Assembly (NCBI RefSeq): GCF_002075285.3
Contig: NZ_CP021983.2
Coordinates: forward strand, 1,800,001-1,832,000
Direction: 5' to 3'
Length of the DNA: 32,000 nucleotides
Source of the DNA: Halomicronema hongdechloris C2206
Lineage (GTDB): Bacteria > Cyanobacteriota > Cyanobacteriia > Phormidesmidales > Phormidesmidaceae
Below, one piece after another: positions 1-32,000 of this stretch. How positions within the stretch are numbered: the stretch's first letter is position 1; each line of letters begins with the position of its first letter. The notes below the pieces were generated by a model. That model searched no databases, had not been told where the DNA came from, and saw only the letters and a list, made by a program, of their open reading frames with translations. The translations under genes and the position numbers were made by a program.

Positions 1-145
1 GGCAAGACCTGATCTGAGCGTCATGCCTTGGCATGAATTTGATACAGATCTGCCAAACTTTATCGAGATTAAATAGTATGCCCTTGGATTACGCCTAGGC
101 GTCTACTATCCTGCAATAAGGTATCCGTTGAATACTTCATCTATT

Positions 146-173
146 TAGAGAGAGTGCATTAGAGAGAGTGCAT
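146..173. repeat. perfect tandem duplication of a 14-nt unit (TAGAGAGAGTGCAT x2)
   Basis: Read directly: 146-159 and 160-173 are identical. Confidence 0.9.
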
Positions 174-222
174 CCCACTTTCGCGACCTTCACGCAAGAA
201 GGTGACCTGGAAAGCCTTTTAT

Positions 223-271
223 GGCCTCCCCCTCGCCCATTTTCGGGAGAGGGGACTGAGGGGGTGAGGGC
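223..271. repeat. GC-rich palindromic (hairpin-forming) intergenic element
   Basis: CCCCTCGCCC (229-238) and GGGAGAGGGG (245-254) are 9/10 complementary around an ATTTTC loop. A second G-rich arm GAGGGGGTGAGG (258-269) is complementary to CCTCCCCCTC (225-234). It resembles the C-run/G-run small palindromic repeats common in cyanobacterial intergenic DNA. Confidence 0.55.
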
Positions 272-519
272 AAACTTGCAAAACTGGGATGCTCCCATTT
301 AGAGATCAATATTAAACATCGATATTAACCCTTTTCTTAGCAGCTTCTTGGGAACTAACTATAGTATTTCCGGCTGCTGCTTCCTATCGCTAAAGGGGTT
401 GTCTACAGAGCCGATTATTCCTACAGAGAGTTCTCCCAGAGCGGCCCAGAGATAGGCTAGGGGACTCGAGAGAAACCGGTCAGAATTTGTTTATTCAAGA
501 TTCGAGGTTGACAGAGCCT

Positions 520-1617
520 ATGAACTCGAAGAGAGTCGCCCTATTTCTCAGCTATCTCGGCGGGGGCGGGGCTGAGCGGGTGATGCTGAACTTGGCTAAG
601 GGGTTCTTAGACAGTGGCCTACAGGTTGACCTGATATTAGCCAAGGCTTGGGGCCCCCATTTGTGGAAGGTTCCCTCTGGGGTGACCCTCGTCGATTTAG
701 GGGCCTCTCGACCTCTCCTGAGTTTGCCGAATTTGGTCCGGTATTTAGGCCGCGAACAGCCAGCGGCCTTGATTGCCGCCATGCACTACGCCAATGAATT
801 GGCCATTGTGGCCAAGCGACTGGCCCGAGTTGACACCCCCATCATCGTCACTGAGCACAATACCCTGTCCCGCTCTCTGACCCGCACCAAAGGCATGAAG
901 CAGCGACTCATTCCCTTGGCGGTCCGACATTTATATCCCCTGGCCGATAAGGTGGTGGCTGTCTCCCAGGGGGCCCGCCACGATTTAGAGCAGCTGGGCC
1001 GTCTGTCGCCAGATCAGCTGCATGCTATTTATAATCCCGTGATTACTCCGGATCTAGAGGGGAAGGCTACCGAAGCGGTAGAGCATCCCTGGTTGCAGCC
1101 AGGGCAGTGGCCAGTGATCCTCGGGGTGGGGAAGCTGGAGCCCCAGAAAGATTTTCCCACCCTGATTCGCGCCTTTGCTCAGGTGCGATCGCATCGTCCC
1201 TGCCGCTTAGCCATCTTGGGCTGGGGACCAGGACAAGAGGCCCTACAAGCCTTGATCGATGACTTGGGCATCGCAGCCGACGCCGCCCTACTGGGCTACG
1301 TAGAAAATCCCTATGCCTACATGGCCCGGGCCCAGGCCTTCGTGCTGTCCTCCGCCTGGGAAGGACTGCCCACCGTCTTAATCGAAGCCATGGCCCTAGG
1401 GCTGCCGGTCATTTCCACCGACTGCAAGAGCGGCCCCGACGAAATTCTCAAGGGGGGACAGTACGGTCCCCTAGTTCCGGTGGGGGATAGCGATGCCATT
1501 GCCGAAGCCATTGACGCCGTTCTAGATGGCAACCATCCCACCGTCGATCAGAGCTGGCTAGAGCAGTTTAAATTACAGGGCGCCACCCAAAACTATTTGA
1601 AGCTATTTGCTCACTGA
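520..1617 (+). CDS. glycosyltransferase, GT4 (GT-B fold) family
   Basis: Long ORF (track 487..1617). ATG at 520 is preferred because it gives MNSKRVALFLSYLGGGGAERV, a typical GT4 N-terminus. The C-terminal EGLPTVLIEAMALGLPVISTD matches the GT4 E-x7-E donor-binding motif. Confidence 0.85.
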   Translation: MNSKRVALFLSYLGGGGAERVMLNLAKGFLDSGLQVDLILAKAWGPHLWKVPSGVTLVDLGASRPLLSLPNLVRYLGREQPAALIAAMHYANELAIVAKRLARVDTPIIVTEHNTLSRSLTRTKGMKQRLIPLAVRHLYPLADKVVAVSQGARHDLEQLGRLSPDQLHAIYNPVITPDLEGKATEAVEHPWLQPGQWPVILGVGKLEPQKDFPTLIRAFAQVRSHRPCRLAILGWGPGQEALQALIDDLGIAADAALLGYVENPYAYMARAQAFVLSSAWEGLPTVLIEAMALGLPVISTDCKSGPDEILKGGQYGPLVPVGDSDAIAEAIDAVLDGNHPTVDQSWLEQFKLQGATQNYLKLFAH

Positions 1618-1805
1618 GCGCTAGATTGGCGTCGATAAAGGTCTACCTGCTGGTGTAGCCAACCGTTACAACCGCCGCCAGCTAGGTTTGCCCGGCTGCC
1701 TCACACGATGCGTGATAGCATCGACCTGCCAGGTTTGGGGTGGCGCCTGTCTACCCCACACAACCTCATCGAGATACGGCACTCTAGCGTAATTAGGAGA
1801 CTATC

Positions 1806-2237
1806 ATGACCTCCGCCAACATTAGCGATACCGAAAGAACCTTTCTGGAAAAGGTGATGCAGCGGGCTAACTTACCCGATATTTATGACGCTCGAGATCT
1901 CACCTTCGTCGTCTTTCGAACCATGCGGGACATGATGACCACAGAGGCCTCGGAGCGCATCCAAGCATCCTTCGATAATCAAGAAATTGCCAATCTCTGG
2001 AAGGATGACAACCCCATCGTGTCCTTTCTCAGTAAGCTGCGACCTCCCCTAGAGATCGACGCAGATACCTTCCTGCGCCGGGTACAGCAAGAAGGCAGTG
2101 TACCGCAAGGGGCCAATACAGAGTCGGTGATCATCGCGGTGTTTTCTGCCGCCAGAGAAGAGCTGCCAGCCGAGAGAAGTCAAGAAATTGCTGGCATTTT
2201 ACCCGAGGGATTGCGGGTCCTGTGGGAGCAGGTCTAG
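1806..2237 (+). CDS. conserved hypothetical protein, DUF2267-like
   Basis: 143-aa ORF with a TAGGAGA Shine-Dalgarno a few nt upstream of the ATG. The soluble, acidic sequence pattern resembles DUF2267 proteins; the family call is from memory only. Confidence 0.65.
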   Translation: MTSANISDTERTFLEKVMQRANLPDIYDARDLTFVVFRTMRDMMTTEASERIQASFDNQEIANLWKDDNPIVSFLSKLRPPLEIDADTFLRRVQQEGSVPQGANTESVIIAVFSAAREELPAERSQEIAGILPEGLRVLWEQV

Positions 2238-2346
2238 CCTTCTAGGCTGAGGCGGGGGGCGTGTACACAATAAGTCCACTGCATAGGTATGGGGGCTTCA
2301 GAGGTAAGTGCCAGTAACCTTGAGCCCCCTACCGGAGAGGACAACG

Positions 2347-2946
2347 ATGGCTTATCTGCGTACCTTGCCCCCCACAGTCCCCAATCATCCTCGCCAGACC
2401 CTAGCGAAGCTCGCCGCAATTTTGGGCCTCTGCGGCATAGGCGCCGCCTTACCCCTACTCACCTCAGAGGGCCAAGTCTCATCTATGAGGCCGGTGGCTC
2501 CCAGCCTGGCCCAGTTAGCAACGCCGCCAGAGCTACGATTGCCGGTGTCGCTGGCCAATGGCACTGACATTGAGCCTCCCCGGGGCCAATCTGGCTACAG
2601 TCAGCTAACCATTGCCAACGGCAATGATGTGGACGCCGTGGCCAAGCTAGTCGATGCCGCCTCTGGTCAGACCCTGCGCGTTGTCTATGTGCAGGCCCAT
2701 AAAACCGTGGTCTTAGAGAACTTAGGCGCCGGCACCCGCCTCCTCAAGTTTGCCCTCGGCACCGACTGGGACGCCCAACAGCAACAATTTCGCCGCCTGC
2801 GCACGGTACTGGCTTTCAGTGAGCCCCTGGAGTTTGTGGTGCAACGAGACGATACCAGTGAGTATTGGAAAACCTACGAGGTCACGTTACACCCGGTGCT
2901 CCACGGCCAAGCCCAAACGGAGCCGATTCCAGAGGATGAGTTTTAA
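2347..2946 (+). CDS. hypothetical exported or membrane-anchored protein
   Basis: ORF 2308..2946. The internal ATG at 2347 (MAYLRTLPP...) is followed by the hydrophobic segment LAAILGLCGIGAALPLL. No recognisable domain. Confidence 0.55.
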   Translation: MAYLRTLPPTVPNHPRQTLAKLAAILGLCGIGAALPLLTSEGQVSSMRPVAPSLAQLATPPELRLPVSLANGTDIEPPRGQSGYSQLTIANGNDVDAVAKLVDAASGQTLRVVYVQAHKTVVLENLGAGTRLLKFALGTDWDAQQQQFRRLRTVLAFSEPLEFVVQRDDTSEYWKTYEVTLHPVLHGQAQTEPIPEDEF

Positions 2947-3091
2947 GGCGCGACCTGGAATGACAACTCATGACTCTGTACAGGCTGTTCTCCCCTAGGG
3001 AAGAGCAACGGCTCCACATCTCCCATCCCCTGCGGCGCACCTCCTGCGGCCCGCTATCGGTGACTGAATCGAGACTCGCCTTAATGGCGGG

Positions 3092-3283
3092 CTAACCCGG
3101 CGGCAAGGTCTCCCGACGAGACCAATTCCAGTGGGCCACATACATCAGCGCCAATAGCTGCAGGGGGGCAATCAACACATACCCCTTCAGGATCAGCGGC
3201 AGGTCTAGATTGCCGAGCCATGAATAGCTGAGGCAACTCAGCAGCAGCAGCAGTAACAGTAAGCCTTTGCGTTGAATTTTCAT
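3092..3283 (-). CDS. small hypothetical membrane protein (63 aa, poly-Leu segment)
   Basis: ORF begins 8 nt after the stop of the upstream DUF2752 gene on the same strand. It has two hydrophobic segments. The poly-Leu tract is encoded by a CTG/CAG trinucleotide run (about 3238-3255). No clear SD. Confidence 0.4.
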   Translation of the reverse strand: MKIQRKGLLLLLLLLSCLSYSWLGNLDLPLILKGYVLIAPLQLLALMYVAHWNWSRRETLPPG

Positions 3284-3291
3284 GGGCTGCT

Positions 3292-3789
3292 TCAGAGTAC
3301 AGGGACCGCTGATGTTAAAAATTGCCAGATAGGATTCTCTGTGAGCCCCTGGGGTAGCCAGTCAGCATCCAGGCGACTATACAGCCGCATGGCATAGTAC
3401 CCAATAAAACTAGCGCCTAAGCCCACCAGCAGATAGCGATTATTCAGTGGAGCAATCGATAGGAGGGTTGAGGCTGGCTTACAGAGCAGTTCTGTCAGCG
3501 CTCGTCCCCAGAGATACAGACAGATGATGAATAAAATCGGCCCGAATAGGTGGTAGCTGCAGGCCGTTGCCAAGTCTCCGCGGGCAATGGCCTGAAAGGA
3601 GCGCGTCAAGCCGCAGGAGGGGCTGATGGTGCCAAACACCTGCTGGAAGAGGCAATTGTCCCAGGGATAGGCAAGGATATTGTGGTTAAATAACCACGCC
3701 CCCACTAGGGGTATCGATGCTCCCCCCAGCAGGGCGAGTCGTTGCCAGTGGGGAGAGTGACTCAGAGACCGTAGGGTCATAACGCGCAT
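3292..3789 (-). CDS. DUF2752 family membrane protein
   Basis: ORF 3292..3795 (TTG at 3795); ATG at 3789 preferred. It has the SPSCGLTRSF motif (C-x-x-T-R signature of DUF2752) and multiple TM segments. It starts 6 nt after the stop of the upstream TM2 gene. Confidence 0.7.
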   Translation of the reverse strand: MRVMTLRSLSHSPHWQRLALLGGASIPLVGAWLFNHNILAYPWDNCLFQQVFGTISPSCGLTRSFQAIARGDLATACSYHLFGPILFIICLYLWGRALTELLCKPASTLLSIAPLNNRYLLVGLGASFIGYYAMRLYSRLDADWLPQGLTENPIWQFLTSAVPVL

Positions 3790-3795
3790 ACCCAA

Positions 3796-4089
3796 CTAAA
3801 ACCAGGCTTTTTTCCCTGCCATATAGGTGGCATAGAACTCTTCGTCGGTCTTGGTGAGGTAGAGAATTCCCTCCACCAAACCAATGACCCCCATCGCCAC
3901 TGGGGCAACTGCTGGGACAACTAAGCAGGATAACGCCATCCCCACCAGGGAAACCACTAGCATAATAATCCCTTCGGTGGTGTAGCCGAGAATAAACTTG
4001 TGAATACCGAGAGACCCCAGCAGAATTCCACAAACACCGACCAAGATCTTCTTGTTAGAGACCTCCGAATTCGGATTTTGATTAGTCAT
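3796..4089 (-). CDS. TM2 domain-containing membrane protein (paralog 1)
   Basis: 97-aa ORF containing GILLGSLGIHKFILGYTTEGIIML and a C-terminal YLTKTDEEFYATYMAGKKAWF. Two TM helices typical of the TM2 (PF05154-like) fold. Confidence 0.8.
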   Translation of the reverse strand: MTNQNPNSEVSNKKILVGVCGILLGSLGIHKFILGYTTEGIIMLVVSLVGMALSCLVVPAVAPVAMGVIGLVEGILYLTKTDEEFYATYMAGKKAWF

Positions 4090-4181
4090 AATCTGGATCT
4101 AAATTGCAATAGCTATAGCGAAAGTCAGCCAGAACCGCTGTATGCAGATAAGGCCATGGGACTGGTCGCATCAATCAGGGA

Positions 4182-4445
4182 TTAGAACCACCCTTTCTTA
4201 TTGACAATGTAGGTTGCGACAAATTCGTCGTCGGTTTTAGTGAGGTAGATAACACCTTCTACAATGCCAATCACCCACATGACGGTGCCGCCAACACCAC
4301 AGGTGAGTAATGACACCAATAGCATGATAATGCCTTCGGTGGTATAGCCCAGGATGAACTTGTGAATACCTAGGGAGCCCAACAGAATCGCAATGATTCC
4401 TGCCGCAATTTTGCGGTCAGCGCTACCAGAACCGGAACTTGTCAT
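4182..4445 (-). CDS. TM2 domain-containing membrane protein (paralog 2)
   Basis: 87-aa ORF with the identical core LLGSLGIHKFILGYTTEGIIML and tail YLTKTDDEFVATYIVNKKGWF. Clear tandem paralog of 3796..4089. Confidence 0.8.
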   Translation of the reverse strand: MTSSGSGSADRKIAAGIIAILLGSLGIHKFILGYTTEGIIMLLVSLLTCGVGGTVMWVIGIVEGVIYLTKTDDEFVATYIVNKKGWF

Positions 4446-4527
4446 GGATATCTTCCTAATATCAGTATTAAGAATTGCACTCGGTTAGATGCCCTAATCC
4501 TAAATGCCCAGCTTTTATAAACAAACC

Positions 4528-4575
4528 AAATTGTGGGATTTTAGCGATTTCTTAATCTACGGATAACCACAATTT
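4528..4575. promoter_or_regulatory. 9-bp perfect inverted repeat (AAATTGTGG ... CCACAATTT) in an AT-rich intergenic region
   Basis: Arms at 4528-4536 and 4567-4575 with a 30-nt spacer. It lies between the 4660..4971 gene and the start of the TM2 paralog 2 gene. Candidate operator or RNA hairpin. Confidence 0.3.
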
Positions 4576-4659
4576 TCTAATAGAGTCTGAGTTGGACATA
4601 GATCGAACTTGGATCTTTATGCAATCTGTAAACAATGCTTGGCTTAGGCAAACTCTGCA

Positions 4660-4971
4660 TTAAAGTTGTCCCTCATCATACTTGAATTCCAGCTGGATAC
4701 CGCCGACGGAGTTGGCTGCCAAGTTATAGACCAGAGCACCAATGACACCAGATACAAAGCCAAAAAAGGCATAGACCAGGGGCAACAGAATAACTGCACC
4801 GAGAAAGCCAATAATGGCCATGCCGGGTCTTTCGTTAGCGAATCCAGTGATGAGAACAGTGATCCCCAGGATAACTCCGATGATCAGAGCAAAGGCGCCT
4901 AGGATAGCCGCTTGAATCTTCCCGGCGCTAACGATATCAACTTGGCGTATCGTAACCTTGCGAAGAGCCAT
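4660..4971 (-). CDS. small integral membrane protein (possibly DUF3566-like)
   Basis: 103-aa ORF. N-terminal VTIRQVDIVSAGK is followed by two or three Gly/Ile/Leu-rich TM segments. Confidence 0.6.
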   Translation of the reverse strand: MALRKVTIRQVDIVSAGKIQAAILGAFALIIGVILGITVLITGFANERPGMAIIGFLGAVILLPLVYAFFGFVSGVIGALVYNLAANSVGGIQLEFKYDEGQL

Positions 4972-5061
4972 TAGGGTAAAAAAGGAAGTTTTATCGACTC
5001 GATAATATCGGAATTGCTTTTCTGGCTTGGATGAACTTAATTTTTCTTACGAAATCGCCTC

Positions 5062-6615
5062 TTATCCTGCGCCTAAAAGCAATAATCCCGCCATGGTGAT
5101 ACTATTCCAGGCGCTGTGCAGCAGGATCGGGGCCAGCAGGTTGCGGCAGCGGGTGTAGATCGTCCCCAAAACGATGCCCAACACCGTTAGAGGCAACACC
5201 TCTGAGAGGCTGAGGTGGGCCGTGGCGAAGAGTAAACTACTGGCCCCAATGGCCGCCGATACCGGCAGGTATCGGGTCAGCGACGGCAGCAGGAACCCCC
5301 GAAATAGGATCTCTTCAAAGACAGGGGCGGCGATGGCAGCGGTGAAGAAAAACAGGGCCAATGCGATCGCATCATTCTCTTCCAAGACCGTTTGCAACAG
5401 GGGATTACTCCCCCCCTGGCCCTGCCAGAGCTGTTGATTGACGAGCGAGATGCCAAACATCAAGGGCAAGGCCGCCAAGTAGCCACCCAGGCCCCAACGC
5501 CACCCCCCCTTCCAGTCGATGCGAAACCAGTCGGGGGGCAAGGGGCGATACGCCCGGATGGAGAAAAACAGCACCGCCAACCCGCCTGCAGCCATCAAGA
5601 GATAGTAGAGGGTGGCATAGAGAGCTCGTCCCCGGCTGCCCAAACTAGCCAACCCTAAGCCCAGACTACCTAGTATCAGCGGCAAGAAGATCTGGCCCAG
5701 GAAGAAAAAGCCGACGATCAACACCTGCCAGATGATCTCCCATGACCACGGGGTGTCCCATGTCACCCCGGCATTAGTCATCAGCCACGATTGCTCTCGC
5801 TGCAGCCAACGCTGCAAGACCACAAACAGCAGCAAGGCCGTTCCAGCCAGCCCCCCTAGGAACGGCAAAATCCCAATGACCGCCAGGCGCAGTAGGGTCT
5901 GCTCGGCGGCGTCCCGTTCCTGGGCCAGTAGAGCCTCGCGGGCGGCATCATCCCCTGCCACCTGGTAGAGGCGCTCTAGGGCCCGATAGCGAAACCAGCC
6001 ATCTAGATAGGTCTGCACTTGGGTCTCCGCCTCAGGCATCACCTGGGCTGGCTCTTGCCAGAGTCGACTCAGCACCTGAGCAGTCTGCTGGATGCCAGGC
6101 TGGACATCCGCCGCCTGGCTCAATTGTGACCAGGCCGCCTGGGCTTGCTTGAGATTCCCCCGTTCTGCCTGCAGCAGGCCGATACGCATATCCAGCTGCT
6201 GCACTAACTGCTGCTGCTGTTGCCAGGCATTCCGCAGTCGTTTGGGCACCTGGGGGGCCTCGTCGGTGGGGAGCCCTGGCATGGCCCCATCACCTGAATT
6301 CTGAGATGCCTCTAGATTGGCCTCGGCCGTCGCCTTTACCTCTTGATACTGCTGCAGGCTAGTCTGGATCGGATCGTTCCCTAACAGCCCTTGGCGAATC
6401 GTGGTGACAGACTGCTCCGGCAAGGTCGAACTGTCCCACTCACTGGCTTCCAGGAGTAGATCGGTTTGATAGAGCTGCAGGCGACTGGCAATCTGGGGTT
6501 CTTGCCAGCTATTGACTAACGCCTGGCCAATGACCAGGGCCACCAGCAGGGTCAATACCCCCAAGATGATTCGTCGCAAGGAGAAGGGGGAAGACGTCTC
6601 TGGCTCGACACTCAT
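5062..6615 (-). CDS. CPBP-family (CAAX/Abi) intramembrane glutamic endopeptidase with a long Gln-rich N-terminal region
   Basis: ORF 5062..6639 (TTG); ATG at 6615 preferred. The C-terminal domain carries the CPBP motifs EEILFRGFLL, FATAHL and HSAWN in multi-TM context. Confidence 0.85.
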   Translation of the reverse strand: MSVEPETSSPFSLRRIILGVLTLLVALVIGQALVNSWQEPQIASRLQLYQTDLLLEASEWDSSTLPEQSVTTIRQGLLGNDPIQTSLQQYQEVKATAEANLEASQNSGDGAMPGLPTDEAPQVPKRLRNAWQQQQQLVQQLDMRIGLLQAERGNLKQAQAAWSQLSQAADVQPGIQQTAQVLSRLWQEPAQVMPEAETQVQTYLDGWFRYRALERLYQVAGDDAAREALLAQERDAAEQTLLRLAVIGILPFLGGLAGTALLLFVVLQRWLQREQSWLMTNAGVTWDTPWSWEIIWQVLIVGFFFLGQIFLPLILGSLGLGLASLGSRGRALYATLYYLLMAAGGLAVLFFSIRAYRPLPPDWFRIDWKGGWRWGLGGYLAALPLMFGISLVNQQLWQGQGGSNPLLQTVLEENDAIALALFFFTAAIAAPVFEEILFRGFLLPSLTRYLPVSAAIGASSLLFATAHLSLSEVLPLTVLGIVLGTIYTRCRNLLAPILLHSAWNSITMAGLLLLGAG

Positions 6616-6806
6616 AGACACAAAAAATGGGGTGGGCAATTCTTCTAGCGTTGTCAGTCCGGGGAGGCCAGGGTTACCCCTCTCCCTGCCGAGTCTAGGC
6701 AGGCCGACTGACCCACAACCGCACCAAATGGTATGGCGGCTGCGCCACCAAGTCCAGACCTGGCCTTGGCCAAGGTTTATTATCGCACTGTGTCGTGGCT
6801 GATTTC

Positions 6807-8228
6807 ATGCATTGCCGCAACGGGGTAGAATCATCTCGGCTGAGTGGCAAGCATAAGGAGAGACCCCTGAAAACCCGTGTTATTCTGGTCCGCCATGGTC
6901 AGAGCAGTTACAATCAGCGGCGGCTAATCCAAGGTCACTGCGATGAGTCGACCTTGACCCCTGAGGGCGTTGCCCAGGCCGATGTAGTCGGGCAAGCCCT
7001 GGCTGGCATTCCCTTTGACGCCATCTGGTCGAGTCCGCTGCAGCGGGCCAAGATGACCACCGAGCGCGTGCTGGCTCAGCTGCGGCAGACCGTCCCAGCC
7101 CTACCTGAGCCTCACTACACCGATGACTTAAAGGAGATCAGCCTGCCCCTGTGGGAAGGCATTCCCTTCACCGAGGCAGAAGCCAATCATCCTGAGGAAT
7201 ATCGAGCCTGGCGGCAGGATCCGGCCAATCTGGTCATGACCATGCCTACCCCCGAGGGAGGCCGCCGCGACTTCTATCCAGTGCGGGCCCTCTATGAGCA
7301 AGCGGCCGCTGGCTGGCAACGCCTATTGGCAGCCCACCCTGGCCAGACCATCTTGGTGGTGGCCCATAGTGCCATCAATCGGGCTCTGATTAGCACCGCC
7401 TTGGGTCTAGGCCCCGAGCGGATGAATAATCTCTATCAGGCCAACTGTGCCATCAATGTGCTCAATGTCCCGGCGGGTGTGGAGCAGCCGGCCCAGCTGG
7501 AGTCGATGAACCTGACTGGGCATCTGGAGCAGCCGCTGCCGCCACTACGCACTAGTCACCGCGGCCCTCGTCTACTGCTAGTGCGCCACGGTGAAACGGA
7601 ATGGAATCGGCAGCAACGGTTTCAGGGGCAGATCGATGTGCCCTTGAATGAGACTGGACGGCGCCAGGGCCAACAGGTGGCCCAATTCTTGCGGGCCCTG
7701 ACGCTAGATGCGGCCTACAGTAGCCCCATGGCCCGTCCGCAGGAAACGGCCGAATTGATTCTGGCCCACCATCCCCAGTTGTCTCTGCAGTTAGTCGAGG
7801 ATCTCAAGGAGATCAGCCACGGCGAGTGGGAAGGCAAATACGAAGCCGAGATCGAGGCAGGCTATCCCGGCATGTTGCAACAGTGGCAGCAAGCCCCAGA
7901 CACGGTGCAGATGCCAGCCGGCGAAAACCTACAGCAGGTATGGCAGCGGGCCATCTCGGCCTGGAAGCAGATTGTGGCCGCCCACAGTGGGGGAGACCGG
8001 GTGCAGACGGTGATGGTGGTGGCCCATGATGCCATCAACAAGGCCATTCTCTGCCATGTGGTGGGCTGGGGACCAGAGGCCTTTTGGCGCTTTAAGCAGG
8101 GCAATGGCGCCGTGAGTGTGATTGACTACCCCAACGGGGTTGATAGCTCCCCGGTGCTCAGCGCCGTTAACATCACCCGCCATCTCTCGGGCAGCGTCTT
8201 GGATAAAACGGCGGCGGGGGCGCTGTGA
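6807..8228 (+). CDS. histidine phosphatase (phosphoglycerate mutase-like) family protein with two tandem catalytic domains
   Basis: There are two RHG motifs: VILVRHGQSSYN near the N-terminus and LLLVRHGETEWN at mid-protein. Each is followed by SSP(L/M)xR and a VVAH(S/D)AINxA motif. The start is uncertain (GTG 6795, ATG 6807, or further downstream after the AAGGAG at about 6855). Confidence 0.85.
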   Translation: MHCRNGVESSRLSGKHKERPLKTRVILVRHGQSSYNQRRLIQGHCDESTLTPEGVAQADVVGQALAGIPFDAIWSSPLQRAKMTTERVLAQLRQTVPALPEPHYTDDLKEISLPLWEGIPFTEAEANHPEEYRAWRQDPANLVMTMPTPEGGRRDFYPVRALYEQAAAGWQRLLAAHPGQTILVVAHSAINRALISTALGLGPERMNNLYQANCAINVLNVPAGVEQPAQLESMNLTGHLEQPLPPLRTSHRGPRLLLVRHGETEWNRQQRFQGQIDVPLNETGRRQGQQVAQFLRALTLDAAYSSPMARPQETAELILAHHPQLSLQLVEDLKEISHGEWEGKYEAEIEAGYPGMLQQWQQAPDTVQMPAGENLQQVWQRAISAWKQIVAAHSGGDRVQTVMVVAHDAINKAILCHVVGWGPEAFWRFKQGNGAVSVIDYPNGVDSSPVLSAVNITRHLSGSVLDKTAAGAL

Positions 8229-9542
8229 GCGGAATCCAATGGATTCAGCAGGCTCGCCTGATCGATCCCCATTACAGCAACAGATCAGGTGGCCGATGTG
8301 TTGGTGGTCGACGGCTATATCCGGGCGATCGCATCGACCCTGGCAGGTAGCGATATTCCGGCGGCGGCGGCGGTCATCCGAGCTCAGGGCCAGATCTTAG
8401 GCTCCAGGGCTAGTCGATCTCTACAGCCATAGCGGTGACCCCGGCCATGGAGGCCCGCGAGAGCTTCGACTCCCTGATGGCGGCGGCCATTGCCGGGGGT
8501 GTCACCCGCCTAGGCCTGCTGCCGACCACCGAGCCACCGGTGGATGATGCGGCCATGGTGCAGCAACTGCTGCACCGTCGCCAGCAGCGCAGTCCAGTAC
8601 CATCCGACGCCCCCACCTCTATCTCTGGGGCGCCTCACCCGTCAGGCTCAGGGCCAGCAGCTGGGCGATCTTGGCGGAACTGGCGGCGGCGGGGGTGGTG
8701 GGCTTTAGTGATGGGCACCCCTGCCCCAGGCTTTACTGTTGCGGCGTCTGCTGGAGTATGGTCAATTTCTGGGGAAGCCGCTGGCTCTGTGGCCATGCGA
8801 TCGCACCCTCAGGGCCGACGGGGTGGTGCGCGACGGCACCGCTGCCCGCAGCTATGGCCTGGTGGGTCAGCCCGCCTGTGTGGAGACCTCGGCCTTAGCG
8901 GCCCTGCTAGAGTGTGTCGCCGACCTGGAGCTGCCCCTGCACCTCATGCGAGTCTCCACTGGCCGCAGTGTGGCCTTAATTCGCCAGGCGAAAGCCGAGG
9001 GGGTTCCCATCACCGCCAGTACCACCTGGCACCATCTGGTCTGCAATAGCGACGCCCTGGGCAGCTACGATCCTTCCCTGCGGCTAGAGCCTCCCCTTGG
9101 CACCCCGGCCGACCAAGCCGCCTTGATAGCCGGGGTGCAGCAGGGCACCATCGATGCCGTCGCCATCGACCACACTCCCTACACCTACGAAGAAAAGACC
9201 GTTGCCTTCAGTGCCGCCCCGGCCGGTGCCATCGGCCTAGAGCTGGCCTTACCGCTGCTGTGGCACTCCCTAGTGGAGACGGGCCACTGGTCTGCCCTCA
9301 CCCTCTGGCGCTGCCTCAGCACTGCCCCGGCCCAGTGCTGGGGCCAACCCCCTGCTACCCTGCAGCGCGACCATGCCGCTGAAATGGTCTTGTTCGATCC
9401 CCAGGCGAGCTGGACCGTAACCGCCCATACCCTCAAGTCTGCCGCCACCAACACTGTCTGGTTGGGGCAAACCATTCGCGGCCAAGTGCAGCGGCTGTGG
9501 GTGCCAGAGGCCCTGATCTCGACAACATACGCGGAGATTTGA
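8225..9542 (+). pseudogene. dihydroorotase-like amidohydrolase (cyanobacterial PyrC-like), disrupted by multiple frameshifts in its 5-prime 520 nt
   Basis: Recognisable peptide segments occur consecutively in different frames. The order is IQWIQQARLIDP, ITATDQVADVLVVDGYIRAI...RAQGQILG, PGLVDLYSHSGDPGH, EARESFDSLMAAAIAGGVTRLGLLPTTEPP, HLYLWGA, LTRQAQGQQLGDL and AELAAAGVVGFSDGHP. After these comes an intact 267-aa C-terminal ORF (8739..9542, ...STTWHHLV...AIDHTPYT...). The codon phase path is 2-0-1-2-1-0-1-0, which is 7 changes. GTG 8225 overlaps the upstream stop (GTGA). Confidence 0.75.
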
Positions 9543-9650
9543 TGGCTGGCTGGTCAGCCATCCCCCGTCATCCTGGCATGGGCAGTTTTGCGGCTCGCAG
9601 CATCAGTAAGAGTTGACACGGGTCCCCGAATTTGTAATCGTAAAGAACGT

Positions 9651-9722
9651 GCGGGTATAGCTCAGCGGTAGAGCGTCACCTTGCCAAGGTGAATGTCGCG
9701 CGTTCGAATCGCGTTACCCGCT
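9651..9722 (+). tRNA. tRNA-Gly (anticodon GCC)
   Basis: A 72-nt cloverleaf was folded by hand. Acceptor stem is GCGGGTA/TACCCGC plus discriminator T. D arm is GCTC-AGCGGTA-GAGC. Anticodon arm is TCACC-TTGCCAA-GGTGA, giving anticodon GCC. Variable loop is ATGTC. T arm is GCGCG-TTCGAAT-CGCGT. CCA is not encoded. Confidence 0.95.
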
Positions 9723-12240
9723 TATTGATTGCAGGCCTGATCCTCGGTTGCGGTTTGCCAGTGGCAGAGCACGCCGTAGAGACCCCAGATGGCCAGGGGG
9801 CGCAAATAGTGGCAGGCACGAAAGGTGCCGAGGGCGGTGATGGCTTCCGGGGTGCGAAATTGCAGGCCGTAGGCATAGATCTGCCGCACCACGGCGGCGG
9901 TAAGGTCTAGGGCTTGATCCACTCGCCCCATCAGGGCAAAGCCAGTGGCTAAGCCGAAGTTGATGCCGGTCCACACTTCCAGCTGGTGGGTGCTGTCGGG
10001 ATCTTCGGGGGAGCCGTCGGGCAAGACGCCGTTGGCAGCGCCGATAACGGTGCCGGGTTGGCCGGAGCGGAAGTTGCCGATTTGGGCCCCAGCAAATTTC
10101 TGGGTTTGGGGTTGGGCCTGGTGAGCGGCGTAGTGGTTGAATTTGAGGAAGCAGGCGTCGTAGATGGCATCTAGGGCCGATTGCAGCTGGGCCTCGGGGA
10201 CCAGGTCGGGCAGCCCCAATAGCCGCGCCCACACCTGGCCGCAGAGCTGATCGGCCATGACCACTTGGGAGCCACTGCCGCTGTCGAGGCGGTAGTAGCG
10301 GCCATTCCAGAGCTGTTGCTGGTAGACTTGGCGACTCTGGGCCAACCAGCACTGGTAGTGCTGTACTTGCTCGGGGGTAGCCGCCGGTGCCCGACCGGCG
10401 GCCATGAGCACCTCGGCCATTGCGATCGCAGATTCCAGGGCGGCCATCCAGAGGCCACCACAGTAGGCACTGACCCCCTTGAGCTGCCAATCATCGAAGG
10501 TTTGGTCGGGGGCGCCACCATTTTCTGGCAGGCCATCGCCGTCCTGGTCGAAGCCCTGTAGATAGGCCAGGGTCGCCGTCACCGCCGGCCAGCACTCCAG
10601 CAAAAAGTCCACATCGGTCTGGCCCGTGAGGCGATAGGCCCGATAGACCTGAATCACAAAATCACTGGGCAGGTCTTTCCACTGGTTACAGTCCTGGTAG
10701 CTGGTGTAGTTGGTCTGCACCCAGGGGTGTTCATTGGGGGCACCCAGATCGTGGGGGGTGGCCCCCCGGGCCTTGCGCATGGCCTGGGGACCCTCGACCC
10801 CGATGGTGGTGTAGTAGCCGATCACCCGCTGGCGGCTGTCTGCCTCGGGGATGGCCCGGGCAAAGGCCCGCAGCACCGCCTTCTCCAGTTCCGGCCATAG
10901 CAGCAGGGTGGCAAAGCCGCCGTAGAGGCGCACATCCAGGCTCTCGTACCAGCAGTAGTCAAAGCACTCCAGCACGGCAAACTGACCCACCGGATCCGCC
11001 GGGCTGGCGGCGGACCAGAGGCTGCCGCCGCTGGTGAGGTCATAGAGTTCATTGAACAGGGCCATCTTCAGCCAGTCCGGTAGCCGGGGCTGGGCCAGGA
11101 TGGGCTGCTGCCAGGCGATGATCTGCTCCTGCCAGCGGGGATACTGGGCCAGGGCGGTCGCGGCCAGGGACCAGGCCTGCTGGCCGTCACGGCCGAAAAA
11201 GTCAGTGTAGCGGCGATGGGCCGTGACGCCAGTGGCAAACTCCGTCACTGGCAGGTCCCAGCTGAGGACGAAGGGAATCTGGCGGGTTTCCCCCGGGGCC
11301 AGGGTAAAATCGCGATGCGATCGCCCCCCCCAGCTGTTCCCCCGCCGCTGCCGGGGTAGGGTCATCGACATTGGCCAAGGCACCATCCCGGCTAAAGGAT
11401 TGCCACAGATCGGCCCCATTCCCTTGGGGATGCCAGCGGCTGTGGTAGAACATCTCGGTCCCGGCAGCTGCCGTTGTCGCTAAGGCCCACTGGCCATCGC
11501 CTTCCGCCGGACGCGGGGATGGCGAGTTCTGGGCCCAGCCCCCTTGCAGCAGACAGCCCCCGCCACTCTCCCTGCTGCACCCAGCGATTATAGTTGCCCT
11601 CACTCTGGCCCAGACGGGGCACATAGTCATAAAAGGGACTGCCATCATCCCGCAACTGCACCTGAGGCGCCTTGCTGGCATTGGTAAACCAGCCCACCAT
11701 GTTCTGCCAGCTCAACATCACACTCAGGGTCAGGGGTCGGTCGGTGGCATTGTGAGCGGTCCAGCAAAACACCGCCACCGGGTAACTGCTTTCTCGATAG
11801 TTATGGGCCCAGATGGGGCTAAACTGCTCGCACCTGAGGGCCGCCTGGAAGACGCCGTCGTAGACATACCAACTGCGGGGGTAGAGGGCGTGGTAGGTGC
11901 CGCCCCCGGGATACCACTGCCACTGGCTGAGGGTGCCATCCGTCGGCCCGACGGTACTCAGAGCATAGGCCTGGGTCTGCCCTCCCCCTTGTTCAAAGAC
12001 ACTGAATTGACAGCCTGGAAAGGCCGCAAACACATGTTCGCCGCCGTCTAGGTGCCAGAGATTGAAGTCCCCCCGGGGAGAGCGACCGATGCAGCCAGCT
12101 CCAAATCCCCTAGGGGTGCCCCATGCCAGGGACCGTCATCTAAGTTGCTGGCATAGCGAACCACATAGTATATGGTCCCACCCCTGGCCGATGGGCCACT
12201 GCCAGGTATAGGGAGGAATCGATGGGATAGATGCTGCCAT
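9722..12240 (-). pseudogene. GBA2-type (bile-acid/glucosylceramide) beta-glucosidase, GH116-like, broken by at least 4 frameshifts in its 5-prime ~920 nt
   Basis: Segments in successive frames are MAASIPSIPPYTWQWPIGQGWDH (ATG 12240), YVVRYASNLDDGPWHGAPLG, GFGAGCIGRSPRGDFNLWHLDGGEHVFAAFPG...NYNRWVQQGEWRG, and CLLQGGW...GDGQWALATT...FYHSRWHPQGNG...GGAIA. These are followed by an intact 3-prime frame TLAPGETRQIPFVLSWDLPVTEF... running to the stop at 9722. One shift sits in a C/G homopolymer at 12107-12114 and another next to a C8 run at 11324-11331. Confidence 0.8.
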
Positions 12241-12364
12241 GGGCCTCTCAACATTCGCCGGATAGACCCCTCAATAGTAGGGCTATCCGGTGTACACAGG
12301 TTGCGCCAATCCAGGCACCATGACCTATCTGAGCAATGGCTGTTCGCCATTCTGATGGAATCCT

Positions 12365-12663
12365 CTAAGCTTGCCGCCAGCGGCAGCCGAACAGATTTTC
12401 TCGGGCCTCCTGATCCAGTGGTTTATCCTGGCGCACCCCTTTGAGCAATGCCAAGCCGCGCTGCAGCGCTGGCCGCGTCTGCAGGGCTTCAAACCAGCGC
12501 TGCCGGTGGGGGAAGTCGTCGAGATCCTGGCCTTGTGAAACTGGTCTCCAGCCATGGTGTTAATCGGATGGACGGTGTAGGGGAGGCCAGTTTCTTCCAG
12601 GAAGATGCTGATCTTCCAGCCGTTGGGGGTAGGCCAGTAGTAAAGCTCGATCGGATCCGCCAT
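12365..12663 (-). pseudogene. glutathione S-transferase remnant (N-terminal ~45 aa joined out of frame to C-terminal ~55 aa)
   Basis: MADPIELYYWPTPNGWKISIFLEETGLPYTVHPINTMAGDQF is the GST thioredoxin-like N-terminus. A different frame then reads QGQDLDDFPHRQRWFEALQTRPALQRGLALLKGVRQDKPLDQEAREN...*, a typical GST C-terminal tail. The ~130 aa expected between them are missing. Confidence 0.65.
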
Positions 12664-12795
12664 GGCTTGTCGCTCCGGGTGATGCTGCAGGACGCTGCCC
12701 TTCAGTGTAAAAGGTTCACCCGTGGCCATGAACCCGTTATCGTTCCCTGGGTGGAGTCGCAGGCAACGGTGATCTCAGCCTTGACTGGGAGTTAA

Positions 12796-13668
12796 TTACT
12801 TGATTCCTACCAGGGTGATATTTCTGAACAAGAGGGGATTGTTGGCGATTTTGTGGCGCCGCTGCCGGGGTTGCCGCTCGACGATGGCTTCGACGAGTCT
12901 GAAGCCCTGGACAATCACGGGATTTAGGGTGAGCGTAAAGACGCGGGATCGGCCAGATATCTTGCAGAGTAAGACCTTGGCAAAGTTGGCCTGCTTGAAA
13001 ATGGAGTACAGCTCTGAGACGGTATATTCTTTGAGATGAAATCCGGTGGCGGCGGCGTCAAAGTGTTTGGAAATATCGTGGGGGCCGCAGAGGCGATTGG
13101 GCGTGATGCAGATGTAGCATCCCCCTGGTTTGAGAGAATTAAATATGGCCTGGAGTTGTTCTACCGCATCATCGGGATGCAAATGCTCCATGAGCTGATG
13201 GCTAAAGGCCGTGTCCACAGAGGCTGCGGGGACGGGAATGTCGACACCATTCGATAAGACTAATGTGGCGTTGTCAGGCAATTGAGTCTGTTTAACGATT
13301 TCTGCGGATACATCTAGGGCATACACCGTCTGAAAGTGAGGCGATGCTGCTTTGACCAGGTGGCCATCGCCGCAGCCGATGTCTAGCAGGGTGCTTTTGC
13401 CCTGGGAACTGGGGTTGAAATGGGTGATTAGATCCACTCGCTGGTTGATCAGATATCGCGTGAAATCGGTCGCTTTTCTAGACCGTTGAGAATGATGGGG
13501 AACCCGACGAAAGAGTTCATCATAGAGGGTGGTATAGAGATGATGCTCGATCCGCTCTGTACGGGTGGAGTGTCGTAGTCGGTTGGCCAGCTCTTTTTCG
13601 ATCAGATAATGGTGCCTTAAGTCATCCCAACTTCTAGTATCTGCCGGGGCCTGGCTGCTCTCGACCAT
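12796..13668 (-). CDS. class I SAM-dependent methyltransferase
   Basis: 290-aa ORF with SAM motif I LLDIGCGDGHL, followed by VYALDVS and a later LKPGGCYIC motif. Confidence 0.85.
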   Translation of the reverse strand: MVESSQAPADTRSWDDLRHHYLIEKELANRLRHSTRTERIEHHLYTTLYDELFRRVPHHSQRSRKATDFTRYLINQRVDLITHFNPSSQGKSTLLDIGCGDGHLVKAASPHFQTVYALDVSAEIVKQTQLPDNATLVLSNGVDIPVPAASVDTAFSHQLMEHLHPDDAVEQLQAIFNSLKPGGCYICITPNRLCGPHDISKHFDAAATGFHLKEYTVSELYSIFKQANFAKVLLCKISGRSRVFTLTLNPVIVQGFRLVEAIVERQPRQRRHKIANNPLLFRNITLVGIK

Positions 13669-13857
13669 GACTAACTCTACTTTTTTCCAAATATAATGAT
13701 TGCAAGAATGCTCGGTCGGATAGTGAATTTGATTGCCTGGGCTGTTCCAACCAGCCAGCCAGATTCGATTGACTTCCCAATTTACGATGGCTGTGGCTTG
13801 CTTGAGCCCAATAGAGTCGCAGCTTCACGGTAACTTATTGCCCCAGGGCGCCACTCA

Positions 13858-14934
13858 TTACCCATTCCCCAAATTAAGGCGCCCCTGGTTGGCTTGCCGC
13901 TGCTGGATGAGTTCAAGGGCCAATGCGATCGCAGCTGTCATGCTGGTGGCATCGGCGATGCCTTGGCCAGCGATATCGAAGGCGGTGCCATGGTCGGGGG
14001 AGGTGCGCACAAACGGCAGGCCCAGGGTGGTATTCACCGCCCGGTCGAAGGCCATCAGCTTCACCGGAATCAGTCCTTGGTCGTGGTAGAGGGCCAGATA
14101 GGCATCATAGGTACTGGTCGAGGCCGTAGTACCATACCAGGCTTGGCCGGGGCCGACCCATAGGGTGTCGGGGGGGATGGGGCCGACCAACTCTGCCTGG
14201 GGATAGCGTTGCCGTTGCTGTTGCAGCCAGGGAATGATCCAGGTAGTTTCTTCGATCCCGAGCCGTCCTTGCTCACCGCTGTGGGGATTGAGACCTGCGA
14301 TCGCAACTCGGGGCCGACTCACCCCGAAATCTTGCTGGAGTCCGGCGAGCAACAGCGCCAGCTTCTGGCTGAGCAGCTCGGGCGTGAGAGCCTGGGGCAC
14401 CTGGGCTAGGGGAATGTGAGTAGTGGCCAATAATGCCCGCAACTGCCAACCGGTATGGGGAGAGCGGGCCACAAATGCCATGGCAAAACGGTGGCAGCCA
14501 GCCGCTTCGGCCAGCACCTCTGTCTGCCCCGGATACTCATGGCCGGCGGCATGCCAGGCAGACTTGGCAATGGGGGCAGTCACAATTCCCTGAAACTGAC
14601 CGACCAAAGTGGCAGCCAAGGCCATTTTCAGATAACCAAAACTAGCGGCACCGCTGGCAGCTGTCCCCTGGCCCCCAGGCAAGGTCTCTAAGGGTAGGTC
14701 CTCCGACCAGATGTCCAGGGTGGCAGGATCGGCCATCTTAGCGGCCGGGGCCAGCTGGTCATAGGTTCGCTGCAGCAGGAGCCGGCTGCCGACTACCGTG
14801 ATTCGAGCCGCTTGGGTGAGGCGGTCATCAGCCAAGGCCTTGAGCACCACCTCAGGGCCAATACCAGCGGGATCCCCCATGGGAATGACCAACCGCACCG
14901 GGGCAGGGCTTGCTGCAGAGAGGGAAGAAGGCAT
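13858..14934 (-). CDS. pdxA: 4-hydroxythreonine-4-phosphate dehydrogenase
   Basis: 358-aa ORF with PdxA hallmarks: [45 protein letters not shown]. Confidence 0.9.
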
Positions 14935-15214
14935 CGGGTCAGGGCCTAAACTGGTCTAAAATGAGGGCTGCATATCAACTTATCCTAAGTCCAACTCAGG
15001 ATCAGTCGCTTTCCCCAGTGACGTCTTCAGTCTGGGCTGAGACGAGGCCCATCTGGCCTACTCAGGGTCAAGACTAAGCGCCTACCCAGGCATGTCTGAG
15101 ACATGCAACCGTGTCCAAGCCCAGACCAAAAGGCTTATTCAAGCGGACGACGCCCGATCTCGAGCTGGATTTGGTGTATCCCGAGCAATCACCGAGAGGA
15201 GAATCATTACGACT

Positions 15215-15319
15215 ATGGGCAGCGAAATTACCAACACCGCACTGTTAAGTTTTGTATTGGTGCTGATTGGCATGGCCGTAGGGTTTGCCATGCTGCGGAT
15301 TCAAGGGGATGAAGAGTAG
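15215..15319 (+). CDS. petM: cytochrome b6f complex subunit PetM (34 aa)
   Basis: MGSEITNTALLSFVLVLIGMAVGFAMLRIQGDEE has a single TM helix and an acidic tail ending like known PetM (..LQGSEE). A GAGAGGAG SD lies about 12 nt upstream. The longer track ORF (15092..) is taken as a spurious upstream extension. Confidence 0.8.
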   Translation: MGSEITNTALLSFVLVLIGMAVGFAMLRIQGDEE

Positions 15320-15402
15320 GCCTAGGGTATCAGCCCGCCCTCCAGAAAGGAGACGATATCTGATAGCCTTAGAGAAAGTTAAATTTTTGTTTCAATTCCC
15401 TC

Positions 15403-16359
15403 ATGAAAATATTGGTTGTCGGTGCTACTGGCACCCTAGGTAGACAAATCGTTCGCCACGCCCTGGACGAGGGATACGAGGTGCGGTGTCTAGTCCGCAG
15501 TGCTCAGCGGGCAGCTTTTCTGAGGGAATGGTCCGTTGAGCTGGTGCGGGGCAATCTCTGTCGGCCAGAGACACTCCCTGCCGCTTTAGACGGGGTTGAT
15601 GCCGTCATTGATGCCGCCACGGCTCGCCCGACAGACCGGGTAGAGCAGGTGGATTGGCACGGAAAGGTGAACCTGATCCAGGCCACCCACGCCGCTGGGA
15701 TCAAGCGTTTCATCTTTTTCTCGATTCTGAACGCTGAAAAATATCCCCATGTGCCGTTGATGCAGGTGAAGCAGTGTACCGAGGCATTCCTGGCTGAATC
15801 GGGGCTAGATTACACGGTGTTTAAGCCCTGCGGTTTCCTACAAGGGCTGATTGGTCAATATGCCATTCCCATCCTGGAGAAACAGCCCATCTGGGTCATG
15901 GGTCAGGCGGCCCCCATTGCCTACATGAATACTCAAGACATCGCCCGCTTTGCCATCAAGGCCTTGACCCTGCCTGAAACGGTGAATCGAGCCTTTCCCC
16001 TAGCCGGGACCCGGGCCTGGGGAGCCTACGAGATTATCCGGTTGTGTGAACGACTCACCGGCCAAGATGCCAAGATATCTCGCATATCTCTGGGGTTACT
16101 CCGTGGGGTCCGCCGCCTGGCCAGTTTCTTTCAATGGGGCTGGAACCTGGCTGACCGTCTGGCCTTCGTAGAGGTGGTGGCGGGCAGCCAAGCCCTAGAT
16201 GCGCCCATGGATGACGTCTATGCCACCTTCGGCATTGATAAGCAGGAGATTACCACCCTGGAAGAATACCTGCAGGAGTACTTCAACCGGATCATGAAGA
16301 AGTTGAAGGAGCTCAATTACGACCGCGATAAGGCCAAGAAGAAAAAAGTTCCGTTCTAG
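15403..16359 (+). CDS. ycf39: Ycf39 (NmrA-like atypical SDR; PSII assembly factor, HCF244 homolog)
   Basis: MKILVVGATGTLGRQIVRHAL..., VDWHGKVNLIQA, GLIGQYAIPILE, PIAYMNTQDIARFA and the C-terminal LEEYLQEYFNRIMKKLKELNYD closely match my memory of Synechocystis Slr0399. Confidence 0.9.
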   Translation: MKILVVGATGTLGRQIVRHALDEGYEVRCLVRSAQRAAFLREWSVELVRGNLCRPETLPAALDGVDAVIDAATARPTDRVEQVDWHGKVNLIQATHAAGIKRFIFFSILNAEKYPHVPLMQVKQCTEAFLAESGLDYTVFKPCGFLQGLIGQYAIPILEKQPIWVMGQAAPIAYMNTQDIARFAIKALTLPETVNRAFPLAGTRAWGAYEIIRLCERLTGQDAKISRISLGLLRGVRRLASFFQWGWNLADRLAFVEVVAGSQALDAPMDDVYATFGIDKQEITTLEEYLQEYFNRIMKKLKELNYDRDKAKKKKVPF

Positions 16360-16367
16360 GCCCTACC

Positions 16368-17190
16368 ATGCACAGGCTGCTAACCGGTCCTCTGACGTTA
16401 GAGCGGGTTACCATCCCCATCGTGGGTCTCTCTCCTGATCATCAGGGCTTGCGGTTAGTACAGCTCTCTGACTTTCACTGGGATGGGCTACGTCTGTCTC
16501 CTTGGCTGCTGCGGCGTGCCATCGCCCAGAGCAATGCCATGACGCCTGACTTGGTGATGCTGACGGGGGATTTTGTGACTAAGGAGCCAACCCCTATCCA
16601 TGAATTGGCGCGTCATCTGGCAACTCTGGAGAGCCGCTATGGGGTCTATGCCGTCCTAGGCAACCACGATAACTTCAGTCTCAAGGAGCGTCTCACTATC
16701 ATTGAGGGGCTGCAGCAGGCGGGCATTCAGGTGTTGTGGAACCAGATTGCCTATCCCCTGGGGCCAGGGCTAGCGGTGGTGGGATTGGCAGACCTGTGGT
16801 CCCGGGAGTTTGCCCCGGCCCTCGCTATTCGAGTCCTTGGCCCCCCAATGCCCGCGTCTGGTGCTGTGTCATAACCCTGACGGAGCAGCTCAGTTGCAGG
16901 CCTGGCGGGTCGATCTGCAATTGTCGGGCCATACCCATGGCGGCCAAATTAGGGTGCCGGGGATGGGGCCGTTGCCTCAGGTGCTGGGACAGGTGCGGGC
17001 TCGCCTCCCTAGGGCAATTTATCGTCGTTTGCCTTATCTCGCGGCGCTGGTGATCAGGTGGTCCACCAATGGAACTGGGCGGCAGGATTCTACCGCCTGG
17101 GCCAGAACCAACTCTACGTCAATCGCGCTGGGACTTACCTGCCGGGACGATTACGTGTCCCCCGAAGTCACCCAGATTACCCTGATTAGC
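16368..17190 (+). pseudogene. calcineurin-like metallophosphoesterase, 3-prime half frameshifted (at least 3 frame changes); end approximate
   Basis: The intact 5-prime part has LSDFHWD, MLTGDFV and LGNHDN. The remainder is split across frames: ...LWSREF, then LFESLAPQCPRLVLCHNPDGA...LSGHTHGGQIRVPG, then DQVVHQWNWAAGFYRLGQNQLYVNR, then PEVTQITLI. Codon phases run 0-1-2-1. Confidence 0.75.
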
Positions 17191-17816
17191 AGGGCAGCGG
17201 ACTCACCCTGGCCCGATGCAGCAAGCGCTCACCATGGTGTAGCCACTGTAGCGAATCTTGACGGCCTCCCCAGTTGGCGGTGCCCTGCATTTACGTCGTG
17301 AGCTTGAGGATCGTAGGCACTGCTGTCCCCACCGTGCGATCGCATGCACACCCCAAGCCGCCAGTAGCTTCTCTAGGCTGCACTAGGGGCAGTAGGCGCT
17401 CGCCAGCAATTGGGGATTTTGCTCCACTGCATGACCGCCGTGGGCCACTGCAACAGCCAGGGCTCGATGATCTGGCAGGGCCTGCTGCTGCACTGCCTGC
17501 CTCAACCTCCTCGCCTGATGATCGAGTTGGCTACGCAGCCGTTCATATTCCTGGCGGAATGGGGACGGCAGGGGCTGCTCCTCCTGTCTAGGTCCGCCTA
17601 ATTCCCGCAGCAGCGTGGCCATGGGCACCTGCAAAGCTTGGCTCACCTGCACCAGATTATGCACCCGCAACCGCGTGATCTGTGACCCGCCGTATCTGGC
17701 GCACCGCCCACTCCGAGACCTCTGCCTGGCGGCAAAGGGCACGGAAACTGGGAATTCTCAGCCTCAGCCATCAACCGCCGTAGGGCTGGAGTGTAGTCAG
17801 GCTGGAGAAGACTCAT
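17186..17816 (-). pseudogene. HTH (XRE-like) plus GrpE-like C-terminal domain protein, multiply frameshifted
   Basis: Segments in shifting frames are MSLLQPDYTPALRRLMAEAE, IPSFRALCRQAEVSEWAVRQIRR, ITRLRVHNLVQVSQALQVPMATLLRELG...QEYERLRSQLDHQARRLRQ, ALQIIEPWLLQWPTA, HAVEQNPQLLASA, LLPLVQP..AWGVHAIA, YDPQAH, GEAVKIRYSGY and HGERLLHRARVSPLPC*. The last part resembles the GrpE beta-domain pattern (FDP..HE...V..GY....LR.A.V). The start lies 5 nt after the srxA stop. Confidence 0.6.
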
Positions 17817-17821
17817 GGCAT

Positions 17822-18082
17822 TTAGGCCAGATGTAAATGCAACACGGAGCGGGGAGCCCGACGCACACGGCAGCAAATCGTCTGGTGGCCGAGACGACGG
17901 CAGGCTTCGTAGCGATGGCACCCCGAGAATCCATAATATCGTCCCTCCACCTCCAAGACATCAATGGGGTCCTGTAGCCCCTGCTCCTGAATCGAGGCCA
18001 TCAAAGTCGCAACTTTCTCGGGGTCAGTCTGACGATAGAGGGGACGATGAATTTGGTCAATGGGGATATCGGCAATGCGCAT
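17822..18082 (-). CDS. srxA: sulfiredoxin (ParB/Srx fold)
   Basis: MRIADIPIDQIHRPL...QEQGLQDPIDVLEVEGRYYGFSGCHRYEACRRLG contains the sulfiredoxin active-site signature F(S/G)GCHR. ATG at 18082 is chosen, because the longer track ORF upstream runs through non-coding tandem repeats. Confidence 0.8.
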   Translation of the reverse strand: MRIADIPIDQIHRPLYRQTDPEKVATLMASIQEQGLQDPIDVLEVEGRYYGFSGCHRYEACRRLGHQTICCRVRRAPRSVLHLHLA

Positions 18083-18122
18083 CTTGGCTAAGTAGAGAGG
18101 TGGGTGGGTGGTGGGGAGGACC

Positions 18123-18143
18123 GAGGGCGGAGGGCGGAGGGCG
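18123..18143. repeat. heptamer tandem repeat GAGGGCG x3
   Basis: Read directly. Confidence 0.9.
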
Positions 18144-18146
18144 GAG

Positions 18147-18229
18147 ATGGAGTGATGAAGTGATGGGGTGATGGGGTGATGGAGTGATGGGGTGATGGGG
18201 TGATGGAGTGAATGGGGGATGGGAATGGG
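18147..18229. repeat. octamer tandem repeat ATGRRGTG (8 good copies, then degenerate), with a 24-nt super-period
   Basis: The run reads ATGGAGTG ATGAAGTG ATGGGGTG ATGGGGTG ATGGAGTG ATGGGGTG ATGGGGTG ATGGAGTG, then AATGGGGGATGGGAATGGG. Confidence 0.9.
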
Positions 18230-18230
18230 T

Positions 18231-18265
18231 TTGAGTTTTGGGTTTTGAGTTTTGAGTTTTGAATC
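18231..18265. repeat. heptamer tandem repeat TTGAGTT x5 (STRR-like)
   Basis: TTGAGTT TTGGGTT TTGAGTT TTGAGTT TTGAATC. It is the near reverse complement of the TTCAAAA array at 18395-18420. Confidence 0.9.
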
Positions 18266-18271
18266 CCCGCC

Positions 18272-18298
18272 TTGCTCCTGTGGAGCCGCTTTGCGAAC
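18272..18298. repeat. 27-nt dispersed repeat, copy A (TTGCTCCTGTGGAGCCGCTTTGCGAAC)
   Basis: 26/27 identical to 18506-18532 in the same orientation. It contains the GCTCC-TGY-GGAGC mini-hairpin. Similarity continues with indels through ACAAGC. Confidence 0.85.
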
Positions 18299-18394
18299 GC
18301 GAGGACAAGCTTTGAATTTTGGTTTGATTCCTGCCCAACGGTGGATGGGGAAAGAGGGTAGGGGCGTGGTTGCCGCGCCCAATGCAGAAAAGTC

Positions 18395-18420
18395 TTCAAT
18401 TCAAAATTCAAAATTCAAAA
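18395..18420. repeat. heptamer tandem repeat TTCAAAA x3 (plus a partial unit)
   Basis: TTCAA TTCAAAA TTCAAAA TTCAAAA. Inverted relative to 18231-18265. Confidence 0.9.
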
Positions 18421-18505
18421 TTTATTGCTACCTTGCCAATGCGACGCGATCAATAACGACCAATCGATAACCCCTTCCGCAGGTCCAGGCAGTAGTTCGA
18501 CTTCG

Positions 18506-18532
18506 TTGCTCCTGCGGAGCCGCTTTGCGAAC
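18506..18532. repeat. 27-nt dispersed repeat, copy B (TTGCTCCTGCGGAGCCGCTTTGCGAAC)
   Basis: See copy A. Confidence 0.85.
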
Positions 18533-18915
18533 ACTACAAGCGGTTTGCCCTGGTCGTAGGAGTCCGGGGAAGCGACATTCCCCCGGCGAGCACCCTGAGC
18601 TGCACAATAAGTGTGGCCTTATCGTGATCCACCGCCACTGAGCAATACACCCTACACGGGATTTCGGGGCGGTAAGCAGGATGTGGGAGCGTGGTTTCCG
18701 CTCCACTCGTCCACTCGCCTACCCTTCCATTGATCATACTCATAACGAATATGACTTGGCAAGATCAGGGCATTCCGAAAGGGGTCTAAACTCGCTACAA
18801 TGCGGCTATCCGAGTCGATGACTGCAGACCATGGTGATCTCAGCGGAAACAGGCCTGAGATCAGGCGCCATTGCCAGGCCTCTGGGGCTGGCGAGGTCGT
18901 TCCCGATGGTCCCGG

Positions 18916-20610
18916 ATGGTGCCGTTGGTGGCGGGCCTGGTGGTGGGCATGATAGCTCCTCTAAAGGCTGAGCCCTTGAATCCGGAACTGCAGGTGGGGG
19001 TGGTGCAGCGATTTGGCGAGGATGACGATGTCACCCTTCGGTTGGAATCCTTTGCTGGAGCTCCTCTGACGGTATCCTTTCAGACGGGGGAGGAGCCTCA
19101 GCAGATCACCACCCCCCAAGTATTGCTAGAGGTGCAACCACGGCCCTTACCCCAGCGTGAATTGCAGGAGCGGGTGGTGCTCAGCACCCATCGCAGCTTC
19201 GAGAGTGCCGAAGACAGTGCTCAGGCGTGGCAGCAACGGGGTATTGCCACTGAAATTGCCCAACCCGATACTTGGCAGGTGTGGGCCCAGCGAGAGACGT
19301 ATCACACGCCACTGTTACGGCGATTGCTGCTGCAGAACTTGCAGAGCCAGGGATTTACGGAGGTGTTTCTAGATAGCCAGGTGCTGGGACAGGAGCCCCA
19401 GGCGGTGTTTATCGCCAATGGCTATCGCTATCATCGCTCGCGTCTAGAGGTGACGGCGGCCAACCAACGCATTCGGGTCGTGCGGCTCTTGGGCGGAGAT
19501 CCCCAGCGGACGCGGCTCTATGGCGGTAAGCTGCGGCTGCAACCCAATGCCTATGGCACCTATACCCTGGTGAATCAGGTGCCGATTGAGACTTACTTGC
19601 GCGGGGTGGTGCCCCATGAGATTGGCTTGGGGGCTCCTGCGGCTACCATTGCCGCTCAAGCAATTCTGGCTCGCACCTATGCCCTGCGCAATCTGCGTCG
19701 CTTTACCATCGATGACTATCAGCTGTGTGCCGATACCCATTGCCAGGTCTATTGGGGCTTAGGAGGAGCGGCACCTGTCACCGATAAGGCCATCGCCGCC
19801 ACTAAAGGCATGGTGCTGACCTACCAGGGAGAATTGGTGGATGCCCTCTATTCCTCGACTTCAGGAGGTGTCACGGCTCCCTTTAGCCATGTCTGGAATG
19901 GCCCCGATCGCCCTTACTTGAAGGCGGTGGTGGATTCGGTGCAGGGCGTCTGGGATTTGGAGCAAACGCCCCTGAATACCGAAGCGGCAGTGCGGCGGTT
20001 TCTGGACCTCGAGACTGGGTTTAATGAAGCGCGCTGGGATACCTTTCGCTGGCAACGCCAGAGTGACTTGGCTGAGATTACCCAGGATGTCAGGGCCTAT
20101 GTGCGATCGCAACAACATCCCCTAGCCGACTTCACTGAAATCACCAGCCTACAGGTGAGCCAGCGAGCTGCCTCAGGGCGGGTACAGACCCTAGTGATGC
20201 AGACGGATCTGGGCGAAATCACCTTAGTCAAAGATGAAATCATCCGGGTCCTGTCGGCACCGCGGAGCTTGCTGTTTTATCTGGACCCGATCTACGAAGA
20301 GACAACAGCGGCGGCAGAGGCCCCTAGTCAAGCAGCAGAGGCCAGCCCCTCCTCCCCCCTACAGGGCTACCGATTTGTTGGCGGGGGCTTCGGCCACGGT
20401 GTGGGCATGAGCCAAACCGGGGCCTATCGCCTTGGCGCTCTGGGCTGGTCCAGCGAACAAATTCTGCAGTTCTACTATCCCGGCACCACCCTAGAACCAA
20501 TCCATGACGATCTCGTCTTCTGGCGCCCATCAACCGATGCCGACCAGGGAGATCAGGTGGAATCAGACCCTGATGCAGCGGCCAAAAGCATGGCCTCCCC
20601 GTCTCCATAA
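18916..20610 (+). CDS. SpoIID/LytB domain protein (amidase-enhancer family), secreted
   Basis: ORF 18871..20610 (TTG). ATG 18916 gives the signal-like MVPLVAGLVVGMIAPLKA. SpoIID motifs are YLRGVVPHEIG, AQAILARTYAL, CADTHCQVY, ALYSSTSGG and GHGVGMSQTGA. Confidence 0.85.
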   Translation: MVPLVAGLVVGMIAPLKAEPLNPELQVGVVQRFGEDDDVTLRLESFAGAPLTVSFQTGEEPQQITTPQVLLEVQPRPLPQRELQERVVLSTHRSFESAEDSAQAWQQRGIATEIAQPDTWQVWAQRETYHTPLLRRLLLQNLQSQGFTEVFLDSQVLGQEPQAVFIANGYRYHRSRLEVTAANQRIRVVRLLGGDPQRTRLYGGKLRLQPNAYGTYTLVNQVPIETYLRGVVPHEIGLGAPAATIAAQAILARTYALRNLRRFTIDDYQLCADTHCQVYWGLGGAAPVTDKAIAATKGMVLTYQGELVDALYSSTSGGVTAPFSHVWNGPDRPYLKAVVDSVQGVWDLEQTPLNTEAAVRRFLDLETGFNEARWDTFRWQRQSDLAEITQDVRAYVRSQQHPLADFTEITSLQVSQRAASGRVQTLVMQTDLGEITLVKDEIIRVLSAPRSLLFYLDPIYEETTAAAEAPSQAAEASPSSPLQGYRFVGGGFGHGVGMSQTGAYRLGALGWSSEQILQFYYPGTTLEPIHDDLVFWRPSTDADQGDQVESDPDAAAKSMASPSP

Positions 20611-20655
20611 GAGTCGCCTGGGCCACCAGCCGCTGCAGCAATCCGGCATCCCTCT

Positions 20656-20698
20656 AAAACCAAAACTAAAAACTGAGGACCCCTCTAGGAGTCCTCAG
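20656..20698 (-). terminator. rho-independent terminator for petF
   Basis: Perfect 8-bp stem CTGAGGAC (20673-20680) / GTCCTCAG (20691-20698). On the minus strand it is followed by TTTTTAGTTTTGGTTTT (complement of 20656-20672). It lies ~120 nt downstream of the petF stop, between convergent genes. Confidence 0.7.
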
Positions 20699-20816
20699 TA
20701 GCAAGCTGCAGGCAGGCTAGCCAAGCTAGCTGAGACGATACCGACTCATCCGAGTCCTAGCTCAAGGCAATACCTGGCCAGCTATCACTCGATGACAGTT
20801 GCGATGAACACACTGC

Positions 20817-21116
20817 TTAGTACAGCTCTTCTTCCTGGTGGGTCATGATGGTGCAATCAGACGTCGGATACGCGACGCAGGTCAGCACGTAACCGGCTTC
20901 GATCTGGTCATCATCCAGGAAGGATTGGTCAGATTGGTCAACGTTACCTTCCATCATCTTGCCAGCGCAGGTGGAGCAAGCCCCTGCCCGGCAAGAATAG
21001 GGAAGTTCGATACCTTGCTCTTCAGCGGCGTCCAGAATGTATTCATCATCAGGCACTTCGACAGTGGTGTTAAGCCCTTCAGCTTCGTTGACCAACGTCA
21101 CCTTATAACTTGCCAT
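20817..21116 (-). CDS. petF: plant-type [2Fe-2S] ferredoxin I
   Basis: The 99-aa protein [53 protein letters not shown]...[22 protein letters not shown] has the canonical C-x4-C-x2-C...C ligands and a PetF-like sequence throughout. Confidence 0.95.
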
Positions 21117-21588
21117 GCTGCTATCCTCTCAATGCAGAAAAACATTCACATCCGTTGACCCTAACTCTTCCTAAATGTGACGGCGATTAAGCGATTAGGA
21201 ATTTATTCTCACGGGCCAACTCCATTTCCGATACTACGGGAAAACTTGAAGTCTGTGGGCGCTTTCTTCTATTTGGCTGAATGGTATTCGTAATCGAACC
21301 ACTCCATTGCCGCCTAAATTACTTATAGGTGGATCGAGAACACTCCCTGTGAGTCCCTTTATCAAGGGGCTTATGGTAGGCAAACCGGAGAATATGCCCC
21401 GGAACCGCCCTATAAGGCGATATTTATTATCAATAATTAATCTAAACATAAGTTTTAATTATACATCTTCCTTTAGTCATGTTTGCAACAGAAATTCTCG
21501 GTATTGGGAATGACTTTTCAATAGCTTATGCAAAGAAAACAATCAGTTCGATAATGGTTCTAGGCGTTCTCAAAAGGTTGGAAATCCT

Positions 21589-22599
21589 GTGTCGAGCCCA
21601 CTGAATGACACACTCCTGAATCAGCCCCTCAAGGTAGGTCTGGTTGGTACCGGCTATGCTGCTCAGCTACGAGCAGAAGCGCTACGGGCAGATGTGCGAT
21701 CGCATCCTTTTTTAGTCGCGGGTCATCGTCCCGAGAAAACCCTGGAATTCAGTCGCAGCCATGGGCTTACCGTGGCCGACTCTTGGCAAGCCGTAGTGCA
21801 CCATCCGGATGTGGATCTAGTCTGTGTGGCCCACCTGAATCGAGATCATGCCCCAGTAGTCGCCGCCGCCTTGCAAGCCCACAAGCATGTCATCGTAGAA
21901 TACCCCCTGGCCTTTTCCCCCCAGCAGGGCCAGCAACTGCTGGCCCTAGCCCGCGCCCAGCAGCGCCTGTTGCACGTGGAGCATATCGAGTTACTAGGGG
22001 GCTTACATCAAGCCATGCAGCAGCATCTGCCCGCCATTGGGGCCCCCTCCTACGTGCGCTATAGCACCCTCAAGCCCCAGCGTCCGGCGCCGACCAAGTG
22101 GACCTATCGCCCCGCCGAATTCGGCTTTCCCCTAGTGGGGGCCCTGTCGCGTATCCATCGCCTCACCCATCTATTTGGTCCCATCACGGCAGTGACCTGC
22201 CAACTTCAGTACGACGGCGTCATCAGCCGTACTACCCCCGAGGCCTTCACCTCCTGTCTCTGCATTGGTCAATTTCAGTTTCAGAGCGGACTGTTGGCGG
22301 AAGTCAGCTATGGCAAGGGAGAGCTGATCTGGCAGGTAACCCGCCGCATGGAAATCTATGGCCAGACCGGTGCCCTGGTGTTCGAAGCCGATCACGGCAC
22401 ATTGATACGCCCAGAGGACACCCAACCCATAGTAGTGGGGTCCCGACGGGGGTTATTTAAGCGAGACACACAGATGGTCTTAGACCACCTCAGCAGTGGC
22501 ACCCCCCTCTATGTGACGCCGCAACAGAGCTTACTCTCTCTGGCAGTGGCCGACGCCGCTCGTCGTTCGGCAGAAACCGGCGAGATGGTACGGCTGTGA
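21589..22599 (+). CDS. bvdR: Gfo/Idh/MocA-fold oxidoreductase, probable biliverdin reductase (BVR-A/BvdR-like)
   Basis: GTG start. Rossmann motif VGLVGTGYAA. KHVIVEYPLAFS...RLLHVEHIELLGG...FGFPLVGALSRIHRLTHLFG parallels the mammalian BVR-A pattern KHVLVEYPM...RVLHEEHVELL...[20 protein letters not shown] and my memory of Synechocystis BvdR. Confidence 0.6.
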   Translation: MSSPLNDTLLNQPLKVGLVGTGYAAQLRAEALRADVRSHPFLVAGHRPEKTLEFSRSHGLTVADSWQAVVHHPDVDLVCVAHLNRDHAPVVAAALQAHKHVIVEYPLAFSPQQGQQLLALARAQQRLLHVEHIELLGGLHQAMQQHLPAIGAPSYVRYSTLKPQRPAPTKWTYRPAEFGFPLVGALSRIHRLTHLFGPITAVTCQLQYDGVISRTTPEAFTSCLCIGQFQFQSGLLAEVSYGKGELIWQVTRRMEIYGQTGALVFEADHGTLIRPEDTQPIVVGSRRGLFKRDTQMVLDHLSSGTPLYVTPQQSLLSLAVADAARRSAETGEMVRL

Positions 22600-22619
22600 A
22601 GGGCGCCCCCAGCAACGAC

Positions 22620-22648
22620 GCTGCCGGACAGCACTCTGTGGCGGCAGC
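22620..22648. terminator. weak hairpin between convergent genes (GCTGCCG ... CGGCAGC)
   Basis: 7-bp perfect inverted repeat with a 15-nt loop and no U-tract. Confidence 0.25.
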
Positions 22649-22655
22649 ATAGCCC

Positions 22656-23174
22656 CTAAAGCGGTGGCTGCCCGATGTAATTGCCGGGCGGAGTGTATTG
22701 GCACACCAAGACATCCCAGCCCTGGCCACTGGCTAGGCCGCAACCCACCTCAGTGGTCTGGCGCCAGATGATTTGGGTGTAGTGGCCCACATCCCGCCAG
22801 TTACCCGTCGTCGCTACCGCCGGAAACACCCCATCGGAGACGAAGTACTGCTTTTCGGCCCCCCAGCTGTCTACCATATCGCTGAGCTCGTAGGCGCCGG
22901 CGGTACCCTTCCAGATGTTTTCCCCATAGCCACCGGCAGCACTATGGGCAAAGCTATTGGTGGCGGCTAGGTGCTCGGCCCACGCTTGGGCCGACTCGGC
23001 CAGGGGCGGAGACCACGCCAGGGGCGGCACGCCCACGTCCTCTCGGTAGCGGTTGTGGGCCTCCAGCAGCACCGTCGCCTCTGAGTCGGCTAGGGCGTTG
23101 CCTGGGCCTGCGATCAGGGCCAGGGCCATGGCTGCCACCATGCCGTAGTCAATCGCCTTGAGTGATACCCCCAT
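22656..23174 (-). CDS. secreted CAP/SCP/PR-1 domain protein
   Basis: Signal-like MVAAMALALIAGPGNALA. CAP motifs are HNRYREDVGVPPLAWS, GENIW and GHYTQIIWRQTTEVGCG. Confidence 0.85.
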   Translation of the reverse strand: MGVSLKAIDYGMVAAMALALIAGPGNALADSEATVLLEAHNRYREDVGVPPLAWSPPLAESAQAWAEHLAATNSFAHSAAGGYGENIWKGTAGAYELSDMVDSWGAEKQYFVSDGVFPAVATTGNWRDVGHYTQIIWRQTTEVGCGLASGQGWDVLVCQYTPPGNYIGQPPL

Positions 23175-23256
23175 GGTGGTGCCTCCTTCCTTGATATCAA
23201 TAGCCTCTGGGAATTAGACTGCCTCCAGGCCGCTAGAAGTTCCGGAAGTACGAAAC

Positions 23257-23299
23257 GGATCCCCTGAGGTCAGGAGCGCTTGGGAGCGAACAGGGATCC
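23257..23299. terminator. hairpin immediately downstream of mrp (GGATCCCCTG ... CAGGGATCC)
   Basis: 9-bp stem with a one-base bulge and a 24-nt loop. No clean U-tract on the minus strand, so function is uncertain. Confidence 0.3.
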
Positions 23300-23305
23300 G
23301 AAAAA

Positions 23306-24409
23306 TCAGTGAGTCCCTGGCGGTGCCGACTTAGGCGCCGCCAGGGTGGGCTCTGGCATAGCCGCCTGGCCGAAGGTGCCATTGAGGCCAGCGGCAATCT
23401 GGGCAAACACCTGGCTCACAGAGGCATCGGGCAGTTGTAGCGGCAGCGGGACCCCTGCATCGGCTAAGGCACAAATGCGCGGGTCAAGAGGCACCTGGCC
23501 CCACAGAGGCACCTGCAGATCCCGGGCAATCTGGGCGCCACCACCACTGCCAAAAATCGGAGTCGGGTTGCCGCAGTGGCCACAGAGCAGATAACTCATG
23601 TTTTCCACCAGCCCTAGCACTGGCACCCCCACCTGCCGAAACATGGCGACACTGCGCCGCACATCGGCGACGGCTACTTGCTGGGGCGTCGTCACCATGA
23701 TCACGCCGCAAATGGGGCTCTCCTGCATGATGGTAATCTGGGCATCGCCGGTACCAGGGGGCAAATCAATGAGCAGGTAGTCGAGGTCACCCCACTCGAC
23801 CTCTTGAAGAAACTGGGTCAGGATTTTATGCATCACTGGCCCTCGCCAGGCCAGGGGATGATCCTGCTCCGCCAGCAACCCCACCGACATCAGCTTGATG
23901 CCATGGGCGTCTAGGGGTAGGAACCGCTGGCCGCTGTCGGTCTCTACCACCTGGACACTGGATTGGCCCAGCCCCAACATGTGCGGCACATTGGGACCAT
24001 AAATATCGGCATCCAGTAGGCCCACCTTGGCGCCACTGCGAGTCAGGGCGGCGGCCAGGTTGACGGCGGTGGTTGACTTGCCGACTCCCCCTTTGCCACT
24101 GGAGACAGCCAGGGTAGTGCGGACGCCGGGAATGGTGCATAGCTGAGCGTAGGCCTTCTTGCACCAGGGCAGGGCAGTGAGGGTCTGTTGCACCTGCTGT
24201 TGAAGATGGCGCTGGTGGGTGCCCACATACAGGCGTAGATACACGTAGTCATCTACTATCTGCAGGTTACGCACCATGCCCAGGTTGACTAGGTTGTTGG
24301 GCAGGGTGGGGGCTTGAATGTCTTGCAGCCGGGCGATGACTTCGGCTTTACGAGTGTCGGCTTGGGGGTCAGCGGCGGCCCGATGAAAGGGAGATGAATG
24401 ACTAGGCAT
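23306..24409 (-). CDS. mrp: Mrp/ApbC/NBP35-family Fe-S cluster carrier ATPase with N-terminal DUF59/MIP18 domain
   Basis: ATG 24409 (MPSHSS...). DUF59-like LVNLGMVRNLQIVDDYVYLRL. Deviant Walker A SGKGGVGKSTTAVNLA. DLPPGTGD. Cluster-bridging C-x-x-C (CGHCG). Confidence 0.9.
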   Translation of the reverse strand: MPSHSSPFHRAAADPQADTRKAEVIARLQDIQAPTLPNNLVNLGMVRNLQIVDDYVYLRLYVGTHQRHLQQQVQQTLTALPWCKKAYAQLCTIPGVRTTLAVSSGKGGVGKSTTAVNLAAALTRSGAKVGLLDADIYGPNVPHMLGLGQSSVQVVETDSGQRFLPLDAHGIKLMSVGLLAEQDHPLAWRGPVMHKILTQFLQEVEWGDLDYLLIDLPPGTGDAQITIMQESPICGVIMVTTPQQVAVADVRRSVAMFRQVGVPVLGLVENMSYLLCGHCGNPTPIFGSGGGAQIARDLQVPLWGQVPLDPRICALADAGVPLPLQLPDASVSQVFAQIAAGLNGTFGQAAMPEPTLAAPKSAPPGTH

Positions 24410-24419
24410 TGGGAGTTTC

Positions 24420-25379
24420 TCAGCAAGACGCCTGAATCTTTGCGATCGCACGTTCCGAATAGATGCGCACGTCCATGTCGGGGTCATCTAAGGTTTGCTG
24501 CAGGGCCGGCAGCACACTGGCATCGCCGATATTACCCAGGGCCGTGGCAGCATCGCGACGCACATCGGAATATTCGTCGGAGAGGGCCTTGATTAAGGCC
24601 GGAATCGCCTGAGCATTTGGGATTTGCTGCAGGGCTCGAGCGGTGAACTTGCGCACCTGCCACTCCGCATCGGCCATGGCGGCCATGAGGGCCTCCGTAG
24701 CCGCCGCATCGGCTTGTAATTCTAGAGACTTGGCGGCATTACGACGCACCTGCCAGTCGGCATCCGTCCTCAGCAGCTCACACAGCAGCGGTATTACCCC
24801 CGCATCGCTGAGATGGCCCAGGGTGAGGGCCGTGGCCCGTCGCACACTCTCCTCTGCATCCTTGGCCAAGGCTAGGACTGGTTCACACCGCACCACCTGA
24901 TTCAGGTAGCGCAGGGTGGTCACCGCCGCCTCCCGCAGCGCTGGATTATCAGACTCGAAGAAGGGCAAAATGAACGGCAAGGCTTGGGCATCGTGGATCT
25001 TGCGCAGCAGAATCAACACCCCCAGTTGGGCGTGGACATCGTCTTGCTGCAAGACATCCAACAGCGTCATCAAATCCTGGGTGGACACCAGTTCCTTCAG
25101 AGCCGCCAGCGCCTCGTCTCGCACCTGCTGATGAGGGGCATTGAGGCACTCGATTAGGGGCGGAATCGCCACCGGATTCGCAAGCTCCCACAGGGTGGTG
25201 ACGGCAATGTGCTGCACCCTAGGATGGTCGTCCTGGAGAGCCGCAATCAAGGGCTCGATGGCATCTTCATCCCCCAGGTGTTGCAGGGTTTTGACCGCCA
25301 CCAAACGCTCTTCTACATCGTGCGATCGCAACATCTCAACCCATTGGGCGAGGTCAGGGTCCATATCGGTGGTGTGCAT
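24420..25379 (-). CDS. HEAT-repeat (PBS-lyase HEAT-like) protein
   Basis: 319 aa built of ~30-aa repeats of the type D..VR..A..AL..(I/L)G...A(I/L)P.L...L.D. The stop is 10 nt before the mrp start. Confidence 0.85.
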   Translation of the reverse strand: MHTTDMDPDLAQWVEMLRSHDVEERLVAVKTLQHLGDEDAIEPLIAALQDDHPRVQHIAVTTLWELANPVAIPPLIECLNAPHQQVRDEALAALKELVSTQDLMTLLDVLQQDDVHAQLGVLILLRKIHDAQALPFILPFFESDNPALREAAVTTLRYLNQVVRCEPVLALAKDAEESVRRATALTLGHLSDAGVIPLLCELLRTDADWQVRRNAAKSLELQADAAATEALMAAMADAEWQVRKFTARALQQIPNAQAIPALIKALSDEYSDVRRDAATALGNIGDASVLPALQQTLDDPDMDVRIYSERAIAKIQASC

Positions 25380-25416
25380 GGGTGTTCTTCTAAATGACGG
25401 CAGTTGCAGAGGAAAC

Positions 25417-25495
25417 GTCTTGCATGTTTAGTGTTGAGTGTTAGGTTCCTGATGGCCAAGCCCGAATTCAAAACTCAAAATTCATAACTCAAGAC
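25417..25495. repeat. imperfect long inverted repeat built from heptamer-like units (GTCTTG...AGTGTTGAGTGTTAGG / TTCAAAACTCAAAATTCATAACTCAAGAC)
   Basis: The outer arms GTCTTG (25417-25422) and CAAGAC (25490-25495) are exact. The inner arms pair imperfectly, with several G-U and mismatches. The right arm belongs to the same AAAACTC/AAAATTC heptamer family seen at 18231-18265 and 18395-18420. Confidence 0.5.
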
Positions 25496-25502
25496 TTTTG
25501 CG

Positions 25503-25730
25503 TCATCGCAGCAGGAACGGAATCTGCACCGTAATGGCATTGGTGGGGCATTCTTTCTCGCAGGGCAGGCAGAACCAGCATTCGTCATATTTCATGTAGG
25601 CCTTGCCGGTGTCTGGATTTTTCACCAGCACATCGAGGGGACAAACCTCAATGCAGGCCACGCACTTCTCCAAGCATTTCGACTCATCGACGATGACGGG
25701 TACATCCACCCGTTGAGTAGTTAAGGCCAT
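25503..25730 (-). CDS. 2x[4Fe-4S] ferredoxin, AprB N-terminal-domain-like (75 aa)
   Basis: The two Cys clusters are CLEKCVACIEVCP and CWFCLPCEKECP. The layout VDESKC...CIEVCPLDVL...(insert)...YDECWFCLPCEKECPTNAIT parallels the ferredoxin domain of APS reductase beta subunits. The C-terminal AprB tail is absent. Confidence 0.8.
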   Translation of the reverse strand: MALTTQRVDVPVIVDESKCLEKCVACIEVCPLDVLVKNPDTGKAYMKYDECWFCLPCEKECPTNAITVQIPFLLR

Positions 25731-25805
25731 AGAAAATGTCCTTCGATAGACTGCAAAACGGCAAAACAGACGATTACGAAAACCCTAGCCGAGTCAATAG
25801 CCTCC

Positions 25806-27512
25806 CTACTGACGCACAGCCACGTCGTAGACCTCCTGGTCTAGGTCGACATTGACGACGTAGGGTTCAACCGGGCGCTTAAACAGCTCCATGGCCCCGA
25901 CCTCGCTCTTTTTCAGGTTGACGTGACAGAACCACTCTTGGTTATTCTTCTCGGGATAGTCGAGCCGGTAGTGATAAAGCCCCCAGCGGCTTTCCTGGCG
26001 AAATAGAGAGGCACGGGCCGCCATTTCGGCACAGTCGCGGATGAAGTGCACCTCCATGCAGCGCATCAACTCGTGGGGATCGCGGGCTCCCATCAGGTTT
26101 AGAGTGTCCTCATAGGCCCTGAACTTCTCCAGGCCGATGTCCATCTTGTAGGGGGATTTGGGCGGTTGCAAATAGTCGTTGACTAGCCGCCGCAGTTTAT
26201 ACTCCATTTGGGTATGGGGCACCCCTTCCGGCTGCTCTAGGGGCCGATAGATGCGGGCTTTTTCGGCGGCTAAAAACGCCTGGTCAGGCTCGACGTGGTC
26301 TAGGGCTTGCCCATACTCCATGGCATTTTCCCCGGCAATGCGGCCATAGACGAAAGCCCCAATCATGTAGTTGTGAGGCACACTGGCCATGTCCCCGGCG
26401 GCATAGAGACCGGGCACAGTGGTTTCGGCCTTGTCATTCACCCACACCCCCGAGGCGCTGTGGCCGCTGCAGAGGCCGATTTCTGAGATGTTCATCTCGA
26501 CCCCGTGGTAGCGGTAGTCTTCCCCGCGGCCGCCGTGGAAGCGTCCCCGACTGGGCCGCTCATTGGACCACAGAATCGACTCGATCTCCGAGATGGTGTC
26601 ATCATCGAGGTGGTACATCTTCAGGTGCACCGGGCCTTTGCCAGAGTTGAGCTCCTTCCACACCTCCAGCATCATCTGGCCGCTCCAGTAATCGCAGCTA
26701 ATGAAGCGGTGCCCTTCGGCATTAGCCGTGTAGGCCCCGAAGGGACTGGCCACATAGGCACAGGCAGGGCCGTTATAGTCTTTGATCAAGGGATTGATCT
26801 GAAAGCATTCGATGTTGGTAAGTTCGGCCCCGGCATGGTAGGCCATGGAGTAGCCGTCACCGGCGTTGGTGGGATTTTCATAGGTGCCGTAGAGATAGCC
26901 AGATGCAGGCAATCCCAGCCGCCCACAGGCCCCAGTGCAGAGCACCACGGCCTTGGCCTGAATCACCACGAAGTCACCGCTGCGGACATCGAAGCCCACG
27001 GCCCCAGTGACTCGGCCGTCCTGCACCATCACCCGGGTGGCCATGACCCGATTGGTCACCTTGACCTGGTGGCGCTTTACTTGGCGGGCCAGAATTTTTT
27101 TCAGGTCTTTGCCTTCCGGCATGGGTAAGACATACTTGCCGACCCGATGCACCTGCTTCAGGTCGTAGTTGCCTTCGTGGTCTTTCTGGAACTTGACGCC
27201 CCAGCTCTCCAACTCTTGGATCACCTCGAAGCCCAGGCGACCAGTTTGGTATACCGCCTTCTGATTTAAGATGCCATCGTTGGCGATGGTGATCTCGCGC
27301 ACGTACTGCTCTGGAGTGGAGTTGCCAGGGATGACGGCGGTGTTGACCCCATCCATCCCCATTGCGATCGCACCGCTGCGGCGAATATTGGCCTTCTCCA
27401 ACACCAGCACCTCGCTCTCGGGACTGGCCTGTTTGGCCTTAATTGCCGCCATGGTTCCAGCGGTACCGCCACCGACTACCAGAAAATCGGTCTTCAAATA
27501 CTGAGTATTCAC
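25806..27512 (-). CDS. FAD flavoprotein of the FrdA/SdhA superfamily, AprA (adenylylsulfate reductase alpha)-like, 568 aa
   Basis: GTG start with a GAGGGAG SD. FAD motif DFLVVGGGTAGTMAA. Blocks that line up by eye with Desulfovibrio AprA are EKANIRRSGAIAMGMDGVN, ELESWGVKF, RVTGAVGFDVRSGDFVVIQAKAVVLCTGACG, NAGDGYSMAYHAGAELTNIE, LCSGHSASGVWVN, TTVPGLYAAGD and HELMRCMEVH...FRQESRWGLYHYRLDYPE...WFCHVNLK. Confidence 0.8.
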   Translation of the reverse strand: MNTQYLKTDFLVVGGGTAGTMAAIKAKQASPESEVLVLEKANIRRSGAIAMGMDGVNTAVIPGNSTPEQYVREITIANDGILNQKAVYQTGRLGFEVIQELESWGVKFQKDHEGNYDLKQVHRVGKYVLPMPEGKDLKKILARQVKRHQVKVTNRVMATRVMVQDGRVTGAVGFDVRSGDFVVIQAKAVVLCTGACGRLGLPASGYLYGTYENPTNAGDGYSMAYHAGAELTNIECFQINPLIKDYNGPACAYVASPFGAYTANAEGHRFISCDYWSGQMMLEVWKELNSGKGPVHLKMYHLDDDTISEIESILWSNERPSRGRFHGGRGEDYRYHGVEMNISEIGLCSGHSASGVWVNDKAETTVPGLYAAGDMASVPHNYMIGAFVYGRIAGENAMEYGQALDHVEPDQAFLAAEKARIYRPLEQPEGVPHTQMEYKLRRLVNDYLQPPKSPYKMDIGLEKFRAYEDTLNLMGARDPHELMRCMEVHFIRDCAEMAARASLFRQESRWGLYHYRLDYPEKNNQEWFCHVNLKKSEVGAMELFKRPVEPYVVNVDLDQEVYDVAVRQ

Positions 27513-27686
27513 TTAAACACTCCCTCAGCGTTTACGGCAGTGAACAACACCAAGTCCAGGTTGAGATCGGGGGTTCAGACCACTAGATCTGGGCTTGGAT
27601 GAGATTTCAATCAACGGGGAAATATGCTTTGCCTGCATCCAGCCCTGGCAGCCCTGGAGAAACAATTCCCATCAAGGTTCTCCTTA

Positions 27687-27726
27687 TTGACTAGAGCTGA
27701 ACATTGACTAGCGCTAAACTGACTAG
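27687..27726. promoter_or_regulatory. three direct repeats of (T)TGACTAG spaced 17 and 15 nt
   Basis: TTGACTAG at 27687-27694 and 27704-27711, and CTGACTAG at 27719-27726, with further TGAC half-sites at about 27731 and 27747. They lie in the divergent aprA-like/LysR intergenic region. Confidence 0.35.
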
Positions 27727-27861
27727 ATTCTGACATCGGAAAAGCGACTGACAAAAACCGCTGTTTCTAATGCCTTTTACAGGATTCTAGAAAATACTCA
27801 ATGAGCCAGCAATGGCGTTTGTAACAGCTGCTACGGTTTCAAGATTCAAGTCTTTTATAGA

Positions 27862-27886
27862 CTCATAAAAAGTTTGAATATATGAG
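27862..27886. promoter_or_regulatory. inverted repeat CTCATA-N13-TATGAG, candidate LysR-type operator
   Basis: Perfect 6-bp arms in AT-rich DNA, ~92 nt upstream of the LysR GTG start. LysR regulators typically bind AT-rich dyads upstream of their own divergently transcribed gene. Confidence 0.35.
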
Positions 27887-27977
27887 CGACCCTGCATCGG
27901 CAAATGATTAATGAATAATTCCTGTAAATCTCACGGCAAATCTTAAGTTGAATGGCCCAATTGATTAGGAGGCTATC

Positions 27978-29987
27978 GTGGAAATTTACCAGCTTAAGGT
28001 GTTTTTAGAAGTGGCACGGTGCCTTAGCTTCACGGAAGCCGCCACTGCTCTAAATTTAACCCAGCCCGCCGTTAGCGCCAAAATCAAGTCTTTAGAAGCT
28101 GATCTGGATACTCCCCTGTTCAATCGCCTAGGGCGGCGAATTGAACTGACTCAGGTGGGGCAGTATCTGTTAGAAGAAGCTCCTTATCTAGTTGACTTAG
28201 AGGCTCAACTCATCGCTGAAATTGAAGATATAAAGCAGGGGAAGTTCAGCACGCTAAAAATTGGCTGCATGGCTGAACTCAATAATCACTGGCTACCCTC
28301 AGTGCTGTTTGAGTATCGTCGGCAATGGCCAAGTGTGCAGACCCGTTGCTGCCAGTTTGAATCCGCAGAAAAGTTATATCGTGCCATCAAAAATGGCGAT
28401 GCCGACCTTGGCTTTTCAGATCTGAGCTTTTCCGAGTTTGACGATCTATCGGAGACGGTGATCGATACCATTCACTACTCCCTGATTGCCTCCAGGAATC
28501 ATCGGCTGGCTCAGCAGCCATGGTTGAGCTTGAAGGAACTGCTGCATCAACCCTGGGTGCTATTACCTGACGGCAGCCCCAGTCGCATCATCTTTGAGAA
28601 ACGCCTGCGGGAGCTGGGCCTAAGCCTGGCTGACTTCACCCAGGTCGAAATTGTCGATGCCCCTGGCTTGGTGCGGACCTATGTGCTGCAGGGGCATTAT
28701 CTTAGCTTTATTGCCGACGTTGACTTGCAAATTGAGCAACAAGCCGGCTTAATTCAGGCCATCGCCCTAGAAGAATTTGCCTTGGGAACACCGCTGTTTC
28801 TGCTGATGTCGAAACGCCTAGCCCGGGCCTTAGCCCAACAGCCTATTCCCTTTCGAGGTCGCCAGGCCCTAGAGCCAATTCGCCAGTTCATCACCCTGCT
28901 GCATCAGCGGCAGTCGCCCCCAGCTCCCCAGCGGCAGACTGCGGCGACAGACTCTACTCCACCGCCTCCGGCCCGGTTTCAAGCCCCCCACTTCATCAGG
29001 CGGCCCCGGTCGAGCCAGCCTGGTGACACCCTCACGCTCACGATTGGCACTCAAAATCGCACTATCCAAACGGTAACGGCGGGGCTAATTATTCAACGGC
29101 TGGGGCTGCTAGAGCACTTCTTACCTCAGCAGGGTCGCTACAGGGGCACCCAGTATCAGATTCGCTGGTGGGACTACACCTCAGGGGCCCCCATTGTGGC
29201 TGGGTTGGCGTCGAAGCAAATTGATATCGGGGTCTTGGGGGACTACCCGCTCCTATTGAGTGCCATGCCCCCCCAGGGGACTGATGCCAACACCTGTCTG
29301 ATTAGCTTCGTGGCTAGTAATCCCGACGGTACCGGCAATGACATCATTGTGCCCCATCGCTCCCACCTTAGCCGTATCGAAGACCTCGAGGGCCGGGTGA
29401 TTGCGGTGCCGTTTAGTTCTGCTGCCCACAGCATGGTGATGCGATCGCTACACCATAAAAATTTGTTGGAGCAGGTTAGGCTCACCTCCATTGACAACCT
29501 CAATCCGCAACGGCTAATTAGCGATTTGGGGCAAGTAGATGGCTATGCCTACTTTGCACCGTTCCATGAAATCGCCAAGCACAAGGGACAGTGTCGTCGA
29601 CTGCTGGAAGACAACTTAGATGGCCTGCCGACCTTCCACGGCATCGTGGTGCAGCAAGAGTTGGCCAGTCAATATCCTGAGGTGGTGGTGGCCTACTTGC
29701 AGGCGTTGCTGGCGGCCCAGTATTGGTATGCCACCACACCAATGGCCGCAACCCTGGTCAGCCGCTGGGTCAATTTAGATGCGGCCATCGTGTCGAAGAC
29801 CTTACTCACCGGCGCCAGTGACTATACCCAGGGCGTGTTTTTCCCAGAGACTCATATCCGTGCTGACTGGGTCAGTGAACATGTCAACCAGCTCCAGCAC
29901 ATTGCCGGCCATGAGTATCTAGGCCAGATGAATCTGAATCACTGGATGCAGCCGGAATTTTTGCAGCGGGCGGTGGCGTCTCTTTAG
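27978..29987 (+). CDS. LysR-family transcriptional regulator fused to a C-terminal SsuA/TauA/NMT1-like solute-binding domain (669 aa)
   Basis: GTG start with a TAGGAGG SD. The wHTH is MEIYQLKVFLEVARCLSFTEAATALNLTQPAVSAKIKSLE. A full LysR effector domain spans residues ~90-295, followed by a Pro/Gln-rich linker (SPPAPQRQTAATDSTPPPPARF). The ~320-aa C-terminal domain has type-2 SBP motifs of the NitT/TauT family: YQIRWWDYTSGAPIVAGLASKQIDIGVLGDYPLL, IEDLEGRVIAVPFSSAAHSMVMRSL and VDGYAYFAPF. There is no signal peptide or TM segment. Confidence 0.85.
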   Translation: MEIYQLKVFLEVARCLSFTEAATALNLTQPAVSAKIKSLEADLDTPLFNRLGRRIELTQVGQYLLEEAPYLVDLEAQLIAEIEDIKQGKFSTLKIGCMAELNNHWLPSVLFEYRRQWPSVQTRCCQFESAEKLYRAIKNGDADLGFSDLSFSEFDDLSETVIDTIHYSLIASRNHRLAQQPWLSLKELLHQPWVLLPDGSPSRIIFEKRLRELGLSLADFTQVEIVDAPGLVRTYVLQGHYLSFIADVDLQIEQQAGLIQAIALEEFALGTPLFLLMSKRLARALAQQPIPFRGRQALEPIRQFITLLHQRQSPPAPQRQTAATDSTPPPPARFQAPHFIRRPRSSQPGDTLTLTIGTQNRTIQTVTAGLIIQRLGLLEHFLPQQGRYRGTQYQIRWWDYTSGAPIVAGLASKQIDIGVLGDYPLLLSAMPPQGTDANTCLISFVASNPDGTGNDIIVPHRSHLSRIEDLEGRVIAVPFSSAAHSMVMRSLHHKNLLEQVRLTSIDNLNPQRLISDLGQVDGYAYFAPFHEIAKHKGQCRRLLEDNLDGLPTFHGIVVQQELASQYPEVVVAYLQALLAAQYWYATTPMAATLVSRWVNLDAAIVSKTLLTGASDYTQGVFFPETHIRADWVSEHVNQLQHIAGHEYLGQMNLNHWMQPEFLQRAVASL

Positions 29988-30799
29988 GCGGCCTCCATGC
30001 TTTTGAGGGTCTCTTCCCGAATGCAGTCAAATACCTGCCGATGCAACGTCATAAAATCAGGGGAGAGGGTGTCATCAAAATGGCGGGGGCGACGCAGATG
30101 AATCGGGATCTCGGCTTTAATATGCCCTGGATGTACTCCCATGATGAAGATGCGATCGCACAGGAAAATTGCCTCCTCAATGTCGTGGGTGACAAAAATC
30201 ACCGTAGTTTTCAAATCACTCCAGATATCGAGCAGTAGCTCCTGCATCATGTGGCGGGTTTGGGCATCGAGGGCGGCAAAGGGCTCATCCATCAACAACA
30301 CCGATGGCGAATTTACCAAAGCCCGGACAATGCTAGCTCGTTGCTGCATTCCCCCCGACAGCTGGGCCGGATAGCTATGGCGATAGCGATAGAGCCCCAC
30401 CCGATTCAGGTAGTCATTGACCAACTCAGTGCGCTCAGCCTTAGCCATGCCACGGATCTTGAGGCCCAACTCAATATTCTGAAACGTCGTTTTCCAGGGC
30501 AACAACGAATACTGCTGGAAGACAAACCCCCGGTCGGCCCCCGGTCGACAAACCGGCTGTTGGTCTACCAAAATGTAGCCCTCCGAGGGCTTGAGAAAAC
30601 CGGCAATGCCATTGAGTAGGGTAGACTTGCCACAGCCAGACGGCCCTAACAAGCAGACAAATTCCCCCGGTTGAATACTGAGGTTAATAGCATCGAGCAC
30701 ATGATTGATGTGTCCCTTCCGTCTGAAGGTGACTGACAGCCCCTCCACTTGCACAGACCCCTTAACACTCTGCGTTTGCTGCAACTGTTGCATCAACAT
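29984..30799 (-). CDS. ABC transporter ATP-binding protein, NitT/TauT (nitrate/sulfonate/bicarbonate) family
   Basis: Walker A GPSGCGKST, Q-loop, signature LSGGMQQR, Walker B LLMDEPFAALD and H-loop THD. The size (271 aa) and sequence style match SsuB/TauB-type ATPases. Confidence 0.9.
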   Translation of the reverse strand: MLMQQLQQTQSVKGSVQVEGLSVTFRRKGHINHVLDAINLSIQPGEFVCLLGPSGCGKSTLLNGIAGFLKPSEGYILVDQQPVCRPGADRGFVFQQYSLLPWKTTFQNIELGLKIRGMAKAERTELVNDYLNRVGLYRYRHSYPAQLSGGMQQRASIVRALVNSPSVLLMDEPFAALDAQTRHMMQELLLDIWSDLKTTVIFVTHDIEEAIFLCDRIFIMGVHPGHIKAEIPIHLRRPRHFDDTLSPDFMTLHRQVFDCIREETLKSMEAA

Positions 30800-30893
30800 G
30801 ATTTTTCCAACCTAACGCGACAAATTGGCAGGGAACATGGGCTGAGGTTAGCCAGATCAAGCGGCAGTCTGAGCTAGCCAACGCCGCCAACCC

Positions 30894-31754
30894 TCAGGCA
30901 TCTTGCTTTTTAATCACCCGCCAAGGCATGAGGGCAGCCATGGTGCGATTGACAGCCCAAGAGCTGATTGCCCCCATCAAGCCAATCAGCAACATGCCCA
31001 TGACAATCGGTGGATAGTTCGAGGTGACGTAAGATTCCCAGGTGATATAGCCAATGCCGTAACGCCCCGCCAAGATTTCAGCGGTGACTAAACAAAACCA
31101 GGCATTGCCCATGCCGATGGTAAGACCACTGGCGATACTGGGTAGGGAGCCAGGCAAAACAATATCTTTGAAAATATGCCAGGATCTTGCCCCTAAACAC
31201 TGCCCCACCCGAATCAACACCGTGTCACTGAGAATGCTCTCCACCCCACGAATGGTGCTAATCAACACCGGGAAAAACGCCCCCACAAAGGTGATATAAA
31301 CCATGCCACTCTCTGCATTCGGAAACATCAAAATTGCCAGGGGAATCCAGGCCACTGCTGGAATCGGCCGCAGCAGCTCCAACGGAGGCATCAGCAAATC
31401 TTCAACCTTCTCGAACCAGCCCGCCAGCACCCCTAGAATGATGCCCAGGCATGAGGCCACGGCATAGCCAATCATGACCCGCTGAATACTCGAGCGAAAG
31501 TGAACCCACGGGTCAGTGGTGAAAAAGGTCAGCGTGGCTTTCAACACCTGCAGCGGAGACGGTATCAGCTGAAAATTTACGAAAAAGCTGAAGCCGATGT
31601 TGCATAGAAACTGCCAGCCGCCAAAGAAAATCACTAAGGCCAGCAGGCGCCGCGCTGAACGATTGGCAAAAAACAACGCCCTCAAAGCCATGGCCGTTTG
31701 ATAACGCCAGCCCCGCCGCGACTGCCGTGTCGCCTTCGAAGTCATAACTGCCAT
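30894..31754 (-). CDS. ABC transporter permease, NitT/TauT family (SsuC/TauC-like)
   Basis: ATG 31754 is preceded by GGAGAGGAAG. It has six TM segments and an EAA-type loop region (IRGVESILSDTVLIRVGQCLGARSWHIFKDIVLPGSLP). Confidence 0.9.
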   Translation of the reverse strand: MAVMTSKATRQSRRGWRYQTAMALRALFFANRSARRLLALVIFFGGWQFLCNIGFSFFVNFQLIPSPLQVLKATLTFFTTDPWVHFRSSIQRVMIGYAVASCLGIILGVLAGWFEKVEDLLMPPLELLRPIPAVAWIPLAILMFPNAESGMVYITFVGAFFPVLISTIRGVESILSDTVLIRVGQCLGARSWHIFKDIVLPGSLPSIASGLTIGMGNAWFCLVTAEILAGRYGIGYITWESYVTSNYPPIVMGMLLIGLMGAISSWAVNRTMAALMPWRVIKKQDA

Positions 31755-31801
31755 AGGGTCTTCCTCTCCAGCAGAGCACATCCGTTCATCCCAGGGGCAA
31801 C

Positions 31802-31833
31802 GACCTAACGCCGTCCTTAGATAGCGTTAGGTC
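31802..31833. promoter_or_regulatory. perfect 10-bp inverted repeat GACCTAACGC-N12-GCGTTAGGTC upstream of the permease gene
   Basis: Arms at 31802-31811 and 31824-31833, 48-79 nt upstream of the permease ATG. No U-tract follows on the minus strand. Candidate operator, or intercistronic/5-prime-UTR hairpin. Confidence 0.4.
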
Positions 31834-32000
31834 CACCAAGCCGGATGACCATTAGCAGCCACCTTACGCAGTTAGTGAAGTGCCCGTCTGTATTCCATAG
31901 GGCAGTAGTGATGCACATTCTCCGTAGATGGTCGGCTACAGCATTTCCTGGCTGGGTGCTGTAATCAGACTCAATGGCTGACTCAAGTTAGCGCCGACCT

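Follow-up and report, generated by a model that had tools for sequence, protein, structure and literature searches.

A conserved AprA-like flavoprotein and NitT/TauT-type importer module in Halomicronema hongdechloris with a probable role in releasing sulfur from an imported compound

We analysed a 32,000-nt stretch of the genome of the cyanobacterium Halomicronema hongdechloris C2206 (NZ_CP021983.2, positions 1,800,001 to 1,832,000; hereafter, the window), one end of which encodes an AprA-like flavoprotein together with small Fe-S and HEAT-repeat proteins, a LysR-type regulator and an ABC importer (Table 1). According to ORF calls and Pfam/NCBIfam scans of the window, the minus strand carries, in this order, the genes for the flavoprotein, the ferredoxin, the HEAT-repeat protein and Mrp, separated by 75, 123 and 10 nt. 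The longest mrp ORF (to 24487) would run 68 nt into the HEAT gene, and an internal ATG at 24409 yields the 10-nt gap. The LysR gene diverges from the flavoprotein gene, and the ATPase gene is convergent with the LysR gene, their ends overlapping by 4 nt. No SsuD/SsuE, TauD, Xsc, Sat or CysH-type genes were detected among the larger ORFs of the window. The gene order, the three gaps and this absence had all been described in an earlier sequence-only reading, and the locus architecture it proposed is confirmed. The same reading offered a binding-protein gene beyond position 32000 as one of two possibilities, and on extending the contig we found this gene, just past that position and 206 nt from the permease gene. 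Because a separate periplasmic binding protein is thus encoded, the alternative that its function had been captured by the regulator fusion was abandoned.

Table 1. Features of the locus (positions are those of the window)
Feature	Position	Strand	Support
Mrp/ApbC-type Fe-S carrier ATPase, module-specific	23306..24487; probable start ATG 24409	-	Pfam ParA/NUBPL 319 bits + FeS_assembly_P
HEAT-repeat partner protein of the flavoenzyme (predicted)	24420..25379	-	HEAT_2 165 bits
AprB-like minimal ferredoxin, 2x[4Fe-4S], 75 aa	25503..25730	-	Fer4 dicluster domains
AprA-like FAD flavoprotein, presumed catalytic subunit, 568 aa	25806..27512	-	NF006131/PRK08275
Conserved control-region block, GTA-N8-TAC dyad	27806..27871	.	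candidate operator for LysR-type regulator
LysR-type regulator with importer-binding-protein-like C-terminal domain	27978..29987	+	HTH_1 + LysR_substrate + NMT1
ABC importer ATPase, NitT/TauT type	29984..30799	-	ABC_tran
ABC importer permease, NitT/TauT type	30894..31781	-	BPD_transp_1
Binding-protein gene, 3' end in window	31988..32000, on to 33526 (G000:C1:1831988-1833526)	-	genome read

The binding-protein gene encodes a 512-aa product with a lipoprotein signal, an SsuA/TauA-like (NMT1) domain and a NosL-fold C-terminal domain that matches NosL 7og7 (TM 0.69). Its best NCBIfam match is SsuA_fam (118.7 bits, under the cut-off of 163.5), its only PDB sequence matches are TauA/SsuA, and the top eight fold matches of its AF2 model are all SsuA/TauA. 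The best NCBIfam matches of the ATPase (SaoA, TauB and NtrCD) and the best matches of the permease (NtrB, SaoP, TauC and SsuC) are all below cut-off. Substrates of the NitT/TauT family include nitrate, cyanate, bicarbonate and pyrimidine precursors, and the family also imports sulfate esters (AtsRBC), which matters for the chemistry of the module.

For comparative synteny, we used 80 loci, of which 50 have full flanks (26 cyanobacterial and 24 others). The module is present in four bacterial phyla, and synteny kept in these 80 loci shows that such an arrangement goes far beyond chance. The same two-domain importer is found in the operon in proteobacteria, a verrucomicrobium and an actinomycete: the orthologous binding protein, permease and ATPase share the operon in 22 of the 24 non-cyanobacterial loci (an orthologue of the ATPase in 23), and the permease is syntenic with the module. 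Leptolyngbya-type cyanobacteria and Prochlorococcus likewise have orthologous importer genes, adjoining those of the enzyme. The same set of parts recurs in Acinetobacter, Methylobacterium, Sinorhizobium, Bradyrhizobium and the actinomycete with a flavoprotein-HEAT fusion. Among 301 cyanobacterial genomes, binding-protein orthologues occur in four, each with the flavoprotein gene within 6 kb, and solely in flavoprotein-carrying genomes (4/4 vs 0/285). The genes flanking the module in the window show no linkage to it in relatives. These data support a reading in which the genes from mrp (23306) through to that of the binding protein (end 33526) make up one accessory functional module. In our literature search, we found no paper describing it, and no substrate, product or expression datum for any of its members.

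In all 50 related loci with full flanks, the flavoprotein occurs together with the HEAT protein and the ferredoxin of 75 aa. The sequence-only reading had proposed a module for uptake, redox and regulation that is self-contained and does not follow the ssu/tau paradigms, and had named comparative synteny as its test; the proposal stands this comparison. In the actinomycete Nonomuraea, the flavoprotein and the HEAT protein are fused in one 940-aa ORF, and the best NCBIfam match of the HEAT protein is to NF010374, a family of flavoprotein-HEAT fusions, in its C-terminal part (610-896). By gene order and natural fusion, the HEAT protein is a predicted universal partner of the flavoprotein, which settles for partner over neighbour a choice that had been left open. 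The ferredoxin contains eight Cys in two [4Fe-4S] motifs and a CWFC motif, matches the aprB model below cut-off and is 87-97% identical among cyanobacteria.

The window Mrp carries Walker A (GKGGVGKS) and CGHC motifs and shares 46% identity with a second Mrp in the same genome. Module-type Mrp orthologues (at least 66% identity) were identified in 15 of the 301 cyanobacterial genomes, 14 of which also encode the flavoprotein (co-occurrence 14/1/2/284). Mrp is present in 23 of the 26 cyanobacterial full-flank loci vs none of the 24 others; proteobacterial modules have DUF971 in its place, and a DUF971 gene follows the HEAT gene in 24 of the 33 non-cyanobacterial loci. DUF971 has been linked to Mrp and Fe-S maintenance by Price et al., and is fused to Mrp in HCF101. 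Judged by these counts, Mrp is a module-specific paralogue and not a chance neighbour, of the two options previously considered.

The extra domain of the regulator aligns with the 512-aa binding protein at 37% identity over 265 aa (E 1e-58) and retains 36 of the 53 invariant residues of the binding-protein family; by homology, this domain and the binding protein of the importer are paralogues. The regulator gene is divergent from the flavoprotein gene in 20 of 46 cyanobacterial loci. Which regulator accompanies the module depends on the lineage, and in this genome it is the LysR protein. Within the 465-nt intergenic region, the block with the GTA-N8-TAC dyad alone is conserved among 14 cyanobacterial loci, and is a candidate operator of the LysR-type regulator. 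A promoter/terminator scan of the locus returned nothing above chance.

The flavoprotein, a single-copy gene product in this genome, scores 1009 bits against the NF006131/PRK08275 model (cut-off 587) and remains far below the AprA-model cut-offs (aprA, 198 vs 642; PRK06854, 322 vs 557). Among solved structures, the MtPAPSR alpha subunit comes closest (8a8o, 247 bits over the full length), with AprA (1jnr/2fja) next. Residues were mapped to AprA by hand from HMMER alignments, with His398 placed via the MtPAPSR alignment. N57 (Af N74) and H351 are invariant across the family, H351 being aligned with the His in the GGHGQAG motif of MtPAPSR, and we take the two conserved residues to be sulfite-adduct contacts in AprA. 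However, Af R265 is replaced by L242, with Leu in every family member, and Y95, E141 and Q145 (Af) as well as R121 and S122 (Mt) are also replaced, the replacements being invariant in 68 sequences. With the catalytic Arg265 changed family-wide, sulfite-adduct chemistry is therefore not assured. Given the loss of Arg265 and of the nucleotide contacts, and two CysH-type genes in the genome, the flavoprotein is probably not an APS/PAPS reductase.

By raw count, 34 of the 80 loci have sulfur-linked neighbours, which include sulfate ABC transporters, SsuD-like monooxygenases, TauE/YeiH exporters and SrpI encapsulin with cysteine desulfurase. In Nostocales, the gene immediately 5' of the flavoprotein gene is a true SsuA_fam member, and around the Sinorhizobium copy lie TauD and transporters for sulfate and sulfonate. 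TauE/SafE-type and YeiH-type exporter genes lie 3' of the operon in close relatives, and none at the window's own copy. Redox genes also recur: FdxA in six loci and a large flavin oxidoreductase in four. The Methylobacterium cluster includes both FdxA and ferredoxin-NADP reductase.

The neighbouring genes suggest that the flavoenzyme is a ferredoxin-driven reductase releasing sulfite from a sulfo compound. The importer would take up a compound R-X-SO3-, with X being C, O, S or N. In cyanobacteria, photosynthetic ferredoxin would supply low-potential electrons; in some proteobacteria, they would come from NADPH by way of ferredoxin-NADP reductase and FdxA. They would then pass through the small ferredoxin to FAD. 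By analogy with APS/PAPS reductases, the reduced flavin would attack the sulfur and release sulfite for assimilation, with a leaving group other than a nucleotide. The regulator could detect the imported compound with its cytoplasmic copy of the binding domain, Mrp or DUF971 may keep the oxygen-exposed clusters loaded, and excess sulfite or sulfate could leave via the TauE and YeiH transporters of close relatives. If the substrate were a C-sulfonate, attack by the flavin would have to expel a carbanion, a chemically difficult step; substrates with the sulfo group linked through O, S or N are more plausible, and then the likeness of the binding protein to SsuA/TauA would say little. We consider this module, with ferredoxin-driven sulfite release, the best explanation of the data, at a probability of roughly 0.55; by the predicted route, the module would probably make the sulfur of an imported compound available.

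Alternatively, the module might be real and its substrate sulfur-free: a reductase or dehydrogenase of the fumarate-reductase superfamily could act on an imported organic acid or nitrogen compound, at a C=C, C-N or comparable bond, and the operon would be an ordinary one for catabolism or nitrogen scavenging. In 28 of the 33 non-cyanobacterial loci, the gene is preceded by a GntR/UTRA regulator, a type characteristic of catabolic operons, and amidase genes lie near 11 loci, with an M20 peptidase nearby in Methylobacterium; these genes would also be compatible with a carbon or nitrogen catabolic operon. The loss of the AprA catalytic Arg and nucleotide contacts and the breadth of NitT/TauT substrates fit this reading too. 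It is nevertheless unlikely: the PAPS and APS reductases (247 and 158 bits) are far closer than fumarate reductase, succinate dehydrogenase and aspartate oxidase (at most 79), the fumarate-reductase His-Pro-Thr motif is not kept, sulfur genes recur as neighbours, and the PDB sequence matches and top eight fold matches of the binding protein are all sulfonate binders.

We regard as improbable a reverse-Apr-like enzyme that oxidises sulfite or reduced organosulfur, imported or cell-made, and passes electrons to ferredoxin for detoxification or export. Dissimilatory AprAB is reversible in sulfur oxidisers according to the literature, and the exporter genes of close relatives would suit such a role. 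However, reverse Apr requires AMP, and the nucleotide contacts are gone here; MtPAPSR, the nearest characterised relative, has no reverse activity in the literature; the gene-encoded NADPH-to-ferredoxin supply chains indicate electron input; and a dedicated high-affinity importer suits scavenging more than detoxification. A plain assimilatory APS/PAPS reductase of the MtPAPSR type, supplied with sulfate or a close analogue, is very improbable, although MtPAPSR is the best solved match and AprAB-like complexes, sometimes beside nitT/tauT transporters, have been proposed for sulfur assimilation: besides the low model scores, the residues replaced in 68/68 sequences and the resident CysH-type pair, neither a sat nor an APS-kinase gene turned up in the analysed loci, and the importer is of the NitT/TauT rather than the sulfate type. 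That the genes are unrelated neighbours and the module an accident of this genome can hardly be maintained: the scan without promoters or terminators above chance and the 123-nt (ferredoxin/HEAT) and 206-nt (binding protein/permease) spacers would fit, but synteny across four phyla and gene fusion in one lineage already contradict it, as do near-perfect genome-level co-occurrence and the paralogy of the regulator domain and binding protein.

Relative to AprA, the flavoprotein retains the two presumed sulfite-adduct contacts and loses the catalytic Arg265 and the nucleotide contacts; the ferredoxin is minimal and lacks the tail of AprB. Where fumarate reductase has His-Pro-Thr, the flavoprotein has Asn-Pro-Leu. 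By sequence and fold, the nearest proteins to the binding protein are the sulfonate binders SsuA and TauA, at ~20% identity.

The window was mapped from an ORF listing together with Pfam and NCBIfam scans. The minus-strand gene order described in the sequence-only reading (AprA-like flavoprotein, ferredoxin, HEAT-repeat protein and Mrp) and the gaps of 75, 123 and 10 nt were confirmed, the last of them holding for an Mrp start at the internal ATG 24409; the longest Mrp ORF overlaps the HEAT gene by 68 nt. As had also been claimed, no gene of the SsuD/E, TauD, Xsc, Sat or CysH types was found among the larger ORFs of the window. Extension of the sequence beyond position 32000, where a binding-protein gene had been suspected, uncovered such a gene, and the importer is therefore complete. 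The accompanying suggestion, that the regulator fusion had captured the function of the periplasmic binding protein, is ruled out by this separate gene. The database names of the module proteins are all generic. For the transporter and the regulator, the best NCBIfam hits, to a selenium-linked 'Sao' transporter and to LysR_Sec_metab, remain below the respective cut-offs. An Rfam scan of the module detected no riboswitch and no other RNA family, and the counts from the promoter and terminator scan were below the shuffle means.

Genes of the module in the window and immediately beyond its end
Feature	Coordinates	Strand or orientation	Basis or remark
FAD flavoprotein, 568 aa	25806-27512	-	NF006131/PRK08275, 1009 bits
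Two-cluster ferredoxin, 75 aa	25503-25730	-	Two [4Fe-4S] motifs
HEAT-repeat protein, 319 aa	24420-25379	-	Pfam/NCBIfam
Mrp/ApbC-type ATPase	23306-24487 (longest ORF)	-	Pfam/NCBIfam
LysR regulator with added NMT1-type binding domain	27978-29987	Divergent from flavoprotein gene	HTH_1 and LysR_substrate
ABC ATPase	29984-30799	Converges on LysR gene	
ABC permease	30894-31781	Converges on LysR gene	
Binding lipoprotein, 512 aa	31988-33526	206 nt upstream of permease	Genome beyond window

Elsewhere in the window, a GH116-type glycoside hydrolase appears to be split over two overlapping minus-strand ORFs (9722-11419 and 11392-12033) that separate the N-terminal from the catalytic domain; a pseudogene, a sequencing error or a frameshift could account for this. 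Past the window end, ATP-grasp/GNAT and CoA-binding ORFs lie about 750 nt apart on the minus strand (4443-5726 and 6473-7219 of L001, a stretch of this genome; window-equivalent 35443-38219). Relatives carry a single open frame of ~912-940 aa that matches the first part of this pair, and the gene is probably disrupted in the genome of the window.

Flavoprotein loci were collected by a scan of one genome per species, which yielded 80 loci, and all window proteins were mapped onto them; loci with at least 6.5 kb on each of the two sides, 26 cyanobacterial and 24 others, were treated as full-flank. Neighbours were counted by tblastn; simple ORF calling gives antisense artefacts in high-GC loci. 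Every full-flank locus, 26/26 cyanobacterial and 24/24 other, encodes the ferredoxin and the HEAT protein alongside the flavoprotein, and in 22 of the 24 non-cyanobacterial loci, orthologs of the binding protein, permease and ATPase are encoded within the same operon, the binding-protein orthologs being 43-49% identical with the C-terminal extension included. These loci outside the cyanobacteria belong to beta- and gammaproteobacteria and Verrucomicrobiota and commonly show the order flavoprotein-ferredoxin-binding protein-permease-ATPase-HEAT or flavoprotein-ferredoxin-HEAT-importer; the same gene set is present in annotated records of Acinetobacter baumannii, Methylobacterium radiotolerans, Sinorhizobium americanum and Bradyrhizobium. 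The comparison of synteny that had been proposed as a check thus finds the flavoprotein, ferredoxin, HEAT and importer genes together across phyla. The module is conserved in four phyla, and we hold with high confidence that the locus is one functional module.

The actinomycete Nonomuraea has flavoprotein and HEAT protein joined in a single 940-aa chain, encoded after GntR-ferredoxin-binding protein-permease-ATPase, and this chain fits the fusion family NF010374 (PRK13800). Against the same model, the window flavoprotein scores 915 bits (positions 10-566) and the HEAT protein 100 bits (610-896); the window, with its separate genes, falls outside the family as defined by one ~900-aa chain above 1196 bits. 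It had been left open whether the HEAT protein is a scaffold or simply a neighbor. Because it is universal beside the flavoprotein (50/50 full-flank loci) and fused to it in one lineage, we regard it as a partner. Assignment of the HEAT protein to the phycobilisome lyase/NblB type was rejected, given that its scores are far below the cut-offs and that the gene accompanies the module in non-phototrophs.

Two layouts were found in cyanobacteria. The one seen in the window recurs in Leptolyngbya-type genomes, Pseudanabaena and Prochlorococcus; in Nostocales, a different binding-protein gene, a true SsuA_fam member (220 bits), lies immediately ahead of the flavoprotein gene. The flavoprotein was detected in 16 of 301 sampled cyanobacterial species genomes (13/134 genera) and in 15 of 401 Pseudomonadota genomes; it is absent from the sampled genome of the window's own family, and none of 14 model genomes encodes a protein above the NF006131 cut-off. 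Several copies are located on plasmids, as in Leptolyngbya sp. BL0902. Orthologs of the 512-aa binding protein occur in 4/301 cyanobacterial genomes, all four flavoprotein-positive, with the two genes at most 6 kb apart. In module-carrying relatives, the genes that flank the module in the window are located elsewhere and not beside it, which excludes them as module parts, and this, together with the patchy occurrence of the flavoprotein, makes the module appear to be an accessory unit independent of its flanks in the window. The plant-type ferredoxin gene at 20817-21116 was also dismissed as a part of the module, since it is not conserved beside it in any of the 80 loci.

Several individual loci deserve mention. 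In Nostocales (loci L026, L027, L030-L033, L039, L040 and L047), 1-7 kb are often inserted between the flavoprotein and ferredoxin genes, including genes for a GNAT acetyltransferase and for a 260-aa protein that we take for a methyltransferase; the pair is split, yet both members are kept. Two Prochlorococcus single-cell genomes (L045 and L046) encode the binding protein, permease, ATPase, YeiH, a LysR-like fusion, flavoprotein, ferredoxin and HEAT protein, with Mrp present also in L045; the fusion is divergent (658 aa, 24% identity to that of the window), and an amidase gene and a second transporter lie in the surroundings. A contig labelled as a Rhizobium sp. MAG (L034) carries a cyanobacterial-type copy (flavoprotein 81-82% and ferredoxin 88% identical) with an SsuA-type gene upstream, as in Nostocales, which suggests a mis-binned contig or a recent transfer. 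In L072, L079 (Acinetobacter) and L081, a family-2A encapsulin (SrpI-like) operon with genes for a long cysteine desulfurase and a CysE-like protein, and in L072 also a rhodanese gene, lies no more than about 8 kb from the module, in the same neighborhood as sulfate ABC genes.

Mrp matches PF10609 with 319 bits and has the deviant Walker A motif GKGGVGKS and C302-G-H-C305, in line with the Mrp/NBP35/ApbC family, and scores below the cut-off of the ApbC equivalog NF008669 (299.8 vs 348). The genome encodes a second Mrp, 46% identical to that of the module. The module Mrp is present in 23/26 full-flank cyanobacterial loci and in none of the others. Orthologs of the module type (at least 66% identity) were identified in 15 of 301 cyanobacterial genomes, 14 of which also encode the flavoprotein, mostly within a few kb; the resulting table (14 genomes with both, 1 with Mrp only, 2 with the flavoprotein only and 284 with neither) comprises related genomes that are not independent, with 12-13 genera represented. 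This protein, too, had been left as either a maturation factor or a neighbor, and it now emerges as a module-tied paralog in cyanobacteria. In proteobacteria, a DUF971 gene ends the operon in 24/33 loci, and it opens the alphaproteobacterial operons. DUF971 proteins are cofit with Mrp and have been proposed to function in Fe-S maintenance, and plant HCF101 is a fusion of Mrp and DUF971 (Price et al., bioRxiv 10.1101/072470). Since two distinct families of Fe-S helpers stand at this one position, the function of the module would seem to include the supply or repair of clusters.

The regulator is a LysR-type factor, with HTH_1 at residues 5-62 (78 bits) and LysR_substrate at 88-281 (88 bits), followed by an extra NMT1-type domain at about residues 346-610. 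This C-terminal domain is 37% identical to the importer binding protein over 265 aa (E 1e-58) and is the nearest relative of the latter within the genome; both are much farther from TauA and SsuA than from each other. Of the 53 invariant residues of the binding-protein family, the regulator domain retains 36, compared with an overall identity of 36%. On this similarity, the regulator would, in the simplest reading, detect in the cytoplasm what the importer transports. Within the divergent region of 465 nt, a single block (27806-27871) is conserved in 14 cyanobacterial loci. This block is a candidate LysR operator with a GTA-N8-TAC dyad, and the dyad forms a perfect palindrome, GTAGCGATCGCTAC, in L002, the closest relative. 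A GntR/UTRA regulator is encoded directly upstream in 28/33 non-cyanobacterial loci; the alphaproteobacterial loci have a Crp/Fnr regulator instead.

The binding protein itself matches only TauA and SsuA among PDB sequences, and SsuA/TauA structures also take the first eight places in the fold comparison with its AF2 model (mean pLDDT 75). Its best NCBIfam match is SsuA_fam (TIGR01728), at 118.7 vs a cut-off of 163.5; on TauA, it scores 67.6. The regulator domain has a score of 75.4, and neither protein reaches the SsuA_fam/TauA cut-offs. SsuA and TauA have the class II binding-protein fold, and in TauA, the sulfonate is held by main-chain amides of glycine-rich loops (Gly61, Gly79, Thr132; PMC6906117). 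The SG and GxxGD loops of the binding protein were aligned by hand to TauA Gly61 and Gly79, with Gln30 outside the alignment, and the taurine-specific Glu106 of TauA is absent. A C-terminal extension of ~130 aa (L001:1027-1413, minus strand; window-equivalent 32027-32413) is modelled with a pLDDT of 87 (AF2) and resembles the copper chaperone NosL (7og7; TM 0.69, rmsd 2.3 Å), with Pfam NosL at 23.7 bits vs a cut-off of 24. The extension is conserved from cyanobacteria to Acinetobacter, with the invariant residues W, D, K, A, F and A. A copper-chaperone role was rejected: Cys, Met and His are not conserved in this domain, and thus it probably has no copper site. NosL belongs to the ABC-transporter complex NosDFYL, and by analogy a docking function of the NosL-fold domain is conceivable.

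The flavoprotein scores 1009 bits on NF006131 (PRK08275; cut-off 587), a model that carries only the generic label 'fumarate reductase/succinate dehydrogenase flavoprotein subunit'. Among solved structures, its nearest match is the alpha subunit of the PAPS reductase of Methanothermococcus thermolithotrophicus (MtPAPSR, 8a8o; 247 bits, full length), followed by AprA (158 bits); fumarate reductases, succinate dehydrogenases and aspartate oxidases reach at most 79 bits. The scores on the aprA model TIGR02061 (197.8 vs a cut-off of 641.75 bits) and on NF005331 (PRK06854; 322 vs 557) are below the thresholds, as is that of the ferredoxin on the aprB model (34.8 vs 135.65). By these membership tests, the enzyme is filed under NF006131 and lies outside the AprAB, MtPAPSR and Ssu/Tau classes. 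Judging from the same matches, the flavoprotein and the APS/PAPS reductases have a common ancestry and probably also the flavin chemistry in common.

Residues were mapped to AprA and MtPAPSR by hand from HMMER alignments, and conservation was assessed in 48 cyanobacterial and 20 other sequences. We take the APS-binding and catalytic residues of AprA, from the Archaeoglobus fulgidus (Af) structure, to be Asn74, Tyr95, Glu141, Gln145, Trp234, Arg265 and His398. Asn74 is kept as N57 in this mapping, and H351, aligned with the His of the MtPAPSR GGHGQAG motif, is also kept and is probably the equivalent of Af His398. The other positions are replaced: Arg265 by Leu, Tyr95 by Glu, Gln145 by Val and Trp234-Tyr235 by Tyr-Glu in 68/68 sequences, and Glu141 variably, by Val or Ile in cyanobacteria and mostly by Met elsewhere. 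The PAPS-specific loop of MtPAPSR consists of Lys120, Arg121 and Ser122, and the catalytic residues of AprA are retained in that enzyme (PMC10322725). The three loop residues align with K126, Y127 and V128 of the flavoprotein, and position 126 is K in cyanobacteria only, with T, S or A in the other sequences. The ferredoxin has eight Cys in two motifs and the Trp of CWFC, and has no AprB tail. Because the APS/PAPS residues are replaced, the AprB tail is absent and the genome holds two CysH-type genes, a sulfonucleotide is very unlikely to be the substrate.

What the enzyme would do instead can be approached through its neighbors. The Methylobacterium operon includes genes for FdxA and ferredoxin-NADP reductase; six loci encode FdxA, and four encode a flavin oxidoreductase of 1190 aa. 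Electron-input genes are thus built into some of the operons, which supports a ferredoxin-dependent reductase; in cyanobacteria, photosynthetic ferredoxin could be the electron donor. Sulfur-linked neighbors lie within 10 kb in 34 of the 80 loci (raw count) and comprise sulfate ABC genes, SsuD-like monooxygenases, SfnB-like dehydrogenases and MetY, as well as SrpI-type encapsulin with cysteine desulfurase, CysE and rhodanese. In the closest cyanobacterial relatives, TauE/SafE and YeiH 'sulfate exporter' genes follow Mrp; the genome of the window has no homologs of TauE or YeiH. The Sinorhizobium copy is flanked by sulfate and sulfonate transporters and TauD. From this genomic context and the likeness of the binding protein to SsuA/TauA we infer the link of the module to sulfur, and we favor the reading that the module scavenges sulfur by means of a ferredoxin-driven reductase that releases sulfite, with a probability of about 0.55.

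With respect to the substrate class, chemical reasoning gives C-sulfonates no advantage over S-sulfonates, sulfate esters or sulfamates, because attack of the flavin on sulfur is easiest with a thiolate or a protonated alkoxide or amine as the leaving group; speculatively, the invariant Glu73 and Glu212 could act as the proton donors. A more specific proposal, which we put forward tentatively and consider rather less probable than the scavenging role as such, is that the flavoprotein, ferredoxin and HEAT protein form an enzyme with a reaction so far not known for any other, in which ferredoxin drives the reductive liberation of sulfite from a sulfo compound other than a nucleotide, independently of O2 and ATP and via a flavin-N5 sulfite adduct. 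The compound could be a sulfate ester, an S-sulfonate, a sulfamate or even a C-sulfonate.

If true, bacteria would have a third general way to assimilate organosulfur compounds, in addition to the oxygenases (SsuD, TauD) and to the anaerobic enzymes of the radical or nitrogenase-like kind, operating in cyanobacteria including Prochlorococcus, in rhizobia, in Burkholderia-type bacteria and in Acinetobacter, without a need for oxygen or the ATP cost of sulfate activation, and wired directly to ferredoxin in phototrophs. About 4-5% of the sampled cyanobacterial and proteobacterial species would then have this route of sulfur acquisition, the carriers including marine Prochlorococcus, soil and nodule bacteria, Burkholderia-type symbionts of insect guts and Acinetobacter baumannii. 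The flavin chemistry of the APS-reductase type would gain a new substrate class, and 'aprA-like' genes in genomes and metagenomes, now called fumarate reductase or assigned to dissimilatory sulfur metabolism, would have to be reread. The locus is, moreover, a clean case of a transcription factor that copies the binding protein of its transporter as a sensor, and it offers a HEAT-repeat subunit of a redox enzyme. An enzyme-specific Mrp paralog that is interchangeable with DUF971 could help to define the function of these Fe-S helpers. The module parts are small, soluble and expressible, so that the chemistry is open to direct test.

Components of the module can be compared with several known systems. 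The cyanobacterial NrtC and CmpC ATPases (PDB 8WM7, 9UAK/9UAI), the C-terminal regulatory-domain structures of which are among the fold matches of the binding protein, likewise carry a copy of a NitT/TauT binding protein that serves as a sensor in the cytoplasm; however, the copy is fused to the transporter ATPase there and to a complete LysR factor here, where it would therefore control transcription rather than transport activity. HCF101 and the Mrp/NBP35 proteins share with the module Mrp a DUF59-type N-domain, the deviant Walker A and the CxxC, and the DUF971 part of HCF101 has its counterpart in the proteobacterial operons, where DUF971 holds the place equivalent to that of Mrp. In contrast to HCF101, the module Mrp has no DUF971 domain, and unlike the general Fe-S suppliers, it is an extra paralog tied to one enzyme module.

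AprAB (PDB 1JNR/2FJA, 3GYX) has the same fold and two-subunit logic, and Asn74 and the His of the GGHGQAG motif are kept, whereas in the module flavoprotein Arg265, Tyr95, Glu141 and Gln145 are replaced and Trp234 is Tyr, and the module ferredoxin is devoid of the long C-terminal tail that wraps the alpha subunit. The window showed neither sat nor qmo (qmoABC) nor aprM, and the same holds for the gene clusters that recur over the 80 loci. The closest characterized enzyme is MtPAPSR (PDB 8A8O), an assimilatory PAPS reductase (Jespersen et al. 2023, PMC10322725), which resembles the module pair in its FAD alpha subunit with the fumarate-reductase fold, its small two-[4Fe-4S] ferredoxin beta subunit, the Trp beside the first Cys of the second cluster motif (CWFC) and the assimilatory setting. 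In the module enzyme, however, Arg121 and Ser122 are replaced and the Arg at the position of AprA Arg265 is Leu; the module loci have no sat, APS-kinase or PAP-phosphatase neighbors; the enzyme comes with a HEAT protein as obligatory partner, with an ABC importer of its own and with Fe-S helpers; and the family is found in aerobes and oxygenic phototrophs.

A full-text search of the literature for the HEAT-associated subfamily, its importer, regulators and Fe-S helpers returned no paper on them, the yield being limited to the MtPAPSR paper and to general 'AprAB-like' remarks. These remarks describe an 'AprAB-like complex', with an AprA-like protein devoid of the residues typical of AprA and an AprB-like protein without the tail (Neukirchen and Sousa 2021, DiSCo, PMC8477390), and divergent AprA paralogs that likewise do not have such residues (Colman et al. 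2020, PMC7174415). As stated there, such proteins occur mostly in anaerobes, the groups named being for the most part Clostridia, Negativicutes, Deltaproteobacteria, Nitrospira and Archaeoglobi, with sat, cysDC or asr as neighbors and sometimes nitT/tauT transporters, and a role in sulfur assimilation has been proposed on the basis of the neighbors (PMC8477390, PMC7174415). By description, which is the level at which the groups are compared, the module pair shares the missing AprA residues, the missing AprB tail and the nitT/tauT neighbors, whereas the HEAT partner, the two-domain binding protein, Mrp/DUF971 and the cyanobacterial and proteobacterial subfamily are not mentioned in the available parts of those papers.

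Finally, the Ssu and Tau systems (SsuABC with SsuDE; TauABC with TauD) share with the module the importer family, a binding protein nearest to SsuA/TauA and the sulfur-scavenging gene setting. The transporter in the window is encoded without a partner oxygenase (SsuD/SsuE or TauD), and the genome has no TauD-family gene and a single distant luciferase-like monooxygenase. The module binding protein differs from those of Ssu and Tau in its score below the SsuA_fam cut-off and in its extra NosL-fold domain. The mismatch with the ssu/tau paradigm that the sequence-only reading had pointed out therefore stands: an Fe-S flavoenzyme takes the place of the oxygenase, and in contrast to the Ssu and Tau reactions, the chemistry of the module is predicted to be reductive and O2-independent.

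Follow-up and report, generated by a model that had tools for sequence, protein, structure and literature searches.

By sequence comparison, the flavoprotein-ferredoxin gene pair found in the window (the whole 32,000-nt stretch of DNA that was analyzed) encodes neither an APS reductase nor a PAPS reductase. The family of the flavoprotein, NF006131, is placed as a well-supported sister clade to AprA and the archaeal AprBA-like PAPS reductase (PDB 8A8O), and the pair has the fold, the cofactor layout and a tail-less beta subunit in common with the PAPS reductase. Three points had been overlooked in the initial annotation: a tail-less AprBA-like enzyme (MtPAPSR) has already been solved and characterized, the pair is widespread and no cyanobacterial oddity, and it is part of a larger conserved operon. 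Tentatively, and with not quite even confidence, the FAD and 2x[4Fe-4S] subunits of the NF006131 pair are proposed to form a ferredoxin-driven reductase that would free sulfite from an imported organosulfonate.

Family placement of the gene pair

Translation of the window confirmed both reading frames in the position, size and spacing first assigned to them, with the flavoprotein gene upstream and a gap of 75 nt between the two (Table 1). All of the blocks previously quoted for their likeness to APS reductase alpha subunits were present in the translation, namely GGGTAG, RSGAIAMGMDGVN, TGAVGFD..VVLCTGACG, NAGDGYSMAYHAGAEL, SGHSASGVWV and HELMRCMEVH..QESRWGLYHYRLDYPE. That likeness is far above chance for three PDB chains: 8a8o_A, the PAPS reductase alpha subunit of M. 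thermolithotrophicus (E 2.4e-72, residues 3-552), 1jnr_A, AprA of A. fulgidus (E 2.2e-45), and 3gyx_A, AprA of D. gigas (E 2e-35). The protein is also, as claimed, shorter than AprA (643 and 662 aa), and the oxygenic-phototroph host agrees with its nearest relatives, which are cyanobacterial and 92-95% identical.

Table 1. Positions of the gene pair and neighboring features in the window
Feature	Positions	Strand	Remarks
Mrp/NBP35 (ApbC-like) Fe-S carrier ATPase	23306..24487	minus	Pfam ParA/NUBPL and FeS_assembly_P
HEAT-repeat protein, 319 aa	24420..25379	minus	Pfam HEAT_2, HEAT, HEAT_PBS
Ferredoxin beta subunit, 75 aa, 2x[4Fe-4S]	25503..25730	minus	8 Cys; AprB ferredoxin domain only
Flavoprotein alpha subunit, 568 aa, FAD	25806..27512	minus	GTG start; family NF006131/PRK08275
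Divergent intergenic region, regulator-flavoprotein	27513..27977		465 nt
Divergent regulator, 669 aa	27978..29987	plus	LysR (HTH and LysR_substrate) fused to SsuA/TauA-like solute-binding domain
ABC transporter ATPase, NitT/TauT type (TauB/SsuB-like)	29984..30799	minus	profile matches, synteny
ABC transporter permease	30894..31781	minus	Pfam BPD_transp_1

Profile scores place the flavoprotein (Pfam FAD_binding_2 and Succ_DH_flav_C) in NF006131 (PRK08275.1), where it scored 1009.3 bits against a cut-off of 587, with residues 1-560 aligned on model positions 4-564 of 577. Scores were below the cut-offs for aprA (TIGR02061, 197.8 bits, cut-off 641.75) and for PRK06854.1-2 (NF005331, 322 bits, cut-off 557), the family of MtPAPSR, which itself scored 886 bits with that model. 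The ferredoxin likewise reached 34.8 bits with aprB (TIGR02060), below the cut-off of 135.65. Among the Sdh, Frd and NadB profiles the best scores were 126-162 bits against cut-offs of 567-933, or 4-5 times below. A neighbor-joining tree split the Apr-like sequences from Sdh/Frd/NadB with 100% bootstrap and recovered AprA with the PAPS reductase (100%) and the NF006131 family (100%) as separate clades. The full-length membership in NF006131 and a clade of its own support the suggestion, made earlier as one of two options, of a related flavoenzyme with a new substrate.

Scanning of species-representative genomes yielded at least 595 stretches that match the pair. NF006131/PRK08275 carries a generic name only, and a literature search found no published characterization of the flavoprotein family under PRK08275, PRK13800 or AprA-like. 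An AlphaFold2 model of the flavoprotein, built with 30 homologues all at least 84% identical, was of low confidence (mean pLDDT 48.8, pTM 0.58).

Substrate site and ferredoxin subunit

Residues of the AprA substrate and FAD sites (list from PMC2211403) were mapped by MAFFT and HMMER alignments, which agree; the Archaeoglobus numbering was confirmed at 18 of 18 positions, and invariance was judged over 74 family sequences. AprA Asn74 and His398, which lie beside FAD N5, are kept as Asn57 and His351 and are invariant in the 74 sequences, and Lys267 and His446 are also kept. Catalytic Arg265 and Trp234 are replaced by Leu242 and Tyr211, both invariant in the family, with Glu212 in place of Tyr235 and Phe in place of Arg260. 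The adenine clamp is gone from every family member (Arg317 deleted, Leu278 to Ala), and the AMP site carries the changes Val273 to Ala, Gly274 to Cys, Tyr95 to Glu, Glu141 to Lys and Gln145 to Val. Invariant pocket residues specific to the family have been gained, comprising Glu73, Glu212, Gln238 and four cysteines (Cys236, Cys251, Cys348 and Cys494). Compared to A. fulgidus AprA, segments 79-83, 297-302, 313-318, 341-352, 407-423, 495-508 and 535-539 are missing, and the PAPS reductase (571 aa) lacks most of them too. On these alignments, the residues needed for APS binding are lost from the flavoprotein. A loss of all AprA substrate-binding residues, which the initial annotation had raised, is thus borne out largely for the AMP part but not for Asn74 and His398.

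The ferredoxin matches residues 1-64 of 3gyx_B, the N-terminal ferredoxin domain of AprB (E 2e-9), as well as 8a8o_C (E 1.4e-7) and residues 10-65 of 1jnr_B (E 5e-6). Its cluster ligands are Cys19/23/26/30 and Cys51/54/57/61, as in the AprB ferredoxin domain, and Trp52 in ECWFC (ACWEC in D. gigas), next to the second motif, is the electron-transfer residue equivalent to Trp-B48. As first described, the alignment covers the ferredoxin domain of AprB only: the beta-sheet and the clamping tail segments are absent from its 75 aa, compared with 150-166 aa for AprB. The ferredoxin gene adjoins the flavoprotein gene in 78 of 80 related loci.

A conserved module and its proposed function

Downstream of the pair, the HEAT-repeat protein, which matches PRK13800, a fusion model of 898 aa, over model positions 610-896 (E 1e-28), is probably a third subunit or obligate partner. 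The Mrp-type ATPase scored 300 bits with ApbC, under the cut-off of 348; as listed, the ORF shares 68 nt with the HEAT gene, so the true start probably lies downstream of 24487. The NCBIfam name SaoA, given to an ATPase match, pointed to nothing but unrelated genes of staphylococci and streptococci. Residues 351-605 of the divergent regulator are 35% identical (E 5e-56) to the transporter binding protein of the Leptolyngbya BL0902 locus, and the order around the ABC ATPase is syntenic with loci of Leptolyngbya, Pseudanabaena and Prochlorococcus. Relatives have a binding-protein gene of about 500 aa upstream of the permease, a position that here would be past the window end, and no remnant of it was found in 31782-32000.

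In the intergenic region between regulator and flavoprotein, a 17-nt direct repeat occurs twice in tandem (27686-27719), with TGACTAG as a third, partial copy. As candidate regulator boxes the TGACTAG/17-nt repeats were rejected, being absent from 20 related cyanobacterial intergenic regions. Rfam gave no RNA element in this region, the sole match in the window being a tRNA-Gly, and promoter and terminator predictions there were at or below shuffle expectation.

Synteny was examined in a sample of 80 related loci from several phyla. The module comprises a regulator, the flavoprotein, the ferredoxin, the HEAT protein, an Fe-S carrier (Mrp or DUF971) and usually an SsuA/TauA-like ABC importer, and ranges across cyanobacteria (including Prochlorococcus), Proteobacteria, Verrucomicrobia and Actinobacteria. 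The HEAT protein is present in 77 of the 80 loci, an SsuA-like binding protein in 69 and ABC genes in 53. The Mrp-type carrier occurs in 39 loci, all cyanobacterial as judged from the maps, and a DUF971 protein takes its place in proteobacterial loci (24/80). A regulator with the LysR and binding-protein domains occurs in 21 loci, and a GntR/UTRA regulator is found instead in Proteobacteria and actinobacteria (27/80). Flavoprotein and HEAT protein are fused in Tsukamurella and in P0122. The A. caldus locus adds FdxA and a 1153-aa glutamate-synthase-beta-like FAD oxidoreductase; this version and that of Mesorhizobium pMLa have no adjacent transporter. Linkage to sat, qmoABC or aprM is absent from the recurrent clusters of the 80 loci. 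Three long, GC-rich neighborhood clusters (c16, c17 and c21) were discarded as antisense ORF artefacts.

Three binding proteins from three phyla had their best matches in the SsuA family and TauA (PDB SsuA 2x26, E 2e-16), with scores below the SsuA and TauA cut-offs, and the ligand therefore need not be a sulfonate. At least one further sulfur-acquisition gene lies within 10 kb in 40 of the 80 loci, as a raw count. SsuD, CysW, Sbp and a family 2A encapsulin with cysteine desulfurase cargo exceed their NCBIfam cut-offs, while TauD-like, SfnB/DszC-like, O-acetylhomoserine sulfhydrylase, MetX, TauE/SafE and YeiH proteins were below cut-off or assigned by cluster. Such neighbors have turned up independently in cyanobacteria, in Verrucomicrobia and in both beta- and gamma-proteobacteria. 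In S. elongatus, sulfur starvation induces the encapsulin system (PMC8049743). A paper on sulfonate genes of feathermoss-associated Nostoc does not mention the flavoenzyme.

Given the conserved sulfonate-type uptake operon, the pair therefore probably enables cyanobacteria and many aerobic bacteria to draw sulfur from an organosulfur compound along a route not yet described. In the proposed scheme, the imported organosulfur compound would most likely be a sulfonate, perhaps an aminosulfonate, and low-potential electrons would be provided by ferredoxin in cyanobacteria and by the NAD(P)H-type oxidoreductase and FdxA in the A. caldus version. Electrons would pass from the beta-subunit clusters via its Trp to FAD, and the sulfo group would be attacked by N5 of the reduced FAD, as in APS reductase, to release sulfite that could be assimilated without ATP-dependent sulfate activation. 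The HEAT protein would serve as a partner in the structure, and maturation of the clusters in an aerobic cell may fall to the Mrp or DUF971 protein. In support of the scheme, a paralogue of the transporter's own binding protein is built into the cyanobacterial regulator. We infer the reductive direction from the nearest characterized enzyme and the A. caldus electron suppliers, both of which favor it; in vitro, MtPAPSR worked in the reductive direction only, with no reverse activity (PMC10322725).

Several observations count against this reading. The lost sulfo-polarizing Arg and the gain of an acidic pocket would be awkward for an anionic sulfo group at N5. No other recognized sulfur gene lies within 10 kb in 40 of the 80 loci, and an adjacent transporter is lacking in A. 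caldus and Mesorhizobium pMLa. The GntR/UTRA regulators of proteobacterial and actinobacterial operons are typical of substrate-induced catabolism, unlike CysB/Cbl-type sulfur-starvation control. TauE/SafE and YeiH, annotated sulfite/sulfate exporters that lie directly downstream in several cyanobacterial loci, fit dissimilation at least as well as assimilation.

A more far-reaching version, somewhat unlikely as one joint reading, would make NF006131 a new class of sulfite-releasing reductases, independent of O2 and combining FAD-N5 chemistry, a HEAT subunit and a four-Cys site. Ferredoxin or NAD(P)H would drive cleavage of a C-S or O-S bond of the imported organosulfur compound, the HEAT-repeat subunit would be obligate, and the four invariant cysteines would act at the active site as a redox-active pair of thiols or as an additional site for a metal.

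An oxidative role is the strongest alternative, and we consider it unlikely. Like L-aspartate oxidase or succinate dehydrogenase, the enzyme would oxidize the imported compound (e.g. an aminosulfonate or an analogue of an amino acid) at a C-N or C-C bond, electrons would leave via ferredoxin, and desulfonation would occur elsewhere or spontaneously. The superfamily includes such dehydrogenases, the invariant pocket residues Glu73 and Glu212 are suited to an ammonium group, GntR/UTRA control is typical of catabolic operons, and amidase genes (12/80 loci) and GNAT genes, the latter inside Nostoc operons, recur near the module. However, the dicarboxylate-binding FrdA/SdhA/NadB His/Arg set is without counterpart: FrdA His44, the residue for covalent FAD, and H232, R287, H355 and R390 correspond to Gly47, Asn240, a gap, Ile345 and a gap, respectively, in an alignment that is approximate. 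The module encodes no membrane anchor, ETF or quinone-linked acceptor, its low-potential 2x[4Fe-4S] partners and the A. caldus oxidoreductase/FdxA look like electron supply, and the closest characterized relative had no reverse activity.

The function may also be unrelated to sulfur, which we judge decidedly unlikely. Nitrate, cyanate, bicarbonate and pyrimidine precursors are further substrates of the NitT/TauT family, and the transporter would bring another small anion or heterocycle for redox conversion by the flavoenzyme, the sulfur neighbors being coincidence or island structure. This is consistent with binding-protein scores under the SsuA and TauA cut-offs, with the half of the loci that lack another sulfur gene nearby, and with the many copies on plasmids or chromids amid unrelated genes. 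Against it, the best family and PDB matches of the three binding proteins are all SsuA or TauA, sulfur neighbors arise independently in several phyla, and the sole characterized relatives of the flavoenzyme act on sulfo groups.

Sulfite handling is quite improbable. Sulfite derived from SsuD/TauD would be captured or detoxified via an FAD N5 adduct with a non-AMP co-substrate, and TauE/YeiH would export the product. Retention of Asn74 and His398, the residues that keep the sulfite adduct in place in AprA, and the downstream position of TauE/SafE and YeiH fit this, but the adduct-stabilizing Arg265 and Trp234 are lost, the importer and the regulator's binding-protein domain are left without a role, and the ferredoxin-sulfite reductase that cyanobacteria possess already does such work. 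Finally, a genuine minimal APS/PAPS reductase, including the minimal AprBA acting on sulfite/APS first offered, or an MtPAPSR orthologue is hardly credible: overall fold and cofactors, the tail-less beta subunit and the deletions common to MtPAPSR point that way, but scores fall under the aprA, aprB and PRK06854.1-2 cut-offs, Arg265, Trp234, Arg317, Leu278, Glu141, Gln145, Val273 and Gly274 are replaced or deleted invariantly across the 74 sequences, the MtPAPSR loop Lys120/Arg121/Ser122 reads Lys/Tyr/Val, and both the window's annotated ORFs and the sampled loci lack sat, APS kinase, PAP phosphatase, qmo and aprM. Overall, then, the Apr likeness and the new-substrate option of the initial annotation are supported, and its minimal-AprBA option is not.

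If reductive sulfite release is correct, it would give phototrophs and common soil, water and clinical bacteria a reductive sulfur route. To our knowledge, the characterized aerobic routes from organosulfonate to sulfite all use O2-dependent oxygenases (SsuD, TauD, MsuD, SfnG) or substrate-specific lyases. Genome-based prediction of sulfonate use would change, including for Prochlorococcus and moss- or lichen-associated Nostoc, and the misleading annotation [quoted passage not shown] would be corrected on thousands of genes; metagenome pipelines may label NF006131 genes aprA. The family would also be a natural experiment in re-tooling the APS reductase scaffold for another substrate. Should the new-class version hold, a hitherto unrecognized, ATP-saving route would be added to sulfur assimilation in cyanobacteria (including some Prochlorococcus), Acinetobacter and Burkholderiales, and also in rhizobia, methanotrophs and actinobacteria.

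Comparison with known systems

The nearest characterized system is MtPAPSR, the AprBA-like PAPS reductase of Methanothermococcus thermolithotrophicus (PDB 8A8O; Jespersen & Wagner 2023, PMC10322725); PMC8477390 notes this type in Clostridia and archaea as an "AprAB-like" complex. Homology is full-length, with an alpha subunit of about 570 aa without the AprA insertions, a small beta subunit with little beyond the ferredoxin domain and no clamping tail, FAD and two [4Fe-4S] clusters, and the Asn and His beside N5. Both systems are soluble, without a Qmo or AprM partner, and have an assimilatory gene context. However, identity is about 30%, and mutual scores of 310-322 bits are below each other's cut-off. 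Arg237, Trp206 and Tyr207 of MtPAPSR correspond to Leu, Tyr and Glu, Arg276 (A. fulgidus Arg317) is deleted, and the altered 3'-phosphate loop carries a 5-residue insertion. The context here is an importer, HEAT protein and Fe-S carrier, compared to sat, APS kinase and PAP phosphatase there, and the NF006131 hosts are aerobes.

With AprBA of A. fulgidus (1JNR/2FJA) and D. gigas (3GYX) the pair shares the superfamily branch apart from Sdh/Frd/NadB (100% bootstrap), the order of FAD-binding, capping and helical domains, conserved Asn74, His398, Lys267 and His446, and a beta ferredoxin domain with the Trp-B48 equivalent. Identity is 31%, the NF006131 protein is 75-95 residues shorter, and it has replacements at Arg265, at Trp234, in the Arg317/Leu278 clamp and along the hydrophobic AMP channel. 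Beta-sheet and tail segments are missing from the beta subunit, and there is no sat, qmo or aprM linkage.

The PRK13800 fusions of actinobacteria (e.g. Tsukamurella WP_068738965.1, 893 aa) are 59-61% identical in the flavoprotein part, with equal signature residues and an equivalent operon with GntR, ferredoxin and an SsuA-like ABC transporter; they differ in that the HEAT part is here a separate gene downstream of the ferredoxin. Sdh, Frd and L-aspartate oxidase share the two Pfam domains and a partner Fe-S protein, but the covalent-FAD His is lacking here and the clades are separate; in databases, [quoted passage not shown] serves only to label the superfamily. SsuD/SsuE, TauD and SfnB/DszC-like enzymes adjoin the module in several cyanobacterial loci, with similar SsuA-type importers and a presumed common purpose, sulfite from organosulfonates. 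Their folds are unrelated and O2-dependent, whereas the module described here has reductive, ferredoxin-linked cofactors.

Family assignment of the gene pair

The flavoprotein and ferredoxin ORFs, which the initial annotation had placed 75 nt apart, were both recovered from the ORF listing on the minus strand, and every motif block quoted for the flavoprotein was found in it. Its proposed likeness to the alpha subunit of APS reductase (AprA) was borne out by alignments with A. fulgidus AprA (E 2.2e-45) and D. gigas AprA (E 2e-35), with much weaker scores for succinate dehydrogenase, fumarate reductase, and L-aspartate oxidase. As also claimed, the flavoprotein is shorter than AprA (by 75-95 residues), and the ferredoxin, with eight cysteines in two cluster motifs, corresponds to the N-terminal ferredoxin domain of AprB without the beta-sheet or tail segment.

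Features of the window discussed in the text
Feature	Positions	Strand	Source
tRNA-Gly(GCC)	9651-9722	+	
G+C-rich region	8000-12000		
Mrp ORF	23306-24487	minus	
HEAT-repeat gene	24420-25379	minus	
Ferredoxin ORF, 75 aa, 75 nt beyond flavoprotein	25503-25730	minus	ORF listing
Flavoprotein ORF, 568 aa	25806-27512	minus	ORF listing
Repeats in the divergent promoter region	27686-27735		
Regulator, complete LysR with SsuA/TauA-like binding domain	27978-29987	+	

The flavoprotein was assigned to NCBIfam NF006131 (PRK08275.1; 1009 bits, cut-off 587), scoring below the cut-offs of the PAPS-reductase family NF005331 (322 bits, cut-off 557) and the aprA model (198 bits, cut-off 642) and reaching at most 160 bits with the Sdh, Frd, NadB, and TcuA models. 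The ferredoxin scored 35 bits against the aprB model (cut-off 136). The AprBA-like PAPS reductase of Methanothermococcus thermolithotrophicus (MtPAPSR) yielded 886 bits on NF005331 and merely 310 on NF006131, indicating that these are separate families. As of NCBIfam release 20 (June 2026), NF006131 is still listed under a superfamily name.

A neighbour-joining (distance-based) tree with 100 bootstraps split Apr-like proteins from Sdh/Frd/NadB, grouped AprA with PAPS reductase, and recovered the query (NF006131) family, each with a support of 100. The query family was joined, with a support of 96, by a second uncharacterised group of 38-44% identity. This second group (proteins P0125, P0126, P0128, P0130, P0133, and P0134, these being 37-42% identical to the query) is also devoid of AprA Arg265, carrying Met, Glu, Leu, or Cys there. 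Since P0125 scores above the NF006131 cut-off, proteins of differing specificity are probably pooled under this model.

Substrate-pocket residues and family conservation

To map functional AprA residues, as listed by Meyer & Kuever (PMC2211403), the Archaeoglobus AprA sequence was rebuilt from HMMER alignments, with numbering in agreement with the literature at 18/18 positions, and residue correspondences were confirmed by HMMER pairwise alignment. These functional residues, among which the initial annotation had singled out the substrate-channel Arg/His/Trp for inspection, are only partly preserved: Asn74, His398, Lys267, and His446 are kept, while the AMP-site set is lost together with catalytic Arg265 (Leu242 in the flavoprotein) and Trp234 (Tyr211). 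Tyr235 is replaced by Glu212, the adenine clamp is absent (Arg317 deleted, Leu278 replaced by Ala), and other residues occupy the positions of Tyr95, Glu141, Trp144, Gln145, Phe261, Val273, and Gly274. Counterparts of the catalytic His/Arg residues of FrdA, SdhA, and NadB were sought in the flavoprotein and not found. An AlphaFold2 model of the flavoprotein had a pLDDT of 48.8, too low for use.

The replacements of AprA residues are invariant across 74 family sequences from several phyla. Among these sequences 231 of the 568 positions are at least 97% conserved, 95 of them absent from six AprA and PAPS reductase references. Four cysteines (Cys236, Cys251, Cys348, and Cys494) are invariant in these 74 sequences and occur in neither AprA nor PAPS reductase; three of them flank pocket positions, and the four might provide a redox pair or a metal site. 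The two strands bearing Gln238 (equivalent to Phe261) and His351 (equivalent to His398) also carry Cys236 and Cys348, and Cys251 stands in place of the AMP-contacting Gly274. At 50% clustering the family reduces to two full-length representatives, one of which is a 925-aa fusion; conservation within the family is unusually tight.

Distribution and genomic neighbourhood

The best 120 protein matches were cyanobacterial, with 84-95% identity. Scanning species-representative genomes gave 595 or more matching stretches, the best 80 of which were examined. These included Leptolyngbya sp. JSC-1 (92%), Nodosilinea, many Nostocales, Microcoleus, Pseudanabaena, and two Prochlorococcus single-cell genomes (76% identity), as well as Acinetobacter, Paraburkholderia, Herbaspirillum, methanotrophs, Sulfuriferula, Halothiobacillus, and Verrucomicrobia at 64-67%. 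Copies are carried on plasmids or chromids in rhizobia, Methylocystis, A. caldus (pTcM1), and Tsukamurella.

On the minus strand of the window, genes for an ABC permease and an ABC ATPase are followed, beyond the divergent LysR gene, by those for the flavoprotein, ferredoxin, HEAT-repeat protein, and Mrp/NBP35. This order agrees with that annotated in Leptolyngbya BL0902 and Pseudanabaena ABRG5-3, whose loci additionally encode a ~500-aa binding protein upstream and TauE/SafE and YeiH downstream. Between the Mrp ORF and the 3' end of the HEAT gene there is an overlap of 68 nt, compared with 8 nt in the annotated Leptolyngbya locus, and the true Mrp start is therefore probably further downstream than listed. 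In Acinetobacter and Paraburkholderia the operon comprises GntR/UTRA, flavoprotein, ferredoxin, transporter binding protein (SBP), permease, ATPase, HEAT, and DUF971. A single 893-aa polypeptide combines flavoprotein and HEAT protein in Tsukamurella, and alignment places the window HEAT protein on the C-terminal third of the flavoprotein-HEAT fusion model.

Within 10 kb, the ferredoxin was present in 78/80 loci and the HEAT protein in 77/80, the latter a probably obligate association. Frequent companions were a sulfonate-type importer and sensor (SsuA-like SBP, 69/80; ABC genes, 53/80; LysR fusion, 21/80) and an Fe-S carrier (Mrp, 39/80, or DUF971, 24/80), along with GntR (27/80). SBPs from three phyla had their best matches in the SsuA family and TauA and, among solved structures, in E. 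coli SsuA and TauA. The C-terminal domain of the regulator is 35% identical to the transporter SBP (E 5e-56), a resemblance suggesting that the regulator probably senses the transported compound. Its architecture, a cytoplasmic copy of a periplasmic binding domain joined to LysR, is unusual and recurs in related loci, Prochlorococcus included. The divergent promoter region contains a pair of 17-nt direct repeats in tandem, ATTGACTAGAGCTGAAC and ATTGACTAGCGCTAAAC, together with a third TGACTAG; these repeats were not conserved among the 20 related cyanobacterial loci compared.

At least one extra sulfur gene was found in 40/80 loci, as a raw count. Recurrent neighbours above NCBIfam cut-offs were SsuD, CysW, Sbp, and family 2A encapsulin with cysteine desulfurase cargo; weaker or cluster-based assignments comprised TauD-like, SfnB/DszC-like, O-acetylhomoserine sulfhydrylase, MetX, rhodanese, CysE-like, GNAT, and amidase proteins. 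A family 2A encapsulin operon (CysE-like protein, SrpI-type shell, and cysteine desulfurase cargo) lies a few kb from the module in loci L080, L087 (Acinetobacter), and L089, with rhodanese clustered in L080 only; L036, L045, and L052 hold the cargo gene only. The encapsulin system is induced by sulfur starvation in S. elongatus (PMC8049743), and its proximity joins it to the module, a second sulfur-related system whose function is likewise poorly understood.

Several loci depart from these arrangements. The A. caldus module (L005, plasmid pTcM1, 9951-13884) has no ABC transporter, encoding instead FdxA and a 1153-aa FAD oxidoreductase (glutamate-synthase-beta / 2-polyprenylphenol-hydroxylase-like), a candidate dedicated electron donor; the two plausibly constitute an NAD(P)H-to-ferredoxin electron supply. 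Relatives were seen in 4-6 of the 80 loci. In Nostocales, up to five genes (two HAD hydrolases, SAM methyltransferase, GNAT, and a VOC/FosA-like protein) are inserted between flavoprotein and ferredoxin, as in L006 (Nostoc edaphicum pNe_5, 11707-14888) and similarly L022, L034, L039, and L041, with SsuD, MetX, and O-acetylhomoserine sulfhydrylase nearby. The module was unexpected in genomes as streamlined as those of Prochlorococcus, where the order is SBP, amidase, permease, SBP, ATPase, permease, YeiH, LysR fusion, flavoprotein, ferredoxin; L053 (sp. AG-412-J13) additionally has HEAT and Mrp, and the L054 contig (sp. AG-469-F22) stops after the ferredoxin.

Elsewhere in the window, the tRNA-Gly gene directly adjoins the end of a gene for a GH116-family glycosidase, and the G+C-rich region (0.64) exceeds the remaining window (0.52-0.60). 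Other genes are ordinary chromosomal ones (PdxA, glycosyltransferase, SpoIID-domain protein, and CAP-domain protein).

Proposed function and comparison with known systems

The pair has an FAD and 2x[4Fe-4S] core of the Apr type, with Asn and His at N5 and a rebuilt AMP site, and very probably represents a separate Apr-like family with a role in acquiring or turning over organosulfur compounds. A specific mechanism is offered more tentatively, as a possibility a little short of probable: ferredoxin or NAD(P)H would supply electrons that reach FAD by way of the beta subunit, and the reduced N5 would attack an imported organosulfur compound at its sulfo group, freeing sulfite for assimilation. 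The acidic residues of the pocket and the GNAT and amidase genes that recur nearby give a hint of an amine-bearing substrate. Rivals to this mechanism are an oxidative role as a dehydrogenase, action on a non-sulfur substrate, and a role in sulfite handling. True APS or PAPS reduction is very unlikely, and the minimal AprBA acting on sulfite or APS envisaged earlier is not supported, given the sub-cut-off aprA and aprB scores and the loss of the catalytic arginine and adenine clamp.

A literature search found no study of the NF006131 family. Tail-less 'AprAB-like' complexes have been noted in anaerobes (PMC8477390), one of which proved to be a PAPS reductase (PMC10322725). The AprA segments missing from the flavoprotein are mostly the same ones missing in the 571-aa PAPS reductase; furthermore, the ferredoxin also matches the N-terminal ferredoxin domain of the PAPS reductase beta subunit and, like that subunit and AprB, keeps the tryptophan relaying electrons to FAD. 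The window's family is a sister of the tail-less AprAB-like complexes, not a member.

Follow-up and report, generated by a model that had tools for sequence, protein, structure and literature searches.

The window, a 32-kb stretch of Halomicronema hongdechloris DNA, contains the gene of a LysR-type regulator that runs on in one reading frame into a solute-binding protein (SBP) domain. It is placed between a divergent operon, headed by the gene of an AprA-like flavoprotein and continued by ferredoxin, HEAT and Mrp genes, and the convergent genes of an ABC importer of the NitT/TauT family (Table 1). The importer ATPase adjoining the regulator (271 aa) carries no extra domain. Stop codons are present in all three reverse frames between 31782 and 32000, and the cognate lipoprotein SBP gene of the importer would lie past the window end. 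The true start of the Mrp/ApbC gene is probably located downstream of 24487, the homologues having 336-366 aa.

Table 1. Features of the regulator locus. Positions are those of the window; residue numbers refer to the fusion protein.
Feature	Position	Strand	Remarks
Mrp/ApbC (NUBPL-type) Fe-S cluster carrier ATPase	23306..24487	-	
HEAT-repeat protein	24420..25379	-	319 aa
2x[4Fe-4S] ferredoxin, AprB-like beta subunit	25503..25730	-	75 aa
AprA-like FAD flavoprotein (PRK08275 family)	25806..27512	-	first gene of the divergent operon
Conserved intergenic block, candidate operator	27818..27879	.	~60 bp with dyad
Block part TTTGTA	27818-27823		
Block part TACGGTTT	27832-27839		
Block dyad ATTCAAGTCTTTTAT-AGACTC-ATAAAAAGTTTGAAT	27844-27879		core TTTTATAGACTCATAAAA at 27853-27870
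LysR-SBP fusion gene	27978..29987	+	669 aa; identical to H. hongdechloris ASC70779.1 / WP_080811356.1
LysR winged-HTH, DNA-binding	27990..28163	+	aa 5-62; Pfam HTH_1
LysR effector-binding (type-2 PBP) domain	28239..28820	+	aa 88-281; Pfam LysR_substrate
Extra helix and flexible P/Q/R-rich linker	28851..29027	+	helix aa 292-312, linker aa 313-350
Cytoplasmic TauA/SsuA-type SBP domain	29028..29984	+	aa 351-669
Predicted pocket of the SBP domain			Q359, S402-G403, G421-D422-Y423, N454, A482, F526, F553, H554
ABC importer ATPase, NitT/TauT family	29984..30799	-	convergent with the regulator; 4-nt overlap of the regulator stop
ABC importer permease, NitT/TauT family	30894..31781	-	

Architecture and genuineness of the fusion protein

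The fusion gene starts with GTG, preceded at 5-6 nt by AGGAGG. At Pfam gathering cut-offs, the N-terminal part of its product matches HTH_1 (PF00126; 78 bits, cut-off 26.6) and LysR_substrate (PF03466; 88 bits), while the linker helix corresponds to aa 59-86 in the predicted model. With a winged HTH, a linker helix and a two-subdomain effector-binding domain, the protein belongs to the LysR-type transcriptional regulators (LTTRs), differing from the norm of ~300 aa without further domains by an additional domain of ~320 aa. The region of aa 282-355 contains 13 P, 10 R and 10 Q among 74 residues. In the C-terminal part, Pfam matches were obtained with NMT1 (aa 454-590; 24.6 bits, cut-off 20.5) and with NMT1_2 (aa 401-592; 31.5 bits, cut-off 24.7), and the region of aa 390-610 aligns with the TauA and SsuA models of NCBIfam at ~1e-21. 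As the scores stay far from the equivalog cut-offs for TauA and SsuA (TIGR01729, 76 versus 304 bits; TIGR01728, 75 versus 163.5 bits), the substrate cannot be named. The 'Sao' ABC system, which provides the top NCBIfam names, was rejected: its models score below their cut-offs, and it has an anaerobe selenoprotein/organometal context.

The AlphaFold2 monomer model (pLDDT 86.2, pTM 0.82) restricts disorder to aa 315-326, with pLDDT below 50. In Foldseek searches, the N-terminal half retrieved the full-length LTTRs CcmR, CbnR and BenM with E-values of ~1e-19 to 1e-21, and the C-terminal half SsuA (3ksj/3ksx, target TM 0.80-0.81) and TauA (6ssy); together with the NMT1 and NMT1_2 matches, the target TM of 0.81 for 3ksx confirms a two-lobed type-2 PBP fold. 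The closest solved sequences to the LysR effector domain are those of cyanobacterial NtcB (8h3v) and CcmR (5y2v). In agreement with the sequence-only reading, which had proposed the order of winged HTH, effector domain, linker and SBP domain, all four parts were found where it had put them. Its claim that signal peptide and TM helix are absent, and that the SBP domain is hence cytoplasmic, holds as well, because the fusion protein begins with the HTH and reaches its highest 19-residue Kyte-Doolittle value, 1.56, within the LysR domain. The SBP domain is internal, with the two LysR domains and a linker of hydrophilic character in front of it, and has neither export signal nor lipobox.

The long frame might have arisen as an assembly or indel artefact, with a sequencing error in the linker merging the adjacent genes of a ~300-aa LysR protein and a ~330-aa SBP, a caveat raised when the gene was first read. 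The linker is of low complexity and GC-rich, and would be a place prone to indel errors; one unrelated joined ORF, P0143 (HEAT + SBP), is known from a metagenome. This explanation has a negligible probability, as the fusion is in frame in 78 of 80 related loci of other cyanobacterial species, the other two ending at contig ends, and all 78 complete loci keep a single frame, although they stem from separate assemblies and species. Moreover, neither an in-frame start codon (aa 300-360) nor an RBS was found in the linker, the remaining two forward frames are closed (longest open stretches 67 and 96 codons), and the C-terminal domain is devoid of the lipoprotein signal found on all stand-alone paralogues. 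A sequencing-derived fusion is thus ruled out by cross-species conservation, and this conservation in frame marks the fusion as genuine and under selection. P0143 (779 aa) was also considered as a second type of cytoplasmic fusion, which is ruled out by a lipobox between its parts; it carries a full periplasmic-type SBP including the NosL extension.

The architecture is present in at least 164 species-level cyanobacterial genomes, marine picocyanobacteria included, and more than 120 clusters of full-length homologues have 53-83% identity. Annotation of the homologous fusions is merely generic. The HTH is the most conserved part, with a mean pairwise identity of 71%, followed by the SBP core with 54%, the effector domain with 41% and the linker with ~20%; the linker-equivalent segment varies between 40 and 88 aa among homologues. 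Picocyanobacterial members share ~28% identity with the window protein in the C-terminal domain and 24-27% over the whole protein. The literature searched contained no description of a LysR-SBP architecture or of the cyanobacterial flavoprotein/HEAT cluster, and a 2024 review on LTTR 'exceptions' is silent on fused or additional domains. Hence, the statement that no such fusion was known to have been described agrees with the literature searched. The architecture is, however, not rare.

Conserved gene module and candidate operator

The neighbouring genes are tightly linked to the regulator. The flavoprotein gene is divergent to it in 65 of 65 loci, and ferredoxin and HEAT genes are found in 61/61 and 59/59 loci, respectively. 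The importer ATPase gene lies downstream in 57 of 70 loci and the periplasmic SBP gene in 43/57, while in ~20-25% of loci the importer is not adjacent. The module is shared by Dactylococcopsis and by picocyanobacteria, including picocyanobacterial contigs from Tara Oceans marine metagenome assemblies. In one locus (L089), the genes for transporter and enzymes are united in a single co-directional operon, and one Nostocales-type locus has the entire module without the LysR-SBP regulator. Urease and amidase genes are neighbours of the picocyanobacterial clusters, and TauE and YeiH-type exporters occur alongside the module in some genomes.

Between orders, the flavoprotein is 84-95% identical. 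It scores 1009 bits against PRK08275 (NCBIfam; cut-off 587) and falls below the cut-offs of the AprA models NF005331 (322 versus 557 bits) and TIGR02061 (198 versus 642 bits). K120-R121-S122 of MtPAPSR aligns with K-Y-V of the flavoprotein, which has a 5-aa insertion, and the nucleotide-recognition loop is not matched. By these comparisons the flavoprotein is not AprA proper. The flanking genes that had been suggested as regulatory targets, described as Apr-like and transporter genes, are therefore conserved partners of the regulator, but the 'Apr-like' one belongs to the PRK08275 family instead.

A conserved block was detected between regulator and flavoprotein genes by counting the presence of k-mers over related intergenic regions; a crude palindrome search across related loci returned nothing. 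The block is present, in fixed orientation, in 68 of 73 divergent intergenic regions and occurs only once in the window, even with three mismatches allowed. Its dyad follows the consensus AT-N7-TTyTAT-N6-ATAAAA-N7-AT (68/73 loci), and with an even spacer of 6 nt it is not the textbook 13-bp T-N11-A box. A weaker related element is located ~205 nt upstream of the SBP gene, where 8 of 43 regions exceed the 99th percentile of shuffles. The idea that the palindrome is transcribed as an RNA hairpin or riboswitch was rejected, as the central arm positions are mostly non-complementary; symmetry is limited to the inner TTyTAT/ATAAAA and outer AT/AT, conserved as sequence, and Rfam gave no match at E≤1 over 27400-28100. 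Three TGACTAG repeats (27686-27727) were also rejected as operator, being missing from 68 of the 73 related intergenic regions.

Origin, predicted pocket and proposed role of the SBP domain

The C-terminal domain shares 37% identity over 265 aa (E=1e-60) with the lipoprotein SBP of a homologous cluster (L001), and an exhaustive HMMER search returned the 470-490-aa SBPs of this type of gene cluster as its nearest non-fusion relatives. The fused domains are monophyletic with 100/100 bootstrap and sister to these SBPs, and the cognate stand-alone paralogues carry lipoboxes. The C-terminal domain and the lipoprotein SBP that belongs to the neighbouring NitT/TauT-family ABC importer are thus paralogues. 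In TauA, the sulfonate is contacted by Q30, S60-G61, G79 and the backbone of T132 (PMC6906117). These coordinating positions are kept in the fused domain as Q359, S402-G403, G421 and A482, while N454 and H554 take the place of E106 and D205, which contact the amine in TauA, replacements that also occur in the cognate periplasmic SBPs. In the lineage of the window, the fused domain equals the cognate SBP at the checked ligand-contact positions. The fused pocket of the picocyanobacterial branch is shifted from G to A, N to S, A to T and H to Y, while the periplasmic SBPs of that branch retain N/A/H; the argument for a common ligand is thus limited to the branch of the window.

In our preferred reading, to which we assign a probability of roughly 0.6, the fusion protein would be an LTTR that senses the substrate and activates a cyanobacterial module for the uptake and processing of organosulfur compounds, with a sensor derived from the importer SBP. 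A functional LysR-type factor would have gained a signal-peptide-less copy of the SBP of the adjacent importer, once and early in cyanobacterial evolution. The regulator would bind the conserved intergenic block as an LTTR oligomer; an imported sulfo-compound, or a close cytoplasmic derivative, accumulating in the cell would close the C-terminal domain, and this closure, transmitted via the tether to the LTTR core, would activate the enzyme operon and probably also the importer operon. The LysR effector domain would serve as an oligomerisation and allosteric scaffold and perhaps receive a second signal, e.g. sulfur status. The module probably imports an organosulfur anion and liberates sulfite from this anion by FAD-N5 chemistry as in APS/PAPS reductases.

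Alternatively, the appended domain could be a degenerate pseudo-SBP that binds no small molecule and acts as a protein-protein module, coupling transcription to transporter or enzyme activity by docking to the importer ATPase (compare MalK sequestering MalT, or the CmpC domain locking the NBDs) or to the HEAT/flavoprotein complex. We consider this improbable, since the ligand-contact residues are among the best conserved of the family and identical to the transport SBP in most lineages, and the SBP core is better conserved than the LysR effector domain. Drift of the picocyanobacterial pocket and the pTM of 0.82, which suggests a defined inter-domain packing in the model, point in the direction of such docking, as does the regulatory domain of CmpC, whose apo form binds the NBDs (PMC13287603). 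Docking and ligand sensing are compatible, and ligand-dependent docking is possible. The CmpC regulatory domain senses nitrate, though its transporter carries bicarbonate. This discrepancy, the unlikeness of the picocyanobacterial sensor pocket to the cognate SBP and the urease and amidase genes beside the picocyanobacterial cluster would fit a domain whose ligand is a product formed downstream or an anion unrelated to the import (sulfite, sulfate, thiosulfate or nitrate), resulting in feedback rather than substrate induction. For the lineage of the window, where the fused domain matches the transport SBP, feedback of this kind appears doubtful, and we give it little weight.

A further alternative concerns the LysR effector domain, which would bind one metabolite while the SBP domain binds the specific substrate, with activation requiring both; the effector-domain ligand could for example be a sulfur-status signal as in CysB/Cbl. 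The E. coli tau and ssu operons require general sulfur-status LTTRs, and in the lineage of the window purifying selection acts on both domains, which are intact and well folded. We nevertheless regard a two-signal integrator as rather unlikely, as conservation is lower in the effector domain than in the SBP domain. Among four picocyanobacterial members checked, Pfam found no effector-domain match in P0138 and P0149 and a sub-threshold one in P0144. Because of this lower conservation and its loss from detection in some picocyanobacteria, the effector domain may mainly be a scaffold. Of the two functions envisaged by the sequence-only reading, integration of two metabolites or direct sensing of the transported substrate, substrate sensing gains support from the paralogy to the cognate SBP and the matching TauA-contact residues in the lineage of the window, while sensing by both modules is conjectural, given identities of 41% for the effector domain versus 54% for the SBP core and the picocyanobacterial members in which Pfam loses the former.

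Comparison with known systems and implications

With canonical LTTRs such as NtcB, CcmR, CbnR, BenM and CysB, the fusion protein shares the N-terminal winged HTH, the linker helix and the two-lobed effector domain, as well as a gene that diverges from the operon presumed to be its target, separated from it by a conserved candidate site with a dyad. Unlike these, it is about twice as long and carries, flexibly tethered, a second PBP-fold domain that stems from a transporter. The regulatory domain of CmpC/NrtC is a cytoplasmic paralogue (~30% identity) of the NitT/TauT-family SBP of its transporter and serves as an intracellular sensor (PMC13287603). Both there and here, a cytoplasmic SBP paralogue forms the C-terminus of a cytoplasmic protein, in each case a cyanobacterial invention. 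However, the partner in NrtC/CmpC is an ABC ATPase and control of transport is post-translational, whereas the partner here is an LTTR, presumably acting on transcription, and the fused domain belongs to the TauA/SsuA rather than the NrtA branch. NasS, a signal-peptide-less homologue of a transport SBP, is a cytoplasmic sensor controlling the matching assimilation genes (PMC5424462). The NasS-NasT systems of Paracoccus, Azotobacter and Pseudomonas hence resemble the fusion in using a cytoplasmic transport-SBP homologue as a sensor that controls expression, but NasS, a protein of its own, sequesters an ANTAR antiterminator by non-covalent binding, while the fused sensor is covalently attached to the LTTR, and its ligand is probably a sulfo-compound instead of nitrate. 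TauA (E. coli) and SsuA (Xanthomonas/E. coli; 6ssy, 3ksj, 2x26) have the same fold as the fused domain (target TM up to 0.81) and bind oxyanions at positions that are shared with it, namely Q, S-G, G and a backbone amide; the fused domain, in contrast, has no export signal, is not a transport component and replaces E106/D205 of TauA by N/H.

More tentatively, and with less confidence than in the regulatory role itself, the fusion may represent the first described LTTR class whose inducer specificity comes from an added copy of the SBP of the target transporter. The genes under its control would make up an uncharacterised pathway of organosulfur acquisition that is widespread among cyanobacteria, marine picocyanobacteria included, and in which an AprAB-like flavoenzyme and HEAT/Mrp partners release sulfite from an imported sulfo-compound via FAD-N5 chemistry and not by oxygenases. 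If this is true, LTTRs can be re-specified in a modular way by borrowing the SBP of a transporter, without evolving an effector pocket, and regulator and importer would start from a shared ligand specificity, which is attractive for biosensor design. The cyanobacterial reuse of NitT/TauT SBPs as intracellular sensors, known from NrtC and CmpC, would be extended from control of transport to transcription. The regulator is the marker of a gene module under tight conservation, and both the fused domain and its periplasmic counterpart are soluble proteins, hence easily screened on ligand libraries for the substrate of this module.

Architecture and spread of the fused regulator

The sequence-only reading had described a LysR winged helix-turn-helix, an effector domain, a linker and a solute-binding protein (SBP)-type domain in one 669-aa ORF, and this proved right in all checkable respects. 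Pfam places the domains in this order (see table), and both remaining forward frames are closed over the span of the gene, with no in-frame start codon found in the linker. An AlphaFold2 model built from 34 family members has a pLDDT of 86.2 and a pTM of 0.82, with disorder at residues 315-326 only. In Foldseek, its N-terminal half matches the full-length LysR-type transcriptional regulators (LTTRs) CcmR (5y2v), CbnR and BenM, and its C-terminal half matches SsuA (3ksj/3ksx, target TM 0.80-0.81) and TauA. Size and domain count excepted, the protein is an LTTR by sequence and fold.

In agreement with the earlier view that the appended domain is cytoplasmic, hydrophobicity stays under the transmembrane level in every 19-residue window of the 669-aa protein, which begins with the DNA-binding domain. 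Residues 390-610 match the NCBIfam TauA and SsuA models at ~1e-21, yet far under the equivalog cut-offs. The C-terminal domain has the TauA/SsuA fold and the oxyanion motif but is not a transport SBP, since it has no export signal, does not keep the specificity residues and scores below equivalog level. GC content rises along window positions 27750-29250, from ~43-48% at 27750-28500 (5' end, LysR half) through ~52% by 28750 to ~55-60% in the linker and SBP half; the two halves could have separate histories.

Main features of the window and of related loci (nucleotide positions; aa, residues of the fusion protein)
Feature	Location	Strand	Remarks
SpoIID-domain protein	18871-20610	+	unrelated neighbour
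GFO/IDH/MocA oxidoreductase	21589-22599	+	unrelated neighbour
CAP-family secreted protein	22656-23174	-	unrelated neighbour
Mrp/ApbC-type Fe-S carrier	23306-24487	-	flavoprotein operon; 393 aa as listed, 68-nt overlap with 3' end of HEAT gene
HEAT-repeat protein	24420-25379	-	flavoprotein operon
Di-cluster ferredoxin	25503-25730	-	flavoprotein operon; 75 aa
AprA-like flavoprotein	25806-27512	-	flavoprotein operon; PRK08275
LysR-SBP fusion gene	27978-29987	+	one 669-aa ORF, GTG start, AGGAGG 5-6 nt upstream
HTH_1	aa 5-62		Pfam, above gathering cut-off
LysR_substrate	aa 88-281		Pfam, above gathering cut-off
P/Q/R-rich segment	aa 282-355		composition
NMT1_2	aa 401-592		Pfam, above gathering cut-off
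NMT1	aa 454-590		Pfam, above gathering cut-off
NosL-tailed periplasmic SBP gene, locus L001	14262-15710	-	
NosL-tailed periplasmic SBP gene, locus L086	13712-15235	-	
NosL-tailed periplasmic SBP gene, locus L089	4554-6062	+	

The fusion is neither an artefact nor rare. Besides the identical protein of Halomicronema hongdechloris (ASC70779.1 / WP_080811356.1), full-length homologues form more than 120 clusters at 53-83% identity, and all clusters with a source name are cyanobacterial. An alignment of the C-terminal domain only, run against one genome for each GTDB species, hit 164 loci, the best 80 of which are all cyanobacterial. The LysR part lies upstream in the same frame in 78 of these 80 and the remaining two end at contig edges, which rules out the sequencing error that had been raised as a possible source of the fusion; the median ORF length across fusion loci is 681 aa. 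An exhaustive HMMER search with the C-terminal domain alone retrieved no more than 192 representatives at E≤1e-10 from a set of 1.8 billion proteins, with fusions of 614-714 aa ranked first, followed by stand-alone SBPs of ~470-490 aa. In the most divergent fusions of this search the identity of the C-terminal domain is 27-32%; one of them, P0138, belongs to the marine picocyanobacterium Cyanobium sp. NAT70 and recurs on numerous marine contigs, those of Tara Oceans among them.

Among the 34 family members, mean pairwise identity is 71% in the HTH, 54% in the SBP core, 41% in the LysR effector domain and 20% in the linker, which varies from 40 to 88 residues. Within the divergent branch, LysR_substrate goes undetected by Pfam in P0138 and P0149 and is sub-threshold in P0144; all three keep a clear HTH and a clear SBP-like domain. 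Because of these identities and this loss, the appended SBP domain looks like the more constrained sensory part compared with the LysR effector domain.

Predicted ligand pocket and origin of the appended domain

The pocket was compared with the TauA-taurine structure by MAFFT alignment. TauA contacts the sulfonate through Q30, S60-G61, G79 and the backbone of T132, and the amine through E106 and D205 (PMC6906117). The sulfonate contacts are retained as Q359, S402-G403, G421 and, at the T132 backbone position, A482, while the amine contacts are swapped (E106 to N454, D205 to H554). The resulting signature (Q, S/T-G, G-D-Y/F, N, A/S, F, F/L, H) is almost exact in nearly all sampled cyanobacterial fusions (≥52% identity) and near-identical in the cognate periplasmic SBPs. 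With this signature as the main argument, we infer that sensor and transporter bind the same non-taurine oxyanion ligand. The picocyanobacterial branch has S-A, S, T, Y in the fused pocket versus G, N, A, H in its periplasmic SBP, and sensor specificity may have shifted there.

The fused domain is a paralogue of the importer's SBP. In related genomes, a lipoprotein SBP of 482-507 aa precedes the convergent ABC importer genes and consists of an NMT1-type core with a C-terminal NosL domain (PF05573, 29 bits, cut-off 24), an unusual architecture of which the fused cytoplasmic copy lacks the NosL part. The periplasmic SBP gene of H. hongdechloris lies outside the window. Aligned over 265 residues with the lipoprotein SBP of related locus L001, the C-terminal domain shows 37% identity (E=1e-60). 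A neighbour-joining tree with E. coli TauA as its root places all fused domains in a single clade (100/100 bootstrap), sister to the cluster's periplasmic SBPs (74/100). The simplest history would be one duplication of the importer SBP gene, loss of signal peptide and NosL tail, and joining to a cyanobacterial LTTR of NtcB/CcmR stock. In the metagenomic protein P0143 (779 aa), a single ORF runs from HEAT repeats through a lipobox (LLVVFVLGGC) to a full SBP of the periplasmic type, NosL tail included; it is either a read-through of neighbouring genes or a membrane-anchored fusion, and ties the HEAT protein to the SBP in another lineage.

The enzyme operon and the importer

Pairing with the divergent upstream enzyme operon is invariant: wherever the flank allows scoring, the flavoprotein (65/65 loci), the ferredoxin (61/61) and the HEAT-repeat protein (59/59) are present. 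Downstream and convergent are the ABC ATPase (57/70), permease (53/68) and periplasmic SBP (43/57). After the HEAT gene, in the window as in related loci, comes the Mrp/ApbC-type carrier. Its ORF in the window exceeds its homologues (336-366 aa) by 30-50 aa, which points to an internal codon as the probable true start. Some genomes add TauE and/or YeiH-type exporters, and the full arrangement is kept in Cyanobium and Dactylococcopsis salina. At L089, on a Nostocales-type contig (JAESGT010000071.1, 4554-12369), the genes for SBP, permease, ATPase, flavoprotein, ferredoxin, HEAT and Mrp all run in one direction as a single operon, and no LysR-SBP gene accompanies them. The conserved arrangement and this regulator-free operon argue that importer and enzyme form one functional unit, of which the fused regulator would be a lineage-specific controller.

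The L089 contig also bears ParA/ParB genes, and Fischerella sp. NIES-4106 has a flavoprotein identical to that of L089, with an annotation that puts it on a plasmid. Several neighbours of the module are nitrogen-related. Urease genes flank it in Cyanobium sp. NAT70 (L086/L087, 1-4253 and 15990-18334), where nearby genes also encode an amidase, an M20 peptidase and, together with its permease, a second SBP of ordinary NMT1_2 type (342 aa), and a formamidase adjoins it in Dactylococcopsis (L088).

Across cyanobacterial orders the flavoprotein keeps 84-95% identity, a conservation far above the regulator's, and it belongs to NCBIfam PRK08275 (1009 bits), not AprA. Its nearest solved relative is the AprA-like alpha subunit of the PAPS reductase of Methanothermococcus thermolithotrophicus (8a8o, 2.4e-72), an enzyme that acts through attack of FAD-N5 on the sulfo group and has K120-R121-S122 as its proposed specificity residues (PMC10322725). 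These residues align to K-Y-V, with a 5-residue insertion, and the nucleotide-specificity loop differs. Because of these differences, action on a sulfo-substrate other than APS/PAPS is plausible. Flavoprotein-HEAT fusions exist elsewhere, as indicated by NCBIfam PRK13800.

Candidate operator and proposed mechanism

The divergent intergenic region of 465 bp contains an inverted repeat at 27844-27879. k-mer counts over 73 homologous regions pick out its core, TTTTATA(C/G)ACTCATAAAA, present in 68 of them and always in the same orientation; on the flavoprotein side, fixed-register conservation extends to TACGGTTT (27832-27839) and TTTGTA (27818-27823). Even at three mismatches, the 32-kb window has a single copy of the core, and across 847 kb of related loci it is found only upstream of the fusion gene, save three weaker copies ahead of the gene for the periplasmic SBP. 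A position-weight scan finds a related element ~205 nt upstream of that SBP gene; in 8 of 43 loci it scores above the 99th percentile of shuffles. These features match those of LTTR promoters, in which a dyad bound by protein adjoins an activation site, and the fusion protein would be predicted to bind this block. An RNA structure does not fit: the arms are complementary at the inner TTyTAT/ATAAAA and outer AT/AT only, and an Rfam search of the intergenic region matched no family.

In the stretch that separates the conserved block from the flavoprotein gene, 27686-27727 carries TGACTAG(A) three times, a 17-bp tandem repeat (ATTGACTAGAGCTGAAC / ATTGACTAGCGCTAAAC) included; these copies are missing from 68 of the 73 related regions. 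A perfect 9-bp tandem duplication, CAGCCCTGG CAGCCCTGG, lies at 27640-27657.

In the mechanism we propose, an organosulfur anion would enter via the importer and accumulate, the tethered SBP domain would close around it, and the conformational change would be relayed to the LTTR core sitting at 27818-27879, activating the flavoprotein operon and probably that of the importer as well. Functionally closest are NasS, which lets go of NasT on ligand binding (PMC5424462), and the CmpC/NrtC regulatory domain, whose apo form locks its partner and whose ligand releases it with a Kd of 0.38 mM (PMC13287603). By analogy, a CmpC/NrtC-like switch may be expected here. The fusion differs from both systems in its partner (an LTTR) and in the branch of the SBP family. 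In line with the sequence-only reading, our literature search found no paper on a LysR-SBP architecture, and a 2024 review of LTTR fundamentals and exceptions does not mention fused or additional domains; database labels read only 'LysR family transcriptional regulator' or 'NitT/TauT substrate-binding protein'. The interest of the fusion gene extends beyond the regulator itself, as it flags an uncharacterised, highly conserved sulfur-related module of cyanobacteria.
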